Shown: piece after piece, positions 1 to 55,554 of the stretch | How positions within the stretch are numbered: position 1 is the first letter of the stretch | Layout of the letters: each line of letters starts with the position of its first letter | IMG/VR virus record: IMGVR_UViG_3300033148_006010 | Span: 1 to 55,554 of that record | Strand: one strand, 5' to 3' | DNA length: 55,554 nt | Source of the DNA: a virus | Taxonomy: Duplodnaviria; Caudoviricetes | Program-made: the position numbers and the translations under genes | Notes under the pieces: generated by a model | What the model was told of the DNA's origin: nothing | What the model saw: the letters and a program-made list of their open reading frames with translations, nothing else | Database searches by the model: none

Positions 1-108
1 ACTTCTTAGAGACGAAGAAAGAAAAATGCCTTGAAGCAAAGCTGTCATCTTTCGGGGTAAGTGGTGATAAAGACTTTGATGTTGAGTACTAATTACAGGA
101 GACAGGGG

Positions 109-330
109 ATGAAACTAAAAGATTTGCCGGAAGATAAACCACTTATAGGAACTAAGATTAAGATTCCTATTAAAATAAGAAAAGAGCAAGAACTTCCCAA
201 AACTTGGATGACCATTTATTCCGGGTGGAATAAAGGACTATGGTTAAAGACGAATTTAGGTGACGAAAGGATTTATCCTTTTACATTTGATGAATTTAGT
301 AAGATTGAAAACTATGAGGTTAAAAAATAA
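109..330 (+). CDS. Hypothetical early protein
   Basis: ORF 61..330; ATG at 109 follows AGGAG...GGGG RBS. Confidence 0.7.
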   Translation: MKLKDLPEDKPLIGTKIKIPIKIRKEQELPKTWMTIYSGWNKGLWLKTNLGDERIYPFTFDEFSKIENYEVKK

Positions 331-340
331 AGGAGGAAAT

Positions 341-565
341 ATGGAAAGTAAGGTAGCTTATATGATACATCCAGTATGGCTTAGGATAGGACAGAAAAGT
401 GGGATTGTTGATTATAATGTAGTGGCAATAGGGACTTACAATAGATTACGCAAAATCCGTCGAGAAAGGCTATTTAAAAAATCCAAATTTGGCTGTTCCA
501 TAGCTTTAATAACTTCATGTGACACCATGGAAGAAGCAGAAAAATGTATTAAAAGAGTAAGATAA
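341..565 (+). CDS. Hypothetical early protein
   Basis: ATG 341 preceded by AAGGAGG; upstream extension to 260 overlaps the previous gene. Confidence 0.7.
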   Translation: MESKVAYMIHPVWLRIGQKSGIVDYNVVAIGTYNRLRKIRRERLFKKSKFGCSIALITSCDTMEEAEKCIKRVR

Positions 566-581
566 TTATAGGAGGCAGGGG

Positions 582-740
582 ATGAAAAGAGAACACAAAA
601 TTAAAAAAATTAAGCAAACTTATGGGCTATAATCCTTCATTCATGGGGAGCAAGCAGGCTATGAACTGGACAGACAAATTGACGAACTAGAAGACGAGCT
701 GTTTTTTAATGATAAATCCTCAAACAAGGAGGGTGTATGA
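582..740 (+). pseudogene. Small early gene interrupted by in-frame TAA at 630-632
   Basis: Strong RBS (AGGAGG) and ATG at 582; the frame resumes after TAA (SFIHGEQAGYELDRQIDELEDEL...) and ends in an ATGA overlap with the next gene. Confidence 0.45.
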
Positions 741-973
741 GTGCAGATAATGGAATATATATACACAAGTTTAGAAATGAGTGGGGTGTTACTCATGCAC
801 AAGCTATAGAGAATATATATTGGAAACGTGGGGATAAGAAGTATAACTATAATATTCTATATTCGTATTTTAAGAATGAACCGAGATTTAAGACTAGGGC
901 AGAGGCATTAGAATATGCCCATAATTTATATCATAAAATCGGATATGTTGAATATGGGGTTTGTGAAGTTTAA
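737..973 (+). CDS. Hypothetical phage protein (MSADNGIYI... type)
   Basis: AAGGAGG RBS, 78 aa ORF. Confidence 0.8.
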   Translation: MSADNGIYIHKFRNEWGVTHAQAIENIYWKRGDKKYNYNILYSYFKNEPRFKTRAEALEYAHNLYHKIGYVEYGVCEV

Positions 974-1141
974 ATCCCCCAAAGGAGAGTGAGGCATGAA
1001 TAAGAGTGTGGAGAAAATAAAAAACTCCAACTAAAAGGGTGAGGGATTTTCTCAATAAGTTAATAAAAATAATACTTGATAAATTGTGTAAATTTTTGTA
1101 ATATAATTTTATGGTTGCAATACTAAATCTAAAAATTAAAA

Positions 1142-1369
1142 TTGAAATCTTTTTACTGGACTATAGTATCGAAATTGGTATTGCAACCTTTCTTTTTACT
1201 TAGTCCAGTATCTTTTTATATGTATTCAAATTGGAAATCTGAATTAAAAATTAAAGTATTATTTTGTATAGGATTACTAACAACTTGTTTTTGTATAGTA
1301 GTTATATTTTGTGGAATTTGTTTTGTTGTTTCTTGTATTAATAGTACAATAAATATTTTACTTATATGA
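1142..1369 (+). CDS. Possible small membrane protein
   Basis: Hydrophobic 75 aa ORF ending in an ATGA overlap with the next gene; no clear RBS, start uncertain. Confidence 0.4.
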   Translation: MKSFYWTIVSKLVLQPFFLLSPVSFYMYSNWKSELKIKVLFCIGLLTTCFCIVVIFCGICFVVSCINSTINILLI

Positions 1370-1944
1370 ATGAGATAAAAACAGCGAATTATTTAATGTG
1401 GATTAGAGGTACAACAAAGATTGAGGATTTTATTGAAGAATCTTTACAGTTAGGAATATCAAAAAAACTTCCATTCTTGCCTAGATTGCTTAATAAAGGT
1501 AGTAAAATATATTTAGCTTCATTACAAATTAAACTTGTTAGAGATATAAGAGGGAAAATTAAACATGAAACCAATCCTATTATTTTTGGTGAGTTTGTTG
1601 TTAACCATGTTGATTTCATTGTTAATACTATAGAGCCATTACTAAATAAGAAATTTGAAAAGAGAGGGTTAGTTTTTCAACAGCTTACAAAAAAGCAGAC
1701 TAGAAAAGAACCTCGACGAAAGGAAGGTAAAAGATTAACAATAGGTAGTATATATGCAGTTAATTACCCACCTGATGACTATACAAAGAAAATTGAAAAT
1801 AGAAAAGGCATTTTTACGATTTATAATCCATTTTTGTCTATTAAGGGAATTAAATTTTTTAGAGGTTTAAAATATTTTGATTTAGATGATTATTTAATAT
1901 GGTATAAAAAGCAAAATGAAAAAGATTCTAAACAAAATAACTAA
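1366..1944 (+). CDS. Hypothetical protein
   Basis: 192 aa ORF overlapping both neighbours. Confidence 0.8.
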   Translation: MNEIKTANYLMWIRGTTKIEDFIEESLQLGISKKLPFLPRLLNKGSKIYLASLQIKLVRDIRGKIKHETNPIIFGEFVVNHVDFIVNTIEPLLNKKFEKRGLVFQQLTKKQTRKEPRRKEGKRLTIGSIYAVNYPPDDYTKKIENRKGIFTIYNPFLSIKGIKFFRGLKYFDLDDYLIWYKKQNEKDSKQNN

Positions 1945-2314
1945 GAAATTTAAGGAAGTAATGAATATGACTCCAGAAGAAGAAATTAAAAAAATTGAAA
2001 AAGAGTTAATGACCGATGATGAGTTTATTAAAAATCTTGAAGAAGGGAAGCAAGAAGTTGTTACTAATCAACCTGAATTACCGAATATGCCAGAAAAAAC
2101 AGGTTTAGGAAAACAAATTGATAAGATTGTAGAGATAAAAAAGGATTTATCTATTATTAAAAAAGTTTTGAAAAAAGAGATGAACTTGTTATATGAAATG
2201 TTAGAAAAAGAACAAAGAACATATATTGCAGTTGAACATTTTGAAGTTAATATCGAACATTCAAAACCTAAAATAAAATTTAAAAGGAGAAAAAACAATG
2301 GGAAGAAAACCTAA
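1916..2314 (+). CDS. Hypothetical coiled-coil protein
   Basis: 132 aa Glu/Lys-rich ORF in operon. Confidence 0.75.
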   Translation: MKKILNKITKKFKEVMNMTPEEEIKKIEKELMTDDEFIKNLEEGKQEVVTNQPELPNMPEKTGLGKQIDKIVEIKKDLSIIKKVLKKEMNLLYEMLEKEQRTYIAVEHFEVNIEHSKPKIKFKRRKNNGKKT

Positions 2315-2981
2315 AAATATAGCAAAAAAAGAAATGGACTTAGAAAGCGAAATACAACGATATAATCCACGTTATCAAGGATTGATACAAGAATCAAGCG
2401 AATTAAAAATAATTGATGATATTACTTATAAAAGAGGAATTGATTTAGTTAGAGATTTGAATATTTTATCTAATAGCTACAAAAAGCTTAGAAATTTTAT
2501 AGTAAAGCCATTTAAAGACCATATTAAGGTTATTGAAGGTAGAATTAAGCCATTTGAAAATAAGATTAAAGATATTGTAGGTGATTATAAATCTGGACTT
2601 AAAGGTCAAATGTCTAATTACGAAATTAAAAAACGAGAAGAAGCACAAAAAAAGCAAGATGATTTTAATAAACAGCAACAAGAGCAATATAAAGAACAAG
2701 TTAGTAGTGCTGAACAAAATGGGGAAATTGTACCTACTGCACCTGTACCTATAAAGGTTGAAAGAGAAAAAGAAGAAGGGGTGCAATTTAGGGATAATTA
2801 TATTTTTGAAATTGAGGATGAATCAAAAGTACCGAATGAGATTAATGGAGTATTGCTTAAAATGTTAAACACAAAAGCTATACAGGGATTAATTGATGCT
2901 GGAGTAAGGCAAATAGAGGGATTGAAAATTTTTAACAGACCTATTCCTGTAATTAAAGAACAGAAAATAGAAGATTTGTAG
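2298..2981 (+). CDS. Conserved phage coiled-coil protein (Gam/Gp157-like architecture)
   Basis: AAGGAG RBS; long helical N-terminus and C-terminal FEIEDESKVP...GVRQIEGLKIF motif typical of recombination-module proteins. Confidence 0.6.
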   Translation: MGRKPKNIAKKEMDLESEIQRYNPRYQGLIQESSELKIIDDITYKRGIDLVRDLNILSNSYKKLRNFIVKPFKDHIKVIEGRIKPFENKIKDIVGDYKSGLKGQMSNYEIKKREEAQKKQDDFNKQQQEQYKEQVSSAEQNGEIVPTAPVPIKVEREKEEGVQFRDNYIFEIEDESKVPNEINGVLLKMLNTKAIQGLIDAGVRQIEGLKIFNRPIPVIKEQKIEDL

Positions 2982-3021
2982 TATTGTGGTGTAGTGTGTT
3001 GTGTCCTCCTAGTTGTGTTTA

Positions 3022-3049
3022 GGTAGGGTGAAAATCCCTACCGATTTTT
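3022..3049 (+). terminator. Probable intrinsic terminator
   Basis: GGTAGGG-tgaaaat-CCCTACC 7-bp stem followed by GATTTTT in an intergenic gap. Confidence 0.55.
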
Positions 3050-3082
3050 GAAAAAAAATAATAAAAAGTGAGGTAATTAATT

Positions 3083-3595
3083 ATGGTAGATGATGAATTA
3101 GAAGATACTGAAATAGAAGTAAATGATTGGAAAAATCAAAAGGAAAACAATGTACCCGAGAAGGGGAGATATAAATTTAAACCTTCTTCTTTGGTTGACA
3201 AAAATTATGTTTCAAAAAGCGGGAATATATGTTTTGTAGTTGAAATTCTTATTGATGGATGGTGTAAGAAAAAGTGTTTTTTGATTAAGCATGACGGAGA
3301 GGGGAAACGTACAAGCATGTCACATATTTATTATAATTTTTTATTTGCTTTAGGAATAAGAAATACTAATAAGAGATTCTCATTTCGTTGGAGTGATATT
3401 GCTGATAAAGAGGGGTATTGTGATGTAGTGCCTACAAGTGATGGAACTGATATTAATATTCAGAATTTCTCTCCTATAGGAGAACCGACTGCTCCTATAA
3501 ATGATGTACCTCCTGAAAATACAAGCGAAAAGGAAGAAAAACCTAAAAAGAAAAAAGCGGAGAAAAAGGAATCTGAAAGCATTGATGATTTATGA
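3083..3595 (+). CDS. Putative single-stranded DNA-binding protein (DUF669-like)
   Basis: VPEKGRYKF...SKSGN motif, beta-rich core, acidic C-terminal tip (ESIDDL), replication context. Confidence 0.55.
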   Translation: MVDDELEDTEIEVNDWKNQKENNVPEKGRYKFKPSSLVDKNYVSKSGNICFVVEILIDGWCKKKCFLIKHDGEGKRTSMSHIYYNFLFALGIRNTNKRFSFRWSDIADKEGYCDVVPTSDGTDINIQNFSPIGEPTAPINDVPPENTSEKEEKPKKKKAEKKESESIDDL

Positions 3596-4068
3596 CAAAA
3601 GACGATATTGAGGCAATAAATAAGTTTAAAATTCTCACTGCAAAAAACGAACAGTTGCCTTATAAATTTCCTAACACTAAATTTTTTACAATGCCTATGG
3701 GTCATGGTGATTATACTATTGAATATAATAATCGGGCTTATTACAGTAAAATTGTAGCTGAAAGAAAATCTAGTGTTACGGAACTTTATGAGGCGACTGG
3801 TTCGCAAAGGGCAAGATGGGAAAGAGAACTTGAAAATTTAAGTAAGATAGATATTAAAGTAGTATTATGTGAATTTTCTTATTTAGATATCGTAAATAAA
3901 CAAAATCATGGAAAATTATCTTCTGCATCGGTTTATGGTTCAATTTGTAAATGGCAAGCTGTTTATGGAATACCATTTATTTTTTGTGAGAATAGAGCTA
4001 ATGCAAGGAATTTTCTTTATAAGATGTTTTTTGAGTATGTTAAGTATAAAATATTGAAATTAAAATAG
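3592..4068 (+). CDS. ERCC4-domain nuclease (putative resolvase)
   Basis: EQLPY, GDY and AERKS motifs, followed by the R-W-E-R-E-L helix typical of phage ERCC4 proteins. Confidence 0.85.
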   Translation: MTKDDIEAINKFKILTAKNEQLPYKFPNTKFFTMPMGHGDYTIEYNNRAYYSKIVAERKSSVTELYEATGSQRARWERELENLSKIDIKVVLCEFSYLDIVNKQNHGKLSSASVYGSICKWQAVYGIPFIFCENRANARNFLYKMFFEYVKYKILKLK

Positions 4069-4077
4069 GAGAATAAT

Positions 4078-4218
4078 ATGTTTATAATTGATGAATTAAC
4101 TACGATAGAAGTAATGCAAGACGTTGGTGAGTTTTCAAATGTACAGGATTGTGATAAAAATGATAAAGAAATAAATGAACAGTTGTATGTACAAATGATG
4201 GAATTAGATATATGTTAA
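4078..4218 (+). CDS. Small acidic hypothetical protein (46 aa, not in ORF track)
   Basis: AGGAG RBS, ATG 4078, fills the gap between neighbours. Confidence 0.55.
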   Translation: MFIIDELTTIEVMQDVGEFSNVQDCDKNDKEINEQLYVQMMELDIC

Positions 4219-4400
4219 CTTTAAAACAATTCGATAAACATTTAGATAATTACAAAAAAGTAATGAAGATAGAAATTACTCCGCAGATATTTTTTAAGCA
4301 ATTTAGAATATGCTTTACAGGAGTAAGAGGGCAGTTTAGAAAAACGTACAATGAATTTAGAAAGTATAGTAGACATTTTCAACAGTTGAGTTTATTTTAA
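4212..4400 (+). CDS. Hypothetical protein
   Basis: 62 aa ORF with TAATG coupling to the primase; ends QLSLF, a beta-clamp-binding-like motif. Confidence 0.65.
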   Translation: MLTLKQFDKHLDNYKKVMKIEITPQIFFKQFRICFTGVRGQFRKTYNEFRKYSRHFQQLSLF

Positions 4401-7120
4401 TGGCAAATATTATAGAAAGTATTAAACAAAGTGAAAGTTTAGAAGTTTATATTGCTAGACTAACTGGATTTCATTGGAAAAATGAAGGGGCTGGTAAGGA
4501 TTTGTTTGAATGTCCTTTATGTGGAGGGCATAACTGTTTTAAATTAGCTCCGCAGGGTTTTGTAAAATGTTTTCAATGTCAGTCTGTAGCATTTGATATT
4601 ATTCAGTTTAGGTCTTTATATCAGAATATTACATGGAGAGAGGCATTAAATAGATTTGCGGATGAATTAGGACTTAAAAAATATTATAGAAAAGATATAG
4701 ATTGGATAGGGATTCGTGAAACTGCTTGTCAAATTTCTAAAGATATTCTTTATTCTTGTCAAATGAAATATAAATTTCGTGGTAAAAAATATACTCCATT
4801 AAGTTATTTAGTTGATTATAGGCAACATTCTTACGATGCGATAAATTATTTTAGACTCGGTTTTAATGACGGTACATTAGTAGACAAATTGAAAGAAAAA
4901 TATTCGATGGAAACTATAAAATCAAGTGGTATAGATAAGATTCAAGATGGAGTTTTTTTATATCCATTTATCGCAAGTGAAGAGATTAAATATTTTCGAC
5001 TTAAAGACCCGAATAAACTAAAAAAATCTCAAATGTCAGAAAGTGTAAGAAGTGCTGGAGCTTATTGGTATAATCAAGATTGTATAAAAGATAATAATGA
5101 TGTTATTTGTGTTGAAGGAGAAGATGATGTTATATCACTTTGGGATGTGGGTGAAAACGCAATAGCATCTATTGGCAATATAACGATTGAACAAATTAAT
5201 TATCTTAAAACATTATCGCCTTCTACCGTATACAGTTGTTTTGATAATGATGATGAAGGGAGAAGAGATAGAGATAGATTGATTAAAAATTATGACAATA
5301 CAAAAACTTTTATTTTGAATTTGCCATCCGGAGAAAATGATATTGATGAAGCCTTAAAAAATGCTATTAGTAAAAAAGCTCTTATTCATCAAATGAAAAT
5401 TAATGCAGAAGCTCCATCTCCAGAAATGGTAAGCAACATTAAACAACGTCCCGATGGATATTTTATAGAAAAAACATATAAGAATTTTTCACAAGAGGTT
5501 AGATTAACTAATTGGATAGGATTTATAGAAGCAATTATAATTAGAGAAGAAGGAATAAGAGATAGAAAGGTGAAAATTAAAATAGGCAAATTTGAAACTA
5601 CTGTATTTATGGATGGAAACGTATTATCTAATGCTTCTCGATTTAGAGAATTTCTTCTAAATAATTGCGATATTACCTGTCTTTTTCAGGGTACTGATAA
5701 TGATTTAAATGCTTTAGTACAATACTGGGGATTAATTTATAATCCTATTATAGTAAAAGAAACCGAGTGTGTTGGAGAGATTGAAGAAGGTTTTATAGCT
5801 GATAATGTATTTTTTGGATTTAATAATGATATTAAGCCTATTATTGGTGGTTATTTAAATATAGACGATAAACATTCTATTAAAATACCTACAATTTCTA
5901 ATCAGGCTGGAAGTAGACATGAAATACCTTATTTTCCATTTCATCAACCTGCTGGCGGTATTGATAAATTTAAAGAGAATGTTTTCGATTTGTTAATTAA
6001 AAATCGCAATTTAAAGGTTGCTATTGCTATAGGGTGGATAAAGGCTACATTGTGGAGTAAGATGTTTTTTGATAAGCATAAATTTTTTCCATTAATGATG
6101 ATACATGGTAAAAAAGAAGCTGGAAAGACTATATTTAGTTCGTGGCTTATGAGTATGTTAGGGATGCGTGATGTCTCTCCTATTTCTTTAAGAGCTGGCG
6201 GTACTACTGCTGTAGGATTAGAAAGACGTTTAGCGTATTATTCAAGTTTGCCTATATGGACAGACGATTATAAAAACGAAGAATTTGAAGGACAAAAATT
6301 TCATACATTTTTTAGAAATATTTTTAATCGTGTATCAGCTTCTAAGGGTATTAAAAATGAAGAACGCAAAATTAGACAAGTAATAGTAAGAGGATGTTTG
6401 CTTGTAGATGGTGAAACATCACCTACAGATGCGGCTTTGAATAGCAGAATGGTAACTTTTGAACTTACGCAGGCAGAAAGGGTAGATAAATATTTTAATG
6501 ATATTGTTAAATTAGAACCAGATTTTGCTTATGTAGGATTTGATTGGTTAAAAAATAGGATTACTACTTATCCTAATTTTATAGCAAATTTTGGAGAGTT
6601 AAATGAATTGTTTCGTAAATCTATATCATCCCCTAGACAGGCACAAGTTTGGGCTGTAGCAGTTGCTTCTACGCTTACAGAGCCGTTTTTTGCTAAACAA
6701 AAAGATAAAATAATTAATTTTGCTGTTAGACTAGCTAATCACGAAATTAAAGAGCAAGAAAGCGAAGAAACTATAGGTATGCTTTGGGAGGCACTTGATA
6801 TATTACATAAGATGGGAAGAACAAACGAACAGTATATTAAATTTAATGGTTATGAGGCACAGTTACAAATACATTTAGCCGCACTTCTCGGGGCTATAAG
6901 TGGTGATTCCTCTACAAGAAGATATAAACTACCTAACGTAAGAGAAACCGCTAAGATCCTTAAACAAGAGCCATATTGCTTAGGGAACAAGCTATCTACA
7001 GTAGACAATAAGACTGCAAGGCGTTGGATAATAGACCTTAGTCATAAGCAACTTCCTGAAATTCTAAAAAATATGTTTTCTAATAGCGAACAATCTGAAC
7101 AAAATCTTGATGGATTATAG
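4400..7120 (+). CDS. DNA primase-helicase (Zn finger + TOPRIM + C-terminal P-loop helicase)
   Basis: CPLC...CFQC zinc finger; TOPRIM VEGEDD and FDNDDEG; Walker A HGKKEAGKT and Walker B IWTDD. Confidence 0.92.
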   Translation: MANIIESIKQSESLEVYIARLTGFHWKNEGAGKDLFECPLCGGHNCFKLAPQGFVKCFQCQSVAFDIIQFRSLYQNITWREALNRFADELGLKKYYRKDIDWIGIRETACQISKDILYSCQMKYKFRGKKYTPLSYLVDYRQHSYDAINYFRLGFNDGTLVDKLKEKYSMETIKSSGIDKIQDGVFLYPFIASEEIKYFRLKDPNKLKKSQMSESVRSAGAYWYNQDCIKDNNDVICVEGEDDVISLWDVGENAIASIGNITIEQINYLKTLSPSTVYSCFDNDDEGRRDRDRLIKNYDNTKTFILNLPSGENDIDEALKNAISKKALIHQMKINAEAPSPEMVSNIKQRPDGYFIEKTYKNFSQEVRLTNWIGFIEAIIIREEGIRDRKVKIKIGKFETTVFMDGNVLSNASRFREFLLNNCDITCLFQGTDNDLNALVQYWGLIYNPIIVKETECVGEIEEGFIADNVFFGFNNDIKPIIGGYLNIDDKHSIKIPTISNQAGSRHEIPYFPFHQPAGGIDKFKENVFDLLIKNRNLKVAIAIGWIKATLWSKMFFDKHKFFPLMMIHGKKEAGKTIFSSWLMSMLGMRDVSPISLRAGGTTAVGLERRLAYYSSLPIWTDDYKNEEFEGQKFHTFFRNIFNRVSASKGIKNEERKIRQVIVRGCLLVDGETSPTDAALNSRMVTFELTQAERVDKYFNDIVKLEPDFAYVGFDWLKNRITTYPNFIANFGELNELFRKSISSPRQAQVWAVAVASTLTEPFFAKQKDKIINFAVRLANHEIKEQESEETIGMLWEALDILHKMGRTNEQYIKFNGYEAQLQIHLAALLGAISGDSSTRRYKLPNVRETAKILKQEPYCLGNKLSTVDNKTARRWIIDLSHKQLPEILKNMFSNSEQSEQNLDGL

Positions 7121-7124
7121 GTCG

Positions 7125-7415
7125 AATGTTATTATGTTATTACAGCAAAAATCAAAATCGTTGATAATCAATACTTTTCAGACGTAATAACAAAATAACA
7201 CAATAACAAGAAAAAATACATATATATATAATGTCATATACACATATAGTTTTTCATATATATTTATACCTATACAATATACTATGCTCACTCTCGTACG
7301 AGGTTATATATATATTGTTATTTATGTTATTTTGTTATTATTATATATTATATATTGATAAATCAACAAAAAGTACTAATAACATAAATTTGAGTTTTAA
7401 TAACATAATAACATT
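7125..7415. repeat. Candidate replication origin with AATAACA/TGTTATT iterons in inverted arrangement
   Basis: 11 copies of the heptamer in both orientations; 18-bp perfect terminal inverted repeat (7125-7142 / 7398-7415); internal palindrome CTCGTACGAG (7293-7302); AT-rich; directly after the primase-helicase. Confidence 0.75.
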
Positions 7416-7425
7416 TTTATAAAAT

Positions 7426-8799
7426 ATGAATTATAAAGAATTTTTAAATAATAAAACTATTAATACATATAATAGTGGATTCAAAGTAAAAGATAGTGAT
7501 TTGAACCCTAAAATGTTCGATTTTCAAAAATATATAGTTAGTTTGGCATTATATAGGGGAAGTTCTGCTATTTTTGCGGATTGTGGTTTAGGTAAAACTA
7601 TTATGGAATTAGATTGGGCATATAATGTAGTAAAATATACTAATAAACCAGTTTTAATTTTGACTCCTCTTGCTGTATCTTATCAAATGCTCAGAGAAGG
7701 GAAAAAATTTGGTATTGAATGCACAAGGTCGGATAATGGGAATATTACAAGTGATATTATTGTGACGAATTATGAAAGATTAAAATATTTTAATAGTAAT
7801 GATTTTGCTGGTGTTGTATGTGACGAATCTAGTATTTTAAAGTCTTTTGATGGGGCTATTAAAAATAGTATAAATGGTTTTATGAAAAGGATTAAATTTA
7901 GATTATTAGCAACGGCGACGGCCGCTCCTAATGATTATATAGAGTTAGGTACGTCAAGTGAATGTTTAGGTAATTTAGGTTTTATGGACATGTTAAATAA
8001 ATACTTTAAAAATGATAGTAATAATAGTTCTATAGGCAGACGGTATTATGGTGAAGCTCCAAAATGGAGATTTAAGGGTCATGCAGAGTTGCCTTTTTGG
8101 AGATGGGTGATTTCATGGGCTATCGCTTGTAGAAAACCATCTGATTTAGGATTTGATGATAAAAAGTTTATATTGCCTAAATTAATTGAAAGATATCATT
8201 TAGTTGAAACTAATAAAAAGGCAGATGATATGTTATTTAATTTGCCAGCTTATGATTTGAGAGAACAGAGGCAAGAGAAGAAAAGAACAATAGAAGATAG
8301 ATGTGAAAAAATTTATGATTTAATAGGAGGAGATGATAAGATTACTATGGTATGGTGTCACTTAAATGATGAAGGGGATTTACTTGAAAGGATGATTCCT
8401 GATTCTGTGCAAATTAGTGGCAGAGAAAAAGACGAAATAAAAGAAAGAAAATTTTTAGATTTTTTAAATAGTGAAGTCAGAGTGCTGATTACTAAACCTA
8501 AAATTGGAGCATGGGGTTTGAATTTTCAGCATTGTAATCGTATTACTTATTTTCCATCACATTCTTATGAACAATATTATCAAGCAGTTCGGAGATGTTG
8601 GAGATTTGGGCAAAAGAAAAATGTTGAAGTTAATGTTGTTCACACTGTTGGAGAAAAACGGATATTGGAAAATATGCGGCAGAAAGCAAAAAAAGCCGAT
8701 GATATGTTTGCAAATTTAATTAATGAAGTAGATAATGCAATAAATTATAAAAAGGTAGATATATTTAAAAATAAAATGGAGTGTCCAAAATGGCTATAG
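7426..8799 (+). CDS. SNF2-like superfamily 2 helicase/ATPase
   Basis: ADCGLGKT (I), CDES (II), TAT (III), GLNFQ (V), QAVRRCWRFGQ (VI). Confidence 0.92.
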   Translation: MNYKEFLNNKTINTYNSGFKVKDSDLNPKMFDFQKYIVSLALYRGSSAIFADCGLGKTIMELDWAYNVVKYTNKPVLILTPLAVSYQMLREGKKFGIECTRSDNGNITSDIIVTNYERLKYFNSNDFAGVVCDESSILKSFDGAIKNSINGFMKRIKFRLLATATAAPNDYIELGTSSECLGNLGFMDMLNKYFKNDSNNSSIGRRYYGEAPKWRFKGHAELPFWRWVISWAIACRKPSDLGFDDKKFILPKLIERYHLVETNKKADDMLFNLPAYDLREQRQEKKRTIEDRCEKIYDLIGGDDKITMVWCHLNDEGDLLERMIPDSVQISGREKDEIKERKFLDFLNSEVRVLITKPKIGAWGLNFQHCNRITYFPSHSYEQYYQAVRRCWRFGQKKNVEVNVVHTVGEKRILENMRQKAKKADDMFANLINEVDNAINYKKVDIFKNKMECPKWL

Positions 8800-9767
8800 C
8801 GAATAAAATAATTAAGGATAAATATGCTTTATATCATGGAGATTGTATAGAAATTATGCAAGATATGCCTAACGATAGTATTCATTTATCTATATATTCT
8901 CCCCCATTTGGTGGTTTGTATAATTATAGTAGTAGTGAAAGAGATTTATCTAATTGTTTTGATTATGAAGAATTTTTTAAACATTATAATTTTGTTGTAA
9001 AAGAGATTAATAGATTAACTTTGCCCGGGCGAATTACGGCTGTACATTGTACTGATATTCCTTCTAGCAATACAGGACAAGATTATTTGACTGATTTTGC
9101 AGGTGACATTATTCGATTGCATGAAAAAACAGGATTTCATTTTATAGCAAGACATACTATATGGAAAGAACCTTTATGGGTTAGAAATAGAACTATGTGT
9201 AAAAATTTATCGCATAGAACAACAGTTGATGATTCTGCATATGCTGGGGTAGCTTCTGCTGATTATATGTTAATTTTTAGAAAAAAAGGTAAAAATAAAA
9301 TACCTATTATACATCCTACTGGTTTTCATTATTATTGTGGAGAATCGCCATTACCAAAAGAAGTTTTACAATATAAGGGTTTTAAAGGCGACCAGAAAAA
9401 AAATCAGTTTTCTCATCATGTATGGAGGCGTTATGCTAGTTCTATTTGGGATGATATTAGAATGAATAGAGTTTTACCGTTTAGAGATTGCAAAGACCCT
9501 GATGACGAAAAGCACGTGCATCCCTTACAGCTTGATATTATAGATAGAGTAATATCGTTAAGAAGTAATTTTGATGAAATTGTTTTTACTCCTTTTATGG
9601 GTGTTGGTAGTGAAGTATATAGTGCTATTGTTAATGGTAGAAAGGGGATAGGGGTAGAGTTAAAAGAAAGTTATTTTAGGCAAGCAGTTAAAAATATGGA
9701 AATTGCTAAATTTAATCAGTTTGAAGAAGATTCTAATAGTCAAATGAAGATATTTGATGAGATATAA
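8790..9767 (+). CDS. DNA amino-methyltransferase (N6_N4_Mtase, beta class; SPPF suggests m4C)
   Basis: Motif IV SPPF at N-terminus, motif I PFMGVGS near C-terminus; ATG 8790 preferred over GTG 8781. Confidence 0.92.
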   Translation: MAIANKIIKDKYALYHGDCIEIMQDMPNDSIHLSIYSPPFGGLYNYSSSERDLSNCFDYEEFFKHYNFVVKEINRLTLPGRITAVHCTDIPSSNTGQDYLTDFAGDIIRLHEKTGFHFIARHTIWKEPLWVRNRTMCKNLSHRTTVDDSAYAGVASADYMLIFRKKGKNKIPIIHPTGFHYYCGESPLPKEVLQYKGFKGDQKKNQFSHHVWRRYASSIWDDIRMNRVLPFRDCKDPDDEKHVHPLQLDIIDRVISLRSNFDEIVFTPFMGVGSEVYSAIVNGRKGIGVELKESYFRQAVKNMEIAKFNQFEEDSNSQMKIFDEI

Positions 9768-10037
9768 ATGTTAATAAATCTAAAAAAATTATTTAGTAAA
9801 AAAGAACAAGAGCTAAATATCTGCGAAAAAATCATATCTCAAATGGAACCTATAAAAAGAGATAGATTTAGAAAAAGATACGAACAGGCTTTACAAAATG
9901 GAAATGCTAAGTGTGCAGATTGTGGGTTAGTGACAGGAGTATTTAATATTACTTTACATAAAGTTATTGATTCTGGAAAAGAGAAAAAAGTTTGTCAGAT
10001 TTGTTTAAAAAGATATGAAAAGAATCCCTGTAAATAA
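9768..10037 (+). CDS. Small zinc-finger protein
   Basis: CADC...H...CQIC pattern. Confidence 0.7.
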   Translation: MLINLKKLFSKKEQELNICEKIISQMEPIKRDRFRKRYEQALQNGNAKCADCGLVTGVFNITLHKVIDSGKEKKVCQICLKRYEKNPCK

Positions 10038-10039
10038 TT

Positions 10040-10129
10040 CCTGTCGTTCTTACTTTATCAACCGTCTATTTAGAGGGTTAGTTAAAGGACAAAATGGGAT
10101 ATTATATAATTTTTCATTTGAACGGCAGG
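10040..10129 (+). ncRNA. Candidate structured intergenic RNA element
   Basis: CCTGTCGTTC pairs with GAACGGCAGG (one G-U), enclosing two possible internal hairpins. Confidence 0.3.
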
Positions 10130-10148
10130 TTTGGGAATAGGAGAGATA

Positions 10149-10628
10149 ATGAATATAGGTTTTGATTTAGATGGCACTTTGTGTAATATTTCTGGTACAG
10201 AATTAAACTTACTTCAGATTAATAAGGAAAAATTTAAAAACTTGCATGGTAGACAAAACGCAGAAAAATATTATTATTTGGAGAGAAGGCCTACTTTTAA
10301 TGCAAGAATGTTTATGGCAGAAGGTGATAAAGGATTTGCAATTACAGCTAGGCCAAAAAAGTTTAAGGATATAACAAAGAGATGGATGAAGCATTTTTAT
10401 CCTGATATTCCAGTATATCATCTTACTAAAATAATTAAACTTAAAAAACATAAAAACATTGCAGAGATGATGTATCAGGTTGCTAAAAATAAGTTAAATA
10501 TAATGAGAAAATTGAAGATTAAAGTTTATTTTGATGATGACCCTCGTTCTATATTTGCTTTGAGAAAAATGTCGAAAGATATAAAATTTATTCAATATGG
10601 AGGTTTATTGCTCGATGAGAAAATTTGA
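10149..10628 (+). CDS. HAD-superfamily phosphatase (5'(3')-nucleotidase-like)
   Basis: FDLDGTL motif I, ITAR motif II, K motif III, YFDDD motif IV; AGGAG RBS before ATG 10149. Confidence 0.85.
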   Translation: MNIGFDLDGTLCNISGTELNLLQINKEKFKNLHGRQNAEKYYYLERRPTFNARMFMAEGDKGFAITARPKKFKDITKRWMKHFYPDIPVYHLTKIIKLKKHKNIAEMMYQVAKNKLNIMRKLKIKVYFDDDPRSIFALRKMSKDIKFIQYGGLLLDEKI

Positions 10629-10980
10629 TACAGGGGCTACTAGAGATAATGAGGAAGGAAAATATGATTATGAGGGGTTTTTGAGTCCTTTATTTCTTGA
10701 AGCGTTTGGTGCTTATATGAATGAACATAGAAAACAAGCTGATGGAGAGTTGAGAGATTCCGATAACTGGCAAAAAGGAATACCTTTAACAGCTTATATA
10801 AAATCCATGTTTAGACATTTTGTAGATTTATGGTTTTTACATAGAGGATATAAAAGATTTGATAAAAAAGATGGACACGAATTAACTATAATAGAAATTT
10901 GTTGTGCGATTATGTTTAATGTTCAAGGATATGGACACGAAACTATTAAAAAACAGATAAAGGATAGTATAAATGAATAA
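10615..10980 (+). CDS. dATP/dGTP diphosphohydrolase-like protein (DUF5664-like)
   Basis: FDTGATRD...GK.DY, NWQKGIP, S..RH motifs; GGAGG RBS before ATG 10615. Confidence 0.7.
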   Translation: MRKFDTGATRDNEEGKYDYEGFLSPLFLEAFGAYMNEHRKQADGELRDSDNWQKGIPLTAYIKSMFRHFVDLWFLHRGYKRFDKKDGHELTIIEICCAIMFNVQGYGHETIKKQIKDSINE

Positions 10981-11776
10981 GTTTATTTTTTGGGATTTCG
11001 ATTCAAAAAAGCACATTAAAACTGATAAAGTTTTACAAATGAGTGCTACCGATATTTCAATGGGGCAAGAGTGTGAATGGAAACTTTATTTTAAATATAC
11101 AAAAGTATTAAAACCGAAGAAAAATATATATTTAGTAATGGGAAGTGTTTTTCATTCAGTTATAGAACAGGATTTAAAATATTTTGTATTGCAGAAAAAA
11201 CATAAAACATATCAAGATTTAAAGACTTATTTTGAAAGTGAATGGAGCCGACAGATTCAAAATTGTGATATGCGAAATTTATCTGAAATAGAAGCTAAAA
11301 ATAAGTGTTTGAATTATATTACTAATTACTATAGAGATATTATTAAACTTATATATCCTTTAAATATAGAAAATATAGAAAGATTTTTTAGAACATTTAT
11401 TACTTATCAAGGGCAAAGATTAGGAATTACTGGGAAGGTAGATTTAATAGATAAATCGTTATTTATAGTAGACCATAAAACAAGCTCAAGAGGGTGGACA
11501 CAAGAAGAAGCTAATAAAGAATTTCAGGCACAGATTTATCCTTATTGTTTAAAAAGTTTAGGATTGGATATAAGAGGATTTAAGTTTAATGTAGTAAATA
11601 AGCAAGGAGTTAATGTTTTTACAATCAATTATGATACAGCGAAAGTTAAAGATATTTTAATAAAAGCATTTGATACTAAAAAGCATTTAGAAGAGGGGAA
11701 TATGTTTAGAGCTAAGAGTCAAAGAATATGTAAGTTTTGTGAATATAATAGTATTTGTAAGGAGAAATTAGGATAG
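10973..11776 (+). CDS. PD-(D/E)XK exonuclease (RecB/Cas4-like)
   Basis: GSVFH, GKVDLID...VDHKT, Q...Y and C-terminal CKFCEYNSIC. Confidence 0.9.
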   Translation: MNKFIFWDFDSKKHIKTDKVLQMSATDISMGQECEWKLYFKYTKVLKPKKNIYLVMGSVFHSVIEQDLKYFVLQKKHKTYQDLKTYFESEWSRQIQNCDMRNLSEIEAKNKCLNYITNYYRDIIKLIYPLNIENIERFFRTFITYQGQRLGITGKVDLIDKSLFIVDHKTSSRGWTQEEANKEFQAQIYPYCLKSLGLDIRGFKFNVVNKQGVNVFTINYDTAKVKDILIKAFDTKKHLEEGNMFRAKSQRICKFCEYNSICKEKLG

Positions 11777-13005
11777 TGAATAAAGAAGAAATTAATAATT
11801 ATATATTAGAAGTACAAGAAAAATGGGATAATCTTACACAGAAAGGACAGCAAGAATTTTTAGATGCGTTAGTTAATGCAGATATGACTTTAGCAAAAGA
11901 TCCGAGAGCATATGAATTAGTGCAAGATGCGTTAGATTGGGAAAATAAATTAAGAAAGGAGAAAAATATGGAAAATAAAAATAAGACAGGTAAGGAATTA
12001 TCTACTATTTTGAAAAGCGGTGCTATTGTAAAACAGGAAATGACTAATCAAGAGTGGAAAGAGATAGTAATTTCTTTATATCATTCAGGTTATTTTGCAG
12101 ATGTAAAATCAGTAGCACAAGCAATTGCAAAAGCACAATGTGGTAAAGAGTTAGGTTTTGCTCCGTTTTATTCTTTACAACACGTGTATATTATACCTGG
12201 AAAGCCTCCTGCTGTAGATGGGCAAGCGATGGCGGCATTAATAAAGAGAGCTGGATATAATTATAGAGCTATTAAACATAATAACGATATTTGTACTATT
12301 AAGTTTTTTGACCAGAAAGGGCAAGAGTTAGGGGAATCTACTTTTACTTATGAAGAAGCTAGAAGAATTAGGCAAGGTGGGAAAGCATTAACTGATAAAT
12401 CTGTATGGCAGAACTATAGGCAGGATTTATTATTCTGGAGAACATTATCAAGAGGGGCTAGAAGATATTGTCCTGATGCTATATCTGGAGTTTATTATTA
12501 TGAAGAAGTGGATTATGATACACAACAGATAGAAACTTCAAAAACTGATTTGTCTGAATTTAAAACAGATACCAAGTCAGAACAAAAACAAGTTCCTGTA
12601 GTAGATGCAGAAATTGTACAAGAAACAAAAGGTCGTAAAGAACAGCTTCAAGAATTAGTTGAACAACATGGAAAGGATAAAATAAAACAAGCAAAAGATA
12701 AATTAGAAATTCAAGAATCGCTATTAAATATTACAGATGAGGCATTTAAAGCATTTGCTGAATCATTAGAAGTTAAAAAAGAAAAGGAAAAAGAAGAAAA
12801 ACCCGAAAAAAAGAAAAAATCTAAAAAAGCTGGAATGACTATAGATGAAAAGAAATCTAAATTAATAGAATTAGTGGAAAAATATGGAAAAGCAGATGTT
12901 AAGGAAGTTAAAGATAAAATGGAAATTGAAGGTAAAATTGTTGAACTTAATGATAAAGAATTTAATAAATTCGTTAAAAATGTTGAAAAGGAGGCAGATA
13001 TATAA
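11776..13005 (+). CDS. RecT-like single-strand annealing recombinase (second start likely at 11968)
   Basis: GKELGFAPFYSLQHVYII.GKP and WQNY...L.WR..SR.AR..CPD core; follows the exonuclease; duplicated helical C-terminal motif. Confidence 0.8.
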   Translation: MNKEEINNYILEVQEKWDNLTQKGQQEFLDALVNADMTLAKDPRAYELVQDALDWENKLRKEKNMENKNKTGKELSTILKSGAIVKQEMTNQEWKEIVISLYHSGYFADVKSVAQAIAKAQCGKELGFAPFYSLQHVYIIPGKPPAVDGQAMAALIKRAGYNYRAIKHNNDICTIKFFDQKGQELGESTFTYEEARRIRQGGKALTDKSVWQNYRQDLLFWRTLSRGARRYCPDAISGVYYYEEVDYDTQQIETSKTDLSEFKTDTKSEQKQVPVVDAEIVQETKGRKEQLQELVEQHGKDKIKQAKDKLEIQESLLNITDEAFKAFAESLEVKKEKEKEEKPEKKKKSKKAGMTIDEKKSKLIELVEKYGKADVKEVKDKMEIEGKIVELNDKEFNKFVKNVEKEADI

Positions 13006-13445
13006 TGGATTTAAGTTATAAGCCATTTGAAGATATTACTAATGTTAAAGACGGTACTCCTGCTAATGCGTTTTTAAGGTTCTTTTATGCTTTTAAAGAA
13101 AGAAATCCAGATAAGATGCTAGAAGTATGTCAAAAGACGTGGAAATCGAAGCCTAAGGCACGAGAAAAGCTAGAATTGTGGTTTGGTACGTTATTCTTAA
13201 AAGGAATGAAAATAACTGAAATAAAGCGTATTTCTGATACTGTCTATGATGTTACAGCTAGAGTAGGGATCAAGCCGAGAAAACAGCAACAATCGTTAGT
13301 TACTTTAGTTACAGGGCGTGTAATTTGCGAATCTCATCCTTATACACCTAGTAAAATGGGAACATGGGGAGTTAATCCTTTAAGTGTTTTAAAAGGGCTT
13401 GGAATTGTAAAGAAAATTTATTTTGATGAACAGTTTTTTGAATAG
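13005..13445 (+). CDS. Hypothetical protein (possible NTF2-like fold)
   Basis: AGGAGG RBS, TAATG coupling; WGVNPLS motif. Confidence 0.7.
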   Translation: MDLSYKPFEDITNVKDGTPANAFLRFFYAFKERNPDKMLEVCQKTWKSKPKAREKLELWFGTLFLKGMKITEIKRISDTVYDVTARVGIKPRKQQQSLVTLVTGRVICESHPYTPSKMGTWGVNPLSVLKGLGIVKKIYFDEQFFE

Positions 13446-13553
13446 TTTAGTATAAACTATAAACTATAAACTTATGTAATAAAATACATATATAATATGT
13501 AATAAATTATATATTGGAATAATGATAAAAATATTGTTTATACGATATAATAT

Positions 13554-14258
13554 ATGAAAAATGTAAAAAATAATAGATTAAAACATATAAAAAAAGTGAA
13601 AAAAGAAGGTAGATATTTCTTTAGTGTTGTTGAAGAATGTGTAATGAATAAAGAATATCAATGGGGAAGAGGTGGAAGAATAGAAGTTTATGATTCTAAA
13701 GATAAATCAGGTTATGCATTATATGAAGCACGTTTTTTTATTCCTAAAGAGTTTATAAATACTTTTAGAGAAGTGTTTGATTTTAAAACGTCAAATAGAT
13801 TGCCTTTTATTCGTTTTGATTGTGATGATATAAATAGTAATGTAAATTATGTTAATTTAACAGCAGGATTATTGCAAAATAGGTATGAAGGGCAAAAAAT
13901 ACGCCTTCAATCTTCCCATTTAGAATCTCATTCTTATGATAGATTTATTAATTCTTTAAGTGATGATTTGCTTTATAATTTAGCTATAGGAAGACAATGT
14001 ACTATTGTTGATTGTAGTTCTAATTATACTGGGAAGATTAAGCGTAGAGGGTTGCCTATAATAAAATATATATTAGATTATATTTGGTTTAAAAAAGAAA
14101 CAATTATTTCACCTTATGGATTAGCTCAAATGCGTACTATTTATCAAGGGCTTTCAAAAACAACAAAACAGAGAATAAAATACTATAGAAAGTTTTTACA
14201 TGTAGATGATATTAGATTGAGAGTTGTAATAATACCAGTTTATAAAGAAAAATATTGA
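13554..14258 (+). CDS. Hypothetical protein
   Basis: 234 aa ORF; C-terminal half carries YVNLTAG...IRLQSS...NLAIG...VD pattern; start uncertain. Confidence 0.7.
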   Translation: MKNVKNNRLKHIKKVKKEGRYFFSVVEECVMNKEYQWGRGGRIEVYDSKDKSGYALYEARFFIPKEFINTFREVFDFKTSNRLPFIRFDCDDINSNVNYVNLTAGLLQNRYEGQKIRLQSSHLESHSYDRFINSLSDDLLYNLAIGRQCTIVDCSSNYTGKIKRRGLPIIKYILDYIWFKKETIISPYGLAQMRTIYQGLSKTTKQRIKYYRKFLHVDDIRLRVVIIPVYKEKY

Positions 14259-14270
14259 GAGGTAAAAAAT

Positions 14271-14504
14271 ATGGGTATATTCATGCAAAAAGTTAATAGT
14301 AAAAATGTAGATAGTGTTGGATATGGTGAGAATCAGACTTTGAGGATTAAATTTAAGAGTGGAGCTATTTATGATTATCTTCAAGTACCTATAGGAGTAT
14401 TTAATCTTCTTATACAGCTTAGTAAATCAGGACAGTCTATTACAAAGGCTTTAAATCAGCATGTGAAAGATATATTTCCATTTACGAGGATTGATAATAA
14501 ATGA
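14271..14504 (+). CDS. KTSC-domain protein
   Basis: VNSKNVDSVGY...LRIKFKSGAIYDYLQVP...S.G motif. Confidence 0.88.
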   Translation: MGIFMQKVNSKNVDSVGYGENQTLRIKFKSGAIYDYLQVPIGVFNLLIQLSKSGQSITKALNQHVKDIFPFTRIDNK

Positions 14505-14680
14505 AACATAATAAATTTTATACAAATGCTCGTAAATTCAAGATATATCAAGATTATGTATCTTTAGTTACTATTAAGTATTTAAAACCGAAAGATGCCG
14601 TAAAACAGATATGTAAGAAGTATAATATTTGTAAAAAGACACTTTATAATTACTTAAATAAGTTTAAGGGAATGATATGA
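14501..14680 (+). CDS. Small helix-turn-helix protein (59 aa, not in ORF track), paralogue of 14849..15031
   Basis: MKHNKFYTNARKFKIYQDY...KDAVKQICKKYNICKKTLYNYLNKFK; ATGA overlaps at both ends. Confidence 0.75.
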   Translation: MKHNKFYTNARKFKIYQDYVSLVTIKYLKPKDAVKQICKKYNICKKTLYNYLNKFKGMI

Positions 14681-14847
14681 CTGTAGTTTGCAAATATATA
14701 TATAGTCGCAGGCAAAAACGAAGAAAACATCATAATAAATATCCAAAAATTATTTCTTATGAATGTAAAAGAGGTAATCATAATGGATGTACTTCTTTGA
14801 ATTGTATATGTAAATGTCATAATAAAGCATATTTAATGAGAGGTTAA
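14677..14847 (+). CDS. Small basic Cys/His-rich protein (56 aa, not in ORF track)
   Basis: CKRGNHNGCTSLNCICKCH; exactly fills the gap between two HTH genes. Confidence 0.6.
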   Translation: MTVVCKYIYSRRQKRRKHHNKYPKIISYECKRGNHNGCTSLNCICKCHNKAYLMRG

Positions 14848-14848
14848 T

Positions 14849-15031
14849 ATGGAATCATGGTTTTATGAAGCGAATAAGCGTAAAATAAAGATATTGAAAG
14901 AGTATTTATATTTACTTAATAAAAAGAGTTTAACCCCAAAACAAGCATCCATGAAGATTCAAGAAAAATACAATATATGTAGAAGAAGTATTTACTACTA
15001 TATTAAACAGTTTAAAAACACTCCTTTATAG
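14849..15031 (+). CDS. Small helix-turn-helix protein, putative late regulator
   Basis: GAGG RBS; KQASMKIQEKYNICRRSIYYYI HTH; last gene before the packaging module. Confidence 0.7.
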   Translation: MESWFYEANKRKIKILKEYLYLLNKKSLTPKQASMKIQEKYNICRRSIYYYIKQFKNTPL

Positions 15032-15074
15032 TCGAAAACATACCTTAATAGAAATCTATATTTAAACTAATAGA

Positions 15075-15135
15075 TTGCAAAACGTTGCAAAACGTTGCAA
15101 CAATCTTGATTTCCTTTTATTTATCTATTATATTA
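15075..15135 (+). promoter_or_regulatory. 10-bp tandem repeat (TTGCAAAACG x2.6) upstream of putative late promoter
   Basis: TTGCAA palindromes at 15075, 15085 and 15095, followed by TTGATT and an AT-rich -10-like region. Confidence 0.5.
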
Positions 15136-15338
15136 TTAGTACATTAGAATTACTTCATAGTATAATACGTTATAGTAAAATTTAAAGTTTTTTGCATTGA
15201 TTTTTGAAAAAGTTTAATCGTAAAAATTGAAAAAATGAATTAAACTGATTTAGTCGTAAAAACAGCTTGCTTGTAGATATATAACTATGACGTATTTGAC
15301 GATTAAAAATAGCTAACGTAGGAGCAAATAAAAAGCGT

Positions 15339-16232
15339 ATGGTAAAACGTAGAGCAAAGAGAAAAAGCGGTGCATTAAATAGATACTTACAAAATGGCAA
15401 TACTGCTTTAGATAATAGTCAATTTACAAATTTAGAAGTCAAGAATCCATTTAAAGAATTAGAGAAAAAAGATAAGTTTATTCCGCAAGTCAAAGATAAG
15501 AAACCTGAAGTAAAACAAGAACAAGAGATTAAATTACCCTTTATACCGAGTGGGCAGGAAATAAAGGATTTTGACGAAAACCAAATGCCTTTATTCTGTA
15601 ACTATTGTGATATGCGTAAGACGTGTCCTGATGGTAGAAAGGCTATTACTAGGAAAGACCAGAAAGAGCTTATTGTATGTACTAGAAGAAAAGAGTTCGC
15701 TATGTTAATCAAGGAAGCACATATTAGCGATAGACAAGGGTTAATCAACTATATGCGTAAATTGAGGCAAGTAAATGCCCTTAGAATAGGAAGGGCAGTA
15801 TATAAAGAAGCCCTTGCAAACGACGGGATAGATAAGAACTTATCGGTACTAATAGATAAACAGATAGACCATGCTACAAGTGAATATAAACTACTTACTC
15901 CAACAGAAAAGAATCAAGGTAATTTTAGCTTTCATTTAACTACTATACACAATACAGTAGATGCCTTTAATGAGCTTCCAACACAACTGAAAACATACGT
16001 TGTTAAACTAATGCGTGCTAAACTAGAACAATTGAAATCCAATAGTATTACAATACCAACACCCAATAACGATTCCCTTAATACTAAACCAGATACCATC
16101 CCTCATCCTAAACAAGATAATATTCCCAATCCTAACGAGGTTCGAGTAAGCGGGGGAAAGGTCGTTAGCGAGCCAGACAATTCGATTTCAAAAACTATTG
16201 TAAAGAAAGAAAACAAGGAGTTAAGAACGTAA
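15339..16232 (+). CDS. Terminase small subunit candidate
   Basis: AGGAG RBS; first gene of the late module; CxxC...C motif and helical core; call is positional only. Confidence 0.45.
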   Translation: MVKRRAKRKSGALNRYLQNGNTALDNSQFTNLEVKNPFKELEKKDKFIPQVKDKKPEVKQEQEIKLPFIPSGQEIKDFDENQMPLFCNYCDMRKTCPDGRKAITRKDQKELIVCTRRKEFAMLIKEAHISDRQGLINYMRKLRQVNALRIGRAVYKEALANDGIDKNLSVLIDKQIDHATSEYKLLTPTEKNQGNFSFHLTTIHNTVDAFNELPTQLKTYVVKLMRAKLEQLKSNSITIPTPNNDSLNTKPDTIPHPKQDNIPNPNEVRVSGGKVVSEPDNSISKTIVKKENKELRT

Positions 16233-16598
16233 CGTATTTTGCTTCCGATAATTTATATTATGTTACATTAATTATTAATATATTAATTTGTTTAAGTACA
16301 AGTGTTGATTTTTCAACGAATTTTAAAAGATAATAAATATGGAGAATACGAATGTAAATATGCCTTACTCCCCCCCTTAGTAATTTATGTCAAGGGTGGG
16401 GGTATAAAAAAAGAAGGGTTGCTATCCCCTCGCTATTTGCACTAAAAATTTTGGAATTGCAAATAGGTAGTTGGTAGAAAAATATAATAAATTTTTTTTG
16501 GAGATAGTGGTATATGTGGGATGTGAGAGATAAGCGTAAATTTATGAAAAAATGGGAGGAGTTTAAACGGTATAGTTTGAAGATTTGTAATATAAATA

Positions 16599-17087
16599 AT
16601 GAGCAAGAGGTTAATAAAAGTGAAAATAAAAATAATAAGTAAGATATGGGTATTGGTATTAGTGGGGTTGCTTTCTGCTTGTGCTACACAAGAGCCTAAA
16701 GTAGACGGATGGAGTTTTATAGTACAAGATAAAAGAGAAGTAGTAAATATACGTTTAGGTATATTGTTTTTTGATTTTGATGAAAGCAATATAAAAACTA
16801 GTACGAAAGAAAATTTAGATAAAATTGTTACTTTGCTTTTGAGTAATGATTTTTTTGATATTGAAATACATGGGCATTGTGATAATAGGGGAACTGATGA
16901 GTATAATATGATTCTTGGAGGTAAGCGTGCTAGTGTCGTAGCTAATTATTTATTGGCTTGTGGAATAAATGCGAAAGATATAAGAGTTATTTCACATGGT
17001 GCGAAACAGTCGTTTAGTAATTTCCATTGGCAAAATCGCAGAGTTGAGATTATAGCAAAAACGAGAAATGCAATTAAAGGAACTTGA
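16599..17087 (+). CDS. OmpA-family / Pal-like peptidoglycan-binding lipoprotein
   Basis: Lipobox LLSAC; FFDFDES, GHCDNRGTDEYNMILGGKRA and NRRVEI motifs. Confidence 0.92.
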   Translation: MSKRLIKVKIKIISKIWVLVLVGLLSACATQEPKVDGWSFIVQDKREVVNIRLGILFFDFDESNIKTSTKENLDKIVTLLLSNDFFDIEIHGHCDNRGTDEYNMILGGKRASVVANYLLACGINAKDIRVISHGAKQSFSNFHWQNRRVEIIAKTRNAIKGT

Positions 17088-19683
17088 ACAGAACGTAAGT
17101 AACGTAGAAAATATAATTAACAGTTTAGAATCTGTAGAAGATTTAGAACAGTTGCTTTGGAATATAGAGCATCCTGATTTAGATTTTCCAGAGGTAGGAC
17201 TGGTTGAGTTTGTTTTGTCTGATAAGTATTTAGATTGTAAAGATGAAATATACGATAGTTGTTTAAATGATTTAAAGTCAATGGAAAAAGGCGGGCAGAA
17301 AAGAATTATATTAGAAGGAGCTCCTGGTTGTGGTAAATCTTTTGTTTCTTCATGTCTGATTTCTTATACATTAGCACGAACATTATCTTTAAGGAGTCCT
17401 CAAAAAACATTTGGTATGGCTAGAGGAACTTTTATATGTGCTATGAATATGGGAGTAAATGAAATAAATGCTAGGAATGTTATATTTAATGATGTAAAAG
17501 CAAGGATAGATAATTCTCCGTGGTTTCAAAAGTTTTTTCCTCCTGACCCTGAAATAAAATCTGCACTTAGATTTAGTAAGAATGTAGGGCTTATTCCTGG
17601 TAACAGTAAGATGACATTTCCTTTAGGATTTAATGTATTTTGTGCAGTTATGGATGATTGTGCTTGGTATCAAGATACAGATGAAAAAGATATAGCGAAA
17701 GAAATGTATGAACAATTAGATAAGAGAATATCAAGGCGTTATCCTACTTGTCCATGGGCTTATTTGATTATGGTTAGCAATCCTTCTTATAATAACAAGT
17801 TTATTGAAAAAATGCAAGAAAGGGCTTTTGCAGAACCTAATAAATATTGGGCTATGCGTAGAAAGATATGGGATGCGAAACCTTTTATGTATTGTGGAAA
17901 GACATTCGAATATAATGGCAGACAAATTCCTATAGAGCATAAAGATGATTACGAAAAAGACCCTGTATCTGCTGAAAGGGATTTAGAGGCTAAGCCATCC
18001 GCTTCTTTAATGCCATTTTTTAAGTCTATGATTCCAGTATATCAATCTCTAAATAAAGCCGTTAAAAATCCAGTAGAGGGAAAAGATTTTAATAGAATAT
18101 CGGAATCTTTTAAGCCAATAGATGTTAATTATTTTATACATTTAGATTTAGCCGTTAATAAATGTAGTGCGGCTCTTGCTATGAGTAGATGGCTTTCTAC
18201 AAATAAGATACGAGTTGAATTAATAATGAGGTTTGACCCTAAACAGCTTGGTGGGGAAATTAATTTTGAAGATATTAGAGAATATATTTATTTACTTAAG
18301 GATATGAAGTTTAATATTAGAAGATTGACGGCAGATGGTTTTAATTGTTTAGGCGGTAATACTGAAATTCCTTTGTTAAATGGCAATGTAAAGAAAATTA
18401 AAGATATTAAAGCAGGGGATTATGTTTATAGTTTGAATAATAATCAAGAAATAGTAGCCGGTAGGGTAAAATCAGATGCTAAAATGACTGGAATGAAAAG
18501 GATAATCAGAATTACTTTAGATAATGGACAAGTTATTGATTGTTCTGAAGAACATCCATTTTTAATGCGAGATAATATTTATAAAAGGGCTAATGATTTA
18601 AACATTGATGATAGTTTAATGCCTCTATATAAAAAGACAGGTATGTTAGATTTAAGTTCATATGAAATGACTTTTAATCCTAGATATAATAGATATGAGT
18701 ATACACATAGATTAATAGCAAGACAAATGAATATTTTAAGGAAAGGTTTAATAGTTTATCATAAAAACGGTAATAAAAAAGATAATTGTCCTACTAATTT
18801 AATGTCTGTGACCCATACAGAACATAGTAAATTACATAGAGATTTAGGTAGATATGCTTGTAGAATTATGCGTGCAAAATTAAGAAATATGCCTAAATCT
18901 ATTAAAATAAAGAATGAAAAATTTTTAATGAATTCTAAGATTTATCATATGTCAATTTTTAAAAATAAACATATAGAGGCAGGTAAAAAAAGTTGGATTA
19001 CTAAAACAAAGATGGGGCAAGAGTGTCCATTGGTACAATGGAGAAAAGATAATTCTGTTAAATATTTTCAATATATGAAAGAAGTATGGAGTAGAAAGGG
19101 ATATAAAGAAAGATTATCCAATAAAATATCAAAATCTATAAAAAGTTTATGGAATAACGAGGAATATAGAAAAAAAATGTCAGAAGTTCATAAAGGTAAA
19201 ATTCCATGGAATAAAGGAAAAGTTTTAAATCATAAAATTATTAACATAGAGCGATTGCCTATTTATATTGAAATGTATGATTTTGAGGTTGAAAAATATC
19301 ATAATTTTGCATTACAAGCTGGTATTTTTGTTCATAATTCTGTAGATTTTCTCCAGATAATGAAACGTAGAGGCATTACTGATTGTGATACGCTTTCATT
19401 AGATAGAACAGACGTACCTTATACTACATTTGGTTCAAAAGTATTAGAGGGATTAGTAGAATTTCCGTGGGTAAATATAGATAATGCCAGGGTTTTTGAA
19501 TCGCCACAAAGTCCAGAGGAATGGTTTATAAAAGAAGCTAAGACATTAGAAAGGGCTGGAAACAAAATTATAAAACCACCTAAAGGGAGTAAAGATGTTA
19601 TAGATGCTGTATGTGGTAGCGTATATAATGCTGTAGAAGTTGGAAATAAAAAAGCTAGAAAATTTTCTGTTAAAATTGTTTAA
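17068..19683 (+). CDS. terL: Terminase large subunit (intein-containing; 540 aa after splicing)
   Basis: Walker A GAPGCGKS, Walker B AVMDD, nuclease HLDLA, ADGF and SKDVIDA; upstream of portal. Confidence 0.95.
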   Translation: MQLKELEQNVSNVENIINSLESVEDLEQLLWNIEHPDLDFPEVGLVEFVLSDKYLDCKDEIYDSCLNDLKSMEKGGQKRIILEGAPGCGKSFVSSCLISYTLARTLSLRSPQKTFGMARGTFICAMNMGVNEINARNVIFNDVKARIDNSPWFQKFFPPDPEIKSALRFSKNVGLIPGNSKMTFPLGFNVFCAVMDDCAWYQDTDEKDIAKEMYEQLDKRISRRYPTCPWAYLIMVSNPSYNNKFIEKMQERAFAEPNKYWAMRRKIWDAKPFMYCGKTFEYNGRQIPIEHKDDYEKDPVSAERDLEAKPSASLMPFFKSMIPVYQSLNKAVKNPVEGKDFNRISESFKPIDVNYFIHLDLAVNKCSAALAMSRWLSTNKIRVELIMRFDPKQLGGEINFEDIREYIYLLKDMKFNIRRLTADGFNCLGGNTEIPLLNGNVKKIKDIKAGDYVYSLNNNQEIVAGRVKSDAKMTGMKRIIRITLDNGQVIDCSEEHPFLMRDNIYKRANDLNIDDSLMPLYKKTGMLDLSSYEMTFNPRYNRYEYTHRLIARQMNILRKGLIVYHKNGNKKDNCPTNLMSVTHTEHSKLHRDLGRYACRIMRAKLRNMPKSIKIKNEKFLMNSKIYHMSIFKNKHIEAGKKSWITKTKMGQECPLVQWRKDNSVKYFQYMKEVWSRKGYKERLSNKISKSIKSLWNNEEYRKKMSEVHKGKIPWNKGKVLNHKIINIERLPIYIEMYDFEVEKYHNFALQAGIFVHNSVDFLQIMKRRGITDCDTLSLDRTDVPYTTFGSKVLEGLVEFPWVNIDNARVFESPQSPEEWFIKEAKTLERAGNKIIKPPKGSKDVIDAVCGSVYNAVEVGNKKARKFSVKIV
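18346..19338 (+). mobile_element. Intein (331 aa) with HNH endonuclease and NUMOD3-like motif
   Basis: Starts CLGGNT, block B CSEEHPF, ends YHNFALQAGIFVHN followed by Ser; internal THRL...HKNGNKKDNCPTNL...EH and RKKMSEVHKGKIPWNKG. Confidence 0.95.
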
Positions 19684-19694
19684 GAGGTTTTAAA

Positions 19695-21332
19695 ATGGAT
19701 AATAAAGAACAGCATAAAATAGATAGAAGTAAAAAAGTTAGAGCTTATATTACTAAGGGTTTCGATGGACAGACAAGAGTTATTCCTGAAACCGAATTAG
19801 AGAAATATAGAGTTGCTAGGAATAAAGAAACAAATTTAAGTTCACAACAGTTAATGCAATCTGATTATATTATGGATTATACTGGCGAGAATTTAATTAA
19901 AGCTCCCTATAATTTATCTTATTTATGGCGATTTATGGAATTATGTACAGAACATTCTGCTTGTGTTAGACAAAAAGCTAGTGATGTATGTGGTTTAGGG
20001 TGGAAAATAGTAAAACGTAAAGGTATTAAAGATGCAAATATAGAAGAAAAAAACAAATTAGAAGCGTTTTTCGATTTTGGGAATCCCGACGAAACTTTTA
20101 CAGAAATAATAGAGAAAGTCTGGATTGATTATGAATCTATGGCAAATGCTTATTTAGAAGTTATTAGAAATCCTAATACTGGTGAGCCTGCGGCTTTATA
20201 TCATATTCCTGCACAGACTATTAAATGCGGAAAAATGAAAGATATTTTTATACAAATACGAGGTTTTAATAAAAAAATATTTAGAAGATTTAATACAGGA
20301 GATAGAGTTACTAAAGCATGGGCAAAGACTAAGATATATGGTGAATTATTAAAAGCAAAAAGTAATAAAAAGCTTAGTGACCCAAATTTTTTACTTGGAT
20401 GGGATTTTGAAAAAGCGACTTCTGAATTAATACAAATTAAAAATTATTCTTCGAGAAGTTCTTATTACGGTATTCCAGAATGGATAGCTTCACTTGGTGC
20501 TATACTCGGGAATGTGCAATGTAGAGATTATAATTTGAAATTTTTTGATAATAACGGTGTACCTCATTATGCGATTATTATTAAGGGTGCTGATTTAGAC
20601 CCTGATATGGAAAAAGTTATTGCTACATATTTTAGTCAAGAAATTAGAGGAGATGCACATAAAACATTAATTATACCTATTAACAGTCAAGAGGTAGAGG
20701 TTACATTTGAAAAACTTTCTACGGACATTAAAGATGCTTCTTTTAGAATGTATAGACAGGATAATAGAGATGAGATTATAAGAGCACACAGAGTGCCTTT
20801 TTCTAGGGTTAATGTAGCAATTCCTGGCAAACTTGGGGGTGGTGGAGTTTCTAGGGAAGAATCTGAAACATACAAAAAATCTATTATAGCTCCTAAACAA
20901 TTAGTTCTTGAACATAGAATTAATGAGAAAATTATTAAACGTGGTTTTGGTATTAATAGTTGGATTCTTAAATTTAACAAGTTAGATGCTACAGATGTAG
21001 AAACCGATATGAGAATAGATACTGCTTATGTAAAAAGCGGTATTAAGTCTATTAATGAGGCGAGAGAAAATTGTGGATTAGAACCTGTTGAAGGTGGTGA
21101 TAGAGTTTTTATTAATACTGCTACTGGAATGGTATTTTTAGATGAAATGGAAAGTATGTTAAGCGGACAGGCAATAGGTACACAAGCACAGCAAGAACAA
21201 AATCAAGTTACAGAAAAAGCATTGCAAGGATTACATGTTACATTACAGAAATTACTTGACGATAGAGAAGAATATAAAAAATCTACTCAAGGTTTAGTTG
21301 GAAAACTTATAAATAAAATATTAAATAAATGA
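19695..21332 (+). CDS. Portal protein (PBSX/HK97-like)
   Basis: YYGIPEW, FFDNNGVP, IIRAHRVP, SINEARE..GLEP motifs; follows TerL. Confidence 0.93.
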   Translation: MDNKEQHKIDRSKKVRAYITKGFDGQTRVIPETELEKYRVARNKETNLSSQQLMQSDYIMDYTGENLIKAPYNLSYLWRFMELCTEHSACVRQKASDVCGLGWKIVKRKGIKDANIEEKNKLEAFFDFGNPDETFTEIIEKVWIDYESMANAYLEVIRNPNTGEPAALYHIPAQTIKCGKMKDIFIQIRGFNKKIFRRFNTGDRVTKAWAKTKIYGELLKAKSNKKLSDPNFLLGWDFEKATSELIQIKNYSSRSSYYGIPEWIASLGAILGNVQCRDYNLKFFDNNGVPHYAIIIKGADLDPDMEKVIATYFSQEIRGDAHKTLIIPINSQEVEVTFEKLSTDIKDASFRMYRQDNRDEIIRAHRVPFSRVNVAIPGKLGGGGVSREESETYKKSIIAPKQLVLEHRINEKIIKRGFGINSWILKFNKLDATDVETDMRIDTAYVKSGIKSINEARENCGLEPVEGGDRVFINTATGMVFLDEMESMLSGQAIGTQAQQEQNQVTEKALQGLHVTLQKLLDDREEYKKSTQGLVGKLINKILNK

Positions 21333-22204
21333 TAACTATAGAAAAACATAAACAAGCGATAGAGATTGTAAAGAATACTTTACATTTGTTAAAAGTATCT
21401 TCTAAACAGTTGCGTATAGAGAAAAAGTTTGAATCACAATTAAGAGTTGTTTTTAATAAGCAAGAAAAAGAATTTTGGAGATTAGAAAAACGAGGTAGAT
21501 GGTTAGAAAAATGTTATATAAAAGCTCAACAAGATTTATCTAAAATTAAAAAGATGGGCATATCAGATAATCCTACTGAAAGAATAGGGTTCATTTCTAA
21601 AATGACAAAAGAATGGCGTAATAGTATAGATAATGATAATAACTTAGAAGAAGTTATATATAGTAATTATAAAGAAGGATATAATTTAGGTGGGCAGAAG
21701 GTTTTGACTGAATTTGCTATACAAGCGAATTTTAATTTAAGGGCTTTAAATGTTTTAGATGCTTTAGGTAAAAAAGCTCATTTAGTGGGTAAGGAAATAA
21801 ATGACGTTAGTTGGGATTTACTTAATAATAAGATTGCTGATAGTTTTTGGAAAGAAGGGAATGGAATAGAACAAGTTACAGCAGATATAAAGGGAATGTA
21901 TAAAGAAACCTATTATCATAGAGGTAGGAATATAGCAAGGACTGAAACTGGTTATGCTGTAAGTGAAGCTAGTTATCAATCTTATAAAAAGGCAAATGTA
22001 CCTATGTTAGAATGGATAGCTGAAATAGATGCTTGTAAATTATGTTCTCCTTTAAGAGGGCAAAAAGTAAAAACTGGAGAATATTTTGATAATGGTTTGG
22101 GGTGGAGAGGGAAAAGACCTTTAGTTCATCCTAGTTGTAAATGTGATATTGTTGGATATGTATCAGATGATTTTATTCCTAGTAAATACTGGGATGGAAA
22201 ATAA
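21329..22204 (+). CDS. Minor head morphogenesis protein (SPP1 gp7 / Mu F-like)
   Basis: IARTET, CKLC and PLVHPSCKC motifs. Confidence 0.9.
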   Translation: MITIEKHKQAIEIVKNTLHLLKVSSKQLRIEKKFESQLRVVFNKQEKEFWRLEKRGRWLEKCYIKAQQDLSKIKKMGISDNPTERIGFISKMTKEWRNSIDNDNNLEEVIYSNYKEGYNLGGQKVLTEFAIQANFNLRALNVLDALGKKAHLVGKEINDVSWDLLNNKIADSFWKEGNGIEQVTADIKGMYKETYYHRGRNIARTETGYAVSEASYQSYKKANVPMLEWIAEIDACKLCSPLRGQKVKTGEYFDNGLGWRGKRPLVHPSCKCDIVGYVSDDFIPSKYWDGK

Positions 22205-22222
22205 CTTAAGGGGGCTATAATT

Positions 22223-23794
22223 ATGCCGTGGGAAGAAACTGATGATTTTATACGAAGTGGGCATGGAGATAAGAATAAATATTCTACATGTCGTACTACT
22301 ACTTTCGATGATAAATTACCGAAAGGGATAAAAGCAGTATATTGTAAACGAAAAGATAATAGTAAATGGGAAATTCAAAGTTATTTATTTCCAAAATCTC
22401 AAGGATGGAATATGGGCAATGCTAAGAGTTGGTTTAAATCTCATAATAAATCTATTAATAAGAATGTTATAGCATATCTTACTAGAAATTTAATTAAAAG
22501 TGGTAATATGCCAGCAATGATTATAGATACTTCTATTGCAAAAATGATAAACGGTGAGATTGTTAATGTTATAGTTAAGACAAAAGAATTTAAAAAGTAT
22601 TTAAAAGAACCTATAGCTTTAGCGGGAGAGGACAATAAAATATATACGATTGTTACTTTAAATGAACCGATAAAAGTAGATAAAAAGCAATTTAATGTAT
22701 TAATTGATAAACATGGTATAGATGAAATTAAATTGGAACAATTAATACAAAAAAACAAAGAATGGAATAATGATATTTTATGGTTATATTCATTTAAGAT
22801 GTTACGAAAATTTGATATGCCTATTGATTTTTATATTCCGCCTGATACTAAGGATTGGATTGATGGTGTTAATATAATGAATTTACAAATATTAGATATT
22901 ACTAAGGAGTTGTTGCAAAAGTCTAGTAAAGGTGAATTACAAGATTTACATGAAAAGATACATAGTATTTGGAAATTACTTAAAAAAATAGAAGTTACGG
23001 AAAAAAGAATTAAAACTATTGAATTACTTATTAATAAGCATAATATTATTAAGGAAATATTTGTAGAAAAAGAGATTGAACATCAAGATATAGATACTTT
23101 AGATAATATAGGGAATGATAATAATGAAGAAGATTTACAGAAAATAATTAGACAAGAAGGTAAAGAATGGGTTTTGTATTCAAGTGATGGTAAAAAAGTT
23201 TTAGGAAGGCATAAATCAGAAAAAGAAGCGTTAGCACAAGAAAGGGCTATCTTAGTTAATAAGCAGAGAATAGAAAAATTTATCCCTATCTGCAAAATTG
23301 ATGAAGAAAAATGTATTGTGTATGGAGAAGTTTTAGTACCTGATGTTGTAGATGCTCAAGGGGATAAGATAACAGTAGAAGAAATAGAAAAAGCATGTCA
23401 TTGGTATATGGAAAACTCTCAAAAAAGTAAAGTTATGCACAAAGGCGATTTTATTGAAACTGCTGTAGTAGAAAACTATATAGCTCCTATAGATATGACA
23501 GTAAAAAATATGCAAGGTGAAAGTTATAATATTAAAAAAGGTACTTGGATTATGGCTACTAAGATTTACGACGATAAAATTTGGCAACAGGTTAAATCTG
23601 GAGAACTTACTGGGTATTCTATAGGTGGTGTAGGATATAAAGAAGAAATTCAAATGCGAGATACATTTAATTGTAGTTGTATTAAATGTGGTTATAAAAT
23701 TATGAAAAGTGAACAGCATTGTTCAGAGCTTAAATGTCCTAAATGTGGCGGACAAATGCGAAGGGTTGAAAGACCTAGTACGGGGCAAGAATAA
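22223..23794 (+). CDS. Multidomain XkdF-like prohead protease
   Basis: C-terminal IVYGEVLVPDVVDAQGD...EIEKA...H...GTW...W..VKSGELTGYSIGG; extra N-terminal domains and a C-terminal Cys ribbon. Confidence 0.85.
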   Translation: MPWEETDDFIRSGHGDKNKYSTCRTTTFDDKLPKGIKAVYCKRKDNSKWEIQSYLFPKSQGWNMGNAKSWFKSHNKSINKNVIAYLTRNLIKSGNMPAMIIDTSIAKMINGEIVNVIVKTKEFKKYLKEPIALAGEDNKIYTIVTLNEPIKVDKKQFNVLIDKHGIDEIKLEQLIQKNKEWNNDILWLYSFKMLRKFDMPIDFYIPPDTKDWIDGVNIMNLQILDITKELLQKSSKGELQDLHEKIHSIWKLLKKIEVTEKRIKTIELLINKHNIIKEIFVEKEIEHQDIDTLDNIGNDNNEEDLQKIIRQEGKEWVLYSSDGKKVLGRHKSEKEALAQERAILVNKQRIEKFIPICKIDEEKCIVYGEVLVPDVVDAQGDKITVEEIEKACHWYMENSQKSKVMHKGDFIETAVVENYIAPIDMTVKNMQGESYNIKKGTWIMATKIYDDKIWQQVKSGELTGYSIGGVGYKEEIQMRDTFNCSCIKCGYKIMKSEQHCSELKCPKCGGQMRRVERPSTGQE

Positions 23795-24049
23795 ATGATT
23801 AAAAGCTATTATAATCGTTTTAAATTTAATAAAAAGCATGGAATAGGACTTTTAAAGAATATTATTAGTCTTTTAAGTATATTATATGTGGATAAAAAGT
23901 CTTTAATCTATATTATTTTTACTATAATAGGCAATTATCTTGCTTATTATTATTTTAATATTAGAGATATTAGTTTATGGCTTATAACTCTTTTTGCACA
24001 AGGTTTAATATACGAAGTTATTATTAAAGGGAAAGAGGATATAGTTTAA
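23795..24049 (+). CDS. Small membrane protein
   Basis: 2-3 hydrophobic segments; abuts both neighbours. Confidence 0.65.
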   Translation: MIKSYYNRFKFNKKHGIGLLKNIISLLSILYVDKKSLIYIIFTIIGNYLAYYYFNIRDISLWLITLFAQGLIYEVIIKGKEDIV

Positions 24050-24050
24050 T

Positions 24051-24326
24051 ATGGGAATGACAGCAATACAGGTTATTGGAGATATAGCCGCAAGTCATGG
24101 TTATAGAGTTATTATTGATTCTACTACTACAGCAGGAAAAATTTATTTTGGATTTGCAAAATCGGGAGCGAAAAAAAGTGATGCGGCTTGGTTTATTTTA
24201 TGTTTAGATAGAACAGTTAGTGGAATACAGGATTTTGAATGGGCTAATGGCGGTGGATTATATAATAGAAATAAAATATGGAATCATAGAGCAGATGGAA
24301 CTTATATTTATCAACAGGATATATAA
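24051..24326 (+). CDS. Small putative virion protein / adaptor
   Basis: YFGFAKSGA...AAWFI...WANG...IWNHR pattern; head-module location. Confidence 0.6.
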   Translation: MGMTAIQVIGDIAASHGYRVIIDSTTTAGKIYFGFAKSGAKKSDAAWFILCLDRTVSGIQDFEWANGGGLYNRNKIWNHRADGTYIYQQDI

Positions 24327-25490
24327 ATGAAATATTTTTTATCAATATTGTTTTTAATTTTTAGTTTGCAAATTGCAAATTGTTTAGAATATGATTTTGA
24401 TAATTATAATCCTTTATTACCTTATGGATTTGAACAAGTGCAATCTACACAATCTTATGCAAATGGTATTCAAGTTGCTATAGATACTAATACTTTAAGA
24501 ACAGATTTAAATATAGAAATTATTAATAGAATTGCCGAAGATAATCTTATAAGTGATGCAACAGGTCAATTAGCATTAGAATTACAAAACGAAATTTCTT
24601 CTCTTTATTATAATATTGGCGGAGATACACTAGAAGGGGAGATGGATGCCGATTCTAACAATATAGTAAATGCAGGTTCTATGACATTTACTACAGACGG
24701 AATGAAAATATATTCAGACGGGAACTCAATACAACAAAGCACGACTACATTTAATGGACAGATAGATATTAATCTGGACGGCATTAATCAAATGATATCT
24801 ATTACTCAAACACACGACAATAGTATTAATAATCAAGCATTGATTTATGTCAATGACGATAGAACAAAGACTTATGCAAATCCTAAAGAAGCTACATTTT
24901 ATGCAGACGTATATCAAAATCTTGCTTACGGGTTCGCTACTACCAGGGATATATACGCTAATGGTGCGGTAAGGGCGTACACTTTTAACCCGGCTAATAG
25001 TATTGCAATGATGGACTATGCTTCATTGTATTTAGGCAGTTCAAATGATTCATGGATAAGATGGGGGCCATGGGGAACTGCTCATAGTGCCAGATGGGTT
25101 GTAAAGGTCAATAATGCTGGCTATAGCGGGAATATTGATATTTTAGAGGGGGGCGAGTTTGCAAACAGCTTAAATCACGGGTTACAGGCAAACCCAACGC
25201 TTAATATTTGGAATGATGGGGCGACAGGATGTTTGAGAATGACCTCTGACGGAGATTTCGGAGTGATGACTGTATATGAAAGAAGTGCGGGGGTGGAAGG
25301 AGTAAAGATAGATACACATACTTACGTAGGTGATGGTGGTGGTTTTTATCCTGATTGGGTAGACCCGCTTCCCAGTTCCGGTTATGACGCAGGGGCGGTA
25401 GTGGTTTCTACAACTACAGGATATGTACTTTACATTTCTACTGAAAAGGTAACATCCGTAAATTCATGGCAGAAAGTAGCCGACCAATAG
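24327..25490 (+). CDS. Signal-peptide-bearing fibre-like protein
   Basis: MKYFLSILFLIFSLQIANC leader; short coiled coil, GGDTLEGEMDADSNNIVN fibre motif, beta-rich G/S/T/N body. Confidence 0.65.
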   Translation: MKYFLSILFLIFSLQIANCLEYDFDNYNPLLPYGFEQVQSTQSYANGIQVAIDTNTLRTDLNIEIINRIAEDNLISDATGQLALELQNEISSLYYNIGGDTLEGEMDADSNNIVNAGSMTFTTDGMKIYSDGNSIQQSTTTFNGQIDINLDGINQMISITQTHDNSINNQALIYVNDDRTKTYANPKEATFYADVYQNLAYGFATTRDIYANGAVRAYTFNPANSIAMMDYASLYLGSSNDSWIRWGPWGTAHSARWVVKVNNAGYSGNIDILEGGEFANSLNHGLQANPTLNIWNDGATGCLRMTSDGDFGVMTVYERSAGVEGVKIDTHTYVGDGGGFYPDWVDPLPSSGYDAGAVVVSTTTGYVLYISTEKVTSVNSWQKVADQ

Positions 25491-25498
25491 GAGATATT

Positions 25499-25789
25499 AT
25501 GAAATACATTACATTAACAATAATGATAATCTTTTGCACTTTGCAAAATGCAAATGCACTGAATCATGTCAACGTAGATTTCAACAAAATAGAACAGGCG
25601 ATAGAAGCATTAGAGCAATATAAAAGAGTGCTGACTGTTTATCAAGACGGGAAGGTTCATATAGGCAGACAGGATATAGATATTGATTCTAATGATGCCC
25701 TTAAAATTTGGATAGAGAACAAACTGGACACCTTGGCTATTGATGCTAATACTAAAATGAATGACCTTAAATCGGAGATAACGAAATAA
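25499..25789 (+). CDS. Signal-peptide-bearing small helical protein
   Basis: AGGAG RBS before ATG 25499; MKYITLTIMIIFCTLQNANA with AXA site. Confidence 0.7.
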   Translation: MKYITLTIMIIFCTLQNANALNHVNVDFNKIEQAIEALEQYKRVLTVYQDGKVHIGRQDIDIDSNDALKIWIENKLDTLAIDANTKMNDLKSEITK

Positions 25790-25846
25790 TAAAAATATAT
25801 AAAATAAAAAGTTGATGATACTTATATTATCCTATAAGGAGGCATA

Positions 25847-26515
25847 ATGAAACAATATGATTTATCGAATGTAAAAACAAATGAAGTATCTCTTGTAGAT
25901 TCAGGAGCTATTAAGAAAAAATTTATAATTTATAAAAATAAAAATTCAAAATTGAACATTGGAGGGAATAGATCTATGACCTTAGAAGAATTAAAAAAGC
26001 TAGGGCTTATTGATGATGAAGAAATAAATAAACTTAGTAAGACAGATAAAAGTGCTGAGGAAATTGAAACTTCATTAATTCAGCGACTCGTAGAATCTGT
26101 AAAAAAGGTTCTATCTTCTGAAAAAGTTGAAAAAGATAGTGATGGAAAAGATGGTGATGATAAAAATAAGGAAGGGGATGAGAAAGCAGATGTTGCTAAG
26201 ACTAAAGAAGATATAAAAAAGTTGCAGGATAAAATTGATGAGCTTACTAAGTTGCTTGATGAAAGCAAAAAGAGTCAAGATTTGCTTCAGAAAATTAGCG
26301 AATCCAAAGACCTTAAGGAATTTGCACAATATCTTAAGAAATCTAAGGAGCTTTTTAAGAAAACTGAAAACCCTGATAAAGATACTATGATAGTTAAATC
26401 TCTTGAAGGAATTATACAAAGACTAGAGAAAGTAGAGCTTAAATCTAATGGTATTGATGGCAATGAAGATATACAAAAAAATAAGTCATCAAAATGGGGC
26501 GGAGCATTTCTATAA
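25847..26515 (+). CDS. Capsid scaffold protein with N-terminal protease-like strand; nested start at 25976
   Basis: AAGGAGG RBS; EVSLVDSGA..KKF...K; charged coiled coil ending KWGGAFL just before the capsid gene; internal GGAGG plus in-frame ATG. Confidence 0.75.
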   Translation: MKQYDLSNVKTNEVSLVDSGAIKKKFIIYKNKNSKLNIGGNRSMTLEELKKLGLIDDEEINKLSKTDKSAEEIETSLIQRLVESVKKVLSSEKVEKDSDGKDGDDKNKEGDEKADVAKTKEDIKKLQDKIDELTKLLDESKKSQDLLQKISESKDLKEFAQYLKKSKELFKKTENPDKDTMIVKSLEGIIQRLEKVELKSNGIDGNEDIQKNKSSKWGGAFL

Positions 26516-26570
26516 TTGAATTGAAAAATTAATAATAAAAATTATAAATATTATTTTGAGGTAAAAACGT

Positions 26571-27566
26571 ATGCAAACACCTGAACAGTTAATTGAAAAA
26601 GCGATAATTCAGACTGGGGATATGTCTGGAACTGGTGAAGGCGGTTTACTACAACCTGAAATAGCGAATAAATTTGTTGATTACGTTATTGACCTTTCGG
26701 TAATGACAAATAATGCGAGGATGGAAAAAATCACACCTGACCAGAAGTATATTGATAAGGTGGCAGTTGGAAGTCGTGTTGCAGAAGCTAAGTCACAAGC
26801 AACAACGACTACTACTCGTAGAGGAATATCTACTGAAAGAGTTACGATAACGTGTAAACAGATTATAGTTCCGTGGGAAATTTCAAAAGAAACTCTTGCT
26901 CGTAATATAGAAGGGGAAGCTTTTGAAGACCATGTAGCAAAAATGATGGCAACACAGTTGTCAAATGACTTGGAAGAGTTGTTTATTACTGGAGATACAG
27001 ACTCTAGCGATGCATTTCTTGCACTTACTGATGGTTGGGCTAAAGATGCTTCTGAAAATGGGCATATTTATGATGCAGAAAGAAAAGACCTTGATAGTGT
27101 TTCTGATGCTAAAACCGTATTCGGGAATATGATACGTTCTATGCCAAATAAGTTTAAGAGAAATCGTGCTAACCTTAGATTTTTTATGGGTACGAATGTT
27201 GCTCAAGACTACATTGATGCACTTTCAGCAAGAGCAACAACGCTTGGAGATAAGGCACTTTCCGAGAGATTCACGCTTACTCCGTTTGGTATAGAATTAG
27301 TTGAAGTTCCGACTATTCCGACTAATCTATCGTATAGTTCTCCGACGTATTCCGATAATTCGTATATATTGCTTACACATTATCAGAATTTGATAGTGGC
27401 TTTCGAGGTTCAGTATGCTGGCTCACAGTCAGGTATTGAATTATTGAAAGATAGGGATATATATAAGAATACACGGCAATATTGTTTACATCTGTCTGCG
27501 GATTGTGCGATACAAGAAGATGATGCTATTGTTTATGCAGAGAATGTTAAATCTGTATCTGGATAA
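26571..27566 (+). CDS. Major capsid protein (HK97 fold, XkdG/YqbE-like)
   Basis: GGLLQPE.ANKF, NIEGEAFEDH, NDLEELFITGDT, DGWAK motifs; position. Confidence 0.93.
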   Translation: MQTPEQLIEKAIIQTGDMSGTGEGGLLQPEIANKFVDYVIDLSVMTNNARMEKITPDQKYIDKVAVGSRVAEAKSQATTTTTRRGISTERVTITCKQIIVPWEISKETLARNIEGEAFEDHVAKMMATQLSNDLEELFITGDTDSSDAFLALTDGWAKDASENGHIYDAERKDLDSVSDAKTVFGNMIRSMPNKFKRNRANLRFFMGTNVAQDYIDALSARATTLGDKALSERFTLTPFGIELVEVPTIPTNLSYSSPTYSDNSYILLTHYQNLIVAFEVQYAGSQSGIELLKDRDIYKNTRQYCLHLSADCAIQEDDAIVYAENVKSVSG

Positions 27567-27586
27567 GAATTAAAAAACTTTAAATA

Positions 27587-27663
27587 TGTATGGGAGTGGT
27601 TAGAATTAATTATGTTAGTAAGAGATTATCTGAAAACTATTAAACATCTAGCCACCCCATACA
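27587..27663 (+). promoter_or_regulatory. Long-loop stem between the capsid gene and glycosyltransferase gene
   Basis: TGTATGGGAGTGGTTAGA pairs with TCTAGCCACCCCATACA (one bulge, one G-U); no U-tract. Confidence 0.5.
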
Positions 27664-27681
27664 GTAAGTTAGGAGAAGAAA

Positions 27682-29604
27682 ATGCGATTTGTTTTAAATG
27701 ATAAATTAGGTAGTTTTAGATTTAGAACTTATACTTTTTTGCCGAAAAAAGTAATAGATGTTATTAATGAAAATGATATATGTGATTTACTAAAAAATAA
27801 AAAAGTAAAAGCTCTTGATTTAAAAGTCGTAAAAACTGAAACTATTCCTATTGTAGAAAAGAAAGCAAAAGAAGGACAATTAAGAATAGGAGCTTTGAGG
27901 GTCGGAGGATTAGGAGATACTTTACAGTTAGGTTGTCATGCTAGAGCTATCAAGCGTAAATTTCCTGCATGCTTTTTAACTGTTTATGTGCGTGATAAAA
28001 TAGCTGTAGAAATTATGCAATATAATAAGTGGATTGATAAAACTATACAAGTTGGTATGCAAAGTTGGGATAATATTGTAGATAGAGAATCTATTAGATA
28101 TGATATTTTTTATGATTTTAGATATGTGGTAAAAGTTATATTTAATACTGATAAATTTCCTAAGTATAAAAAGCAGACTGAAGATATTTTTGAACAGTAT
28201 AAAAAAATATATAATAATTTCTGCAAAAGTAATTATAAATTAGAAAAATTAAATACTAATTTAATAGATTTTAGTAATAAAACTGCATGCTTAGATGGTT
28301 CTGAAAATGATTTAACTTTTGATTTAAAGAATAATTTTTGTGGTTATGCTAGAGTAATGGCGAAACAAAAATATATAACGATTCATGTTTCTTCTGGTAA
28401 ATATAGAATAACTAAATCGTGGAATATTGAAAGATGGCAACAGATTGTTAAATATCTTATTAGTTTGGGTTATACTATTATACAGTTAGGAAGCAAGGGA
28501 GAGCCAGTTATTAACAATGTAGTTGATTTAACTGGATTATCGAATATACAAGAAACTGCTTGGATTTTACATGGTTCGCAATTTCATATAGACACAGAAG
28601 GAGGATTAGTACATTTAGCGAAAGCAGTTAATACTCAATCTATAGTTATATTTGGTGCTACTCCAGTAGAATGTTTTGGTTATAAAGGGAATATTAATAT
28701 TAGAGATAACAGTTGTTCTCCTTGCTGGTATAGAACAATAGACTGGGAGCAAAAATGTCCTGATGGTTACGAAACGCCTATATGTTTAGACAAAATAAGC
28801 GTTGATTTGGTTAAAGAAGCGATTAATGTATTTCATATACAGTTTAAAGACAAAAAGGAAATAGTTAGTAAAATAGAAAGACCTTTAGTTAGTATTATTA
28901 TTCCAGTTTATAATCAATTAAAATATTTGAAAGTTACAATAGATTCGATATTAAATAACACGAAAGAAAATATCGAATTAATTATTATTGATAATGGTTC
29001 TGGAAATGAAGTTAAAGAATATCTTAATAATTATAAAAGCTCGAAGATGATTCATATTATTACTAACGATAAAAATTTAGGATTCGGAAAAGCGAATAAT
29101 CAAGGTGCAAAAAGAGCACAGGGAAAATATTTATTATTTTTAAATAGTGATGTCAAAGTAAGTAATGATTGGCTTACTAAGTTACTTGATGGAATTAATG
29201 AGGAAAAAATTGGCATGGTTGGGGTAGCTGGTGGCAGATTAGATAAAAATTTTAGATGTACTGGTATAGTTAGAACTAATGATGCAAGTTATAATTATTT
29301 AGAAGGATGGTGTTTATTATTAGAAAAGCAATTATTCGATGATATTGGTGGATGGGATGAAAGATTTTTTGCTTTTAGTGAAGATGCAGATTTAAGTTAT
29401 AGAATTAAAAAATGCGGTTATAAATTAAAAATAGTTGAAGGGGTTCATATTCATCATTATAGAAATAGAACGGTTTATAATCAAAATGATTTTGATGTTG
29501 CAAAAATGTCATTAGAAAGTAGTAATAAACTAAAGATAAAAATAAAAAGTAGAGGAGGGAGTAAAAATGAAGTATGCAAAATTAAAGAAAGGCAGTTCTT
29601 ATAG
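27682..29604 (+). CDS. Fusion: YqbF-like N-domain + GT9 (heptosyltransferase-like) + GT2 glycosyltransferase
   Basis: RVGGLGD, KSWNIERW, DLTG, DTEGGLVHLA...IFGAT (GT9); VSIIIPVYN, IDNGS, NLGFGKANNQG, FLNSD, GGWDE...EDADL (GT2). Confidence 0.9.
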   Translation: MRFVLNDKLGSFRFRTYTFLPKKVIDVINENDICDLLKNKKVKALDLKVVKTETIPIVEKKAKEGQLRIGALRVGGLGDTLQLGCHARAIKRKFPACFLTVYVRDKIAVEIMQYNKWIDKTIQVGMQSWDNIVDRESIRYDIFYDFRYVVKVIFNTDKFPKYKKQTEDIFEQYKKIYNNFCKSNYKLEKLNTNLIDFSNKTACLDGSENDLTFDLKNNFCGYARVMAKQKYITIHVSSGKYRITKSWNIERWQQIVKYLISLGYTIIQLGSKGEPVINNVVDLTGLSNIQETAWILHGSQFHIDTEGGLVHLAKAVNTQSIVIFGATPVECFGYKGNINIRDNSCSPCWYRTIDWEQKCPDGYETPICLDKISVDLVKEAINVFHIQFKDKKEIVSKIERPLVSIIIPVYNQLKYLKVTIDSILNNTKENIELIIIDNGSGNEVKEYLNNYKSSKMIHIITNDKNLGFGKANNQGAKRAQGKYLLFLNSDVKVSNDWLTKLLDGINEEKIGMVGVAGGRLDKNFRCTGIVRTNDASYNYLEGWCLLLEKQLFDDIGGWDERFFAFSEDADLSYRIKKCGYKLKIVEGVHIHHYRNRTVYNQNDFDVAKMSLESSNKLKIKIKSRGGSKNEVCKIKERQFL

Positions 29605-30040
29605 AACTAAAGGATATACGTTTAATAAGGGTATTTGGGTTGAAATAAATGAAAATGATGTACAGTATTTAATAGATAATTGTAGTAGTAAAATAGAGTT
29701 TGCTCCTGATGGGATAGTACCTAAAAATGATATACAAGAAACTAATCTTAATGGGATAATTGGAATGCAAGGCGAAGGTAAAAAACAAACTGTTGGCACT
29801 ATTGGTTTTAAAGAAAGTGTAAGAGATGAGTTTTCTGATGCAGAGGAAGCAGAAATAATTAAAGTAAAAGAAAAATATCAGAGAAAAAGAGAAAAAGCAA
29901 TTAAAGTAAAAGAGGAAAAAGAATTGCAAGAAAAAACAGAAAGAGAAAAACAGACAGAAAAAAATAATAAGCCAGAAAGCAAAGGCGATATTTCTGATGC
30001 TCAATATATTCATAAGAAATATAGAAACGAAGGTGATTAA
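29567..30040 (+). CDS. YqbF-like head-associated protein
   Basis: MKYAKLKKGSSYRTKGYTFNKG...YL resembles the Bacillus skin YqbF N-domain, which also follows the capsid gene; charged tail. Confidence 0.6.
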   Translation: MKYAKLKKGSSYRTKGYTFNKGIWVEINENDVQYLIDNCSSKIEFAPDGIVPKNDIQETNLNGIIGMQGEGKKQTVGTIGFKESVRDEFSDAEEAEIIKVKEKYQRKREKAIKVKEEKELQEKTEREKQTEKNNKPESKGDISDAQYIHKKYRNEGD

Positions 30041-30042
30041 AT

Positions 30043-30684
30043 ATGGGGAATTATTATACGTTAGCACAAGCTAGAACTGATGGTATAACTTCATCGGAAG
30101 CTAGTGATGACAAAGTTAATGAAGAAATAAATCGTGCAGAAGAATTACTAGAGAAATGGACTGGGCGTAAATTTTATGCTCGTGATTTAAGTCTAAGTCT
30201 TGATGGTACAGGGAAGGAATGGTTAGATTTAAGTAGGTATCGTCCTATAAATAGTATTAGTTCAGTAGTAATAGATGATGATACAATTAGTGTAGATGAT
30301 TATATAGTTATTTACGAGAATTCAGGAATTTTGAGAATTAAGCGAGAGGGATGGAGTGTTTTTTCTGGACAGCATCAAGCATATTATACTTTTACTAGGG
30401 GTTCTCAGAATATTGATATTGAAGGCAATTTTGGTTTTGAAACAGTACCTTACAATATTAAATATGTAATTAAAAAAATGTTATTCAGAGAGATTCGACC
30501 TAGAGAAAGTTTTGGTAAGTTTGAAAGTGAACATATAGGAAATTATTCTTATAAATTAAATACTGCTAGAAATGCAAGAGGTGGGAAAGGAGAAATTTTA
30601 ACAGGTGACCCTGAATTAGATAGAATTATACATACTTATAAAGATAAAATATCGTTGTTATCTGTTACGAGAGGGTGGCAGTGA
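30043..30684 (+). CDS. Head-tail connector/adaptor
   Basis: E.WTGRKF, DGTG, GFETVP..IK, SEHIGNYSY motifs; position. Confidence 0.85.
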   Translation: MGNYYTLAQARTDGITSSEASDDKVNEEINRAEELLEKWTGRKFYARDLSLSLDGTGKEWLDLSRYRPINSISSVVIDDDTISVDDYIVIYENSGILRIKREGWSVFSGQHQAYYTFTRGSQNIDIEGNFGFETVPYNIKYVIKKMLFREIRPRESFGKFESEHIGNYSYKLNTARNARGGKGEILTGDPELDRIIHTYKDKISLLSVTRGWQ

Positions 30685-31025
30685 GTTTAGATAGTATGTT
30701 TCCTATAACTGATGCAGTAATTAAACAACAGGTAAAGACTTCTGATGGTATGGGGGGTTATACTTTAACGTGGAGTACAAGAGTATCTGCTTATAAATGT
30801 AGAATTTATTCTGCTATAGGTATGATAGAAATTATTCAAACAGGGCAAAATTTATTGGTTACGCATAAATGTATAGGCGAATATAATGCAAATATTATTG
30901 AAGGCGATGCTCTTGTTAATGGAAGCGATAGTTATAGAATAGTACAAATTGATAAGATTTATAATAGGGAAAGAATACATCATTTGGAAATGAGATTGAA
31001 AAAGGAAAATATAATTTATGAGTAA
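30675..31025 (+). CDS. Head closure protein (SPP1 gp16-like)
   Basis: SDGMGGY...W and HHLEM motifs. Confidence 0.85.
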   Translation: MAVSLDSMFPITDAVIKQQVKTSDGMGGYTLTWSTRVSAYKCRIYSAIGMIEIIQTGQNLLVTHKCIGEYNANIIEGDALVNGSDSYRIVQIDKIYNRERIHHLEMRLKKENIIYE

Positions 31026-31506
31026 GGATTTTCTGGTATCAATTAATACTGAACTTTTTGATAAGTCTATTCAAAATTGTATTAATCAAATTAATGCGTG
31101 GGAAGATGATATTGATGATGCAATTCAGGATTTAACTTATTTGGGTGTTTTAAAAATTGCGGCAGAAGCTAAAAAGCATCATGCTTTTAAATCTCAAACA
31201 GGTACTTTGGTTCGTTCTATCCATGTAGCTCCATTTGAAGCCAATCATGATAATGATGAAGCAAGTGCAGAAAATACAAATTTAATAGATTCAAAAGGTA
31301 AAAAAGCTAGCAGAGAAGGAAACAATATTATTGCTCAAATAGGGAGTTGGCTTAGATATGCTTATGCTATTGAAACTGGTAAACATCATGAAGGGGGAAA
31401 ACCTTATCCTTATTTATTACCAGCTTTTGAAAGTAAACATAAAGAAAGTCAAAATTATATTATAAATGGAATTAGAAAAATTTTAGAGAAAAGAGGACAT
31501 ATTTAA
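31018..31506 (+). CDS. Tail completion protein (HK97 gp10-like)
   Basis: TGTLVRSI, YAYAIETG, YPYLLPAFE. Confidence 0.85.
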   Translation: MSKDFLVSINTELFDKSIQNCINQINAWEDDIDDAIQDLTYLGVLKIAAEAKKHHAFKSQTGTLVRSIHVAPFEANHDNDEASAENTNLIDSKGKKASREGNNIIAQIGSWLRYAYAIETGKHHEGGKPYPYLLPAFESKHKESQNYIINGIRKILEKRGHI

Positions 31507-31937
31507 TGCAAGCATTATGGACAGCGATTTGGAATAAACTTAGTAATGATTCTACTCTAGTGAGTTTAATAAATTATACTAGCTCTACTAATACTTTAAA
31601 GAGAGGAAATAGTTGTAAAAAAATTAGTTTTTCGACGACAAAACCTGAAGCCGTTACATTTCAAGAATGGACTGATGTAAGAACTAATAAAACTTCTAAT
31701 GATGGAATGAGAGATATTACTGTTTTATTTGTATGTTGGAGCAAAAGGTCTGATTCAAAGTCTGATATTTTAGCTGATTATTTAATAACTTTACTTGATG
31801 GGGTAGATATTTCTAGCGATGATTTATTAAATTACTATTCTGATTATGATGACTTTAGAAGTTCTCCATATTATGATGATGATGAAAAGGCATGGAGAAT
31901 TGATATTAGATTTCGCTTTAAAGTTGTATTAAAATAA
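31506..31937 (+). CDS. Tail terminator protein
   Basis: AIWNKLSNDSTL start, size and position before the tail tube. Confidence 0.75.
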   Translation: MQALWTAIWNKLSNDSTLVSLINYTSSTNTLKRGNSCKKISFSTTKPEAVTFQEWTDVRTNKTSNDGMRDITVLFVCWSKRSDSKSDILADYLITLLDGVDISSDDLLNYYSDYDDFRSSPYYDDDEKAWRIDIRFRFKVVLK

Positions 31938-31953
31938 AAAGGGGGTGATAAAA

Positions 31954-32460
31954 ATGGGAACGGTTGCTAATGTAGTTGTAAGTGGTACAAGTATAGCATT
32001 GTCTATTGATGATACTGATGTAGGTTATACAGAAGATGGCGTTGCTGTAGAACATACTAAGGAGTATATGGATATTGAAGCTGACCAATCCGTTGATATT
32101 CTAGGTAAAAAGGTTGTGCGTGAAATATGCCGTGTTACTGTTAATGTAGAAGAAGCTACACTTGACAATATAAAGATAGCAATGGGTGAGGAAAATTCTA
32201 TATCAAATGATGGAAGTTGGAAACGTCTATCATTTGGTGGTGGAAGCACAGAACAAGAACATGAATTGCTATTTACTGGTAAAGCTCCGGGTACGAGTAA
32301 GACAAGAAAACTTCACATTTATAAGGCTATAAGTGTAGAGTCTATTGAAACTTCGTATAAAAAAGGTGAAAAGACATTAGTACCAATAGTCTTTCAGGCA
32401 ATAGCTGATACTGATAAGCCTGCAGGCAGACAGTATGGTTATTATGAAGATGAAATATAA
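31954..32460 (+). CDS. Major tail tube protein
   Basis: DVGYTEDGV, EATLDNIKIA, LSFGGG; GGGGG RBS before ATG 31954. Confidence 0.88.
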   Translation: MGTVANVVVSGTSIALSIDDTDVGYTEDGVAVEHTKEYMDIEADQSVDILGKKVVREICRVTVNVEEATLDNIKIAMGEENSISNDGSWKRLSFGGGSTEQEHELLFTGKAPGTSKTRKLHIYKAISVESIETSYKKGEKTLVPIVFQAIADTDKPAGRQYGYYEDEI

Positions 32461-32475
32461 ATAAAGGAGTAGATT

Positions 32476-32772
32476 ATGGAAAATAAAAATAAAGATAGTT
32501 ACAAATATGAATATGCATTTAGTAATTTTTATCTTACTGCATTTTTGACTTGTGAACATGCACATCTTGTAAAGATAGTGATGGTAGATAAAAATAAAAA
32601 GAAATGCGAATTTATATTGAGAAGTAATGTTGAATTAGAACCTATAGCAAGGGATTATTTTAATGGTAAAATTAAGATAGACCCTCAAAAGCATAAGGAA
32701 AAAATCGTTGCATTGAAGTCTGCATTACATGAAGTCTTAGAAAAGAATGGAGATAATAAAAATGGAAAATAA
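32476..32772 (+). CDS. Small protein (DUF5659-like)
   Basis: AAGGAG RBS; FYLTAFL...F...YFNG...IDP pattern. Confidence 0.55.
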   Translation: MENKNKDSYKYEYAFSNFYLTAFLTCEHAHLVKIVMVDKNKKKCEFILRSNVELEPIARDYFNGKIKIDPQKHKEKIVALKSALHEVLEKNGDNKNGK

Positions 32773-33166
32773 AAATAATGAATTAAAGCAGTTGTTTCCG
32801 ACGGCAAAGGAAGTAAAAATTGCGGATAAGGTTTTCTTTGTTAAACCTATGGTATGGACGGATATTGTTGCAGTTGTAGAATCTATTGTTGAAGCTATAG
32901 CTAAAATAAATGATAAAAACCCAGACCTTGATTTAGAAAAGTTTGATATAAAAAAAGACCTTATTAAACTTATACCAATTACAGATGAAATTCTAAATAT
33001 ATTTGCTAGGTGGTTGAAAGTAGATTATAAATGGTTAAAAGATAGTTTAACTATAAAGAATCTTATACAATTACTACAGGATTTCATTGATATTAATGAA
33101 ATTAATGAGGTTAAGTCGCTTTTTTTCGGACTAAAACTCAAGGTTCAGGAAGTAATAAAGAAATAG
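32762..33166 (+). CDS. Tail assembly chaperone (gpG-like)
   Basis: Between tail tube and tape measure; GGAG RBS before ATG 32762; slippery site near its 3' end. Confidence 0.85.
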   Translation: MENKNNELKQLFPTAKEVKIADKVFFVKPMVWTDIVAVVESIVEAIAKINDKNPDLDLEKFDIKKDLIKLIPITDEILNIFARWLKVDYKWLKDSLTIKNLIQLLQDFIDINEINEVKSLFFGLKLKVQEVIKK

Positions 33167-33453
33167 TTTGGGCTGATATTGTAACACGGCTACGAACATA
33201 TTGGACTTTGGGTGAGATTGAGCAGTTTTCGATAATACAGTTTAAATATTATTTAGATGCTTTAAATAGAAAAAGACTTAATGATAATATAGATAGGGCT
33301 AATATAATTCGTATGGCGGTAAATGCGAAGGATAGAGATTACAATAGGTTTATAAGAAGTTTGGAAAGGATTAAAGCACGAAGCGGATTGTTGCAAGATA
33401 AAAAAGTAACAGAAAAAGATATGCAAAAATTAGGAATAGGTAAAAAGAGGTAA
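33121..33453 (+). CDS. Tail assembly chaperone extension (gpT-like), reached by -1 ribosomal frameshift
   Basis: T TTT TTC heptamer at 33121-33127; the -1 frame is open from there (RTKTQGSGSNKEIVW...) into ORF 33208..33453. Confidence 0.85.
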   Translation, partial: FFRTKTQGSGSNKEIVWADIVTRLRTYWTLGEIEQFSIIQFKYYLDALNRKRLNDNIDRANIIRMAVNAKDRDYNRFIRSLERIKARSGLLQDKKVTEKDMQKLGIGKKR

Positions 33454-33454
33454 T

Positions 33455-36067
33455 ATGGCTACTATTGGAGAAGCGGTTTTAGAATTTAGAACTCAACTTA
33501 CTAATTTTAAGAAGGGTATGGATGAGGCTAAAACTAGCTTAGGTAAATTCGGTGCGGCTGTTAGAGATAATGCACAAGGATTTAGAAATGCTGGTATTGC
33601 TATCGGTGCTTTTTCTGCGGCAGTAATTGGATTAGGAACAAAGGGAGTAATGTCTGCGGCTAAGTTTGAATCACAACTACAAAATGTTGCTACTATGTTG
33701 GACAATACAACAATGAAATTTATGCCTGAATATAAAAAGGGCTTAGAAAATTTAGCACAGAAATATGGAGAATCCACAGCAACATTATCTAAAGGCTTGT
33801 ATGATATTTTATCTGCAAGTGTTGATGCTGAAAAAGCATTAGACGTATTGGACGCTTCTGCTCAATTAGCAAGAGGGGGTTTAACTGATACAGGGGTTGC
33901 GGCGGATGCTTTGACTACAATTATAAATGCTTATCAAATGTCAGCAGATAAAGCTACAGATATTAGCGATTTACTTTTTGCTGTTGTTAAACGTGGTAAA
34001 ACTACTATGGGGGAGTTAGCTCCTGCTGTTGGTATGGTTGCAACGACAGCTTCTACTGCTGGATTAAGTTTAGAAGAAATGGGAGCTATGCTTGCTACTA
34101 TGACAAGAAGTGGTTTAAATACTAGAACCGCTGTTGTATCTTTAAATATGGCAATGACGGGAATATTAAAACCTACTAAACAGGCGAAGGAAGCGGCGAA
34201 AGAATTAGGGCTTGAATTGAATACTACTACATTGCGGGAAAAAGGATTAATTGGAATGGTAGATATTTTAAATACTGCTACCGACGAACAACTTGCAAGG
34301 ATTTTCCCTAATATCCGTGCATTTCGTGGTTTGGCAGTTGCTTTAAATGATACTACTGGATATGAGAAAGATTTACAGATAATGACAAATAGAACAGGAT
34401 ATACTCAAGAAGCGTTCGGAAAACAAACAGATACTGTAACATTTTCATTTGAAGTATTTACTCAAAAAGTAGAGGCTTTGTGGAGAAAATTAGGAGAAAC
34501 CTTATTACCTGCTGTAGAAACAGGAATAGATTATTTTTCTGAATTTATTGATTATATTAATGATACTAATACTGCATTTACAAAAATAATTGTTGTTGGG
34601 GGGGCATTTATAGGTATATTAGGAGTAATGTTATCACCAATATTGTTAATGATTGGTTATTTGCCACAGATTGCCTTAGGATTTAAAGCCATTGGTTCTG
34701 CATTAACGTTACTTTCTGCACATCCTATAATTGCATTAGCAATTGCTGTAGTGGGATTAGGTACTATTTTTACTAAATATTTTAACAGAAGAATAGACCA
34801 ACAACTTACAGAACAAGAAAATGAATTACGATTAAGTAAAACTATTAAAGGGCGTATAAAGCTTATTAAAAAAGAGATGGAAGAAATTAAGACACTTGCT
34901 ACTAGTGCAGAAGTTAATGAAAAATATAGAATAGAATTGTTAGAAAATTACAACAAAAAACAGAAACAATTGAAATTTTATGAACAGAAGCTTGCAGAAG
35001 AAACTGAAAAGAAAAAAACAGAAGCGGCAAGAATAGAAGCTGAAAAACAGAAACAAATAGACAAAGAACAATCTAAGATTAAAGAAGCTCAAGCTGGAGC
35101 AGAAGCTGAAAGATTAGCGGCAATTAAACAAGCAGAGTTAGATAGAAAAGCAGAAGCACAAAGAATGTATGATGAGGCAATGTATGAACATCAAGTTGAG
35201 CAAGGACAAATAACACTTGAACAGCAACGAATTGACCTTGAACAGCAACTAGCTAATGTACGAGGAAATCTTATAAAAGAATTAGAAGTAAAAAGGAAAA
35301 TATGGCAATTAGAAACTAAAATAGCAGGAGAAAGGTCAAAAACAATTGTTGGTGGATTTAAGAAAGCCATAGAAGAAATGAAAAAAAAGCAAATTGATTG
35401 GGCAAATAATTTTACTCAATTGTTTAATGATATTCAAGATTCTTTTAAATCCGGTATTGTCAATATGCTTAAAGGTGCTAATAATTTTAAAGAAGGCATT
35501 AAGACAATTACAGATGGTATTAAAAATGCATTTTTTGACATGATAGCTAAGGTAATAGCTGAATGGATAATGCAACATATTATTATGAAAGCAATTACAA
35601 AGGCATGGAAAGTCTATGAGATTAAAAGTGCGGCAGGAGTAGCCGCAGCTAGAGCTGCCGCCGCCGCCGCATGGTCTTTGTTTGCATCTGTTGCAATAGG
35701 AGCCGCAGTAGGAGCCGCAGTAATAGCAATGGCTAATCAATTCAGGGATGGTGTTAGAAACTTTGAAGGTGGTATGGCGATTGTAGGTGAACAAGGAGCC
35801 GAACTTGTAAGTTTACCTAAAGGGAGTAATGTTTATAGTCATAGCGATTCTTTAGGAATTGCAAGAAATATAAGAACAAATGCAGGTTCAGGAAATATTG
35901 TAAAGTTGGGTGATATAAATATTGATATTGCAAGTGTAAGTAAAGATAATATTAGTGAAATATGTGACCAATTAACGGAAGCTGTAAAAGAGGGAAATAT
36001 GCCAGCGATAAATTTGGTTAAGGCGATTAGTAAAGAGGGCGGTTTTAGAAGTGATGAGGTATATTAA
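33455..36067 (+). CDS. Tape measure protein (TP901-like core)
   Basis: 870 aa Ala-rich helical protein; GLYDILSA, GKTTMGELA, VGEQGAELV motifs. Confidence 0.95.
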   Translation: MATIGEAVLEFRTQLTNFKKGMDEAKTSLGKFGAAVRDNAQGFRNAGIAIGAFSAAVIGLGTKGVMSAAKFESQLQNVATMLDNTTMKFMPEYKKGLENLAQKYGESTATLSKGLYDILSASVDAEKALDVLDASAQLARGGLTDTGVAADALTTIINAYQMSADKATDISDLLFAVVKRGKTTMGELAPAVGMVATTASTAGLSLEEMGAMLATMTRSGLNTRTAVVSLNMAMTGILKPTKQAKEAAKELGLELNTTTLREKGLIGMVDILNTATDEQLARIFPNIRAFRGLAVALNDTTGYEKDLQIMTNRTGYTQEAFGKQTDTVTFSFEVFTQKVEALWRKLGETLLPAVETGIDYFSEFIDYINDTNTAFTKIIVVGGAFIGILGVMLSPILLMIGYLPQIALGFKAIGSALTLLSAHPIIALAIAVVGLGTIFTKYFNRRIDQQLTEQENELRLSKTIKGRIKLIKKEMEEIKTLATSAEVNEKYRIELLENYNKKQKQLKFYEQKLAEETEKKKTEAARIEAEKQKQIDKEQSKIKEAQAGAEAERLAAIKQAELDRKAEAQRMYDEAMYEHQVEQGQITLEQQRIDLEQQLANVRGNLIKELEVKRKIWQLETKIAGERSKTIVGGFKKAIEEMKKKQIDWANNFTQLFNDIQDSFKSGIVNMLKGANNFKEGIKTITDGIKNAFFDMIAKVIAEWIMQHIIMKAITKAWKVYEIKSAAGVAAARAAAAAAWSLFASVAIGAAVGAAVIAMANQFRDGVRNFEGGMAIVGEQGAELVSLPKGSNVYSHSDSLGIARNIRTNAGSGNIVKLGDINIDIASVSKDNISEICDQLTEAVKEGNMPAINLVKAISKEGGFRSDEVY

Positions 36068-36828
36068 TGAATAATAGAGATATGTATTTTTTATCGAAGA
36101 ATTATATTAATAGTGATGATACTATTAATGTATCTTCAGGTGATGATTATAAATCTTATATTTACGACCAGAATAAATCTGTACAATGGGAAAGTTCTGG
36201 CGAAACAAGTGAAACTGGATATGATACTTATATAGAAATTATTTTTTATGAGGGATTGAGTACTGTTAATAGAACTTATGATACTATTGTTTTACAAAAT
36301 ATAAATCTTAAAAAGTTTAAGTTACAAAATTACAATGGTTCTTATGCAGATATTTCGGGGGCAAGTTATACAGTTAATGCAGATAGTACAGTTAGAATTA
36401 AATTGGCTTCTTCTGTTACTGGCAGTAGAATTAAATTATTAATGCAAAGCACAATCAGTTCAGGAGAAGAAAAGAAAGTAGGACAGTTTTGGGTAATGCT
36501 TGAAACCTATCAATTACAAAATCCTAGAACTACTAGGAGTAGACAGGTTGAAGTTGAAGGAGATTTTTATCGTTTGGGTGATGGCACTGGAGAACAATGG
36601 AGTATATATGAAAAGTGGAATAAAAAATATACATTTAAATATTTATCAGATACGCAAATAGATGAACTTTATGATATTTATAATGAGCACGAAGAATTTA
36701 GTTTTTACGAAGATTATACAAGAGATATTGATTCGATTAGATTGGTACATTGGATAGGAAAATTTAAAGATAAAGATGATGCCAGAGTGGAATTACATAC
36801 ATTAAATATGGAGCTTGTGGAATTATGA
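36067..36828 (+). CDS. Distal tail protein candidate
   Basis: Coupled to the tape measure gene; beta-rich. Confidence 0.6.
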   Translation: MNNRDMYFLSKNYINSDDTINVSSGDDYKSYIYDQNKSVQWESSGETSETGYDTYIEIIFYEGLSTVNRTYDTIVLQNINLKKFKLQNYNGSYADISGASYTVNADSTVRIKLASSVTGSRIKLLMQSTISSGEEKKVGQFWVMLETYQLQNPRTTRSRQVEVEGDFYRLGDGTGEQWSIYEKWNKKYTFKYLSDTQIDELYDIYNEHEEFSFYEDYTRDIDSIRLVHWIGKFKDKDDARVELHTLNMELVEL

Positions 36829-39641
36829 AATCAGTTAGTAATGATTTTCTTAATGTACAAAATAAACATGGAATAAAATATTTCTATGAGATATATTTAT
36901 ATCGTAGATATTGGAATGGTTCTAGTTATATATGGGAAGAATCTGGTACGAATTTAAAACCTTATTTAAAAGAAAGAGGAATTGCTAATATAAAATGGGC
37001 ATTAGATACAGAAGGTTTAAATGTGTGGCGTGTTGCAAATTTACAAATTGAATTACGAAACAAAGTAGGAAAGTTCGAGGAAGGTGGTGGATTTTTTGCT
37101 TCTCCTTATATTCGTTATCGTTCTAAAATTCAAATAAAAGTTGGCTATACTTTAGCAGATGGTACGACGGAAACTTGTTATATTTTTTCTGGTTTTATTA
37201 ATAAAGATGTGAAACAAAATGTATTGGAAGAAACTATAATCTTTCCTTTAATGGGAAAAGATATTCTATTGTCTGAGACTTCTGCTGAAAACGTATGTAA
37301 TAGTGTTACTGGTGAGAATATAGGAATAGGAGATAATTCTACTACAGAATTTACTACAACTTATAACGGAGTTGGTAAAGTAATTAAAGTCTATGTTGAT
37401 GGTGTTGAAGTTACGGAAGGTAAGGATTATACGATTAGTGATTTAAATACATATGCAAGTCCTGCTAAGATTACTTTTGAAGTAGCTCCTTCTACTGGAC
37501 AAGCTATAACTTGTGATTATAACCATTGGTATAAAGACCAGACAATTTCTTATATAGTAGGAAAATTACTTGATAAAGCGGGTTTTACTTCTGGAGAAAG
37601 AACATTAGGAAGTATGGTTTTTGATTATGGTAGAAAATATAAAGTATGGGATACTAAAACTCAATTTGAAGCTACTGCTGTAAGAAGTAGAAATTTAGAT
37701 ACTACAGTTGTAGAAGGGAATGTACAGCTTAAAGAAGAAGATATGAGTGATGATGTAGAAACGAATGAAAATGTTACTATAAATGATTCTTATCCAGACC
37801 AAACGGCAGAAATTAATAATACAGACGATAATTGGGATATTAATTTTGATTGTGATGATACTCCAGAAAATGAAGGTTGGAATAAAACTGTATATTATGG
37901 CGGTCTTTCTACTGAAGAATCTACTGATGGAAAATATCATTTGGTATGTAATGCTCTTACAAGTATTGAATATAAAGTTAGTATTGATAATACACAATTA
38001 AGTTGTTTTAAATGTAAATTAAATAATGCAGTAGCAAATAATTCTTTTAGTTTTAAAATTGAAGGTGGTGCTTATAAAATTACAGCAGTTCTTTTATATT
38101 ATGGGGGAGATTGGTTAGCTTATTTTAGTGAAATTGGGTCAGGAACTAATGTTAATTTGAGTAAAATTATACAAGAAACTGGTGCTAGTTGGAATAATTA
38201 TCATACATTTGATGTTATGATAACTGATAGTGGTGTAGCTCATTTATATGTAGATGGAATTGATGTATTGTCTGGTAATGCATCTTCTTCTGTTTTAGCT
38301 GATAATTATACTTGGACAATTGATGGTAATTCTGGATTTGAGATTTATATAGATTATATTAAAGGATGTTATGATGAAGGTGTTTCTCCAGGTCATATAA
38401 TTAGAGGGGTTTTAATTTCTGATCCAATAGATTTAGGAGTGGCTCCAGCTTCGGTTAGCAATATTGGTAATCCGTTTTTAGATTATACTTCTGGAGGTAC
38501 AAATTCTTACCTTACTATTGCAATTCAAACAAGTGATTCATCAGATTTTTCATCTGGTAATGATGATTGGATGATTGCTACTGTTAGTGCTGGGGTTGTT
38601 ACTATTAATCCTAATACTGCTTTAAAAAGATATATTAGATGGCAAATAAGTATGACAGAAATTGATGATGTCTCTCCTTCAAGTCCTACATTAAATGAAA
38701 TTATTATGCCTGGGCATATGCTCTCAGAGAATATAGACTGTAGTGCTGATATTACTGCTTATAATTTATTTCAAAATTGGGGTGTAGATGAAAATGGTAC
38801 TAGAGTGTATTATTCTCAAAGTTCATCAGATGCTTCAAGTTGGGATTCTGAAGTGGTTATTTCTGGGACTACAATTTCTTCTACCGTAAAAAGATATATA
38901 AGATTTAGAACTGTTTTAACTATGACTACTACATATGGTACAACTCCTAAAGTATATAAACAAAAATTTACAAGAACTCAAGATACTTTTAATATAGCAT
39001 TAGCAAATTTTACTGATATGACAGTACAAGAAGCATTGGAAGAAATAGCGGAATTTCTTGATTTTGAAATAGGTATAGATACAGAAGGAAAATATTTTTT
39101 TCGAGCTAAAAATACAAGTGAAAGTATAGATTTAGAACTTGCTCAAAATACAAATATAATAGCAGTAGATAACTTTAATGCTGGATGGAGCAGGGTTAAA
39201 AATAGAATTAATGTAGAACATGGAGATTTTAAACGATTAATGACTTGTGAGAGTGAAGGAGATAGTGAGCCTACTAGCAAACAAAAATATGGTGAACAAG
39301 CATTAGAAATTTCAGATGCAACAATCGGAGTTGATGAAGATTTAGATATTGCTTATGGACTTGCTTATTTATATAGAACACGTTATAAAGACCCTAAAAA
39401 ATCAATGCGTTTGGTATGTAAAATGCTTCCTCAATTAGAACTTTCTGATACAGTAAATGTTAATTTTAAAGTACCTAAATGGTTATGGTTTTGGGGGCAG
39501 AAAGATGCTTATTGGGGAAAACCTACTATTTACTGGTGGGATAAAAATATTTTTCCGTTGATAGATGTAGTATGTAATGTAGTGGGAATTGAATTGGATT
39601 TAAAAAATTTTAGAAGTTATATAACTGTTCGGGAGATATAA
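36825..39641 (+). CDS. Tail tip/hub protein with inserted beta-sandwich (lectin-like) domains
   Basis: 938 aa; hub-like ends (SKQKYGEQ, PQLELSDTV) around a WNNYHTF...LYVDG...IDYI region. Confidence 0.7.
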   Translation: MKSVSNDFLNVQNKHGIKYFYEIYLYRRYWNGSSYIWEESGTNLKPYLKERGIANIKWALDTEGLNVWRVANLQIELRNKVGKFEEGGGFFASPYIRYRSKIQIKVGYTLADGTTETCYIFSGFINKDVKQNVLEETIIFPLMGKDILLSETSAENVCNSVTGENIGIGDNSTTEFTTTYNGVGKVIKVYVDGVEVTEGKDYTISDLNTYASPAKITFEVAPSTGQAITCDYNHWYKDQTISYIVGKLLDKAGFTSGERTLGSMVFDYGRKYKVWDTKTQFEATAVRSRNLDTTVVEGNVQLKEEDMSDDVETNENVTINDSYPDQTAEINNTDDNWDINFDCDDTPENEGWNKTVYYGGLSTEESTDGKYHLVCNALTSIEYKVSIDNTQLSCFKCKLNNAVANNSFSFKIEGGAYKITAVLLYYGGDWLAYFSEIGSGTNVNLSKIIQETGASWNNYHTFDVMITDSGVAHLYVDGIDVLSGNASSSVLADNYTWTIDGNSGFEIYIDYIKGCYDEGVSPGHIIRGVLISDPIDLGVAPASVSNIGNPFLDYTSGGTNSYLTIAIQTSDSSDFSSGNDDWMIATVSAGVVTINPNTALKRYIRWQISMTEIDDVSPSSPTLNEIIMPGHMLSENIDCSADITAYNLFQNWGVDENGTRVYYSQSSSDASSWDSEVVISGTTISSTVKRYIRFRTVLTMTTTYGTTPKVYKQKFTRTQDTFNIALANFTDMTVQEALEEIAEFLDFEIGIDTEGKYFFRAKNTSESIDLELAQNTNIIAVDNFNAGWSRVKNRINVEHGDFKRLMTCESEGDSEPTSKQKYGEQALEISDATIGVDEDLDIAYGLAYLYRTRYKDPKKSMRLVCKMLPQLELSDTVNVNFKVPKWLWFWGQKDAYWGKPTIYWWDKNIFPLIDVVCNVVGIELDLKNFRSYITVREI

Positions 39642-39643
39642 TT

Positions 39644-39886
39644 ATGGCTAATGATGTGTCAATGCCTCATACGCTTGCAAATGGAGAAGGGAATATTCCA
39701 GATGCAGATGAATTAAATGATAATTTTGATAAATGTAATGATAAAATTTATGTAAGTGCAACCGCTCCCACAAGTCCGTATGAAGGGCAAATGTGGTATA
39801 AAACAGGTGTCGCTATACAAATTGCATTAAGAGTTTACGATGGTTCAAATTGGTATTCACTTATGACAGGAGGGCAGGTAGAATGA
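39644..39886 (+). CDS. Short tail-fibre anchor-like protein
   Basis: ADELNDNF and SATAPTSPYEGQMWY...LRVYDGSNW motifs usually found in fibre N-terminal parts. Confidence 0.65.
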   Translation: MANDVSMPHTLANGEGNIPDADELNDNFDKCNDKIYVSATAPTSPYEGQMWYKTGVAIQIALRVYDGSNWYSLMTGGQVE

Positions 39887-40920
39887 AAAAATGTTTATTA
39901 GTTTTAGGGTTATTGCTCATAACTTCTAAAATTTGTGCATTAACACCTTATACAATAGAATATGATACTACTACAACACCGACTTCAATGATTCAAAGAA
40001 TGGCTGGAGAATTTCGCATAGGTAATTCTACAGTAACTTATACTGTATTATTTTCTAGCTATAGTTGTACTTTTGATAATACTGTTACTTTTAGTGTTCA
40101 AGGTACAGGTTCTTTTAATAATCTTACTGCTACAGGAACAATTACACTTCCTTCAGCAAGTTTAGATGGTGCTGATATTAAAAATGATGAGGTTACTGAT
40201 ACACAGCTACAATATAATACAGGACAACATTTAACTTCTGTAAGTACTCCTACATTTGCACAGATAGATACTGGTCAGGGTGCTACTGAGGTTTATGAAA
40301 TGAATCAAAATGTTACTACAACATCTACCCCTACTTTTTCAGGAGCATCTATTTCTTCTTTAACCATAACTGAAGCATTTACATTTCCATTATCAGATGG
40401 AATATCAAATCAATATATGAAAACAGATGGAGATGGAACTATTTCTTGGGCTTCATTAACGGGTATGTTATCAAATGGAACTACTACGAATAATTGCATA
40501 TATTGGGATGGTGCATCTTGGAGTGAAACAGATAGTTTACAAAATGCAGGAAGCGGTGGAGTAACAACGATAAATAGAGTATTGATTTCAAGTTCAATCG
40601 GAGATGCGACGCCTGTAGCAAATACCATCTATCAAGAAAGTTTAATAAAGGGTTGGATTCAGATGGATCAGATAGCAGGAACAATTACAAATAGTTTTAA
40701 TGTATCTAGTATTACAGACCACGGTGCGGGTGATTTCTCGATTATATGGGATACAAATTTTGCAAATGCCGCTTATGCCTGTGTTGCCACATCGCAGACT
40801 AAAGATTTTGCCACCATAATATCAATGGGTGTTGGTGATGTTCGAGTCAAGTCAATCAAAGACGACGGCTCGGCTACAGATAGAGCTATATTTTGTGTTA
40901 TAGCCATAGGAGATCAATAA
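39883..40920 (+). CDS. Tail-fibre-like protein with N-terminal signal peptide
   Basis: ATG 39883 in ATGA overlap with GGAGG RBS; MKKCLLVLGLLLITSKICA; two STPTF repeats; DG..NQYMKTDGDGTISW; C-terminal KGW...SFNVSSITDHGAGDF...FANAAY domain. Confidence 0.8.
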   Translation: MKKCLLVLGLLLITSKICALTPYTIEYDTTTTPTSMIQRMAGEFRIGNSTVTYTVLFSSYSCTFDNTVTFSVQGTGSFNNLTATGTITLPSASLDGADIKNDEVTDTQLQYNTGQHLTSVSTPTFAQIDTGQGATEVYEMNQNVTTTSTPTFSGASISSLTITEAFTFPLSDGISNQYMKTDGDGTISWASLTGMLSNGTTTNNCIYWDGASWSETDSLQNAGSGGVTTINRVLISSSIGDATPVANTIYQESLIKGWIQMDQIAGTITNSFNVSSITDHGAGDFSIIWDTNFANAAYACVATSQTKDFATIISMGVGDVRVKSIKDDGSATDRAIFCVIAIGDQ

Positions 40921-41291
40921 TGAAAAAATATATATTATTAGTTTGTTGTTTTTGTGCGTCTTTTTTGTCGGCTGAACATAAACTACTGCCGAAAGTTAGG
41001 GTATTCTGCAATCCAGACAATACTATTTCAGTTACATATTTTATAGATAAGGCAAAAAATGCAAATGAATCCGATTCGGAGTTCATGGATAGGGAAACCG
41101 AAGAAAACTTTTATGGGTTGCCTTATATAGATATGTATCCAAAAGATTTGCCATCCGGAGAAACAAGACATCAATGGAGATGGCGAGAAGTGAAAGGACA
41201 AAAAGAAATATGGATTGATACATCTATAGAGAAACCAAAATCTAAAATACAGCTTTTGGAAGAAAGAATCAAGGCATTAGAGGCGAAATAA
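40920..41291 (+). CDS. Fibre partner/chaperone-like protein with signal peptide
   Basis: TAATG coupling and AGGAG RBS; MKKYILLVCCFCASFLSA; DLPS...R..WRW motif; terminal coiled coil. Confidence 0.65.
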   Translation: MKKYILLVCCFCASFLSAEHKLLPKVRVFCNPDNTISVTYFIDKAKNANESDSEFMDRETEENFYGLPYIDMYPKDLPSGETRHQWRWREVKGQKEIWIDTSIEKPKSKIQLLEERIKALEAK

Positions 41292-41360
41292 TGGACATCA
41301 AAACCAAAAAGAAACTTCTCTTATATTTATATATTTATTTTAGAGATTTAGGAGGAATAG

Positions 41361-41621
41361 ATGAATAGTCGAGATAGAAAATATATTAAAGACTTAATAG
41401 AGCCAGTTAATTTAAAAATAAATTTTGTTAAAGAAACAGTTGAAGATATTAAAAAAGCAGTTAATCCAAAATTAGAAAAACACGAAAATAGAATACAAAC
41501 CTTAGAAGATATACATTGTATGCAAGGTAAATTTTGGAAAAGATTTTGGCAAATTACTGCTTCTTGTGCAGGGTTAGGTATATTAATTGTAGCAATAATA
41601 ACTTTAATTAGGAGTATATAA
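41361..41621 (+). CDS. Holin-like protein (coiled coil + C-terminal TM, XhlA-like)
   Basis: AGGAGG RBS; HENRIQTLE; single TM; coupled to the endolysin. Confidence 0.6.
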   Translation: MNSRDRKYIKDLIEPVNLKINFVKETVEDIKKAVNPKLEKHENRIQTLEDIHCMQGKFWKRFWQITASCAGLGILIVAIITLIRSI

Positions 41622-42223
41622 TGGTTACAAAATATGTATTAAGAAATAAACCAAAATATATTATTATACATCATTCTTTAAGTCCTGATAAAAGTACGAG
41701 GGATTGGGAAGGATTAAGAAAATATCATTTAGAAAAAGGATGGTTAGATATAGGTTATCATTATGGATTTGAAAAAATAGATAAAAGTTATATGATAAGA
41801 ACAGGTAGACCCCAAAATGTAGAAGCGGCACATGCTTTAGGTTTTAATAATAAAAGCATAGGTATTTGTATCGTTGGTAATTTTGATTTAGAAACTCCTA
41901 TAAAAAAAGGATTTTTGTTTTCTTTAGGTTGTTTCGTAAGAGAATTACAACGTAAATATCAGATTAAAGCTAAAAACGTACTAGCACATAGAGAAACATA
42001 TCTTATTTTAGAAAAGGAAAATAGATTTGATATTTTAAAACGATTGGAATGGAAATCATGTTGTGGAAAATTATTTAGTATGACGAAATTTAGGGCTAGA
42101 TTAATTCAAAACAATCCTCATCAAAATTCGTTTAGTGAACAGGGCTTACTAAATGCATTATTTTATGATAAGGAATTAGAAGCACGAAATAAAATAATAG
42201 AGAATAAAGGAGTTAATATATGA
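41621..42223 (+). CDS. Endolysin, N-acetylmuramoyl-L-alanine amidase (Amidase_2 / T7 lysozyme-like)
   Basis: IIIHHS, DIGYHY, AHA.G.N..SIGIC.VGNF, HRE, KSCCG. Confidence 0.93.
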   Translation: MVTKYVLRNKPKYIIIHHSLSPDKSTRDWEGLRKYHLEKGWLDIGYHYGFEKIDKSYMIRTGRPQNVEAAHALGFNNKSIGICIVGNFDLETPIKKGFLFSLGCFVRELQRKYQIKAKNVLAHRETYLILEKENRFDILKRLEWKSCCGKLFSMTKFRARLIQNNPHQNSFSEQGLLNALFYDKELEARNKIIENKGVNI

Positions 42224-42756
42224 ATATACGATATATAATATATAGTATTTCGAATTCGATTTTACTTTTATTTTTACTTACTTTATGGGGGTGTGGGGGG
42301 AATAAAAGCTTACTTAATCCTGAACTTACTTTATTTAAAGCACAAGCTCAAAAAGATTTAGTAGCTGGGGTTAAAAATGAGGTTAAGGAAGTGAAGGCAC
42401 AAATGGATAGTTTGGTTAAGGCACAAGTTAATTTACAATCGCAGATAGATTCGGAAGTCGAAGCTAGATTTAATACTCAAGCTGGATTTAATAATAGGCA
42501 AGATGAAACGAATATACAATCTGGTAGAGATACGACTACAGTTACTAATGATACTAATTTAATGAAGTATATAATTTATGCCCTTAGTTCTTTATGTATG
42601 ACACTTATAATAGGGCTTATAACGTGCTTAAAGATGTTTATTAAGTTAGGCAAACGGAAAGACTTTTATAAAGAACAGACTTTGTTACATGCACAATCTG
42701 AAGAAGCGATTAAACAATTAAGAGAATTGCATGATTCATATATCAGTAAAAAATAA
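42220..42756 (+). CDS. Unimolecular spanin candidate
   Basis: Lipobox-like LWGC after a hydrophobic leader, coiled coil, C-terminal TM followed by basic residues; follows endolysin. Confidence 0.6.
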   Translation: MNIRYIIYSISNSILLLFLLTLWGCGGNKSLLNPELTLFKAQAQKDLVAGVKNEVKEVKAQMDSLVKAQVNLQSQIDSEVEARFNTQAGFNNRQDETNIQSGRDTTTVTNDTNLMKYIIYALSSLCMTLIIGLITCLKMFIKLGKRKDFYKEQTLLHAQSEEAIKQLRELHDSYISKK

Positions 42757-42759
42757 CGC

Positions 42760-42788
42760 TTGACAAGTATATTGAAATTTACTATAGT
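42760..42788 (+). promoter_or_regulatory. Sigma70-type promoter for the accessory operon
   Basis: TTGACA (42760-42765) - 17 bp - TATAGT (42783-42788). Confidence 0.8.
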
Positions 42789-42800
42789 AATATTACATTT

Positions 42801-43394
42801 ATGGGAAAAAAATATTTAACCCTTCCGAGTTTCCCTATAATCAAACCTGAAGAATTAAACCCTCTTGATGTTTGTTTTAATCTTGATACTAATAAGTTTA
42901 CAGCATGGGGAGAACATACTTTTAGGAAATATCCTTATAAGCAAGTTCCTACTCATGCTTATTTTCATATTAGGCATCAGATAATATTAAACGTAGGCCT
43001 ATGTGGAGTTTATATAGATTATCTTAGTACATATCTTAATAAGAGTCATGCAATATTAGTTATACATTTTAAAGATAGTGGTTGGAATATAGAAAATAAA
43101 TTAATTGACGTGTGTTTTCATGAATTTATAAAAAGCAAAAAATTATTACATTATGATTTTGGTGGTTATGGCAGTTTTATCCCGTTTTTAAATAAGATTT
43201 TTAAATCTAGTAAAAAGTTAGATTTTTGTAGTGATAATGTGGTTGATAATGGGCAAGCTGTAGAGTATAAATTTTTTAATGGTTTAGATAGCGAGCATAC
43301 TTCTCCTGCCGATTTATTATTAAGAGCGTTAAAATCTAATGATGATAATGTAGAAGTTAGATTATTAAAACCTAAAGGGGTTTATAATGGCTAG
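42801..43394 (+). CDS. Permuted papain-like NlpC/P60 enzyme (YiiX/YebB-like)
   Basis: His before Cys: PTHAY ... YDF ... FCSD ... SPADL. Confidence 0.7.
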   Translation: MGKKYLTLPSFPIIKPEELNPLDVCFNLDTNKFTAWGEHTFRKYPYKQVPTHAYFHIRHQIILNVGLCGVYIDYLSTYLNKSHAILVIHFKDSGWNIENKLIDVCFHEFIKSKKLLHYDFGGYGSFIPFLNKIFKSSKKLDFCSDNVVDNGQAVEYKFFNGLDSEHTSPADLLLRALKSNDDNVEVRLLKPKGVYNG

Positions 43395-44754
43395 AACAAG
43401 TCATAATGGTGATTTTTGGTTAAGAAATAATAACGAAAAATTGAATGACTTAAAACATTTAGTAAGAGTAGCTCCACAATTAAGTGATAGTCAATTAGCA
43501 CAACAATTAGGTAGTAATAAGCAAGCTATAAGGAGAGCAAGACAAAGATATAATATTTGGAGAGTAAGTAATAATCGAGCAGAAAGAGAAAATACAAATG
43601 GTATTCTTGTAGATAAACAACAAAATCATCTTATTGCTGATATAATAATAAAGTCTAAAAAAGGTAAAAAACCTACTATTAAAGATGCATTAAATAATCC
43701 AAAATTTAGAGAGATACTTAAAACTGGATGTATAGATTTAAATAAATATGAAATATCAAGATTTGTTACTAATAGTTGGGACGTTACAAATAGGAAAGGA
43801 GAAAGATTTACTAATTATCAGTTTAAAATATGGTGGACATTAAAAATTCCTAATATTCTTTTAAGTGTTTTTGAAGAAATAGAAAAAAATATAGCTAAAA
43901 AAAGTCAAAGTTGTAATAAAAAAATATACAATAAAAATGCAAAAAGAATGATTGAAATATCGTTATATGATTTACATTATGGAATGTTATCGTGGAGTAG
44001 AGAAACAGGAGAGGATTATGATTTAAAAATTGCTAGAAATGTATATGAAAATGCTATTAGTCAAATTATTGATAGAGTTAAAAATATAGAAGTAGATTAT
44101 TTTTTATTCCCTATAGGTAATGATTTTTTACATGTTAACAATATTACGAACAAGACTCCGACAGCAGAACACTCACTTGATGTAGATAGTAGATTAGTGA
44201 AAATTATATCTGAATCAGAATATATGTTAAGAGATAGTATTAATCAGTTAAAAAAAATTGCTCCTGTGAAATTGTTTTGGGTTCCTGGAAATCATGATCC
44301 ACAAACAAGTTATTATTTATTAAGAATGTTAGGTAATTTTTTTCATAATGATATCAATGTAGAGGTTGATACAAGTCCTAAGCCTCGTAAATACAAAGTA
44401 TATGGTAAATGTTTAATTGGATTTATGCATGGATGTACTGAATCAAATAGAAAAAATTGGGCTTTAATGATGGCAGATGAAGAGCCTGATTTGTGGAAAT
44501 CAGACCAGTATCGTGAAATACATACAGGGCATCAGCATAGAAAAAATGAATTAGTTTATCATTCTGCATCTACTCATGGTGGAGTTACAATAAGGATTAT
44601 TCCTTCAATTTGTGCTACGGATTTTTGGCATTATACTAAAGGTTTTACGAAAACTTCCAAAACTGCACAATTCTTTGTATGGAATAAAGATTATGGATTA
44701 GAAAGTATTCAAGATATTCATATCAGAATGGATTTATATAAAAAGAAAAAATAA
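43387..44754 (+). CDS. HTH + calcineurin-like metallophosphoesterase
   Basis: N-terminal SDSQLAQQLG HTH; DLHYG, GND, PGNHD, HG, GHQH. Confidence 0.88.
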   Translation: MARTSHNGDFWLRNNNEKLNDLKHLVRVAPQLSDSQLAQQLGSNKQAIRRARQRYNIWRVSNNRAERENTNGILVDKQQNHLIADIIIKSKKGKKPTIKDALNNPKFREILKTGCIDLNKYEISRFVTNSWDVTNRKGERFTNYQFKIWWTLKIPNILLSVFEEIEKNIAKKSQSCNKKIYNKNAKRMIEISLYDLHYGMLSWSRETGEDYDLKIARNVYENAISQIIDRVKNIEVDYFLFPIGNDFLHVNNITNKTPTAEHSLDVDSRLVKIISESEYMLRDSINQLKKIAPVKLFWVPGNHDPQTSYYLLRMLGNFFHNDINVEVDTSPKPRKYKVYGKCLIGFMHGCTESNRKNWALMMADEEPDLWKSDQYREIHTGHQHRKNELVYHSASTHGGVTIRIIPSICATDFWHYTKGFTKTSKTAQFFVWNKDYGLESIQDIHIRMDLYKKKK

Positions 44755-44757
44755 TAT

Positions 44758-45048
44758 ATGAAAACTGTTTTAGAGATAGAACAGACTCTGCCTCGAAATA
44801 AAAATGAAATTGAATCTAAAGGTGGTAATTATAGCGACCTTGAAAGTTCAGGACTTATACAGCATAAAATTTGGATAGATGAAACAAAAGATATTTATGA
44901 ACGAATAGATAGTATATATCATGAATTTACGCATTTCTTATATTCTTTTTTTGAGTTAGAAGAACCAGTTTGTTATAATGCAGGCCAAAAAGCGGCGGAA
45001 GAATTTAAAAAACATGTAGCAAGATTAAGACGTGAGAGGAAAAAATGA
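44758..45048 (+). CDS. Small HEXXH metallopeptidase-like protein
   Basis: IWID...SIYHEFTH...EE. Confidence 0.6.
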   Translation: MKTVLEIEQTLPRNKNEIESKGGNYSDLESSGLIQHKIWIDETKDIYERIDSIYHEFTHFLYSFFELEEPVCYNAGQKAAEEFKKHVARLRRERKK

Positions 45049-45710
45049 AAGTTAGTATTGTTATGCCTACTTATAATATGCAAAATACAATAGATAGGGC
45101 TATTGATAGTATTATTAAACAAACTTATAAAGACTGGGAATTAATAATTGTTAATGATGGCAGCATAGATTATACTGATGATTTAGTAAAAGAATATATA
45201 GAAAAAGATAATCGAATAAGATTGTGTTCTTTATATCAAAATCAAGGAAGGGCAAATGCTTATAATATAGGTATCGTTCAAGCTAAAGCCGATTTAATAG
45301 CAATTCATAATGCTGATGATGTTTATTATCCTAAGAAAATTGAAAAGCAAATTGTAATATTCACATGGAATAAGATTTTAGATGTTTTAGGTACAGGGTT
45401 AAAAATACCAAAATACAATAAGAAAGAAATTGCCCCTCATCAAGTAACTGCCGAGATATATAAACATATGATGATTAATCATGCTACTATAATGTTCAAG
45501 AAAAAGTGGTTTTATAAAGTAGGTGGTTATGATACTAAATTTAAAAGATGTGTAGATTGGGATTTTTGTTGTAAGTTATTTGATGCTGGAGCTGTAATGC
45601 AAAGTATAAATACTATTTTGTATGTTTGGTATCCGAATATAAATACAGATGGATATAATGAATCGGTTGATGCTGTAAGAAAAAAATGGGAGTATAAGAC
45701 AAAAAAATGA
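45045..45710 (+). CDS. GT2 glycosyltransferase
   Basis: VSIVMPTYN, VNDGS, NADD, GGYD, DWDF. Confidence 0.93.
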   Translation: MKVSIVMPTYNMQNTIDRAIDSIIKQTYKDWELIIVNDGSIDYTDDLVKEYIEKDNRIRLCSLYQNQGRANAYNIGIVQAKADLIAIHNADDVYYPKKIEKQIVIFTWNKILDVLGTGLKIPKYNKKEIAPHQVTAEIYKHMMINHATIMFKKKWFYKVGGYDTKFKRCVDWDFCCKLFDAGAVMQSINTILYVWYPNINTDGYNESVDAVRKKWEYKTKK

Positions 45711-46360
45711 AATATCCTATTGGAATTGTTGTCGTAGCGGTTAATATAGAAGATAAAATTAGAACTAGGTTTAGAGATATTTTATATTCTAGTTCTTCTT
45801 TATATATGGATTGGATATGTACGGTTCGTTATTGGGAAGAATATAGTATGAATATTGATGGATTGCTTAATAAAAGTGAAGCACTTAATGATGGAATTAC
45901 GAGATTGCGAGATGAATGCGAAATTATAATTTGCACTGATATAGATATGCTTATACCGCCTCAATTAATTGAATATACTTATGAAATGTTAAAAGTTCCT
46001 AATAATACTAATTTGTGGATTCCCGCTAGGAATATAGATGAAGATAAAATTACACCTATTGAATGGGATAAATGGAAAAAATTGCCTTTGCGTATGAGTG
46101 GTACAGGTAGTTTTAATGCTATGCGAACAGAAGATTGGATTGAAAGCGGAGGATGGGATGAACGATTTATAGGATGGGGAGGAGAAGATGATTTTTTTAA
46201 ATTACAAAGAGAACATTTTGGAATTAAAACTATTGTAAGTACTGATTTTCCTTTGATGCATGTTAATCATTTGCCTAGACAAAATAAACAAGCATTAAAT
46301 GGTATTAACAAAAATGTTTTAGAGATAAGATTAAAAGAAGGATTTAAAAAATGGTTATAA
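45707..46360 (+). CDS. GT-A glycosyltransferase (GT2/GT7-like)
   Basis: NKSEALNDGI, TDID, GGWDERFIGWGGEDD, HVNH. Confidence 0.88.
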   Translation: MKYPIGIVVVAVNIEDKIRTRFRDILYSSSSLYMDWICTVRYWEEYSMNIDGLLNKSEALNDGITRLRDECEIIICTDIDMLIPPQLIEYTYEMLKVPNNTNLWIPARNIDEDKITPIEWDKWKKLPLRMSGTGSFNAMRTEDWIESGGWDERFIGWGGEDDFFKLQREHFGIKTIVSTDFPLMHVNHLPRQNKQALNGINKNVLEIRLKEGFKKWL

Positions 46361-47040
46361 ATCCTAATCATAATTACGTTACTTTTTTTGTATGTTTGCA
46401 ATGTCAAAGGCATTGCTCTGAATGTAGTCAACAACCTTTAATGAATTGGAAGCCTAAATATCAAATGAGTTTAGAAGAAATAGAAAAGTTTATTAAAGTT
46501 ACTAAAGATTCTGGCTATGATAAATTTAAATGGATTATAATATCTGGTGGAGAACCGTTATTGTGGAATAATTTAGAGGAAGGATTATCTTTATTAAAAA
46601 AATCTAAGATTGCTAATGCTATCAAAATTTTTAGTAATGGAATCAATGTATCTAAAATTACATATAAAGTATTGATTAATTCTAGTGTAATAAGGGTATC
46701 ACAATATAAAGAAAATTGGCAAATATTACAAGATTTAAAAAGACAATATAAAAACAAAATAGAAATTGTTGATAGAACTGTTCATACTAAACTACCTACT
46801 AAATTGTATGATAATGTTTTACCTGCTAAATGCCATTGTCAAGGTTATGCTGTTTGTGATAATAAGATTTATGCTTGTCCTATGATACCTGCTATTTGTC
46901 GTAAATTAAATTTTGATATAGAATATTTTTGTCCTATTATTCCTCATTGGGTAGAAGCATTAGATTTATTTAATAGGGAAAATGAATATGTTTGTCAAGG
47001 ATGTATAGGTAATTTAAAAGTTAGAGAAAAAATAAAATGA
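46351..47040 (+). CDS. Radical SAM enzyme with C-terminal Cys-rich (twitch/SPASM-like) region
   Basis: CQRHCSEC, SGGEPLL, SNG; later CHC...YACP...CQGC. Confidence 0.9.
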   Translation: MVINPNHNYVTFFVCLQCQRHCSECSQQPLMNWKPKYQMSLEEIEKFIKVTKDSGYDKFKWIIISGGEPLLWNNLEEGLSLLKKSKIANAIKIFSNGINVSKITYKVLINSSVIRVSQYKENWQILQDLKRQYKNKIEIVDRTVHTKLPTKLYDNVLPAKCHCQGYAVCDNKIYACPMIPAICRKLNFDIEYFCPIIPHWVEALDLFNRENEYVCQGCIGNLKVREKIK

Positions 47041-47606
47041 ATATAAAAGAACAAGCAAAAAAAAATTTATTAGATTTTAAACAAGTAGCAGATGAATTAA
47101 AAATTCCTTTTTTTCTACAGGCGGGAACATTGTTGGGAGCATATAGAGATAAGGACTTTGTTAAGGGAGATGAAAGTGATTGTGATTTAGGTATTTTAGA
47201 ATGTTATTATAAGCGTATTCATGAATTAATGATTACATTGAAAGCAATAGGGTTTAAAGTATCTTATATTTTTAGATTTGAAAATGCTATTGAAAGTGTT
47301 AAATTTGAAAGAGGACAAAATCATCTTGATGTTCTTAGTATACATATTAGAGGGAGTAGGGCATTTAATTTAGGTAGAAGTTTTGGTTCTCATGGATTAC
47401 CCTCTATTTTTGCATATACTTTTTCATCGGCTTGTTTTATAATATTTGAAAAATTAAAGTTTCTTGGTACAGAATTTGATGTACCTTATCCAACTGAAAT
47501 GTATTTAAATGATAAATATAGAGATTGGAGAGTTCCTGTTTCAAGAGAAAAATATGATTATTTAGATGTTAAACAAGCACCTTGTATAAATAATACTGAT
47601 TGGTGA
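47037..47606 (+). CDS. LicD-family nucleotidyltransferase-fold phosphotransferase
   Basis: GTLLGAYRD..F...E.D.DLG; FLG..F.VP...E.YL...Y.DW..P. Confidence 0.88.
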   Translation: MNIKEQAKKNLLDFKQVADELKIPFFLQAGTLLGAYRDKDFVKGDESDCDLGILECYYKRIHELMITLKAIGFKVSYIFRFENAIESVKFERGQNHLDVLSIHIRGSRAFNLGRSFGSHGLPSIFAYTFSSACFIIFEKLKFLGTEFDVPYPTEMYLNDKYRDWRVPVSREKYDYLDVKQAPCINNTDW

Positions 47607-48125
47607 TATCCAAAATGAAAAAAATAATATATGCAACAATTTGGGGAGAAGAAAAAATATCCCTTCCTACAGAACTTCCTATTTTATATAGCTATCCTTA
47701 TTCAATTAATTTACCTAAACATGTTGTTAAATCTACTTTATTTGATGCGTTATCTCATGCTAGATGCGTTATCTCATGCTATAGAAGCATTTTGGGCCAA
47801 TGATGCTACAGATGAAACAAAGAGATATTCAATTATAGCTATATCATTAATAAGACAATATTTAAATTATTGTTAAGAAGGTTGGCTATTGGTTGAAGCA
47901 GGAAACTATGCAGGTAGAGCTATAGCTTTAACTCGTACAAATATAGTTCATTCTACATCATATAATCTTACAATTAATTATGGCATAGAACATGGTACGG
48001 CATGTAGTATTTTATTACCTGATATTGTTAGTTATATGAATAATAAAGAACTGCCAATATTTTTTGGTTTAAAAAATACTCAAGAATTAGTTTGTTATCT
48101 AAGATTATTGAGGGATTCTTTATGA
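47600..48125 (+). pseudogene. Decayed iron-containing alcohol dehydrogenase, HEPD/phosphonoacetaldehyde reductase-like
   Basis: Three fragments join as YATIW...KISL...DALSHAIEAFW...AGRAIALTRTNIVHSTSYNLTINYGIEHGTAC; 19-bp tandem duplication 47744-47781; in-frame TAA 47874-47876; N-terminal NAD-binding part missing. Confidence 0.85.
47744..47781. repeat. Exact 19-bp tandem duplication GATGCGTTATCTCATGCTA x2
   Basis: Read directly; causes the frameshift in the Fe-ADH gene. Confidence 0.97.
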
Positions 48126-49084
48126 TAAATAAAATTGCAATTATATCTTATACAAGTAGACAAGAGGGATGTCTTTCCGGAGTAGAAAGATTTAATTGGT
48201 ATTTACAAAAAGCAATTGGTGGAAAAATATATACTGGAACAATGTTTAAAATGCCTAGTCCTCAGGCTTTAAATGCTGTTTTACAACATGAAGGATTAAT
48301 AGATGAAGAAACTTTATGTATAGTAGATGGTTCTTGGGGACTTGGAATAGATGTTGGTATTCTTGTTATAAGTGTTGTTCATGGTACTTGGGCGGAATTT
48401 AATTTAAGAAATCACAAGAAACATATTGAAGATAAAGACCAAGATAATATGTGGCATAGGCCTAATACAAAAATGGTTGCTGTATCAAATGCATCTGCTA
48501 AATATCTTTTAAAACATCATAAAGTTAAAGCGGATAAGATTATTTTAAATGGAGTTGATACAAATATTTTTAAACCTATTGAGCATAAACAAGTTAATCA
48601 TAAACCTGTTGTATTACATTGTGGTAGGGATTATAATAAAGATGGTGGTGGAAAATTACAACAAATTAAAGAGATGTTAAAAGATAAATTTCATTTTAAA
48701 TTATTGAATGTTAAGGACGGCGAAGAAATAAAAGTATTTCAACATTCTGATATAGTTTTACAATGTTCAAAATATGAAGGTAATTCTTATTTTATGCTTG
48801 AAGGAATGGCTTGTGGTTTACCTGTTGTTGCAAGCAGGGCTGGACTTTTTGAAGAAAAAACAATTTGTGGATATAAAAGTTTTAAGGGATTATTAGGAGA
48901 TACTTTAGAATATGATGCTAATGTTGATGAATTTGTACAAGCTATTGAAAGCGTTTATGAAAATAATAAGAAATATAATTATGGACAAAATTGTAGAAGG
49001 TGGATTTTAGAAAATGCTACATTTGAAATTTTTGCAAATCAATGGAAGGAATTTATAGAAGGAAATTATGGATTTAAAGTTTAG
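48122..49084 (+). CDS. GT4 (GT-B) glycosyltransferase
   Basis: SGVERF, VAVS, NGVDTNIF, YEGNSYFMLEGMACG.PVV (EX7E); ATG 48122 in ATGA overlap. Confidence 0.92.
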   Translation: MINKIAIISYTSRQEGCLSGVERFNWYLQKAIGGKIYTGTMFKMPSPQALNAVLQHEGLIDEETLCIVDGSWGLGIDVGILVISVVHGTWAEFNLRNHKKHIEDKDQDNMWHRPNTKMVAVSNASAKYLLKHHKVKADKIILNGVDTNIFKPIEHKQVNHKPVVLHCGRDYNKDGGGKLQQIKEMLKDKFHFKLLNVKDGEEIKVFQHSDIVLQCSKYEGNSYFMLEGMACGLPVVASRAGLFEEKTICGYKSFKGLLGDTLEYDANVDEFVQAIESVYENNKKYNYGQNCRRWILENATFEIFANQWKEFIEGNYGFKV

Positions 49085-49781
49085 TTGTGTTATTTTGACT
49101 TATAACAGAAAAGATGTTTTGAAAAAATGTTTACTTGCTGTAGCAGAAAATACTTATGAGCGTAGATGTAATTATGAAGTTATTGTTGTTAATAATTGTT
49201 CTAATGACGGAACATTAAAATTGCTTGATATTATGGGCGGACAGTTTGATAATTACAAAGTTCTTAATCTTAATAGAAATTATGGTGTTATTGCTCGTAA
49301 CAGAGCATTTAATCTTGCACGTGGGAAGTATATAGTTCAAATAGATGATGATGTTTTAGTTCAAAAAAATTGGGATAAAGAAGTTTTTAAATATTTTAGA
49401 AATCCTCAGGTTGGAGCAGTAGGAACGGAAGGGTCAAAATGGATAGGTTGGGTAAACAAGCATAATAAAGATATAAAAATAGGTGATTATGTAGATTTTC
49501 TTACTGGACAATTTTGGGTATTTAAAAATGAGAGTTGGTTATACGATGAAAGTTTTGGACATTTTTGGCACGAAGAATCTGATTTACAAATGTGGATGAA
49601 ATATAGAAAGAAATATAGGTTTTGTCAATGTAATAGAAATGTTATTAGGCATTTAGAATTAAGAAGCGAAAAGACAATGGATTGGAAGTTGCATGATAAA
49701 AATTGGCAGATGTTTGTTGATAAATGGAAGCCGAGAGAAAATCAATTAAATCTAGAGGGAAAAAATGCAAAGGTATTATAA
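49068..49781 (+). CDS. GT2 glycosyltransferase
   Basis: VILTYNR, VNNCSNDGT, NYG...RN, IDDD, EESDL. Confidence 0.92.
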   Translation: MDLKFSCVILTYNRKDVLKKCLLAVAENTYERRCNYEVIVVNNCSNDGTLKLLDIMGGQFDNYKVLNLNRNYGVIARNRAFNLARGKYIVQIDDDVLVQKNWDKEVFKYFRNPQVGAVGTEGSKWIGWVNKHNKDIKIGDYVDFLTGQFWVFKNESWLYDESFGHFWHEESDLQMWMKYRKKYRFCQCNRNVIRHLELRSEKTMDWKLHDKNWQMFVDKWKPRENQLNLEGKNAKVL

Positions 49782-49908
49782 TTTAGATTATTTTTTAAGA
49801 CCAGATGTTTATTTAAAAGTACATGAAGCTTATTGGAAGAGCCATAAAATTAAAAGATTTTTTAGAAATTTAATGATATTATGGTATATAATTAGAGGGA
49901 AAATATGA
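49765..49908 (+). CDS. Small hypothetical protein (47 aa, not in ORF track)
   Basis: GAGGG RBS, ATG 49765, ATGA overlap with the next gene. Confidence 0.55.
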   Translation: MQRYYNLDYFLRPDVYLKVHEAYWKSHKIKRFFRNLMILWYIIRGKI

Positions 49909-50864
49909 AAAAAATATTATTTGTATCACACGGATTTGCCTGTTTTATGTCAGACATATTATTCCATGGTTTAAAAAAATCAGGTTACGATGTTACTGAA
50001 TACCCTCAAGGAACTCATTATTATGGTGGAGATAGTGTGTTTGCAGGCAGGAAAAACTTAGGTAAGAATGATTTTTTAAACTTTTGTTATTTTGATTTTT
50101 CTAGAAAACAGTTGTCAGATGAAGAAATATTAAATCAAGATTATGATGCTGTTATAATTACTTCTTGGGTACCAGAAAAACCATGGATATTAGAAAATAT
50201 TTATAAGCGTTTTAAAGGTAAAATTCCTATTGCATTTGTGGATGGAGAAGACGATAAAATAATTAGAAAAAGAGAATTTTATAATGATATTTATTTTAAA
50301 AGAGAAGCTTGTAATAATGAAAATGTTAAACCTATTACGTTTGGTATTATAGATAAATATGAATTTGATTTAATAGATTATAATAAAAAACATTATGATT
50401 TAAGCTTTATCGCATCTGGACATAATATAAATAGTTTAAGATGTCAAATGTTCAGATTTTTAAAACAAGAAAAGAATGATAAAATATTTTATATGGATGT
50501 TGAAAGAGATAAAAGAGGTATGTTGTCTTACGCAGAGTATTTCAATGTTTTACGCAATTCAAAAATTGGTATTAGTATAGAAGGGGAAGGATATGATACA
50601 TATCGTTATTGGGAAGTTCCTTATTTTGGGGCAATGCTTATAGCTGATATGCCTAAAATAGATATATCTAATAATTTCATTGATATGGAAAGTGCTGTAT
50701 TTTTTAAAAACATTATGGATTTTCAAGATAAATTTAATTTCTTAAAAAAGAATCCCTTAAAAATAAAACATATTGCTGAACAAGGATATCAACATTTAAT
50801 GAAATATCACACGTCTAAAAACAGGGCTCAATATGTTATAAACGAATTGGAGAAAATAAAATGA
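49905..50864 (+). CDS. GT-B glycosyltransferase (Glyco_trans_1_2 / CgeB-like)
   Basis: DGED, YFKRE, Y...LRNSKIGIS..G.GYDTYRYWE...G, IAEQG...H. Confidence 0.82.
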   Translation: MKKILFVSHGFACFMSDILFHGLKKSGYDVTEYPQGTHYYGGDSVFAGRKNLGKNDFLNFCYFDFSRKQLSDEEILNQDYDAVIITSWVPEKPWILENIYKRFKGKIPIAFVDGEDDKIIRKREFYNDIYFKREACNNENVKPITFGIIDKYEFDLIDYNKKHYDLSFIASGHNINSLRCQMFRFLKQEKNDKIFYMDVERDKRGMLSYAEYFNVLRNSKIGISIEGEGYDTYRYWEVPYFGAMLIADMPKIDISNNFIDMESAVFFKNIMDFQDKFNFLKKNPLKIKHIAEQGYQHLMKYHTSKNRAQYVINELEKIK

Positions 50865-51631
50865 TAGATATTGTAATAGTAAATTATAATTATGGTAAAT
50901 ATATAATACCTTTATTAAATTCATTACTTAAATGTCAAGATGTGTCTTTTATAAATCAAACCATAACAGTTGTTGATAATAAATCTAAAGATGATTCTGT
51001 TCAATTAATTACTGATTGGCTTTATAATAAAGATTTTTCGTGTAATTTAATTATGTCTGAAAATAAAGGTTATGCTCATGCTGTTAATTTAGGGGCAAGA
51101 ATTAATAAAAGTAAATATATCATGATTTTAAATGCAGATATGCTTGTTTTGGATAGTTTTTGGAAAGAGAAATTTATAGATACATTTGAATCAGAGAAAA
51201 ATATTGCAGTTGTAGGGTGTAAATTAATTGACCAGTTTAAAAAAGTTGTTGGTGCGGGTACTATGGGTACATTTCAACGTAGACAATTTAGAGCTTATGG
51301 TGTGAACGATTCTGCGATTCCTAGCGATATTTTTAATCAACCTGCAGATTGTATTAATGTTTGTGGTGCGGCTTATATGGTTCGTCGTGATATATTTGAA
51401 AAGCTTGGAGGTTTTGATGAAGATTTTTTTATGTATTATGAAGAAGAATTTTTTTCAATTAAGGTTCAAAAATTGTTAGGAATGAAAGTTAGATATATAC
51501 CTTATACAACATTTTTACATTATTCAAATCCGTCCGGAAAGTTTAATAACGAAAATCGTTATCAAAGAATATCAGGTAAAACTTTCATAAGGAAATGTAA
51601 AGAAATAGGAATACAGGGGGTTCAGGTATGA
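50861..51631 (+). CDS. GT2 glycosyltransferase (rhamnosyltransferase-like subgroup)
   Basis: IVIVNYN, VDNKSKDDS, NKGYAHAVNLG, LNAD, GGFDEDFFMYYEE. Confidence 0.93.
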   Translation: MIDIVIVNYNYGKYIIPLLNSLLKCQDVSFINQTITVVDNKSKDDSVQLITDWLYNKDFSCNLIMSENKGYAHAVNLGARINKSKYIMILNADMLVLDSFWKEKFIDTFESEKNIAVVGCKLIDQFKKVVGAGTMGTFQRRQFRAYGVNDSAIPSDIFNQPADCINVCGAAYMVRRDIFEKLGGFDEDFFMYYEEEFFSIKVQKLLGMKVRYIPYTTFLHYSNPSGKFNNENRYQRISGKTFIRKCKEIGIQGVQV

Positions 51632-52332
51632 GTATAATAGGTGCGTGTGTGGTTTATAATAATCAACATATTTTTCATAAACCATTAGAAACATTTAGAG
51701 CTTTATGTGATAAAATAATTATAGTAGATGATTGTTCTGGATTTTTTTATAAAGGAATGATTCAAAAATATTATAATAAGAATAATTGGCGAGTATATGC
51801 ATTAGGCAAAAAAACGAAGAAAGAAATTGAAAGACGTTCTAAATTATGGAATTTAATTTGTGAAGATAGTACTGAAAATGATTGGATTGTTTTGCTTGAT
51901 TCAGATGAATCTTATCACGAAAAAGACTGGAAGCATTTGTTAGATTTAATGAATCAATATAAAAACGATGACCATATACGATATATTGCTACTAGATTAT
52001 ATAACATGTGGAGCGAAACGGAATATAGAATAGATGGTTACTGGAATCCTAAATTTGAATTAAAAAGGCGAATTTTTAAACTTAAAAAAGGAGATTATGT
52101 GCCTAGAAATTTTAATCCGAATATTATAGAATGTGGCGAAGTTCCTAGTTATGTTTTCGGATTAAGTGGTATAAATACGGAATGTAAATTGCTTCATTGG
52201 GGCTATGTTTTACCCAAAGAAAGACAGCGTAAATACGAATTTCATAAAAAAGTAGACCCTGAAGGAAAATTTCATTTATCTTCTCATATAGACAGTATAA
52301 TTCAAAAACCTACATTGACGACATTGACATGA
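51628..52332 (+). CDS. GT-A glycosyltransferase (GT2-like)
   Basis: IIVDDCS, WIVLLDSDE, LLHWGY. Confidence 0.85.
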   Translation: MSIIGACVVYNNQHIFHKPLETFRALCDKIIIVDDCSGFFYKGMIQKYYNKNNWRVYALGKKTKKEIERRSKLWNLICEDSTENDWIVLLDSDESYHEKDWKHLLDLMNQYKNDDHIRYIATRLYNMWSETEYRIDGYWNPKFELKRRIFKLKKGDYVPRNFNPNIIECGEVPSYVFGLSGINTECKLLHWGYVLPKERQRKYEFHKKVDPEGKFHLSSHIDSIIQKPTLTTLT

Positions 52333-53462
52333 AAAAAATAGCATTAATTAATCCTGCAAGTTCTTTTTTAGTTCATGATGGAGATAGACCACCTTTAAAT
52401 CTTGCTTATCTTGCTACAAGTGTTAGGCAATCACACGATATAAAAATTTTTGATTTTTCTATAAATAATCATTTAAAATTACTCAGAGAAATTAGAAAAT
52501 ATAATCCTGATATTATTGGATATACTGCTACTACTCCTACTTTTCCTGAAACTGTAAGATTATTAAAAGAAATATCGGTTATTGTACCGACAGCTATAAA
52601 TGTTATCGGTGGTGTCCATGCTACAATTATGCCTAAATATTGTTTAAAATGGTTTGATTATGTAATTATAGGTGAAGCTGATTTTAGTTTTAAGAAATTT
52701 TGTAGCGAAGAAAAACCGAAAGATAGAATTATTAAATCTGATACGATATATAAAATTGATGGACTATTACCAGCACGAGATTTATTGCCTATGAATAAGT
52801 ATAACATGCAATTAGATAACGAAAAATGTACAATTATAATTACTTCAAGGGGATGCCCTTATGGATGTATTTATTGTAGTTCGATTGCTGGTAAAAGAGT
52901 AAGATTAAATAGTGCCGAAAATGTTGTTAATGAAATTGGTGATATAATGAGTAAATATAATTATAGAAGTTTTTATTTTCTTGATGATATATTTACTATA
53001 GATAGATTTCGGGTATTTGAAATTTGTAGATTAATAAGAGAAAGAAAATTGAATATTGAATTTAGAATTACTACTAGAATTGATTTAGTTGATAAGGTTA
53101 TGTTAAATGTTTTAAAAGCATCTGGTTGTAAAATGATTTGTTATGGTTTAGGATCTGGTTCCGATAGAATGTTAAAATTTTATAATAAGAAATTTCAAGT
53201 ACAAGATATTAAAAGAGTTGTTAATATGACTAAACAAGTTGGCATTGAAATAAAAGGGTTTTGGATGCATTCTAAATATGAAAATATAGAGGATGGAAAC
53301 GATACTGATAGTCTTATAAAGGAATTAAATTTAAAAGAAAATGGCATATACGATTTAGTTGTATATCCAGGTTCTGAATTGTGGCGAAGGGAAATGAAAA
53401 ATATAGAGCCAGATATTCAATATTTTGAAAAATTATATCATGGAGGAAAGAATAATGCGTAA
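52329..53462 (+). CDS. Cobalamin-binding (class B) radical SAM enzyme
   Basis: PPLNLAYLA, GGVHAT, GEAD, TSRGCPYGCIYC, FLDDIF, YPGSELW. Confidence 0.92.
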   Translation: MKKIALINPASSFLVHDGDRPPLNLAYLATSVRQSHDIKIFDFSINNHLKLLREIRKYNPDIIGYTATTPTFPETVRLLKEISVIVPTAINVIGGVHATIMPKYCLKWFDYVIIGEADFSFKKFCSEEKPKDRIIKSDTIYKIDGLLPARDLLPMNKYNMQLDNEKCTIIITSRGCPYGCIYCSSIAGKRVRLNSAENVVNEIGDIMSKYNYRSFYFLDDIFTIDRFRVFEICRLIRERKLNIEFRITTRIDLVDKVMLNVLKASGCKMICYGLGSGSDRMLKFYNKKFQVQDIKRVVNMTKQVGIEIKGFWMHSKYENIEDGNDTDSLIKELNLKENGIYDLVVYPGSELWRREMKNIEPDIQYFEKLYHGGKNNA

Positions 53463-53586
53463 GGAAACTATTTTGGATTATATTTGTCCAAAATGCGGTT
53501 ATAATAGGTGGAAAACTGTAATTAAAGGTAAAAAATATCAATGTAGAAACAAGAATTGTAATTATATTAAGGAGATGAAACGATGA
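53455..53586 (+). CDS. Small zinc-ribbon protein (43 aa, not in ORF track)
   Basis: GGAGG RBS; CPKCG...CRNKNC; ATGA overlap with the next gene. Confidence 0.6.
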   Translation: MRKETILDYICPKCGYNRWKTVIKGKKYQCRNKNCNYIKEMKR

Positions 53587-54365
53587 GCAGGGTTTTACTT
53601 ATAGCAGGTGGATATAGGTTAGGCGACAGTTTCCATCTTATTCCTATATTACGCAAATTAGCTCAAAAACATGATGAAATAACATGGATTACTGGAGAAT
53701 ATGCTAGAGAAGTATCTACCTTTTTAGCTTCTGTTTCGAATTTAAAAATTAAACATTTAAGAATTATGAGTGAGTATAGAAAACCTGGAGACATAACAGA
53801 CAGGGAACGATTTGTTAATCATATATTTTATAATGATGGTAGGAATAGAGATGAAATAAATCCTAAACAATTTGATGAAATAGTAACAGATGTTCGCTGT
53901 AGTTTTGAAATTGCTTATAATTATAAAGGTTATATTGGTAATTATCCAGAATTAACTACTATTGATTTACTTATTGAAAAAAAATCTTTACCTTATATAT
54001 GTGTTCAACCTGATAGTATATCAAAACAGAAATCTATAAAAAGTTTAGTAAATCTTGATTATCCTTTACGCACTTATACTTTGGGTTGTAAAAATGAATT
54101 GCTAGTTTTTAAATCGCAAGATGCTAGACAAATTCCGTATGAAGAATCTATGAAATTGCTTTATCAGTCAAGATTTAATGTATGTATTCATTCTAGTTTT
54201 GCATGTGCAAGTTTTTACTTTAATAAGCCTACAATTATTATCCATTTTTTTAATGGGCAGTTCAAATTTGGCAAGTTTCATAATAACTGTTTAGACCTTG
54301 TAACTCCTACAGGAAAACAGATAGAACAAGCTATGAGAGAATACGCTGAAAAATACAAGTCTTAA
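53583..54365 (+). CDS. Divergent GT9-like glycosyltransferase
   Basis: RLGDSFHLIPILRKL start, YICVQP, CIHSSFACAS...KPTIII. Confidence 0.7.
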   Translation: MSRVLLIAGGYRLGDSFHLIPILRKLAQKHDEITWITGEYAREVSTFLASVSNLKIKHLRIMSEYRKPGDITDRERFVNHIFYNDGRNRDEINPKQFDEIVTDVRCSFEIAYNYKGYIGNYPELTTIDLLIEKKSLPYICVQPDSISKQKSIKSLVNLDYPLRTYTLGCKNELLVFKSQDARQIPYEESMKLLYQSRFNVCIHSSFACASFYFNKPTIIIHFFNGQFKFGKFHNNCLDLVTPTGKQIEQAMREYAEKYKS

Positions 54366-54432
54366 TATCCTCGACGATAAAAGTCGTATTGTAAGGTAGT
54401 ATAAATCGGTATAAACTTTTTTAAAATAACTA

Positions 54433-54461
54433 TTGACAATAAATGGTATATGTACTATACT
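54433..54461 (+). promoter_or_regulatory. Sigma70-type early promoter
   Basis: TTGACA (54433-54438) - 17 bp - TATACT (54456-54461). Confidence 0.85.
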
Positions 54462-54478
54462 GTTAGTGTAAGAAGATG

Positions 54479-54630
54479 TAAAACTAAGGGGTTTGAGAAA
54501 GTGTTAAAACTAAGGGAAAAACAATCAAAAAATCTTGTAAAAAATCAAAGGGACAGGTTTACCCTTAGTTCGTTTGGTACTCAGCCAAACACCCTGTCCC
54601 TAAATTTGCATAGTAAAAAACTAAGGGGGG
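54479..54630 (+). ncRNA. Structured early leader RNA with repeat / anti-repeat elements
   Basis: Stem AGGGACAGG/CCTGTCCCT enclosing CCCTTAGTT and hairpin GTTTGG/CCAAAC; three AAAACTAAGGG copies, the last overlapping the RBS. Confidence 0.55.
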
Positions 54631-54638
54631 TAAAATTT

Positions 54639-54839
54639 ATGTCTGAATTAAATTTAGTTTGGAAAAATAGTATTGAAAAAGAACAAGCGTGTAGATTGAT
54701 AGAAGAACAGAAAAAGACGAATGACAGATTGATAAAAACGACTCGACAGCTTGAAATAAAATTGATAGTAGCAGAAGCATTTAACGATAGGTTGATTAAG
54801 GAAAAAGAAGAATTAAATAGAAAATTAAAAGAAATATGA
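54639..54839 (+). CDS. Small coiled-coil early protein
   Basis: AAGGGGGG RBS before ATG 54639; track start at 54450 lies inside the promoter. Confidence 0.7.
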   Translation: MSELNLVWKNSIEKEQACRLIEEQKKTNDRLIKTTRQLEIKLIVAEAFNDRLIKEKEELNRKLKEI

Positions 54840-55006
54840 TAGTAACAGGTATATATATAAAAGGCAATAGAGAAATGATTGTGGCTTATAATATTTTAAA
54901 AAAGGGAAATAAGTTTATTCCTGTATCTGGTACATATTATAGAAAATATAATATTAACGATATAGAATATAATAAATTATTAGGAAGGAGTAAAAAATGT
55001 ATATAA
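54836..55006 (+). CDS. Small hypothetical protein (56 aa, not in ORF track)
   Basis: ATGA overlap with the previous gene. Confidence 0.5.
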   Translation: MIVTGIYIKGNREMIVAYNILKKGNKFIPVSGTYYRKYNINDIEYNKLLGRSKKCI

Positions 55007-55155
55007 GACAATGTTGTCATTGTAAGAAATATTTAGGAATTAAAGCTATATGGAGTTGTAGAAGTTTTAAGGCATTTTTGAAAGGATTGTTTATTATGCA
55101 GGGGATAATTCACGGTTATTGTCGTTTTTGCGAACGGAATGTGTTTGTAAGGTAG
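54997..55155 (+). CDS. Small zinc-finger protein (52 aa, not in ORF track)
   Basis: AAGGAG RBS; CCHC...HGYCRFC. Confidence 0.6.
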   Translation: MYIRQCCHCKKYLGIKAIWSCRSFKAFLKGLFIMQGIIHGYCRFCERNVFVR

Positions 55156-55238
55156 TAAACTATTAAAAAATAAAAATACCCATTTTAAATCGCAAATATA
55201 TGCAAAAAATAAATTAATATATTAGAAAGGAGATAAAA

Positions 55239-55358
55239 ATGACTATATTGCAGATAAATCAAGTAAGGGCAGAATTGGCAGATAAGTTAGAAAATTATGA
55301 AATTACAGAGGATGAATACTGGTTTGAAATAGAAGAAATGATAAGAAATTTAGAATAA
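55239..55358 (+). CDS. Small acidic protein (39 aa, not in ORF track)
   Basis: AAAGGAG RBS, ATG 55239. Confidence 0.55.
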   Translation: MTILQINQVRAELADKLENYEITEDEYWFEIEEMIRNLE

Positions 55359-55451
55359 TTTTTATAAAGGAGAAATGATATGGATTAGATGAAAGATATA
55401 TTTTCAGAACACGAAAAACAAATAGGGAATACAAACTCATAGGAGGAAACG

Positions 55452-55554
55452 ATGAAAATAAATACAATCAGACACGGAGACTTACTACTACAAAGAATAG
55501 ACAAGCTACCAGAAGGACTTAAAGAAGCAAACACAAAAGTTATTATGACAGGGA
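55452..55554 (+). CDS. Partial hypothetical phage protein (RHGD motif), cut by window end
   Basis: AGGAGG RBS; MKINTIRHGDLLLQRIDKLPEG..., no stop before the end. Confidence 0.75.
   Translation, partial: MKINTIRHGDLLLQRIDKLPEGLKEANTKVIMTG

Follow-up and report, generated by a model that had tools for sequence, protein, structure and literature searches.

Prohead proteases must enter the procapsid and must not cut too early, and no description was found in the literature of how the XkdF-type enzymes manage this packing and timing. The closest described systems are the single-chain XkdF proteins (PF14550, PHROG 3017), in which a hairpin module comes first and is followed by the core and the scaffold in one chain, and whose genes lie between that of a Mu F-like protein and that of a phrog_1623 capsid protein. 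In HK97 gp4 (PF04586), which is also one chain, the order is core, Ser motif and hairpin: GMSVGF is followed, about 25 residues on, by REISVCTFPAN, inside the PF04586 match (residues 19-160). The two positions given to this segment in a sequence-only reading of the DNA studied here, after the Ser motif in HK97-type proteases and N-terminal in XkdF, are thus borne out by HK97 gp4 and by the single-chain XkdF proteins, respectively.

A layout in two genes is found in the cultured Pakpunavirus Zigelbrucke, a Pseudomonas phage (orf051/orf052), where the core ORF, of 156 aa, overlaps with the next ORF, a "prohead scaffold" with a diverged module at its start; in Pakpunavirus and other cultured-phage records the two genes are annotated separately, the core often as "DNA methyltransferase". 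In phage lambda, the protease and scaffold genes C and Nu3 are nested, and an in-frame internal start gives a shorter scaffold. Finally, there are viral proteases for which a partner peptide is needed: the adenovirus protease with pVIc, flavivirus NS3 with NS2B, and HCV NS3 with NS4A.

The window, that is, the whole stretch of 55,554 nt analysed, is the record IMGVR_UViG_3300033148_006010 of an uncultivated phage (Caudoviricetes). Its protease core is 42% and 38% identical to those of Lactococcus phage 28201 gp33 and Bacillus phage vB_BtS_B83 gp09, and it shares with the single-chain XkdF proteins this same core, the hairpin module, a similar C-terminal scaffold tail and the position of the genes; however, the core here ends another protein, while a core-less scaffold opens with the hairpin, so that the single-chain fusion of the PHROG 3017 architecture is not present. 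The order of the elements is that of HK97 gp4, although distributed over two genes. In Pakpunavirus, unlike the window, one gene directly adjoins the other, the short core protein lacks the N-terminal passenger and the ribbon, and the module bears an insertion; and whereas the long product of lambda C/Nu3 contains the whole protease, the long form in the window would hold the hairpin only.

A protease core and its hairpin on separate genes

The head module of the window contains the following features:
19695-21332, + strand: portal protein, 545 aa, start of the head module (PF04860, E 9.2e-31; phrog_12)
21329-22204, + strand: Mu F-like head morphogenesis protein, 291 aa (phrog_115, E 5.7e-16; PF04233 below its cut-off, E 6e-6, 27.4 bits against 29.6)
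22223-23794, + strand: ORF of the protease protein, 523 aa, with N-terminal region, XkdF core and Cys ribbon
22223-22453, + strand: module of about 77 aa at the N-terminus, also present in other head protease/scaffold proteins (similarity to other loci)
23288-23644, + strand: XkdF-type protease core, residues 356-474 (PF14550 profile match)
23438-23440 and 23618-23620, + strand: codons of His406 and Ser466, within the core
23672-23746, + strand: Cys ribbon, residues 484-508 (Cys pattern)
23795-25789, + strand: four inserted ORFs of 84, 91, 387 and 107 aa (ORF list)
25836-25842, + strand: AAGGAGG ribosome-binding site of the long scaffold form, 4 nt before ATG 25847
25847-26515, + strand: long form of the scaffold ORF, 222 aa, shortly before the major capsid gene
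25853-25945, + strand: hairpin module absent from the protease ORF, scaffold residues 3-33 (profile match)
25961-25978, + strand: GGAGGG and in-frame ATG 25976, candidate nested start of a hairpin-less scaffold of 179 aa (sequence signs)
26571-27566, + strand: major capsid protein, 331 aa (phrog_1623, E 2.4e-82)

The PF14550 profile (Peptidase_S78_2) matches residues 356-474 of the 523-aa protein over profile positions 5-125 of 126 (E 4.1e-31; 108 bits, cut-off 24; 111.2 bits in a second search), and the core contains the motifs VMHKGD (His406) and GYSIGG (Ser466), whose His and Ser do not vary in any of 8 close relatives or in any of the 45 split-type cores compared. By its profile, its His and Ser residues and its place in the head module, flanked by the portal and Mu F-like genes and the major capsid gene, the protein belongs to the XkdF-type prohead protease family; the HK97-type profile PF04586 gave no match at E up to 0.1. 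The sequence-only reading, which had described a 523-aa protein with the XkdF core, its His, GYSIGG and a Cys ribbon and with no strand of the hairpin type, is confirmed in this.

The N-terminal region and the core are common to seven relatives of the protein (52-61% identity). The N-terminal module of about 77 aa recurs, at 47-59% identity, at the start or in the interior of unrelated long ORFs (L004-L006), with weaker similarity in about 30 further loci, and an Atlas search with residues 1-310 returned only sub-threshold ASCH-like structural matches. The ribbon, with Cys at 484, 486, 489, 500, 505 and 508 (CxxC...CxxC), is followed by the stop codon.

The scaffold ORF begins MKQYDLSNVKTNEVSLVDSGAIKKKFIIYK. 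When a hairpin profile built solely from the N-terminal modules of 21 non-redundant single-chain XkdF proteins was run against the 952 six-frame ORFs of the window, a single match was obtained, to scaffold residues 3-33 (E 1.1e-5), which is well above chance, as the next best ORF stood at 0.73; the missing strand does therefore open the scaffold ORF 2 kb downstream, past four genes, as had been claimed. In the same way, PHROG 3017 (head maturation protease, 402 positions) is divided between the two proteins, the 523-aa protein covering positions 33-159 and scaffold residues 3-35 matching positions 2-33 (E 0.003), and the 39 C-terminal residues of the scaffold align weakly to the C-terminal end of B83 gp09 (E 0.027). 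With hhalign, the module aligned to HK97 gp4 residues 139-153, weakly although in the expected region (E 0.089), and the core to HK97 gp4 without significance, again in the expected region (E 0.14). These comparisons support the view that the protease segment missing from the 523-aa protein sits on the scaffold ORF, and that it is the homologue both of the stretch after the Ser motif in HK97 gp4 and of the opening segment of the single-chain XkdF proteins.

As sequence searches for relatives of the scaffold recovered the window's own protein alone, these were gathered by genomic context instead. In an alignment of three relatives, 22 of the module's 34 positions are identical in all, whereas elsewhere in the scaffold this holds for 57 of 188 positions (Fisher p 1.9e-4); the module is, as judged from these alignments, about twice as conserved as the remainder.

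The two genes are 2,052 nt apart, an interval that contains four ORFs, all on the same strand. The first (84 aa) is hydrophobic, the second has 91 aa, and the 387-aa and 107-aa ORFs have signal-peptide-like starts; no Pfam family above the curated cut-off and no credible PHROG match was found for any of the four, the weak sub-threshold matches being of the 387-aa ORF to phrog_1798 and of the 107-aa ORF to three unrelated Pfam families. No homologues of them were found in the 128 fetched loci, nor flanking repeats that would mark the insertion as a mobile element. A scan of genome contigs for prophage relatives of the phage gave none. The scan of 21800-27800 gave 35 promoter sites against 34.3 expected, so that a promoter at the split cannot be claimed, and no terminators. 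The four-ORF insertion, the Cys ribbon and a candidate nested start are special to the window.

Distribution of the two-gene layout

The sequence-only reading had treated the split as a feature of one phage, and had proposed a survey of split and fused forms; the layout is, on the sequences surveyed, a widespread architecture common to many phages. The locus scan used a 6-sequence alignment of cores, and among 95 loci with a core, 25 were single-chain and 70 had no module in the core's own ORF, proportions that are biased because the survey queries were split-type cores. In 64 of the 70 the module lies 0-20 residues from the start of a downstream ORF, and four further loci (L045-L048) have a diverged, Pakpunavirus-like module on the downstream ORF, which brings the total to 68. 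Of the two exceptions, L043 lies on a contig that breaks off 388 nt past the core, and L109 has no module within 5 kb.

In 53 non-redundant pairs, the gap between the genes ranges from -17 to 2,052 nt and reaches at least 200 nt in 12; the 2-kb separation in the window is the extreme of a range. The family comprises 13,441 cluster representatives at E 0.001, and among the best 150 of these, taken as representative sequences only, 143 lack the module and stop no more than 15 residues past the core, while 5 have long tails without it. In a quick tree with a midpoint root, the single-chain forms are one clade among split forms (SH-aLRT 99). Many phages have the core at the end of a large passenger protein, which can reach about 1,790 aa. 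No published description of the protease-scaffold split was found in the literature on XkdF/HK97 prohead proteases and scaffolding, nor in passages of PMC7824862.

Proposed docking of the hairpin, and the alternatives

The explanation we favour, and regard as probable, is that of a two-gene XkdF/HK97-type prohead serine protease onto which the hairpin is docked from the scaffold. The catalytic core, with His406 and Ser466, would be the C-terminal domain of the 523-aa protein, and roughly the first 33 scaffold residues would form the final β-hairpin of the protease fold. Once translated, the long-form scaffold would dock its hairpin on the core next to the Ser466 strand; this would tie the protease, together with its 340-aa N-terminal passenger region, to the scaffold, and in this way both would be built into the procapsid. 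Probably, the docked hairpin would also complete the wall of the active site.

The prediction of the complex that the sequence-only reading had called for sets the peptide beside the Ser466 strand. Residues 6-15 of the peptide lie antiparallel to residues 466-472 of the core and are in contact with its residues 401-406; among them, residues 14-15 contact Ser466 and the residues preceding His406. The model scores 0.78, against 0.31 for the best of three controls; 58 of 80 solved complexes and 2 of 110 mismatched pairs attained this mark, counts that apply here only roughly, as our own alignments were used. The runs share at least 67% of contacts, with a partner pLDDT of 51-57, and the confident interface comprises peptide residues 1-19, the most conserved residues, Ala21 and Lys30, falling outside it. 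Docking in trans is therefore supported at the level of a model, which may, however, owe its pass to what the predictor learned from single-chain relatives and not be independent evidence; no solved structures related in sequence to the single-chain XkdF proteins or to HK97 gp4 were found.

Without the peptide, the core is predicted by AlphaFold2 with a pLDDT of 81.6 and a pTM of 0.73. On this predicted model it belongs to the phage/herpesvirus assemblin-like protease fold: it superposes on T4 gp21 (5jbl_A) with Z 9.7, rmsd 3.2 and 117 aligned residues, covering gp21 residues 2-152 (Foldseek probability 0.99), and on the VZV protease with Z 5.3, rmsd 3.0 and 90 aligned. A core that folds confidently alone may be stable and active by itself. 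The earlier claim that the protease is completed in trans by the long scaffold isoform, which would restrict activity to the procapsid, is thus supported in part: docking in trans stands as modelled, and activation by the hairpin, sole use of the long isoform and confinement of activity to the procapsid are proposals.

This leads to the first alternative, in which the core is self-sufficient and the module serves the scaffold (folding, oligomerisation, contact with the portal) or is a leftover of fusion kept for the sake of the start site. The isolated core model, with its coverage of gp21, agrees with this, as do the definition of PF14550 without the module, and the cores in L109 and in the 5 of 150 representatives that lack it. 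We nevertheless consider it unlikely, as the 68 of 70 module-less cores keep a module-bearing downstream ORF across deep divergence, the module is better conserved than the rest of its protein, the hairpin of HK97 gp4 falls within the protease domain, and the complex model passes its controls.

The contacts of peptide residues 14-15 can also be read in another way. Substrates are commonly bound by proteases as an added β-strand, and the module could be a pseudo-substrate, a cleavage site or an inhibitor in the active-site cleft, the protease being held or silenced on the scaffold until self-release. However, the single-chain enzymes and the curated S78 domain have this segment as a constant component, which is more in keeping with a structural element than with a substrate, and to the substrate reading we assign a small probability.

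As a third alternative, the fold could be completed in cis, by the Cys ribbon or by a strand of the N-terminal region, and the scaffold module would be redundant here. The ribbon does occupy the exact position of the hairpin in the HK97 order, and the AlphaFold2 model of the full 523-aa protein (pLDDT 61.3, pTM 0.32) is too poor to judge. However, the ribbon has no counterpart in any of the seven close relatives, of which the two with downstream DNA in view (L003 and L039) keep the module on an adjoining scaffold ORF; as a module, the ribbon is found elsewhere in protease/scaffold ORFs (L082, L004, L053, L090, L117), in L053 and L090 in the scaffold ORF after the hairpin module, and in L082 before the core; and the 523-aa ORF is not among the ten best matches listed (E up to 5.2) for the independent hairpin profile. 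Cis completion thus appears very improbable. Lastly, read-through, frameshifting or coupled translation joining both ORFs in one chain, which might be imagined from L003, where they are in the same frame and 3 nt apart, is ruled out in the window by its own sequence, with 2,052 nt and four ORFs between, while L003 itself has two consecutive stops, TGA TAA, before the ATG, L039 is in another frame, and all three offsets occur among the 53 pairs (0 in 11, +1 in 17, +2 in 25).

The favoured reading, docking from the scaffold, would have a possible working likeness in the peptide-dependent viral proteases mentioned above, in which a β-strand of the partner completes or activates the protease and localises it; there is no homology between these enzymes and the protease of the window, for which dependence on a peptide is a proposal.

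A candidate nested start and the meaning of the split

Two ribosome-binding sites had been claimed for the scaffold ORF, at 25847 and at the in-frame 25976, and both are present, the second as GGAGGG (25961-25966), 9 nt ahead of ATG 25976. The Met of the nested start is conserved in three of three clade members, with an SD-like site in each. More widely, a Met follows the module within 22 residues in 24 of 50 scaffolds, and an SD-like site precedes 18 of these 24, compared with 56 of 234 control Mets and a background of about 20% of other codons across the same stretch. On these signs, ATG 25976 may be used as a start; initiation there would give a scaffold without the hairpin, and only some scaffold molecules would then carry the protease.

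On a broader scale, and only tentatively, the XkdF-type proteases could be for the most part obligate two-component enzymes, in which the hairpin closes the active site and proteolysis is licensed only in the presence of long-form scaffold, and hence within the procapsid as it assembles. The nested start would set how much long and how much short scaffold is made, and this ratio would determine the copies of protease and passenger per head; the single-chain, PBSX-type enzyme from which the family has its name would be a later fusion.

A fold divided between enzyme and scaffold is a simple physical answer to the requirements of packing and timing, and it is testable with a peptide and two proteins in a family that includes cultured Pseudomonas phages. 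With four unrelated genes in between, the window gives the cleanest natural case for two parts that function as separate proteins. If true, the split would explain (i) why the core is found at the end of such large passenger proteins; (ii) why these genes are annotated as "DNA methyltransferase" or "hypothetical"; and (iii) how the number of protease copies per head could be set.

Protease and scaffold genes in the head module

The IMG/VR record (55,554 bases; completeness 52% by CheckV estimate) has a GC content of about 30%, nearly all of its long ORFs lie on the + strand, and its head module is arranged as follows:

19695-21332, portal
21329-22204, Mu F-like protein
22223-23794, 523-aa protein (protease)
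between the 523-aa protein and the 222-aa ORF, four small ORFs
25847-26515, 222-aa ORF (scaffold)
26571-27566, major capsid protein, phrog_1623

Adjoining the portal gene, an 871-aa ORF (17068-19683), presumably the large terminase, carries an intein with an HNH endonuclease (Intein_splicing, residues 434-757; HNH_3, 545-587). Immediately after the major capsid gene, 27682-29604 encodes a 640-aa protein that combines GT9-like and GT2 glycosyltransferase domains; it is kept at the same position in the survey locus L003 (6851-7795) and may glycosylate the capsid. A B12-binding radical SAM protein is encoded at 52329-53462.

The 523-aa protein scores 108 bits to PF14550 (XkdF), for which the cut-off is 24, aligning residues 356-474 to positions 5-125 of the 126 in the profile, and its His406 and Ser466, the latter within GYSIGG, are invariant in 8/8 close relatives and in 45/45 more distant cores. 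Past this core come six cysteines (484-508) and then a stop codon. The sequence-only reading held that the protease ORF ends in this Cys ribbon without its last strand, which opens the scaffold ORF instead, and both statements stand: when a profile derived solely from the modules of 21 non-redundant single-chain forms was run against the window's full set of 952 six-frame ORFs, its best match was the scaffold N-terminus (MKQYDLSNVKTNEVSLVDSGAIKKKFIIYK), with an E-value of 1.1e-5 against 0.73 for the runner-up, and the 523-aa ORF was absent among the ten best matches listed (to E 5.2). PHROG 3017 is a family of protease-scaffold fusions; of the 402 positions in its profile, the 523-aa protein matches 33-159, and the 222-aa ORF, through its residues 3-35, matches 2-33.

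The same module is found at the N-terminus of Lactococcus phage 28201 gp33 and of Bacillus phage B83 gp09, where, in contrast with the window, the core begins some 40 residues in on the same chain; the PF14550 span covers only the core in both (residues 39-155 and 41-157, respectively), and the module therefore goes unnoticed in annotation. As the sequence-only reading had stated for HK97-type proteases, HK97 gp4 has such a strand after its serine motif, REISVCTFPAN following GMSVGF by about 25 residues inside the PF04586 match (residues 19-160), and profile alignment places the module on gp4 residues 139-153, as a weak match (E 0.089). One protein, P0027, holds core, module and scaffold on a single chain in the HK97 order. 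The scaffolds of the window, L003 and a further survey locus, L039, all agree at 22 of the 34 module positions, compared with 57 of the other 188, and their C-terminal tail has a weak alignment (E 0.027) to the same end of the B83 fusion protein. With the module at one end and a B83-like tail at the other, the 222-aa ORF looks, as far as its sequence goes, like a fusion protein without its core.

Distribution of the split arrangement

The XkdF homologues were surveyed for split and fused forms in 12 metagenome loci, the best 80 of 530 IMG/VR loci from a core-alignment search, two annotated phages and the window, and a core was present at E 1e-5 or better in 95 of 129 sources. By module profile, 25 of the 95 loci are single-chain, with the module ahead of the core, 64 have it on a different, downstream ORF, 0-20 residues from the ORF start, and six lack a match. 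Read by eye, four of these six (L045-L048) do open a downstream ORF with the module, in a diverged form that contains an insertion and is shared by orf052 of Pseudomonas phage Zigelbrucke; in L043 the contig stops 388 nt past the core, and in L109 there is no module within 5 kb. A module-bearing downstream ORF is thus kept by 68 of the 70 module-less cores. When 1.84 billion cluster representatives were searched by profile, 13,441 proteins matched at E 0.001, and among the best 150 of them, 143 are without the module and stop no more than 15 residues past the core, five are without it and have longer tails, and two carry it ahead of the core; the shares of split and single-chain forms are biased in both surveys, because both began from split-type cores. 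A quick maximum-likelihood tree built from 82 cores and rooted only at the midpoint puts the 23 single-chain forms and L109 into one clade (SH-aLRT 99) amid split forms, and clusters the window with L003 and L039 (support 100).

Recoding that would join the two ORFs is ruled out for the window, and also as a general link, since the 53 non-redundant pairs fall into three frame offsets (0 in 11, +1 in 17 and +2 in 25) and are separated by -17 to 2,052 nt (median about 13), the gap being at least 200 nt in 12 of them and largest in the window.

Seven proteins of 52-61% identity have both the N-terminal region and the core of the 523-aa protein, and none of the seven has a module ahead of the core or a ribbon. 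In L003 the protease ORF terminates in TGA TAA and the scaffold ORF, opened by the module, begins at the next codon; in L039 it begins 1 nt past the stop, in a different frame. Since protease and scaffold are adjacent in these two loci, the four intervening ORFs are an insertion specific to the window; none of them has a relative among the 128 fetched loci, and no flanking repeats were found around them. With four genes inserted, neither adjacency nor coupled translation is needed. Another natural separation is found in L048, a Pakpunavirus-like metagenome locus, where the ORF with the core and the one with hairpin and scaffold are kept apart by a 198-aa ORF (6323-6919) that by eye looks like a GIY-YIG homing endonuclease. 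In the literature searched, no published description of a split between an XkdF-type core and a scaffold hairpin was found.

Other modules of the core-bearing proteins

The Cys ribbon (23672-23746 in the window) is a module that is mobile among head protease and scaffold proteins: it follows the core in the window, precedes it in L082, and comes after the hairpin in L053 and L090, there on the scaffold ORF; it also occurs in L117, and in L004 within another protein, which is protease/scaffold-like and 664 aa long. At its N-terminus the 523-aa protein has a module of some 77 residues (22223-22453) that is common to many otherwise unrelated long head-module proteins (L004-L037), and passenger residues of about 90-220 (22490-22880) gave a weak lead to ASCH-domain clusters, from sub-threshold structural rows of the Atlas's own model only. 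A small module, KEWVLYSSDGKKVLGRH..., precedes the core at residues 309-346 (23147-23260), matches phrog_3684 and is present in four of eight clade members, the other four being cleanly without it. In five loci (L051, L073, L091, L117 and L120) the core closes very long ORFs of 1,256-1,791 aa, which suggests that large passenger proteins enter the head together with the protease. The core-bearing gene is named 'DNA methyltransferase' in many database records of phages, and also in PHROG 1530; this label looks like a carry-over of annotation from fusion proteins.

Candidate nested start and proposed docking in trans

Both ribosome-binding sites that had been read on the scaffold ORF are present, AAGGAGG 4 nt upstream of ATG 25847 and GGAGGG 9 nt upstream of the in-frame ATG 25976, and the Met at 25976 is kept, with an SD-like site, in each of the three clade members. 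A Met occurs in the 22 residues past the module in 24 of 50 non-redundant split scaffolds, where 34% would be expected (binomial p 0.036). An SD-like site lies 4-16 nt upstream in 18 of these 24; the figure is 56 of 234 for Mets further on (Fisher p 1e-6) and about 20% for other codons in the same stretch. The Met enrichment and the SD-like sites make a hairpin-less form of the scaffold likely in about a third of lineages, that of the window included, and not universal.

AlphaFold2 modelled the core alone, from 45 sequences, with pLDDT 81.6 and pTM 0.73, the Ser-bearing last strand being the strand of lowest confidence; the full-length 523-aa model was poor. The core model resembles T4 gp21 (Foldseek probability 0.99; Z 9.7, rmsd 3.2, 117 aligned, model 3-136 on chain 2-152 of 165), the VZV protease (Z 5.3, rmsd 3.0, 90 aligned) and the HCMV protease (Z 3.9, rmsd 3.0, 89 aligned). 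The complex prediction that the sequence-only reading had proposed, core residues 343-482 with scaffold residues 1-43 and 45 matched rows each, scored 0.78, 0.77 and 0.78 in three runs against 0.00, 0.00 and 0.31 for the controls, passing a mark that 58 of 80 solved complexes attain, as do 2 of 110 mismatched pairs, counts that are only approximate with the custom alignments used here; the pass may also come from family likeness, because single-chain relatives exist. At least 67% of the contacts agree between runs, with a pLDDT of 51 or more for the partner. In the modelled complex, residues 6-15 of the peptide lie antiparallel to core residues 466-472, along the strand of Ser466, and also contact residues 390-395 and 401-406, beside His406, which supports binding of the hairpin to the core; no solved structure related by sequence was found against which its placement could be compared.

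The split and the partnership of its two halves are real, old and widespread. The best explanation, as modelled, would be that the hairpin of the scaffold docks onto the protease core in trans, so that some of the scaffold molecules would carry the protease together with its passenger region, and that, once docked, it would probably also complete the wall of the active site.

Follow-up and report, generated by a model that had tools for sequence, protein, structure and literature searches.

A glycosyltransferase with a YqbF-like N-terminal domain, encoded directly behind the capsid gene of an uncultivated phage and proposed to dock on the shell

Glycosylation of virion proteins by phage-encoded enzymes has been described in mycobacteriophages, and the study in question is reportedly that of Freeman et al. 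2023. According to passages of PMC12363180 and the reference list of PMC12582341, the glycosyltransferases of Che8 (gp110), Corndog (gp38) and Myrna are reported to glycosylate the capsid and tail tube proteins of their own virion. Phage glycan coats are known from few mycobacteriophages and, in the same passages of PMC12363180, are reported to blunt antibody recognition. Our literature searches returned no account of how virion-glycosylating enzymes find the capsid. Further points of reference are the BAHT enzymes TibC and AAH (4RAP, 4RB4), which are described in parts of PMC4358343 as GT9-like GT-B protein glycosyltransferases with a four-Cys finger in the C-lobe and an extra N-terminal beta domain, assembled into a dodecameric ring; C339 and C342 of TibC are ligands of the iron finger. 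Lastly, YqbF of the Bacillus subtilis skin element (PF14553, 2HJQ) represents a type of small, stand-alone protein of uncharacterised function; the order of the genes around it is given in part of PMC11526630. In the locus described here, a GT9-type enzyme carries a YqbF-like N-terminal domain and is encoded inside a head module.

Gene order and domain architecture of the tagged enzyme

The window, by which we mean the whole stretch of DNA analysed, is the 55,554-nt record IMGVR_UViG_3300033148_006010, with a completeness rating of 52%, and among its genes are those of a protease (22223-23794) and a scaffold (25847-26515); all features below lie on the plus strand. Its major capsid protein gene (26571..27566; 331 aa, HK97 fold; phrog_1623, E 2.4e-82) is followed by the gene of a 640-aa tagged dual glycosyltransferase (27682..29604), a stand-alone YqbF-like protein of 157 aa (29567..30040) and a head-tail adaptor (30043..30684; phrog_442, E 1.3e-21), so that, by gene order, the glycosyltransferase gene occupies the slot between the capsid gene and the adaptor and connector genes, which the adaptor closes. 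It starts 115 nt past the capsid gene with a strong ribosome-binding site; the gap that separates it from the capsid gene showed no terminator-like site, and the 157-aa frame overlaps the glycosyltransferase stop by 38 nt. In the region 3' of the adaptor, Pfam matched head completion, HK97 gp10-like and tail tube proteins, all weakly and under the cut-off. A blastn search of positions 26000-31000 against 50,697 phage records found no match, and tblastn of the enzyme against phages returned matches to its GT2 domain alone, with no record spanning 80% or more of the query.

The 640-aa protein is modular. It begins with an N-domain of about 45 residues (1-45; 27682..27816), predicted to adopt the YqbF fold, which is joined by a variable charged linker (about residues 46-65; 27817..27876) to a GT9-type GT-B domain (about residues 66-385; 27877..28836) and then a GT2-type GT-A domain (about residues 401-600; 28882..29481). 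The linker is poorly conserved and varies in length in our alignment A1, and we propose that it is flexible over about 20-30 residues. Pfam places Glyco_transf_9 (PF01075) at residues 212-337 with 36.4 bits against a cut-off of 22, Glycos_transf_2 (PF00535) at residues 404-524 with 107.8 bits against 23.3 (E 7.1e-31), and PF13641 at residues 403-597. The G-loop motif of GT9 begins at residue 71-78 in the nine rows of A1 that bear the N-domain, and G76, G78 and D79 of the G-x-G-D loop, together with K245 and W247 of the K-x-W motif, are invariant in 12 sequences; catalytic roles are ascribed to the G-x-G-D loop and the Lys of K-x-W, in part in PMC4358343.

A four-ligand Cys knuckle in the GT9 C-lobe (28714..28785), C345-x2-C348-x10-C359-x8-C368, corresponds to the four-Cys metal finger of the BAHT enzymes; across 12 rows of A1 its four positions are conserved, save that position 345 is His in four of them. 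HMMER aligned the first CxxCW of the knuckle with C339/C342 of TibC, and K245 aligns with TibC K230, so that the knuckle and K245 together provide a protein-acting precedent for this domain in the form of a protein O-heptosyltransferase. The BAHT model TIGR04414 itself scored 32.5 bits (E 4.2e-8) on the enzyme, far under its cut-off of 200. Profile matches in the PDB comprised WaaF (2.4e-8), TibC (1.8e-7) and WaaC (1.7e-6), and the domain also matched heptsyl_trn_I (4.1e-11); its likeness to LPS heptosyltransferases is as good as that to TibC. For the GT2 domain, the PDB profile search returned chondroitin synthase (2Z86/2Z87, 4.9e-17), with polypeptide GalNAc-transferases among the further matches.

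Homology of the two N-termini and their relation to YqbF

The likeness between the N-terminus of the enzyme and that of the next gene, noted in the preliminary description, was confirmed. Both peptides are present, LNDKLGSFRFRTYTFLPKKVIDVINENDICDLLKN at residues 5-39 of the 640-aa ORF (27682-29604) and LKKGSSYRTKGYTFNKGIWVEINENDVQYLIDN at residues 6-38 of the 157-aa ORF (29567-30040), and within the first 39 residues of the enzyme 15 of the 39 are identical in BLASTP (E 6e-6), the two sequences being in register from residue 1 onwards. The 157-aa frame was the best non-self match among 77 plus-strand frames of at least 60 aa, it came second after self when an HMM of 23 GT N-domains was run over the 705 six-frame open frames of the window (E 2.3e-6; next E 0.035), and hhalign aligned the two with a probability of 94% (E 1.1e-7). 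By these sequence comparisons, the two N-termini are homologous. We also looked for the tag on further enzymes of the window, but a six-frame PF14553 scan and the N-domain HMM over the 705 frames gave these two copies only.

It might be argued that a stretch as short as about 40 aa, in which the GT copy lacks a Pfam match, is alike by chance or through a recent local duplication without function. The Smith-Waterman score of 53 speaks against chance, as shuffled sequences had a mean of 20.5 (sd 4.0, maximum 44) and none of the 20,000 reached 53, and the 38% protein identity between the copies implies that no recent duplication took place. Moreover, the N-domain folds confidently alone in AF2 and has been kept on GT9 enzymes at 16-56% N-domain identity to that of the window, so that this explanation is hardly credible and already close to refuted.

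The same fusion recurs elsewhere, as the search for YqbF-like tag-glycosyltransferase fusions suggested in the preliminary description makes clear. Of 26 related head modules, 18 have a tagged GT9 ORF directly behind their capsid gene (E 1.9e-21 to 5.5e-8; next match E 1.1). With L041-L044 being identical to one another, these 18 loci represent 15 distinct sequences of the N-domain. Among 1.84 billion proteins, all 10 representative clusters at E <= 0.001 consisted of the tag plus GT9. The C-terminal module swaps between GT2, GT2+GT9 and a SAM methyltransferase while tag and GT9 stay constant, and the capsids at these loci are only 24-31% identical to that of the window (alignment A4). Both the tag-GT9 fusion and its position after the capsid gene are conserved. 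The loci L049-L051, which form one lineage, also have a GT9 enzyme in this position, but one that lacks the N-domain, and the tag is therefore dispensable in that lineage.

As to the YqbF family, the resemblance claimed in the preliminary description for the 157-aa protein stood at a borderline level of Pfam. The GT N-domain is linked to the family by profile and fold comparison, but not by the Pfam model, on which the GT N-domains score nothing. The 157-aa protein, made up of an N-domain (residues 1-40) and a Lys/Glu-rich tail, reached 25.9 bits as a whole, 28.2 bits with its first 60 aa and 27.2 bits in the six-frame scan, on either side of the PF14553 cut-off of 27. The GT N-domain of the window gave no PF14553 match at E <= 10, either with the N-terminus alone or when all six frames of the window were scanned, and neither did five GT N-termini; the sole weak match on a tagged enzyme was one of 16.9 bits at L011, and an unrelated ORF of another genome scored similarly. 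A profile of 23 GT N-domains aligned with YqbF at a probability of 69.6% (E 4.2e-5), where the YqbF set held only 4 sequences because PF14553 was found in 3 of 301 genomes of one phylum.

The AF2 model of the N-domain (pLDDT 90.3) is a succession of four strands, a helix and a strand, and of 48,161 chains compared with it the best was 2HJQ, whose residues 2-49 are the YqbF N-domain, with Z 6.7, rmsd 3.5 and 48 of 50 residues aligned (next Z 5.4). Foldseek ranked 2HJQ second, with the highest TMq (0.65) and E 4.3; a Z of 6.7 and an E of 4.3 are not significant alone, and their weight lies in the suspected family ranking first. Other searches for relatives yielded little. When PDB sequences were searched with a profile of 15 GT N-domains, 2HJQ did not come up at E <= 10, and phmmer of the 157-aa protein against the PDB gave chance-level kinase matches and no YqbF. 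The 157-aa protein found no relatives of similar or greater length besides itself, nor did a 4-sequence YqbF-type profile find any among longer proteins, both searches counting as weak evidence. From tblastn of the 157-aa N-terminus against phages came two matches at E 2 only, both in a single Synechococcus phage, and of the 237 matches that the BFVD fold search gave at E <= 10, none reached E <= 0.001 and most were small Caudovirales proteins that are uncharacterised. Taken together, profile and predicted fold support the view that the GT N-domain is YqbF-N-like.

The genomic slot agrees with this family. In the control locus L027, a Phage_capsid gene and DUF3199/DUF3599 flank a true YqbF (55.5 bits). 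YqbF and the tag have in common the small fold, as predicted, and the capsid-connector slot. The space between capsid and adaptor genes is the normal place of small YqbF-type proteins, and this phage also retains the 157-aa paralogue there. By comparison with the stand-alone YqbF-type proteins, the copies described here are fused to enzymes and have diverged too far for the Pfam model. The PF14553 copy in L024/L025 is an orphan. A 128-aa protein behind the distant capsid gene of L030 looks YqbF-like by eye, but we make no claim for it because a PF14553 match is absent.

Predicted docking on the capsid and competing explanations

The capsid protein of the window matches Pfam Phage_capsid at E 0.001, under the cut-off, and its AF2 model, weak at a mean pLDDT of 61, found at least 391 matches in the PDB at E <= 0.001, with the P4/P2 procapsid, encapsulins and phage capsids at the top. 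With the monomer of this weak model as the only partner, complex prediction of the N-domain with the capsid scored 0.65 (runs of 0.64, 0.66 and 0.65), as against 0.00 for the best control; the docking contacts agreed 100% between runs and the partner pLDDT was at least 83. In the calibration of the method, the mark thereby reached was attained by 58 of 80 solved complexes and by 2 of 110 mismatched pairs, counts that hold only roughly here because our own alignments were used. Our fold searches yielded a single solved structure of YqbF, 2HJQ, whose title describes an NMR structure of YqbF alone, so that recall of a known complex by the predictor seems unlikely. The predicted interface on the capsid comprises residues 162-168, 170, 186, 189-190, 256-257 and 317-318, with residues 162-170 (NGHIYDAER; 27054..27080) as its core, whose motif x[YLV]DA most of the relatives retain. 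These predictions support binding of the N-domain to the major capsid protein. Of the capsid-docking tag put forward in the preliminary description, then, the predicted contact and the conservation of the tag behind capsid genes speak in its favour, while its absence in L049-L051 speaks against its being strictly required.

A candidate acceptor for O-glycosylation is a Ser/Thr-rich patch of the capsid protein at residues 76-88 (26796..26834), QATTTTTRRGIST. In the capsid model the patch falls inside a loop of low confidence (62-88), which connects strands 60-62 and 90-105 and is probably the E-loop. The best 12-residue stretch holds 6-8 Ser/Thr in 25 of 26 related capsids, while L030, a distant one, has 5; the patch of the window's capsid was identified in its sequence outside that 26-capsid scoring and sits in the same place as those of its relatives. 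We also considered whether the loop tracks the presence of the enzyme, but L045 and L048 have the loop and no adjacent glycosyltransferase.

Considering these findings, we propose that the 640-aa enzyme is a capsid-docked protein glycosyltransferase, a reading to which we give a probability of roughly one half. By pairing strands with the A-domain of the major capsid protein, in the area of residues 162-170, the N-domain would dock the enzyme there; the tethered GT9 domain would then add a first sugar to Ser/Thr of the nearby flexible, Ser/Thr-rich loop, and the GT2 domain would add the next. A late glycan-enzyme cluster at 45045..53462, in which Pfam finds GT2 four or five times, GT1/GT4-like enzymes twice, a LicD-like protein and two radical SAM enzymes, could extend the glycan of this pathway and lengthen the chain, which would give a glycan-coated head. 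One GT2 gene of the cluster (50861-51631) is weakly related, at 23-34% identity, to GT2 genes located behind the GT9 gene in L032, L011, L049, L009 and L046. The acceptor, the order of the sugars and the occurrence of virion glycosylation itself are inferred.

The existence of so large a glycan cluster outside the head module also fits an enzyme that acts off the virion, on a glycan of the host envelope (LPS-core-like, teichoic acid or capsule, with receptor masking or superinfection exclusion as the outcome) or on phage DNA, in which case the N-domain would serve oligomerisation or another partner and the gene position would reflect late co-expression. The GT9 domain matches LPS heptosyltransferases (WaaF, WaaC, heptsyl_trn_I) as well as it does TibC, partners such as GT2 and a methyltransferase are commonly seen in polysaccharide pathways, and the L049-L051 enzymes do without the tag. 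Such an enzyme would not be expected, however, to stay behind the capsid gene with its tag while the capsids have drifted to the low identities given above, nor to bear a tag homologous to a head-slot protein and to pass complex prediction with the capsid while failing with controls. Enzymes of hydroxymethyl-pyrimidine DNA were likewise not seen in the window, although the record is rated only 52% complete. We regard action off the virion as rather unlikely.

Another possibility is that the head is indeed what the N-domain targets, only in the role of an assembly or packaging module in the manner of YqbF or lambda gpFI, the enzyme being loaded in or on the procapsid or acting on portal, scaffold or packaged DNA and not on the shell. 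In parts of PMC13595911 and PMC4493119, gpFI bridges capsid and terminase, and the fold search with the N-domain returned the gpFI C-domain, 2LSM, at rank 6 of the 48,161 chains (rmsd 2.0, 41 residues aligned), although with a Z of 3.5 that is weak; the capsid-model search also returned cargo-loading encapsulins. An enzyme carried in the particle would find no sugar-nucleotide donors outside the cell, nothing points to a cleavage or packaging signal, and the conserved Ser/Thr-rich loop of the capsid offers a simple acceptor, all of which makes this alternative quite improbable.

A wider form of the capsid-docked reading, which we advance tentatively and with less confidence than the reading itself, is that the YqbF-type domain serves tailed phages as a general, portable address tag for the capsid lattice. 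A clade of uncultivated phages would have fused it to interchangeable glycan enzymes (GT9 with GT2, GT9 or a methyltransferase), concentrating them on the assembling shell and producing a methylated or extended glycan coat on the Ser/Thr-rich E-loop. If so, the orphan YqbF family would gain a first function, and virion glycosylation its first described means of docking on a substrate.

Comparison with known systems

Were the capsid-docked reading true, a small separable docking domain would explain how such an enzyme is targeted to the capsid. It would also give a role to the YqbF fold, which is uncharacterised and is encoded in many phage head modules, and it could be put to use as a portable tag that directs enzymes or cargo to shells of the HK97 fold, engineered capsids and encapsulin-like cages among them. 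The preliminary description knew of no such tagged glycosyltransferase, and our literature searches likewise found no description of one.

In lambda the gene of gpFI comes after the capsid gene, and the primary paper on this protein is said to be that of Popovic 2012. Like the tag, gpFI (2LSM) is small and associated with the head, and a flexible linker carries the domain by which it contacts the capsid, as parts of PMC13595911 and PMC4493119 describe it, but the likeness is a weak fold match only. In addition, the capsid-binding domain of gpFI is C-terminal and has no enzyme attached, whereas the tag described here is N-terminal. In polypeptide GalNAc-transferases, a lectin domain acts as the substrate-docking domain. 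There too a linker tethers a GT-A domain to a non-catalytic domain that positions it on a protein substrate, but the docking domain has another fold, is C-terminal and binds sugar, so that this is an analogy only.

The Cys spacing is x2/x10/x8 here and x2/x15/x11 in TibC/AAH, and where TibC, in parts of PMC4358343, has a 97-residue beta-barrel packed on its catalytic domain, the enzyme of the window bears a YqbF-like domain of 45 aa that is joined to it by a linker. The substrate of TibC/AAH is described in the same parts as an autotransporter beta-helix, in contrast to the capsid loop proposed here.

The mycobacteriophages and this low-GC, uncultivated phage are unrelated, and what their systems share is the use of phage-encoded glycosyltransferases on the phage's own virion, which for our phage is a proposal. 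No docking domain is described for the mycobacteriophage enzymes in the passages of PMC12363180, whereas here a GT9-GT2 fusion carries a YqbF-like tag inside the head module. The tagged GT9 enzyme would thus be, at roughly even odds, a new form of the phage virion glycosylation already known from the mycobacteriophages, in which the enzyme brings along its own means of docking on the capsid.

Matching N-termini within the head module

The gene for the 640-aa enzyme (27682-29604) lies directly behind the major capsid gene, and its first ~45 residues, the proposed tag, resemble the N-terminus of the protein encoded next, a stand-alone YqbF-like protein of 157 aa (29567-30040). Both peptides quoted in the preliminary description were found where it placed them, and the likeness it drew between them was borne out, with 15 of 39 positions identical (E 6e-6) in an alignment that starts at residue 1. 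The 157-aa ORF was the best non-self match to the enzyme N-terminus among 77 frames, and an HMM of 23 enzyme N-domains, run over 705 six-frame frames, placed it second (E 2.3e-6), the match after it reaching only E 0.035; by these six-frame scans the window holds exactly two copies of the domain. The local alignment scores 53, whereas none of 20,000 shuffles exceeded 44, their maximum, which makes a resemblance by chance hardly credible.

The window, an IMG/VR virus record, is 55.5 kb long with a GC content of ~30%, and every long ORF is on the + strand. The head module runs from a portal (19695-21332) through a Mu-F-like protein (21329-22204), a 523-aa protein (22223-23794) with an XkdF-type prohead protease (PF14550) at its C-terminal end (residues 356-474), and a putative scaffold (25847-26515), matched weakly and by phrog_3017 only (E 0.003), to the capsid protein (26571-27566), whose HK97 fold is supported by at least 391 PDB matches at E <= 0.001. 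The enzyme gene lies 115 nt further on and is preceded by a strong ribosome-binding site; a search for a terminator-like site between the two genes found none. Behind the 157-aa protein come a head-tail adaptor (30043-30684) and then candidates for a head completion protein, a gp10-like protein and a tail tube protein, whose matches are weak and fall below the cut-off. Several other features of the window deserve mention. The N-terminal region of the 523-aa protein is long, and the protein also bears a terminal CxxC...CxxC motif. Between the protease and scaffold genes, an unusual location for exported proteins, two + strand ORFs (24327-25490 and 25466-25789) have signal-peptide-like or lipobox-like N-termini, the sole match of the former being phrog_1798 at a below-threshold E of 0.0024. 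The 871-aa ORF at 17068-19683 (+) is presumably the large terminase, since it adjoins the portal gene upstream, and harbours an intein that includes an HNH_3 endonuclease (Intein_splicing 1.9e-17, HNH_3 7.3e-9). The replication module encodes an N6/N4 DNA methyltransferase (8781-9767, +; PF01555, 5.9e-17) and a Cas4-like PD-(D/E)XK nuclease (10973-11776).

Probable kinship of the tag with YqbF and its recurrence in relatives

The preliminary description had likened the N-terminus of the 157-aa protein to YqbF (PF14553; NMR structure PDB 2HJQ), and comparison by profile upheld a link to that family, at a borderline level for the 157-aa protein (25.9, 28.2 or 27.2 bits by presentation, against a cut-off of 27) and through profiles and predicted fold for the tag. 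The PF14553 model gave no match to the enzyme N-domain or to four homologous N-domains, and a profile search of PDB sequences with the enzyme N-domains did not find YqbF. A profile of 15 enzyme N-domains matched the sequence of the 157-aa N-terminus with 94% probability (E 1.1e-7), and 23 N-domains, compared profile to profile with four YqbF sequences taken from genomes, of which three exceed the Pfam cut-off, gave 69.6% (E 4.2e-5) and aligned in the register expected. The AF2 model of enzyme residues 1-50 (pLDDT 90.3) has four strands, a helix and a strand; its best match among 48,161 chains was 2HJQ (Z 6.7; runner-up 5.4), 48 of the model's residues aligning with residues 2-49 of YqbF. Foldseek, run over 350,542 chains, gave 2HJQ the highest TMq (0.65) and second rank, yet at E 4.3. 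None of these structural scores is significant taken singly; they count because YqbF, a family named beforehand, ranks first. The tag is thus very probably a divergent YqbF-N-like domain.

Fusions of the YqbF-like tag to glycosyltransferases were also sought elsewhere, and they recur. An exhaustive profile search with the tag only, over 1.84 billion representative proteins, returned 10 clusters (E <= 0.001), in all of which the tag is followed by the start of a GT9 domain, the short members being fragments. Among close and distant homologues the tag and GT9 are constant and the remaining modules are exchanged: P0002 and P0003 (~62% identical) add a GT2, P0004-P0007 (~43% identical, 910 aa) a GT2 and a second GT9, and P0008 and P0010-P0012 a SAM methyltransferase. 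The enzyme gene lies immediately behind the capsid gene in 4 of 4 viral contigs retrieved via the enzyme, and likewise in a contig from a Candidatus Omnitrophota single-cell assembly. Retrieval by capsid gave 26 loci, 25 viral contigs and the Candidatus Omnitrophota contig, and a tagged GT9 ORF begins just past the capsid gene in 18 of them, which amount to 15 different sequences. The handles L029, L038 and L052 denote the contigs L006, L008 and L009. Among the other eight loci, the contig stops within the capsid gene (L047), the slot holds a GT2 alone (L032), no glycosyltransferase adjoins the capsid gene (L045, L048), or a distant capsid is followed by a 128-aa protein (L030). The near-identical L049-L051 have an untagged GT9 enzyme; here (~4380-6090) the 509-aa protein behind the capsid gene begins at the GT9 fold itself, and a hairpin of high GC content, with a T-run, lies between the two genes. 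In one locus (L027) a true YqbF (55.5 bits) stands between a capsid gene and DUF3199/DUF3599, and the enzyme therefore sits in the YqbF slot.

In L024 (58.3 bits) and L025 (56.6 bits) a true YqbF is a small orphan ORF, that of L024 lying away from recognisable phage genes and upstream of an MFS transporter gene. The head module of the Candidatus Omnitrophota contig is of the same make (Mu-F-like, XkdF protease, scaffold, capsid, tagged GT9-methyltransferase, GT2), a possible pointer to the host group of the clade to which this phage belongs. In the methyltransferase clade (L008, 7535-10969; L009, 7821-10520), more GT2-like and SAM-methyltransferase-like genes lie directly behind the tagged enzyme, within the head module.

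Predicted docking and a candidate acceptor

Complex prediction of the capsid protein with the tag (alignments of 21 and 15 rows) scored 0.65 (0.64, 0.66, 0.65), the best of three controls reaching 0.00; in calibration, 58 of 80 solved complexes reached that mark, as did 2 of 110 mismatched pairs, counts that are only rough because custom alignments went into the prediction. Contacts were 100% alike between runs, with partner pLDDT of at least 83. The predicted interface joins tag residues 8-15, 35 and 38-41, the positions best shared with the 157-aa protein, to capsid residues 162-168, 170, 186, 189-190, 256-257 and 317-318, which lie past the long helix 115-140 and, by position in the model, would belong to the A-domain. 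The prediction supports binding of the tag to the capsid protein. Targeting to the head could serve another end, such as carriage in the particle or a role like that of gpFI, which has been described as bridging capsid and terminase (PMC13595911, PMC4493119); the tag model matches the fold of the gpFI C-domain weakly (Z 3.5), and we regard such an end as rather improbable.

An obvious candidate for a glycan acceptor is a patch rich in Ser/Thr, which make up 6-8 of 12 residues in 25 of the 26 related capsids scored, and for which the capsid of the window carries QATTTTTRRGIST at the corresponding place. In the capsid model the patch is a low-confidence loop between two strands, by its position the putative E-loop, but it is also found where no enzyme gene adjoins the capsid gene. 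That the substrate lies outside the virion and the tag has another purpose is unlikely, though less so than a gpFI-like role or carriage. We prefer, at a probability of roughly 0.5, a capsid-docked two-step protein glycosyltransferase that would initiate a glycan on the shell, a function read, for an uncultivated phage, wholly from prediction and context. A late cluster on the + strand (45045-53462), with four or five GT2, two GT1/GT4-like, LicD-like, radical SAM and B12-binding radical SAM genes, could possibly lengthen such a glycan. One GT2 of the cluster (50861-51631) shows weak kinship to the GT2 genes behind the tagged enzyme in other phages.

The glycosyltransferase domains and known systems

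Pfam places GT9 at residues 212-337 of the enzyme and GT2, a clear match, at 404-524, with related models to 599. The GT9 domain retains the invariant G-x-G-D loop (D79) and K245/W247, K245 aligning with K230 of TibC, a protein O-heptosyltransferase whose iron finger is reported to help recognise the substrate (PMC4358343). The enzyme also has a conserved knuckle, C345-x2-C348-x10-C359-x8-C368, the first CxxCW of which aligns with C339/C342, cysteines of the TibC iron finger. By score, LPS heptosyltransferases are as near as TibC, and the domain falls far under the cut-off of the BAHT model, the family of TibC. With a TibC-like knuckle and K245 but far too low a BAHT score, the domain, judged by its residues, plausibly works like a protein glycosyltransferase and is not a member of the BAHT family.

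Full-text literature searches, partly at title level, turned up no description of a YqbF-like tag on a glycosyltransferase, and none of the literature naming YqbF in a full-text search concerned enzymes. The YqbF-like tag on a phage glycosyltransferase therefore appears to be new, while phage-encoded virion glycosylation as such is already known, having been described in mycobacteriophages (PMC12363180).

Follow-up and report, generated by a model that had tools for sequence, protein, structure and literature searches.

Sec-type leaders on a tail fibre and its small helper suggest that the host-recognition gear of a tailed phage matures outside the cytoplasm

Secretion signals predicted on a tail fibre and on the small helper encoded directly behind it suggest that the host-recognition gear of a tailed phage matures outside the cytoplasm. 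The two genes lie in a 55,554-nucleotide stretch of DNA (IMG/VR virus record IMGVR_UViG_3300033148_006010, positions 1 to 55,554; Duplodnaviria, Caudoviricetes), which was analysed as a whole and is referred to as the window; all coordinates are positions in it. As judged from the sequences, we consider it about an even call that the fibre and its helper are exported together and that the fibre joins the particle late.

Results

Gene order around the fibre cassette

The window represents a tailed phage and encodes a terminase, a portal, a capsid, a tape measure and a lysis cassette. The fibre gene is located in the tail module, which consists of the tape measure gene (33455-36067), a gene for a 253-aa protein, a gene for a 938-aa tail-tip protein (36825-39641, + strand), an 80-aa gene and the fibre gene itself. 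The tip gene directly precedes the cassette studied here, and its product shows weak matches to Pfam DUF2460 and to the lectin-like Laminin_G_3 (E = 0.016 for the latter). Directly 3' of the cassette, the lysis genes (41361-42756, + strand) encode an 86-aa holin-like protein with a membrane span at its C-terminal end, an endolysin matching Amidase_2 (E = 7e-13) as well as phrog_822, and a 178-aa spanin-like lipoprotein with an LWGC lipobox and a C-terminal span.

A lipoprotein encoded at 16599-17087 (+ strand) carries an OmpA-family peptidoglycan-binding domain (PF00691, E = 6e-18) behind a leader that ends in the lipobox LLSAC. Together with a heptosyltransferase-like domain and the spanin-like lipoprotein, this protein indicates a diderm host, i.e., one with a periplasm. 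The major capsid protein matched only distant phages of many hosts in GenBank and therefore gave no clue to the host, and a comparison of the cassette DNA with GenBank phages returned no relatives.

Tail-fibre identity of the 345-aa protein

The position of its gene, a profile match and the fold of its C-terminal domain identify the 345-aa protein as a tail fibre. Its mature N-terminal stretch (from PYTIEYD to RMAG) and a Ser/Thr-rich shaft are encoded at 39940-40629 (+ strand), followed at 40630-40920 (+ strand) by a C-terminal knob of residues ~250-345, the likely receptor-binding tip. Residues 235-311 match phrog_11355, annotated as 'tail fiber protein' (E = 3.4e-8), while no family was found in Pfam. 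Ser and Thr account for 26.7% of the residues compared with 11.2% in the long open reading frames (ORFs) of the window. The first-pass annotation, which had noted fibre motifs and a high Ser/Thr content in this protein, was therefore correct on both points. No relative of the fibre was detected among 50,697 GenBank phage records.

The shaft monomer was modelled with low confidence (pLDDT <50 across residues 73-238) and the knob, which is common to 21 database homologues, with a pLDDT of about 90. The knob has the same small beta-sandwich fold as the C-terminal, distal domains of tailspikes and fibres with known structures, with which it shares only 10-21% sequence identity. In searches with VIA-align, on whose own calibration all knob Z values are middling, the receptor-binding domain of the Pam1 tailspike (7eea) scored highest (Z = 8.6, rmsd 1.7, 71 residues aligned), followed by phiAB6 (5js4, Z = 7.9), LKA1 gp49 (4ru4, Z = 7.0) and, with Z values of 6.0-6.4, AP22 gp53 (4mtm) and the R-type pyocin fibres 6cxb and 6cu2. 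Seven of the nine best rows were phage or pyocin fibres and spikes, and the best Foldseek matches were the same entries (E = 4e-3). We know of no leader on the Pam1, phiAB6, LKA1, AP22 or pyocin proteins.

Start codons and predicted leaders

The first-pass annotation had moved the starts of the 345-aa gene and of the 123-aa partner gene to the ATG codons at 39883 and 40920, and our analysis shows that this was right. Both codons are translationally coupled to the preceding gene and are preceded by a Shine-Dalgarno sequence, giving genes at 39883-40920 and 40920-41291. The fibre ATG overlaps the stop codon of the 80-aa gene as ATGA, and the AGGAGG motif (39868-39873, + strand) is located 9 nt 5' of it, within Gly-Gly codons of the 80-aa gene. 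The partner ATG and the fibre stop codon TAA overlap as TAATG, with AGGAG upstream. The TTG codons at 39850 and 40893, which had been named as possible alternative starts, lack such a ribosome-binding site; their use would merely extend a positively charged n-region, so that the leader would stay.

From these starts, the fibre begins with a predicted Sec-type signal peptide of 19 aa (39883-39939, + strand), with the cut predicted between ICA and LT, so that the product reads MKKCLLVLGLLLITSKICA followed by LTPY. The partner begins with one of 18 aa (40920-40973, + strand), predicted to be cut between LSA and EH, and its product reads MKKYILLVCCFCASFLSA followed by EHK. Leaders were called by a hydrophobicity heuristic combined with a reading of the sequences. 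The n-region of both proteins opens with MKK, and both h-regions consist of 11-13 uncharged hydrophobic residues, fewer than are needed to span a membrane. Small residues occupy positions -3 and -1 in both cases (I-C-A in the fibre, L-S-A in the partner), and residues 2-17 of the fibre leader form a helix in the structure model.

In the hydrophobicity screen, only 6 of the 76 non-overlapping + strand ORFs of the window showed an N-terminal leader, namely the lipoproteins at 16599 and 42220 and, from each of two cassettes, one large and one small gene; the two are the fibre cassette and a second cassette in the head module (cassette 1; 24051-25789, + strand). A chance origin of the leaders, against which the first-pass annotation had already argued, is thus unlikely, with four of the six falling into two cassettes. 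The Gln directly after the cut that the Bacteroidota rule would predict is absent at all four cassette leaders of the window.

Cassette 1 encodes a leaderless 91-aa protein, a 387-aa protein with a leader and a 96-aa protein with a leader; good starts for the latter two are at 24327 and 25499, with AGGAG 5 nt before 25499. The first-pass annotation had noted that the fibre cassette repeats the layout of cassette 1; this holds, and between the sequences no similarity was detectable (all E >0.9). The two are therefore better regarded as two cases than as a repeat, analogous and not homologous. A search of the Protein Atlas with the 387-aa protein gave weak leads only (best score 0.87).

Leader type and gene order in two orthologous loci

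Two related metagenome loci, L092 and L093, show the same order of a tail-tip gene, an 80-aa gene and a leader-bearing gene, and the C-terminal part of the 938-aa tip protein is conserved in both, directly 5' of the 80-aa homologue. The coupling signal is kept as GGAGG-N9-(A/T)TGA, with GGAGG at the same spacing before an ATGA (L093) or TTGA (L092) overlap. The fibre leaders of the two loci differ in sequence and share the same n-h-c form, starting with MKK as in the window and ending in A-F-A and A-H-A, and a conserved PYT[IV]EY motif follows the leader ends. The window, L092 and L093 share the N-terminal ~45 residues of the fibre, beyond which the L092 protein diverges. Diverged leaders, a conserved mature N-terminus and a varying distal end form the pattern expected for a cleaved signal peptide on a tail-attached fibre.

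The claim that both window genes carry Sec-type leaders is thus supported by the n-h-c features in the window and by conservation of the leader type in two orthologous loci, and we regard the predicted leaders as real features of these sequences.

The 80-aa gene

The 80-aa gene (39644-39886, + strand) encodes a leaderless protein, the N-terminus of which was not hydrophobic in the leader screen. Its four database homologues are stand-alone proteins of 80-86 aa with 62-74% identity and the same end point, and L092 and L093 each have a homologue at the equivalent place. The protein matches only internal parts of virion proteins (phrog_12312, E = 3.7e-5), including a weak match within an annotated tail fiber. 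By eye it had resembled the N-termini of leaderless knob fibres; this assignment was dropped on the profile result, as the 80-aa profile recovered only its own orthologues and one weak internal match (E = 0.012) from all loci and proteins collected. The proposal of the first-pass annotation that the protein is a split-off N-terminal fibre anchor is consequently not supported, since its matches lie inside larger virion proteins and none at a fibre N-terminus, and since it stands alone elsewhere. A complex prediction for three copies of the 80-aa protein and three of fibre residues 20-110 (score 0.23, mark 0.32) carries no weight either way. One possible role of the 80-aa protein is that of a tail-tip adaptor. 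Small genes 3' of the partner in loci L021 and L095 were considered as relatives of the 80-aa gene and found no support on comparison.

Fibre and partner form a conserved two-gene tail module

The partner gene is located directly 3' of a knob-type fibre gene in 45 non-redundant loci, and three further partner matches (L003, L036 and L088) have no adjacent knob ORF. Fibre and partner thus belong together as a conserved two-gene tail module. The leader state agreed in all 45 pairs: in 41 neither protein carries a leader, in four both do, and no pair was discordant. The four leader-bearing pairs, which are those of the window, L021, L024 and L095, are the only ones with known context; by a hand calculation, their four-on-four coincidence would arise by chance once in 148,995. 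On the partner tree as well as on the knob tree, both built from short proteins and weakly supported, these four pairs do not cluster, with four changes on each tree. In L021 and L024, additional tail-region genes also carry leaders.

Leaders are rare among knob fibres, with three true calls in 90 loci counted before de-duplication; a fourth locus, L023, had been flagged falsely. Further leader-bearing pairs were sought by a scan with P0002, which yielded none, and by a word-based search with the partner, which returned only itself. A degenerate DNA pattern for GLPYDDID hit three stretches, two of them within contigs already in the set.

The partner family

The mature partner (40974-41291, + strand) is a member of a protein family that has no name and is encoded next to fibres, for which a profile search returned 418 cluster representatives at E ≤ 1e-3. 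The partner matched no family in Pfam or PHROG and nothing in the PDB. Its structure was modelled with confidence (pLDDT 87.7); a Foldseek search of the PDB and BFVD returned nothing at E ≤ 0.001, and the highest Z in a wide VIA-align search was 3.3, with the Mu chaperone at Z = 2.6. A close, consensus-like form of the partner (P0091) had no relative among GenBank phages, and distant members of the family were found in cultured phages of Prochlorococcus, Vibrio and Pseudomonas, with leaderless homologues in Prochlorococcus phage P-SSP6, Vibrio phages and Pseudomonas phage PotUPM1.

Among the 150 best family members, 86 carry a leader, mostly of 20-26 aa, before the conserved core, while the other 64 start at the core (57 scored as 'none' and seven as 'ambiguous' that begin at the core). 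Of the 81 leaders that are 15-40 aa long, 80 have a (-3,-1) site within 8 residues of the core. This site is most often two residues before the core (44/80), which is the start point of the leaderless forms, and has Ala at -1 in 62 of the 80. Of the 86 leader-bearing partners, 26 have a pair of Cys residues at columns 21 and 30 of the profile, compared with one of the 64 leaderless partners. Being nearly confined to leader-bearing partners, the pair fits an oxidising compartment, although the association is concentrated in a few clades with about five tree changes and did not pass an independent-contrasts test. In the window itself, the partner does not have the Cys pair.

Discussion

Our results suggest that in this phage both genes of a two-gene tail module have acquired Sec-type, signal-peptidase-I-type leaders. 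Both proteins would reach the periplasm of the presumed diderm host via Sec, with cleavage after ICA in the fibre and after LSA in the partner. There, the partner may aid the folding of the knob or fibre, or it may remain bound. The mature fibre, presumably a trimer, would then dock to the cytoplasmically built tail via its conserved N-terminal PYTIEY stretch, either when holin and endolysin mix the compartments or in the lysate. Against this reading, the 938-aa tip protein could be the true receptor binder, leaving the exported fibre free for another role. A broader formulation, in which some diderm tailed phages export fibre and chaperone by Sec, fold the fibre in the periplasm and dock it onto finished tails only at lysis, with both genes having switched repeatedly and together, appears plausible to us at slightly less than even chances.

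The pair resembles the fibre-Tfa pairs of lambda, P2 and Mu (5yvq) in that a small dedicated gene lies directly 3' of a fibre with a receptor-binding tip and in that the pairing is kept across many phages though both sequences diverge. It differs from them in that the partner matches no Tfa family in Pfam or PHROG and reaches a Z of only 2.6 with the Mu chaperone fold, and in that both genes carry Sec-type leaders; the fibre-Tfa pairs act in the cytoplasm and are not known to carry leaders. In filamentous Ff phages, g3p and g8p are leader-bearing virion proteins that mature in the envelope before joining the particle. Unlike these tailless phages, which assemble by extrusion across the envelope, the window represents a tailed phage with a lysis cassette.

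Another reading, which we consider unlikely, is that both proteins are exported without becoming part of the virion. In the envelope they would instead mask the receptor or trap it, or they would alter the cell surface; masking or trapping would mean superinfection exclusion or shielding of the progeny from cell debris. Precedents in the siphoviruses T5 (Llp) and phi80/N15 (Cor) have a small protein with an export signal encoded beside a receptor-binding gene. In these phages the exclusion lipoproteins are exported, and the fibre itself is not known to be. The cassette adjoins the lysis genes, and the 938-aa tip protein, given its weak Laminin_G_3 match (E = 0.016), could bind the host alone. 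However, no leaderless knob fibre was found elsewhere in the phage, so that the particle would be left without one. The leaderless form of the module is the ordinary one (41 of 45 loci) and can act there only in the cytoplasm, as a virion module. Conservation at the N-terminal end combined with variation towards the distal end is typical of fibres that attach to a tail. In contrast to Llp and Cor, the 123-aa partner has no canonical lipobox (no [LVI][ASTVI][GAS]C; its leader ends in LSA before E) and 64 of the 150 best family members are leaderless. In addition, L021 and L024 carry leaders on several more tail-region proteins.

A little less probable still is that nothing is exported in the host, with the N-termini tethering the proteins to the membrane from its cytoplasmic side, serving in assembly, or simply belonging to cytoplasmic proteins, and with assembly being conventional. 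AT-rich genomes encode many Lys, Ile, Leu and Phe residues, and no tailed phage studied is known to assemble outside the cytoplasm. Yet this genome, AT-rich as it is, has such N-termini in no more than 6 of 76 ORFs, and their 11-13-residue hydrophobic stretches are followed by (-3,-1) sites, which in the family lie near the core in 80 of 81 leaders. The form of the leaders is kept despite divergence in sequence, the leader state of fibre and partner is concordant in 45 of 45 pairs, and the Cys pair is nearly restricted to leader-bearing partners.

Finally, it is very improbable that the 80-aa and 345-aa genes encode a single fibre through a -1 frameshift or the upstream TTG, with the hydrophobic stretch internal: the 345-aa frame is indeed open from 39850 and overlaps the 80-aa gene by 37 nt in its -1 frame, but the four stand-alone 80-aa homologues (80-86 aa) end at the same point, the stop-start overlap and the GGAGG 9 nt upstream are kept in L092 and L093, where the upstream open frame has another length and sequence, and no slippery heptamer was noticed on reading the overlap.

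The partner family and the concordance of leaders between fibre and partner are newly described here. No published description of leader-bearing tail fibres was found in the literature searches and article passages surveyed. The partner family is large and unnamed, marks knob-type fibre genes and is a candidate new class of fibre chaperone; it can be tested in the cultured Prochlorococcus, Vibrio and Pseudomonas phages that encode distant members.

If joint export of fibre and partner is true, host-range prediction from such genes must take export into account, and making the receptor-binding proteins of uncultured phages in a heterologous host would call for keeping or replacing the leader and for co-expressing the partner. 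Disulfide formation and glycosylation in the envelope would also act on the fibre, which could perhaps form disulfides or receive glycans in the periplasm. In the prevailing view, assembly of tailed-phage particles takes place entirely in the cytoplasm; export of the fibre and its helper, if true, would add a late extracytoplasmic step to this assembly pathway.

Predicted leaders of the fibre cassette

The first-pass annotation had described the cassette at 39644-41291 (cassette 2) as an 80-aa gene (39644-39886), a 345-aa fibre (39883-40920) and a 123-aa partner (40920-41291), the latter two with coupled starts and Sec-type leaders, and this observation proved correct. The stop codon of the 80-aa gene (TGA, 39884-39886) overlaps the fibre ATG at 39883, which is preceded by AGGAGG 9 nt upstream, and the fibre stop (TAA, 40918-40920) overlaps the partner ATG at 40920, with AGGAG upstream. 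The fibre begins with MKKCLLVLGLLLITSKICA and, after the predicted cut, LTPY; the partner begins with MKKYILLVCCFCASFLSA and, after the cut, EHK. Both leaders have a KK n-region, 11-13 hydrophobic uncharged residues and small amino acids at -3 and -1, and they withstand the objection that upstream TTG starts are the real ones, as these add just Arg-rich residues to the n-region. Our hydrophobicity screen found leader-type N-termini in 6 of 76 non-overlapping ORFs of the window, namely four cassette genes and two lipoproteins. Ser and Thr make up 26.7% of the fibre, compared with a background of 11.2%.

The fibre matches phrog_11355 ("tail fiber protein") over residues 235-311 (E 3.4e-8) and has 26 database homologues, similar mainly over the last ~100 residues. 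By eye, a leader is present in 7 of 22 aligned sequences (the window, P0002, P0004, P0014, P0018, P0023 and P0024), the others having ordinary N-termini. The monomer model (mean pLDDT 58.3) is confident only in the leader helix (residues 2-17) and in the C-terminal knob (pLDDT ~90). In fold, the knob is similar to the distal domains of two tailspikes, from Pam1 (Z 8.6, rmsd 1.7, 71 aligned) and phiAB6 (Z 7.9), and to those of LKA1 gp49 (Z 7.0), AP22 gp53 (Z 6.4) and fibres of R-pyocins (Z 6.0); the same tailspike and fibre entries rank highest in Foldseek, but with E values of only 4e-3.

Genome and putative host

The window, one viral metagenome record of 55.5 kb, has a GC content of ~30% and all its genes on the + strand. 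The phage encodes a Pal-like lipoprotein (16599-17087) with an LLSAC lipobox and an OmpA peptidoglycan-binding domain, immediately 5' of the terminase large subunit (871 aa, 17068-19683), whose HNH-endonuclease matches at residues ~532-718 suggest either the insertion of a homing-type element or a fusion. The order continues with portal, MuF-like protein, a prohead protease (523 aa, 22223-23794) whose N-terminal extension is long and whose C-terminal tail is zinc-ribbon-like (CxxC...CPKC), cassette 1 (24051-25789), a 222-aa gene in scaffold position that has no family match, the major capsid protein, a 640-aa GT9+GT2 glycosyltransferase between capsid and tail genes, small tail genes, the tape measure, a gene of 253 aa, the tip protein (938 aa) and cassette 2. 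A holin-like gene and an Amidase_2 endolysin follow, then directly a 178-aa lipoprotein (42220-42756; LWGC lipobox leader, membrane span at residues 116-144), which has neither a Pfam nor a PHROG match and looks like a one-piece (unimolecular) spanin. This spanin-like protein, the OmpA-domain lipoprotein and a heptosyltransferase-like domain make a two-membrane host very probable.

The lysis genes are followed by a stretch of glycosyltransferase, radical-SAM and LicD genes. In all, the sugar-related genes of the phage (45045-53462 and 27682-29604) number at least nine, comprising five GT2 (the one within the 640-aa protein included), two GT1/GT4-like, a galactosyltransferase-like gene and LicD. 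Two radical-SAM genes accompany them, and one of these has a B12 domain. A link of these genes to the Ser/Thr-rich, predicted exported fibre is possible; no flippase or oligosaccharyltransferase was seen within the window.

The partner family

A word-based search with the window partner returned nothing but itself. In locus L021, the leader-bearing fibre gene is followed by a 135-aa gene 27% identical to the window partner (E 1e-5), and L024 holds another partner-like gene. A profile built from these three proteins retrieved 418 cluster representatives at E<=1e-3 (111 at E<=1e-10), sharing the approximate core KVRVVYKPDGSV.VI.PAPKS..ETE..WL.RVF...L.GLPYDDID.S.LP.R..R.AW.G.KG, which no Pfam or PHROG family covers. 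The window partner model is confident (pLDDT 87.7), with no clear fold match in any structure library searched. Among GenBank phages, consensus-like members had no match; short distant members of 66 aa occur in 13 phage records, among them phages of Prochlorococcus, Vibrio and Pseudomonas, and in the 12 annotated records are named "hypothetical" or "predicted" protein or left unannotated. A few long forms (310-420 aa; P0044, P0059, P0074, P0077, P0109 and others) consist of leader, partner core and a Bact_surface_Ig-like domain (PF16403 in P0074, P0077 and P0109), and thus the core can sit within larger, predicted exported proteins.

A hydrophobic pre-sequence, mostly of 20-26 aa, precedes the core in 86 of the 150 best partner representatives, a share biased upward because the profile contained leader columns; 57 begin at the core, as do 7 that the script left ambiguous. 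Of 81 leaders 15-40 aa long, 80 have a (-3,-1) site <=8 residues from the core, most commonly 2 residues before it (44/80) and with Ala at -1 in 62/80, so that the mature end is predicted to fall where the leaderless forms begin. On the poorly resolved partner-core tree, leader state changes 21 times, compared with 40-57 in 200 label shuffles. A Cys pair (profile columns 21 and 30) is found in 26/86 leader-bearing versus 1/64 leaderless partners (Fisher p 2e-6) and is absent from the window's own partner. Since it was gained only ~5 times on the tree and an independent-contrasts test was not significant, it gives no more than a hint of an oxidising location.

Fibre and partner agree in leader state

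All ORFs of 90 loci with a knob domain and 4 more with a partner were searched with knob and partner profiles, L001 (the window itself) being dropped and duplicates collapsed before pairs were counted. A partner gene lies directly 3' of the knob-fibre gene in 45 non-redundant loci; three loci (L003, L036, L088) have a partner match without an adjacent knob ORF. Leader state was concordant in all 45 pairs, 41 having no leader and four (window, L021, L024, L095) a leader on both genes. Relatedness ignored, a hand calculation puts such a four-on-four coincidence at 1 in 148,995. The four pairs are not clustered on either the partner or the knob tree (4 changes each; both trees are weak), and the partner in L095, for instance, shares 54% identity with one that lacks a leader. 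Knob-fibre leaders are rare: the heuristic flagged 4 of 90 loci, duplicates included, and the flag of L023 is false. L018 has a fifth knob fibre with a leader; the next gene there, unrelated to the partner, bears a leader too. Whole runs of tail-region genes start with Sec-type leaders in L024 (2340-7386; six genes, of which two are fibre-like and two are small and partner-like) and in L021 (702-5702; four genes). One leaderless pair, in L002, comes from a contig assigned to a Euryarchaeota MAG, probably a mis-binned phage contig or a virus of another host.

It is unlikely that the proteins are exported for a role outside the virion, such as receptor masking, and slightly less likely still that the hydrophobic N-termini do not export.

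The 80-aa gene and alternative readings

The 80-aa protein matches internal parts of larger virion proteins (positions 401-458 of 784 in phrog_12312, 374-424 of 1246 in phrog_1786) and residues ~265-321 of an annotated tail fiber of 621 aa (E 6e-3). Its profile found no fibre N-terminus among the collected loci and proteins. A role as an adaptor that joins the fibre to the tip is possible. Four stand-alone homologues (80-86 aa, 62-74% identity) were found, and two metagenome loci, L092 and L093, carry one in context, after the C-terminal part of a tip protein. Its stop overlaps the next start (ATGA in L093, TTGA in L092), with GGAGG 9 nt upstream, and the next protein starts with MKKLLICTMLLFAATVSAHA before VKPSPYTVEYD in L093 and MKKLIFLIGLIPAIAFA before KTSPYTIEYN in L092. 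Across the window and these loci the leaders differ in sequence and keep their form, those of L092 and L093 ending in A-x-A, and the mature N-terminus is conserved, beyond which the L092 protein is divergent. Tail fibres typically have a conserved attachment end and a variable distal part. A frameshift fusion of the 80-aa and fibre ORFs is highly improbable, as the overlap, the stand-alone gene and the mature N-terminus are all retained in these loci.

Cassette 1 (91 aa without a leader, 387 and 96 aa with leaders) shares the gene layout of cassette 2, has good starts and is located in the head module; the two cassettes have no sequence similarity, and cassette 1 has no match to the partner profile.

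In the literature searched, no description of leader-bearing tail fibres was found. The likeliest of the readings, at about even odds, is that cassette 2 is a fibre-plus-helper module moved to the Sec route, in which fibre and helper would be exported and the exported fibre would dock late.

Follow-up and report, generated by a model that had tools for sequence, protein, structure and literature searches.

A 9.3-kb cluster of genes for soluble glycosyltransferases (GTs), located at 45045–54365, raises the question of which acceptor an uncultured tailed phage would decorate with a complex glycan. The window, i.e. the whole stretch of DNA that was analysed, is a linear IMG/VR virus record of 55,554 bases with a GC content of about 29% and all genes on the plus strand. 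Its completeness was estimated at 52% (CheckV), and the record may represent half of a genome. The original prediction had soluble enzymes assemble a glycan on a cytoplasmic acceptor, most plausibly the virion. This is still the best supported reading, although on grounds other than those first given: with a probability of roughly 45%, two sets of phage genes act in the host cytoplasm to put a complex glycan on the phage's own capsid.

Table 1. Features of the window that bear on glycan assembly
Feature	Position	Strand	Evidence and remarks
Major capsid protein, HK97 fold	26571..27566	+	phrog_1623 2e-82; AF2 model, Foldseek HK97-fold capsid matches
Capsid-linked bifunctional glycosyltransferase	27682..29604	+	N-terminal GT9-like PF01075, C-terminal GT2 PF00535
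Promoter-like site	42760..42788	+	11/12 consensus positions; precedes unit 42801–54365
GT2 glycosyltransferase	45045..45710	+	PF00535 4e-32; nearest NCBIfam EpsE, TuaG, both below cut-off
GT-A, beta4GalT-like type, weak	45707..46360	+	PF02709 (Glyco_transf_7C) 1.5e-5; DID and GEDD motifs
Small radical SAM, 229 aa	46351..47040	+	PF04055, PF13353; CxxxCxxC; Cys-rich C-terminal part
LicD-like, weak	47037..47606	+	PF04991 22.9 bits (cut-off 22.6); NF045866 8.5e-7
Fe-ADH pseudogene remnant	47600..48125	+	PF25137 C-terminal-domain fragments at 47631–47876, 47889–48125
GT4 glycosyltransferase	48092..49084	+	PF00534, PF13692; phrog_2170; EX7E motif
GT2 glycosyltransferase	49068..49781	+	PF00535 6e-23; DDD motif
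CgeB-type GT-B (Glyco_trans_1_2)	49905..50864	+	PF13524 4e-14
GT2 glycosyltransferase	50861..51631	+	PF00535 4e-18
GT-A glycosyltransferase, weak GT2	51628..52332	+	PF00535 8e-7; DSD motif; opens three-gene module
B12-binding domain and radical SAM	52329..53462	+	PF02310, PF04055; homologues 55–61% identical
Small 53-aa ORF	53425..53586	+	CxxC...CxxC zinc-ribbon pattern; phrog_2945 7e-5; overlaps next gene's start
Compact GT9-like GT-B glycosyltransferase	53583..54365	+	assigned by fold
Promoter-like site	54433..54461	+	11/12; opens next unit

Pfam and NCBIfam profiles, and for the GT9-like protein its fold, assigned eight soluble GTs to the cluster (five GT-A, one GT4, one CgeB-like and one GT9-like). 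Alongside these are two radical SAM enzymes, a LicD-like protein of weak assignment and a defunct Fe-ADH gene. This content had been predicted and was recovered by profile and fold comparison, the LicD assignment weakly, as was the total of ten GT domains when the capsid-linked fusion is included. Catalytic motifs are intact in the cluster sequences. The genes had all been described as translationally coupled. Seven junctions indeed overlap, by 4–17 nt, but two spacers, each of about 120 nt (at 49781/49905 and 53462/53583), and the Fe-ADH relic break the series. Among NCBIfam models the relic fits the phosphonate-type Fe-ADH best (TIGR03405), and it is dead on several counts: the N-terminal domain is missing, a 19-bp tandem duplication shifts the frame, and a TAA stop lies in frame at 47874–47876; its C-terminal domain is also partial. 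The following GT4 gene probably starts at the ATG at 48122. A gene encoding an SbcD/Mre11-like nuclease (phrog_704) adjoins the cluster.

A phospho-substituted glycan had also been proposed. The LicD-like match speaks for it, but is marginal (22.9 versus 22.6 bits) and covers just the N-terminal positions 3–46 (44 positions) of the 227 in the profile; the protein is a weak candidate for a nucleotidyltransferase-fold, putative phospho-alcohol transferase. Possible methylation had been raised as well; the closest solved relative of the B12-domain enzyme is the sugar diol-dehydratase AprD4 (6fd2, 2.6e-34). No Pfam or NCBIfam match was obtained for 53583–54365, whereas its AlphaFold (AF2) model (pLDDT 95.9) retrieved GT9 enzymes as the top Foldseek matches: WaaC (2gt1, E 2.4e-7), then 3tov, 1psw (WaaF) and TibC. 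This family is rare (60 representatives among 1.84 billion proteins), and its members can be fused to GT2, sulfotransferase and methyltransferase domains. The module order GT-A, B12 enzyme and GT9-like is kept in one related locus (L083) and its first two genes in another (L082), the GT-A genes being represented by C-terminal pieces 57–69% identical to 51628–52332, upstream of the B12 gene.

The second set of genes lies at the capsid gene, which is directly followed by the GT9-GT2 fusion. In the AF2 model, capsid residues Thr78–Thr82 (nt 26802–26816) form the tip of the E-loop hairpin; the run falls within the disordered tip (residues 66–86) of hairpin 59–93, which comes before the spine helix. 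It is the sole run of at least five Thr in the 63 ORFs, and shuffling the capsid protein 2000 times produced such a run twice. We propose Thr78–Thr82 as the O-glycan acceptor.

Relatives of the capsid protein are consistent with this proposal. The one close relative retrieved, a locus with an 86% identical capsid protein (L163), has the order terminase, portal, MuF, protease, scaffold, capsid and GT9-GT2, the last being 62% identical to 27682–29604 and in the same slot after the capsid gene. In a locus with a 68% identical capsid protein (L166), no GT comes after the capsid gene; a 106-aa ORF lies between it and the adaptor gene. A further capsid homologue (P0307) and a GT homologue (P0183) each occur on a single Logan contig; the length is 12,890 bases in both cases, and thus the contig is probably the same. 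The loop-tip motif TTT[ST]T occurs in 8 of 34 aligned capsid proteins, namely that of the window and P0301–P0307; the tip reads ATTTST in L163 and ATDPxT, AVKVTE or similar in L166 and other more distant proteins. Presence of the capsid-linked GT tracks the poly-Thr run at the E-loop tip, in three positives (one by the inferred shared contig) and one negative. The positives are close kin and may represent one evolutionary event. None of the relatives retrieved showed the cluster and the capsid-linked GT together or apart.

Thr-rich segments are found outside the capsid as well. The fibre-like protein 39850–40920 is 26% Ser plus Thr with TTTT and TTTST runs, and the tail tube of mycobacteriophages is also glycosylated according to the available text of PMC11600133. 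The acceptor could accordingly be another virion protein such as this one, a host protein or a small molecule, but we consider this improbable: the fibre-like protein opens with a signal-peptide-like segment, a poor fit to cytoplasmic modification, and shows no synteny to a GT.

The GT9 domain of 27682–29604 carries a Cys4 finger (C345, C348, C359 and C368), and all four cysteines are conserved in 7/7 full-length homologues. Its CSPCW motif aligned with TibC residues 339–343, a stretch containing cysteines 339 and 342 of the iron finger (PMC4358343, as far as available), whereas the alignment with WaaC stops short of this motif. The bacterial autotransporter heptosyltransferases TibC/AAH, in the accessible portion of the same paper, are GT9-related GT-B enzymes that act on folded protein in the cytoplasm; the catalytic domains are alike, and in both TibC and 27682–29604 the finger is inserted after the C-lobe, with the first CxxC aligning residue for residue. 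They differ in finger spacing (C-x2-C-x10-C-x8-C here, the longer C-x2-C-x15-C-x11-C in TibC) and in the GT2 fusion of the phage protein. The autotransporter heptosyltransferase model NCBIfam TIGR04414 gave 32.5 bits against a cut-off of 200, and in profile comparisons the GT9 domain gets no higher score with TibC than with WaaC or WaaF, which counts against a capsid target. The nearest Atlas clusters of this domain are 86–100% viral, and among solved structures the GT2 part matches a chondroitin synthase (2z87) best.

If the capsid is the target, 27682–29604 would start the glycan on Thr78–82 at the exposed E-loop tip. Its GT9-like domain would recognise the capsid protein, with the Cys4 finger placed where TibC has its substrate-binding iron finger, and the fused GT2 domain would add a second sugar. 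The eight soluble GTs of the cluster may then lengthen the chain and add branches, drawing on nucleotide sugars of the host; the LicD-like enzyme may add a phospho-alcohol group, and the two radical SAM enzymes would tailor a sugar by deoxygenation or C-methylation.

The original prediction argued for the virion from missing membrane parts. These are indeed missing: no 19-residue Kyte-Doolittle window of the cluster proteins indicated a membrane helix (the top values, 1.80 and 1.66, come from Rossmann-type strands in the GT4 and in the B12 enzyme), and profile searches of window ORFs of at least 80 aa found no flippase, polymerase, Gtr-type or NDP-sugar families. Waa-type GT9, GT4 and GT2 enzymes act at the cytoplasmic membrane face without membrane segments. 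Since enzymes of LPS-core and undecaprenyl-linked glycans equally lack such segments, the argument fails to separate a virion glycan from a host glycan.

The two gene sets may thus have different targets: 27682–29604 would modify the capsid, and the cluster would remodel the LPS/LOS core or an undecaprenyl-linked intermediate of the host, using a host priming enzyme and flippase at the cytoplasmic membrane face, in order to block superinfection or keep progeny from sticking to debris. We regard this as the less probable arrangement, yet a serious one. The cluster is located 15 kb from the capsid gene, beyond the lysis genes, which is the usual place of accessory genes, and has its own promoter-like site (11/12 positions, in a scan where such sites were overall no more numerous than in shuffles); this position counts against the capsid. 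Furthermore, the host looks diderm: a protein encoded at 42220 has a lipobox and a C-terminal anchor, and an OmpA-like domain is found at 16599. GT9, GT4, GT2 and LicD are the enzyme types that build core oligosaccharides and add phosphocholine, and none of them needs a membrane segment. The same enzyme types in a phage of a diderm-looking host also speak against the capsid reading. A host target is further supported by the nearest NCBIfam models of the GT2s, which are exopolysaccharide and teichuronic-acid enzymes, and by the dead phosphonate-type Fe-ADH, which points to an origin in a cellular polysaccharide locus. Against a host target, every match of the cluster to a cellular equivalog model (NCBIfam) was far below cut-off, the cluster and the remaining record have the same GC content, and the small radical SAM family, with nearest Atlas clusters 63–89% viral, is mostly viral, like the GT9 family. 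Neither integrase nor repressor was found in profile searches of the window ORFs, and lysogenic conversion is therefore not indicated.

A survey of viral loci with a homologue of the B12-radical-SAM enzyme (23 of 39 clusters sampled) bears on the same choice. A GT lies at most 7 kb from the homologue in 20 of the 23 loci and a head or packaging gene is present in seven; in four (L002, L008, L032 and L037) the sugar genes adjoin a capsid or portal gene, and flippase, polymerase and priming transferase families had no match in any of the 23, which speaks against a membrane-linked host glycan. Streptomyces phage SF3, the sole cultured phage with a homologue (24% identity), is a counter-example: the neighbours of the gene are a thymidylate kinase and a NUDIX gene, without any annotated GT. 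The virion is nevertheless favoured on the basis of capsid-GT synteny, poly-Thr co-occurrence, the TibC-like finger and this survey.

Phage DNA itself is a very unlikely acceptor, although GT-A and GT-B enzymes of phages glycosylate 5hmC with mono- to trisaccharides, heptose being among the sugars, and about 65% of GT-bearing viral contigs in one study have no nearby base-modifying gene (bioRxiv 10.1101/2023.12.21.572611, available part). The GTs could in this way build a glycan on a modified base such as 5hmC or 5hmU; the SbcD-like nuclease adjoins the cluster, and the record may be incomplete. As predicted, however, no base-hydroxylating enzyme was found: profile searches of window ORFs of at least 80 aa detected neither TET/5mYOX nor thymidylate-synthase families, including hydroxymethylases of that type, nor a C5-methyltransferase. 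The single DNA methylase belongs to the N6/N4 type. One of the GTs is linked to the capsid gene, and ten GT domains far exceed what any DNA glycan in the accessible text of the bioRxiv study would call for.

Capsid glycosylation by this phage would be a larger form of a process in mycobacteriophages, with Thr78–82 as candidate acceptor site. Freeman et al. (2023, Cell Host Microbe) reportedly described glycosylated virions in mycobacteriophages of clusters F and O. To call the system undescribed was thus an overstatement, as virion glycosylation by phage GTs in clusters F and O (PMC11256854, PMC11600133) and the Cluster J cassettes (PMC3706429) are published, on the evidence of the accessible parts of these papers. 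There, soluble phage GTs of clusters F and O act in the cytoplasm on proteins of the capsid and the tail tube, as proposed here for the capsid, and in cluster F their genes are close to the right genome end, like the 9.3-kb cluster. These phages are described with two to four GTs and an O-methyltransferase, whereas the window has ten GT domains along with a LicD-like protein and two radical SAM enzymes. The glycans of clusters F and O are described at subunit C-termini; the candidate site here is internal, at the tip of the E-loop, and the capsid protein lacks a C-terminal extension.

The Cluster J cassettes comprise 8–10 genes, five of them GTs in Thibault (gp11–gp19), between capsid and connector genes, i.e. 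in the same slot as 27682–29604 (PMC3706429, available text). Shared features are several GTs, two-domain GTs of the chondroitin-synthase type and fused tailoring domains. The cassettes have SAM methyltransferases and a Ser/Thr kinase, with radical SAM, LicD and GT9 not reported in that text, whereas the window has most sugar genes in a second locus beyond the lysis genes. The Cluster J host is an actinobacterium and that of the window probably diderm; mycobacteriophages were absent among the ten organism groups listed for 97 phage records matching 27682–29604. In the chlorovirus PBCV-1, virus-encoded cytoplasmic multi-domain GTs build a complex, tailored glycan of the major capsid protein without host membrane pathways; this is a eukaryotic virus with another capsid fold, N-linked glycans and SAM methyltransferase rather than radical SAM domains. 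The PBCV-1 protein Q89398 was among the fold matches.

The record is a linear sequence of 55,554 bases (IMG/VR) with an estimated completeness of 52% (CheckV) and a GC content of about 29%, and the + strand holds every gene. Scans of the window against PHROG and Pfam revealed a siphovirus-type layout. Neither tRNA genes nor terminal repeats were found in the window. All cultured phages are distant; identity of the capsid protein to its counterparts in Streptomyces phages does not exceed 34%.

Features of the window, with position, strand and supporting remarks
Feature	Position	Strand	Remarks
Primase, helicase, N6/N4 DNA methylase, PD-(D/E)XK exonuclease, RecT-like protein	1-16 kb	+	Replication and recombination
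OmpA-family domain protein	16599-17087	+	Before terminase
Large terminase with intein	17068-19683	+	Intein_splicing at residues 434-757, HNH_3 endonuclease domain
Portal, MuF-like protein, XkdF-type protease	After terminase	+	
Major capsid protein	26571-27566	+	
Capsid-linked glycosyltransferase (GT), 640 aa	27682-29604	+	
Adaptor, tail tube, tape measure, distal tail genes	3' of 27682-29604	+	
Holin-like protein	41361	+	
Amidase	41621	+	Followed by right arm
178-aa protein	42220-42756	+	After amidase; N-terminal lipobox LWGC and C-terminal hydrophobic anchor, unimolecular-spanin-like
SbcD/Mre11-type nuclease, 455 aa	43387-44754	+	phrog_704, 1e-68
GT-A proteins, five	45045, 45707, 49068, 50861, 51628	+	Pfam/NCBIfam
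Small radical SAM enzyme	46351	+	Pfam/NCBIfam
LicD-like protein	47037	+	PF04991, 22.9 bits (cut-off 22.6)
GT4	48092	+	Pfam/NCBIfam
CgeB-type GT-B	49905	+	Pfam/NCBIfam
Radical SAM enzyme with B12-binding domain (B12 enzyme)	52329-53462	+	Pfam/NCBIfam
Small ORF, 53 aa	53425-53586	+	Two CxxC pairs, zinc-ribbon pattern; overlaps start of GT9-like gene
GT9-like protein	53583-54365	+	No Pfam/NCBIfam match; assigned by fold

The capsid-linked enzyme, a GT9-GT2 fusion, has full-length homologues at 61–63% identity, and forms of about 910 aa with a second GT9 domain also exist. The capsid gene lies on one side of it and the connector genes on the other. The same slot is occupied in L163, the only close relative retrieved for this gene order, where the capsid protein is 86% identical and the GT9-GT2 gene follows the capsid gene up to the contig end. 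In L166, a contig with a 68% identical capsid protein, a 106-aa ORF and then the adaptor come next after the capsid gene, with no GT. A genome scan with the capsid protein also found two Synergistaceae MAG contigs (capsid proteins 33% identical), too distant for naming the host, and on these no GT follows the capsid gene. Because L163 carries the GT and the other three contigs do not, the enzyme is an insertion specific to one sub-lineage. Elsewhere, the terminase homologue of L163 lacks the intein, its sequence being contiguous across the insertion point. L163 lacks counterparts of four ORFs (84, 91, 387 and 107 aa) at 23795-25789, between the protease gene (22223-23794) and the scaffold gene (25847-26515); two of the four start with signal-peptide-like segments.

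An alignment of 34 capsid proteins revealed TTT[ST]T at one position, Thr78-82, in the window and its seven closest homologues (72–88% identity), where the others have ATDPxT, AVKVTE or unrelated residues. At this position L163, with the GT, reads ATTTST, whereas L166, without it, reads ATDPET. P0307, a capsid protein with the Thr run, and P0183, a homologue of the GT, were each seen on one Logan contig, in both cases 12,890 bases long, and are from this equal length probably encoded on the same contig. The co-occurrence of Thr run and GT is drawn from a small sample in which the positive cases are close kin. The five-Thr run is the only one of that length in the 63 ORFs of the window, and recurred in 2 out of 2000 shuffles of the capsid protein. 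The E-loop is exposed on HK97-type capsids. The predicted capsid model (pLDDT 73) matches HK97-fold capsids and places the run in the disordered tip of a hairpin (residues 59-93) that precedes the spine helix; on this model the hairpin is the E-loop, with the Thr run at its tip as a candidate acceptor. A complex predicted for the capsid protein and the GT9-GT2 enzyme scored 0.05 against a mark of 0.32, which counts neither way.

The GT9 part of the enzyme (residues 1-395) matches PF01075 (4.5e-9), and its profile matches TibC (4rb4) at 2.5e-8. At the end of this domain four cysteines (Cys345, Cys348, Cys359 and Cys368) are spaced C-x2-C-x10-C-x8-C in the window, and all four are kept in 7 out of 7 full-length homologues. 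A search of solved structures aligned the CSPCW motif with TibC residues 339–343, although with an overall E-value of only 0.02, and the WaaC alignments end before the motif. In the cited part of the TibC study (PMC4358343), the ligands of the iron finger are Cys339, Cys342, Cys358 and Cys370, and the finger is presented as a unique insertion that is required both to assemble the enzyme and to recognise its protein substrate. The spacing in the capsid-linked domain differs from that of TibC, and metal binding here is putative. A GT9-related GT-B catalytic domain is common to the enzyme and the autotransporter heptosyltransferases (BAHT) TibC and AAH, yet the score against the BAHT model TIGR04414 (32.5 bits) does not reach the cut-off of 200, and the enzyme also stays below the WaaC/WaaF equivalog score (TIGR02193; 42.7 bits vs 185.3). 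Because TibC is not ahead of WaaC or WaaF in overall profile scores, and the Cys finger alone tells them apart, the likeness to TibC is a resemblance rather than family membership. The nearest Atlas clusters are 86–100% viral for this domain and 63–89% viral for the small radical SAM enzyme of the right arm, which speaks against recent capture of an LPS gene from the host.

On the basis of the synteny, the association with the Thr run, the finger and a survey of viral loci, we favour glycosylation of the capsid, with a probability of roughly 45%. The main rival, in which the capsid-linked enzyme acts on the capsid and the right-arm cluster on an envelope glycan of the host, is rather unlikely but has several points in its favour. 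The spanin-like 178-aa protein and the OmpA-like domain suggest a low-GC host that looks diderm. The cluster lies after the lysis genes, beside the SbcD-type nuclease and behind a promoter-like site, and enzymes of the LPS core can work without membrane segments or a phage flippase. Some other acceptor is improbable.

The right-arm cluster (45045-54365) had been described as a soluble glycan assembly unit, and every gene listed in the original prediction was recovered with Pfam and NCBIfam, the GT9-like one by its fold. Catalytic motifs of the DXD and EX7E types and both radical SAM cysteine triads, as generally defined, are readable in the sequences. The LicD assignment is narrower than had been claimed, as PF04991 just passes its cut-off and the match is confined to the first 44 of 227 profile positions; a D-x-D is readable, and DxD is a motif of LicD phospho-alcohol transferases. 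Genes said to be all translationally coupled are commonly, but not universally, so. The cluster, as had been noted, holds no membrane-helix-like segment. No export, priming or NDP-sugar gene was found in the window. A search of sequencing runs with the cluster returned no run and no RNA holder.

The B12 enzyme combines an N-terminal B12-binding domain (PF02310, 7e-19) with a radical SAM core (PF04055, 5e-16; CxxxCxxC readable as CPYGCIYC), which is the architecture of class B cobalamin-dependent radical SAM methyltransferases. Its closest solved relative is the sugar diol-dehydratase AprD4 (2.6e-34), so deoxygenation is as likely as the methylation that had been proposed for the glycan, and methylation is not implied. 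No SAM methyltransferase family was matched in the cluster or beside the capsid gene; the window has radical SAM enzymes instead.

The family of the GT9-like protein is rare (60 representatives in 1.84 billion proteins), and no cultured phage carries a homologue. Its predicted model is confident (pLDDT 95.9), and the name is correct because the GT9 enzymes WaaC, Veillonella GT9 (3tov), WaaF and TibC head its fold matches; no NCBIfam model is matched, and the likeness to WaaC/WaaF is at the fold level only. Some relatives are fused to two GT2 domains, a sulfotransferase or SAM methyltransferases. The Cys finger of the capsid-linked GT9 domain is lacking in this protein. Its origin as a split-off third domain of the GT9-GT2-GT9 homologues of about 910 aa was rejected, the two sharing general GT9 kinship only.

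The Fe-ADH relic of the original prediction is a true pseudogene. Its N-terminal domain is gone, an exact 19-bp tandem duplication at 47743-47780 shifts the frame, an in-frame TAA is found at 47874-47876, and the GT4 gene overlaps its end. The 19-bp lesion is fresh-looking and the rest of the operon is compact. The best NCBIfam model for the remnant is the Fe-ADH of the phosphonate pathway, which suggests descent from a cellular polysaccharide locus that may once have supplied itself with a phospho- or phosphono-alcohol donor. The nuclease gene immediately precedes the sugar genes, with overlapping or near-abutting junctions, so DNA-repair and glycan genes are apparently in one unit. A role of its product in the glycan cluster, like that of a metallophosphatase in the viral locus L017, was rejected; the two proteins are dissimilar, and the phrog_704 match identifies the product as an SbcD/Mre11-type nuclease.

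Glycosylation of the phage DNA is very improbable. Phages that glycosylate 5hmC or 5hmU form the base with a 5mYOX/TET enzyme plus a C5-methyltransferase or with a ThyS-type hydroxymethylase, whereas no base-activating, hydroxymethylating gene was found among window ORFs of at least 80 aa, although in a record of 52% completeness such a gene may be missing. Serotype conversion by GtrABC involves a GtrA flippase, a GtrB with C-terminal membrane helices and GtrC, whereas the cluster lacks membrane-helix-like segments, and PHROG matches to GtrB-like proteins span only the first ~100 residues, i.e. the GT2 domain.

To our knowledge, the phages with demonstrated virion glycosylation are a few mycobacteriophages, and the announcement of mycobacteriophage Maravista reportedly deals with the subject. 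Cluster J mycobacteriophages carry an 8–10-gene insertion between capsid and connector genes, in print since 2013, in the same slot as the capsid-linked enzyme (PMC3706429, in part), and virion glycosylation is reported for clusters F and O in the cited parts of PMC11256854 and PMC11600133. Multi-GT insertions beside capsid genes and virion glycosylation are already known. The soluble GTs of the actinophage cassettes (clusters J, F and O) occupy one of two places, the interval from capsid to connector genes or the right arm, and the window has GTs in both. The cassettes pair their GTs with a SAM-dependent O-methyltransferase, which the window replaces with radical SAM enzymes. A mark of these cassettes is a glycan bound covalently to the capsid or tail-tube subunit, as revealed by mass spectrometry; for the uncultured phage of the window such a glycan is predicted. 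No sequence homology of the capsid-linked enzyme to mycobacteriophage GTs was detected: tblastn against 50,697 phage records matched 97, none covering 80% of the query, and mycobacteriophages are not among the ten organism groups listed for these.

The window is new in its split into two loci, its number of GT domains, its TibC-like finger, the Thr patch that co-occurs with the enzyme, and its LicD-like gene with a dead Fe-ADH neighbour. In the literature searched, which did not include Freeman et al. 2023 or supplements, we found no report of such a system, nor any mention for phages of a radical SAM step, of a LicD-like enzyme or of an E-loop acceptor. Searches on phage heptosyltransferases, virion glycosylation and metagenomes returned only a preprint on a phage DNA glycan. 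The five-Thr E-loop patch found together with the capsid-linked GT9-GT2 provides a testable handle on the cluster. If the capsid is glycosylated, glycan coats would be a general phage trait that includes phages of diderm hosts, the GT9 family would have a new protein-glycosylating branch, and the radical SAM sugar-tailoring enzymes could be used in glyco-engineering. A full version of this reading, which we regard as possible but doubtful, is a glycan of 8–10 sugars on the poly-Thr tip of the E-loop, maybe phospho-substituted, tailored by radical SAM enzymes and started by a phage-specific GT9 that reads the folded capsid through a TibC-like metal finger. Capsid hyperglycosylation would then be seen for the first time outside actinobacteriophages, and no earlier system would have radical SAM sugar chemistry or a defined internal acceptor motif co-evolving with its enzyme.

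The B12 enzyme has close homologues at 55–61% identity. A scan of viral contigs with its alignment retrieved relatives of 20–36% identity only, and single-protein scans of viral contigs with the B12 enzyme or the capsid-linked enzyme gave no locus beyond the record itself. A metagenome scan retrieved two short close fragments, L082 and L083. The genes for GT-A, B12 enzyme and GT9-like protein have the same order in L083 (69, 56 and 73% identity) and the first two also in L082, so that the three constitute a conserved module.

Distant homologues of the B12 enzyme in IMG/VR formed 39 clusters at 60% identity, and representatives of 23 were annotated, leaving out L033, L039 and 14 lower-scoring clusters. 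In 20 out of 23 loci (exceptions L010, L016 and L045) a GT is found no more than 7 kb from the B12 enzyme; for a head or packaging gene this holds in seven (L002, L008, L018, L023, L025, L032 and L037), with sugar genes directly adjoining the capsid or portal gene in L002, L008, L032 and L037. SAM methyltransferases are frequent, and further radical SAM enzymes and NDP-sugar genes (GDP-mannose-dehydratase-like, DegT, GLF, NeuB, CMP-transferases) are also found. L017 resembles the set in the window, with GT2-TPR, GT4, GT9, two CgeB-type GTs, a B12 enzyme and a methyltransferase, and a LicD-like ORF is present in L022. Families of flippases, O-antigen polymerases and priming phosphotransferases gave no match in the 23 loci; the lone Polysacc_synt_C match is a 140-aa cupin-like ORF in L021. 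The survey suggests that clusters of soluble GTs and B12 radical SAM enzymes, often with SAM methyltransferases and without export genes, are widespread in uncultured phages. Streptomyces phage SF3 (L226 8875-11449) runs counter to this pattern. Alone among cultured phages it has a homologue of the B12 enzyme (24% identical), and the gene is located beside thymidylate kinase and NUDIX genes, not GTs.

Some minor observations were made. The fibre-like protein at 39850-40920 has 26% Ser plus Thr and an N-terminal hydrophobic, signal-peptide-like segment, and such a segment is also found in the 132-aa ORF that follows (40893-41291). Superinfection-exclusion lipoproteins adjoin receptor-binding genes, as with Llp of T5, and by analogy this ORF could encode a lipoprotein of that type. 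In L008 (952-11583) an intein-bearing portal is fused to MuF. The gene after the capsid gene encodes a protein of 1350 aa that has a B12-binding radical SAM enzyme as its C-terminal half, and genes for two methyltransferases and a GT4 come next. On a 203-kb viral contig (L026 6980-18443) a B12 radical SAM gene is surrounded by a nonulosonic-acid set of NeuB, CMP-transferase, two DegT aminotransferases and a GT29 sialyltransferase-like gene. Small ORFs with a protein-kinase domain are located inside viral GT/methyltransferase clusters at L162 6466-7110 and L059 15615-16274, and a similar arrangement is reported for the Cluster J mycobacteriophage insertion (PMC3706429).
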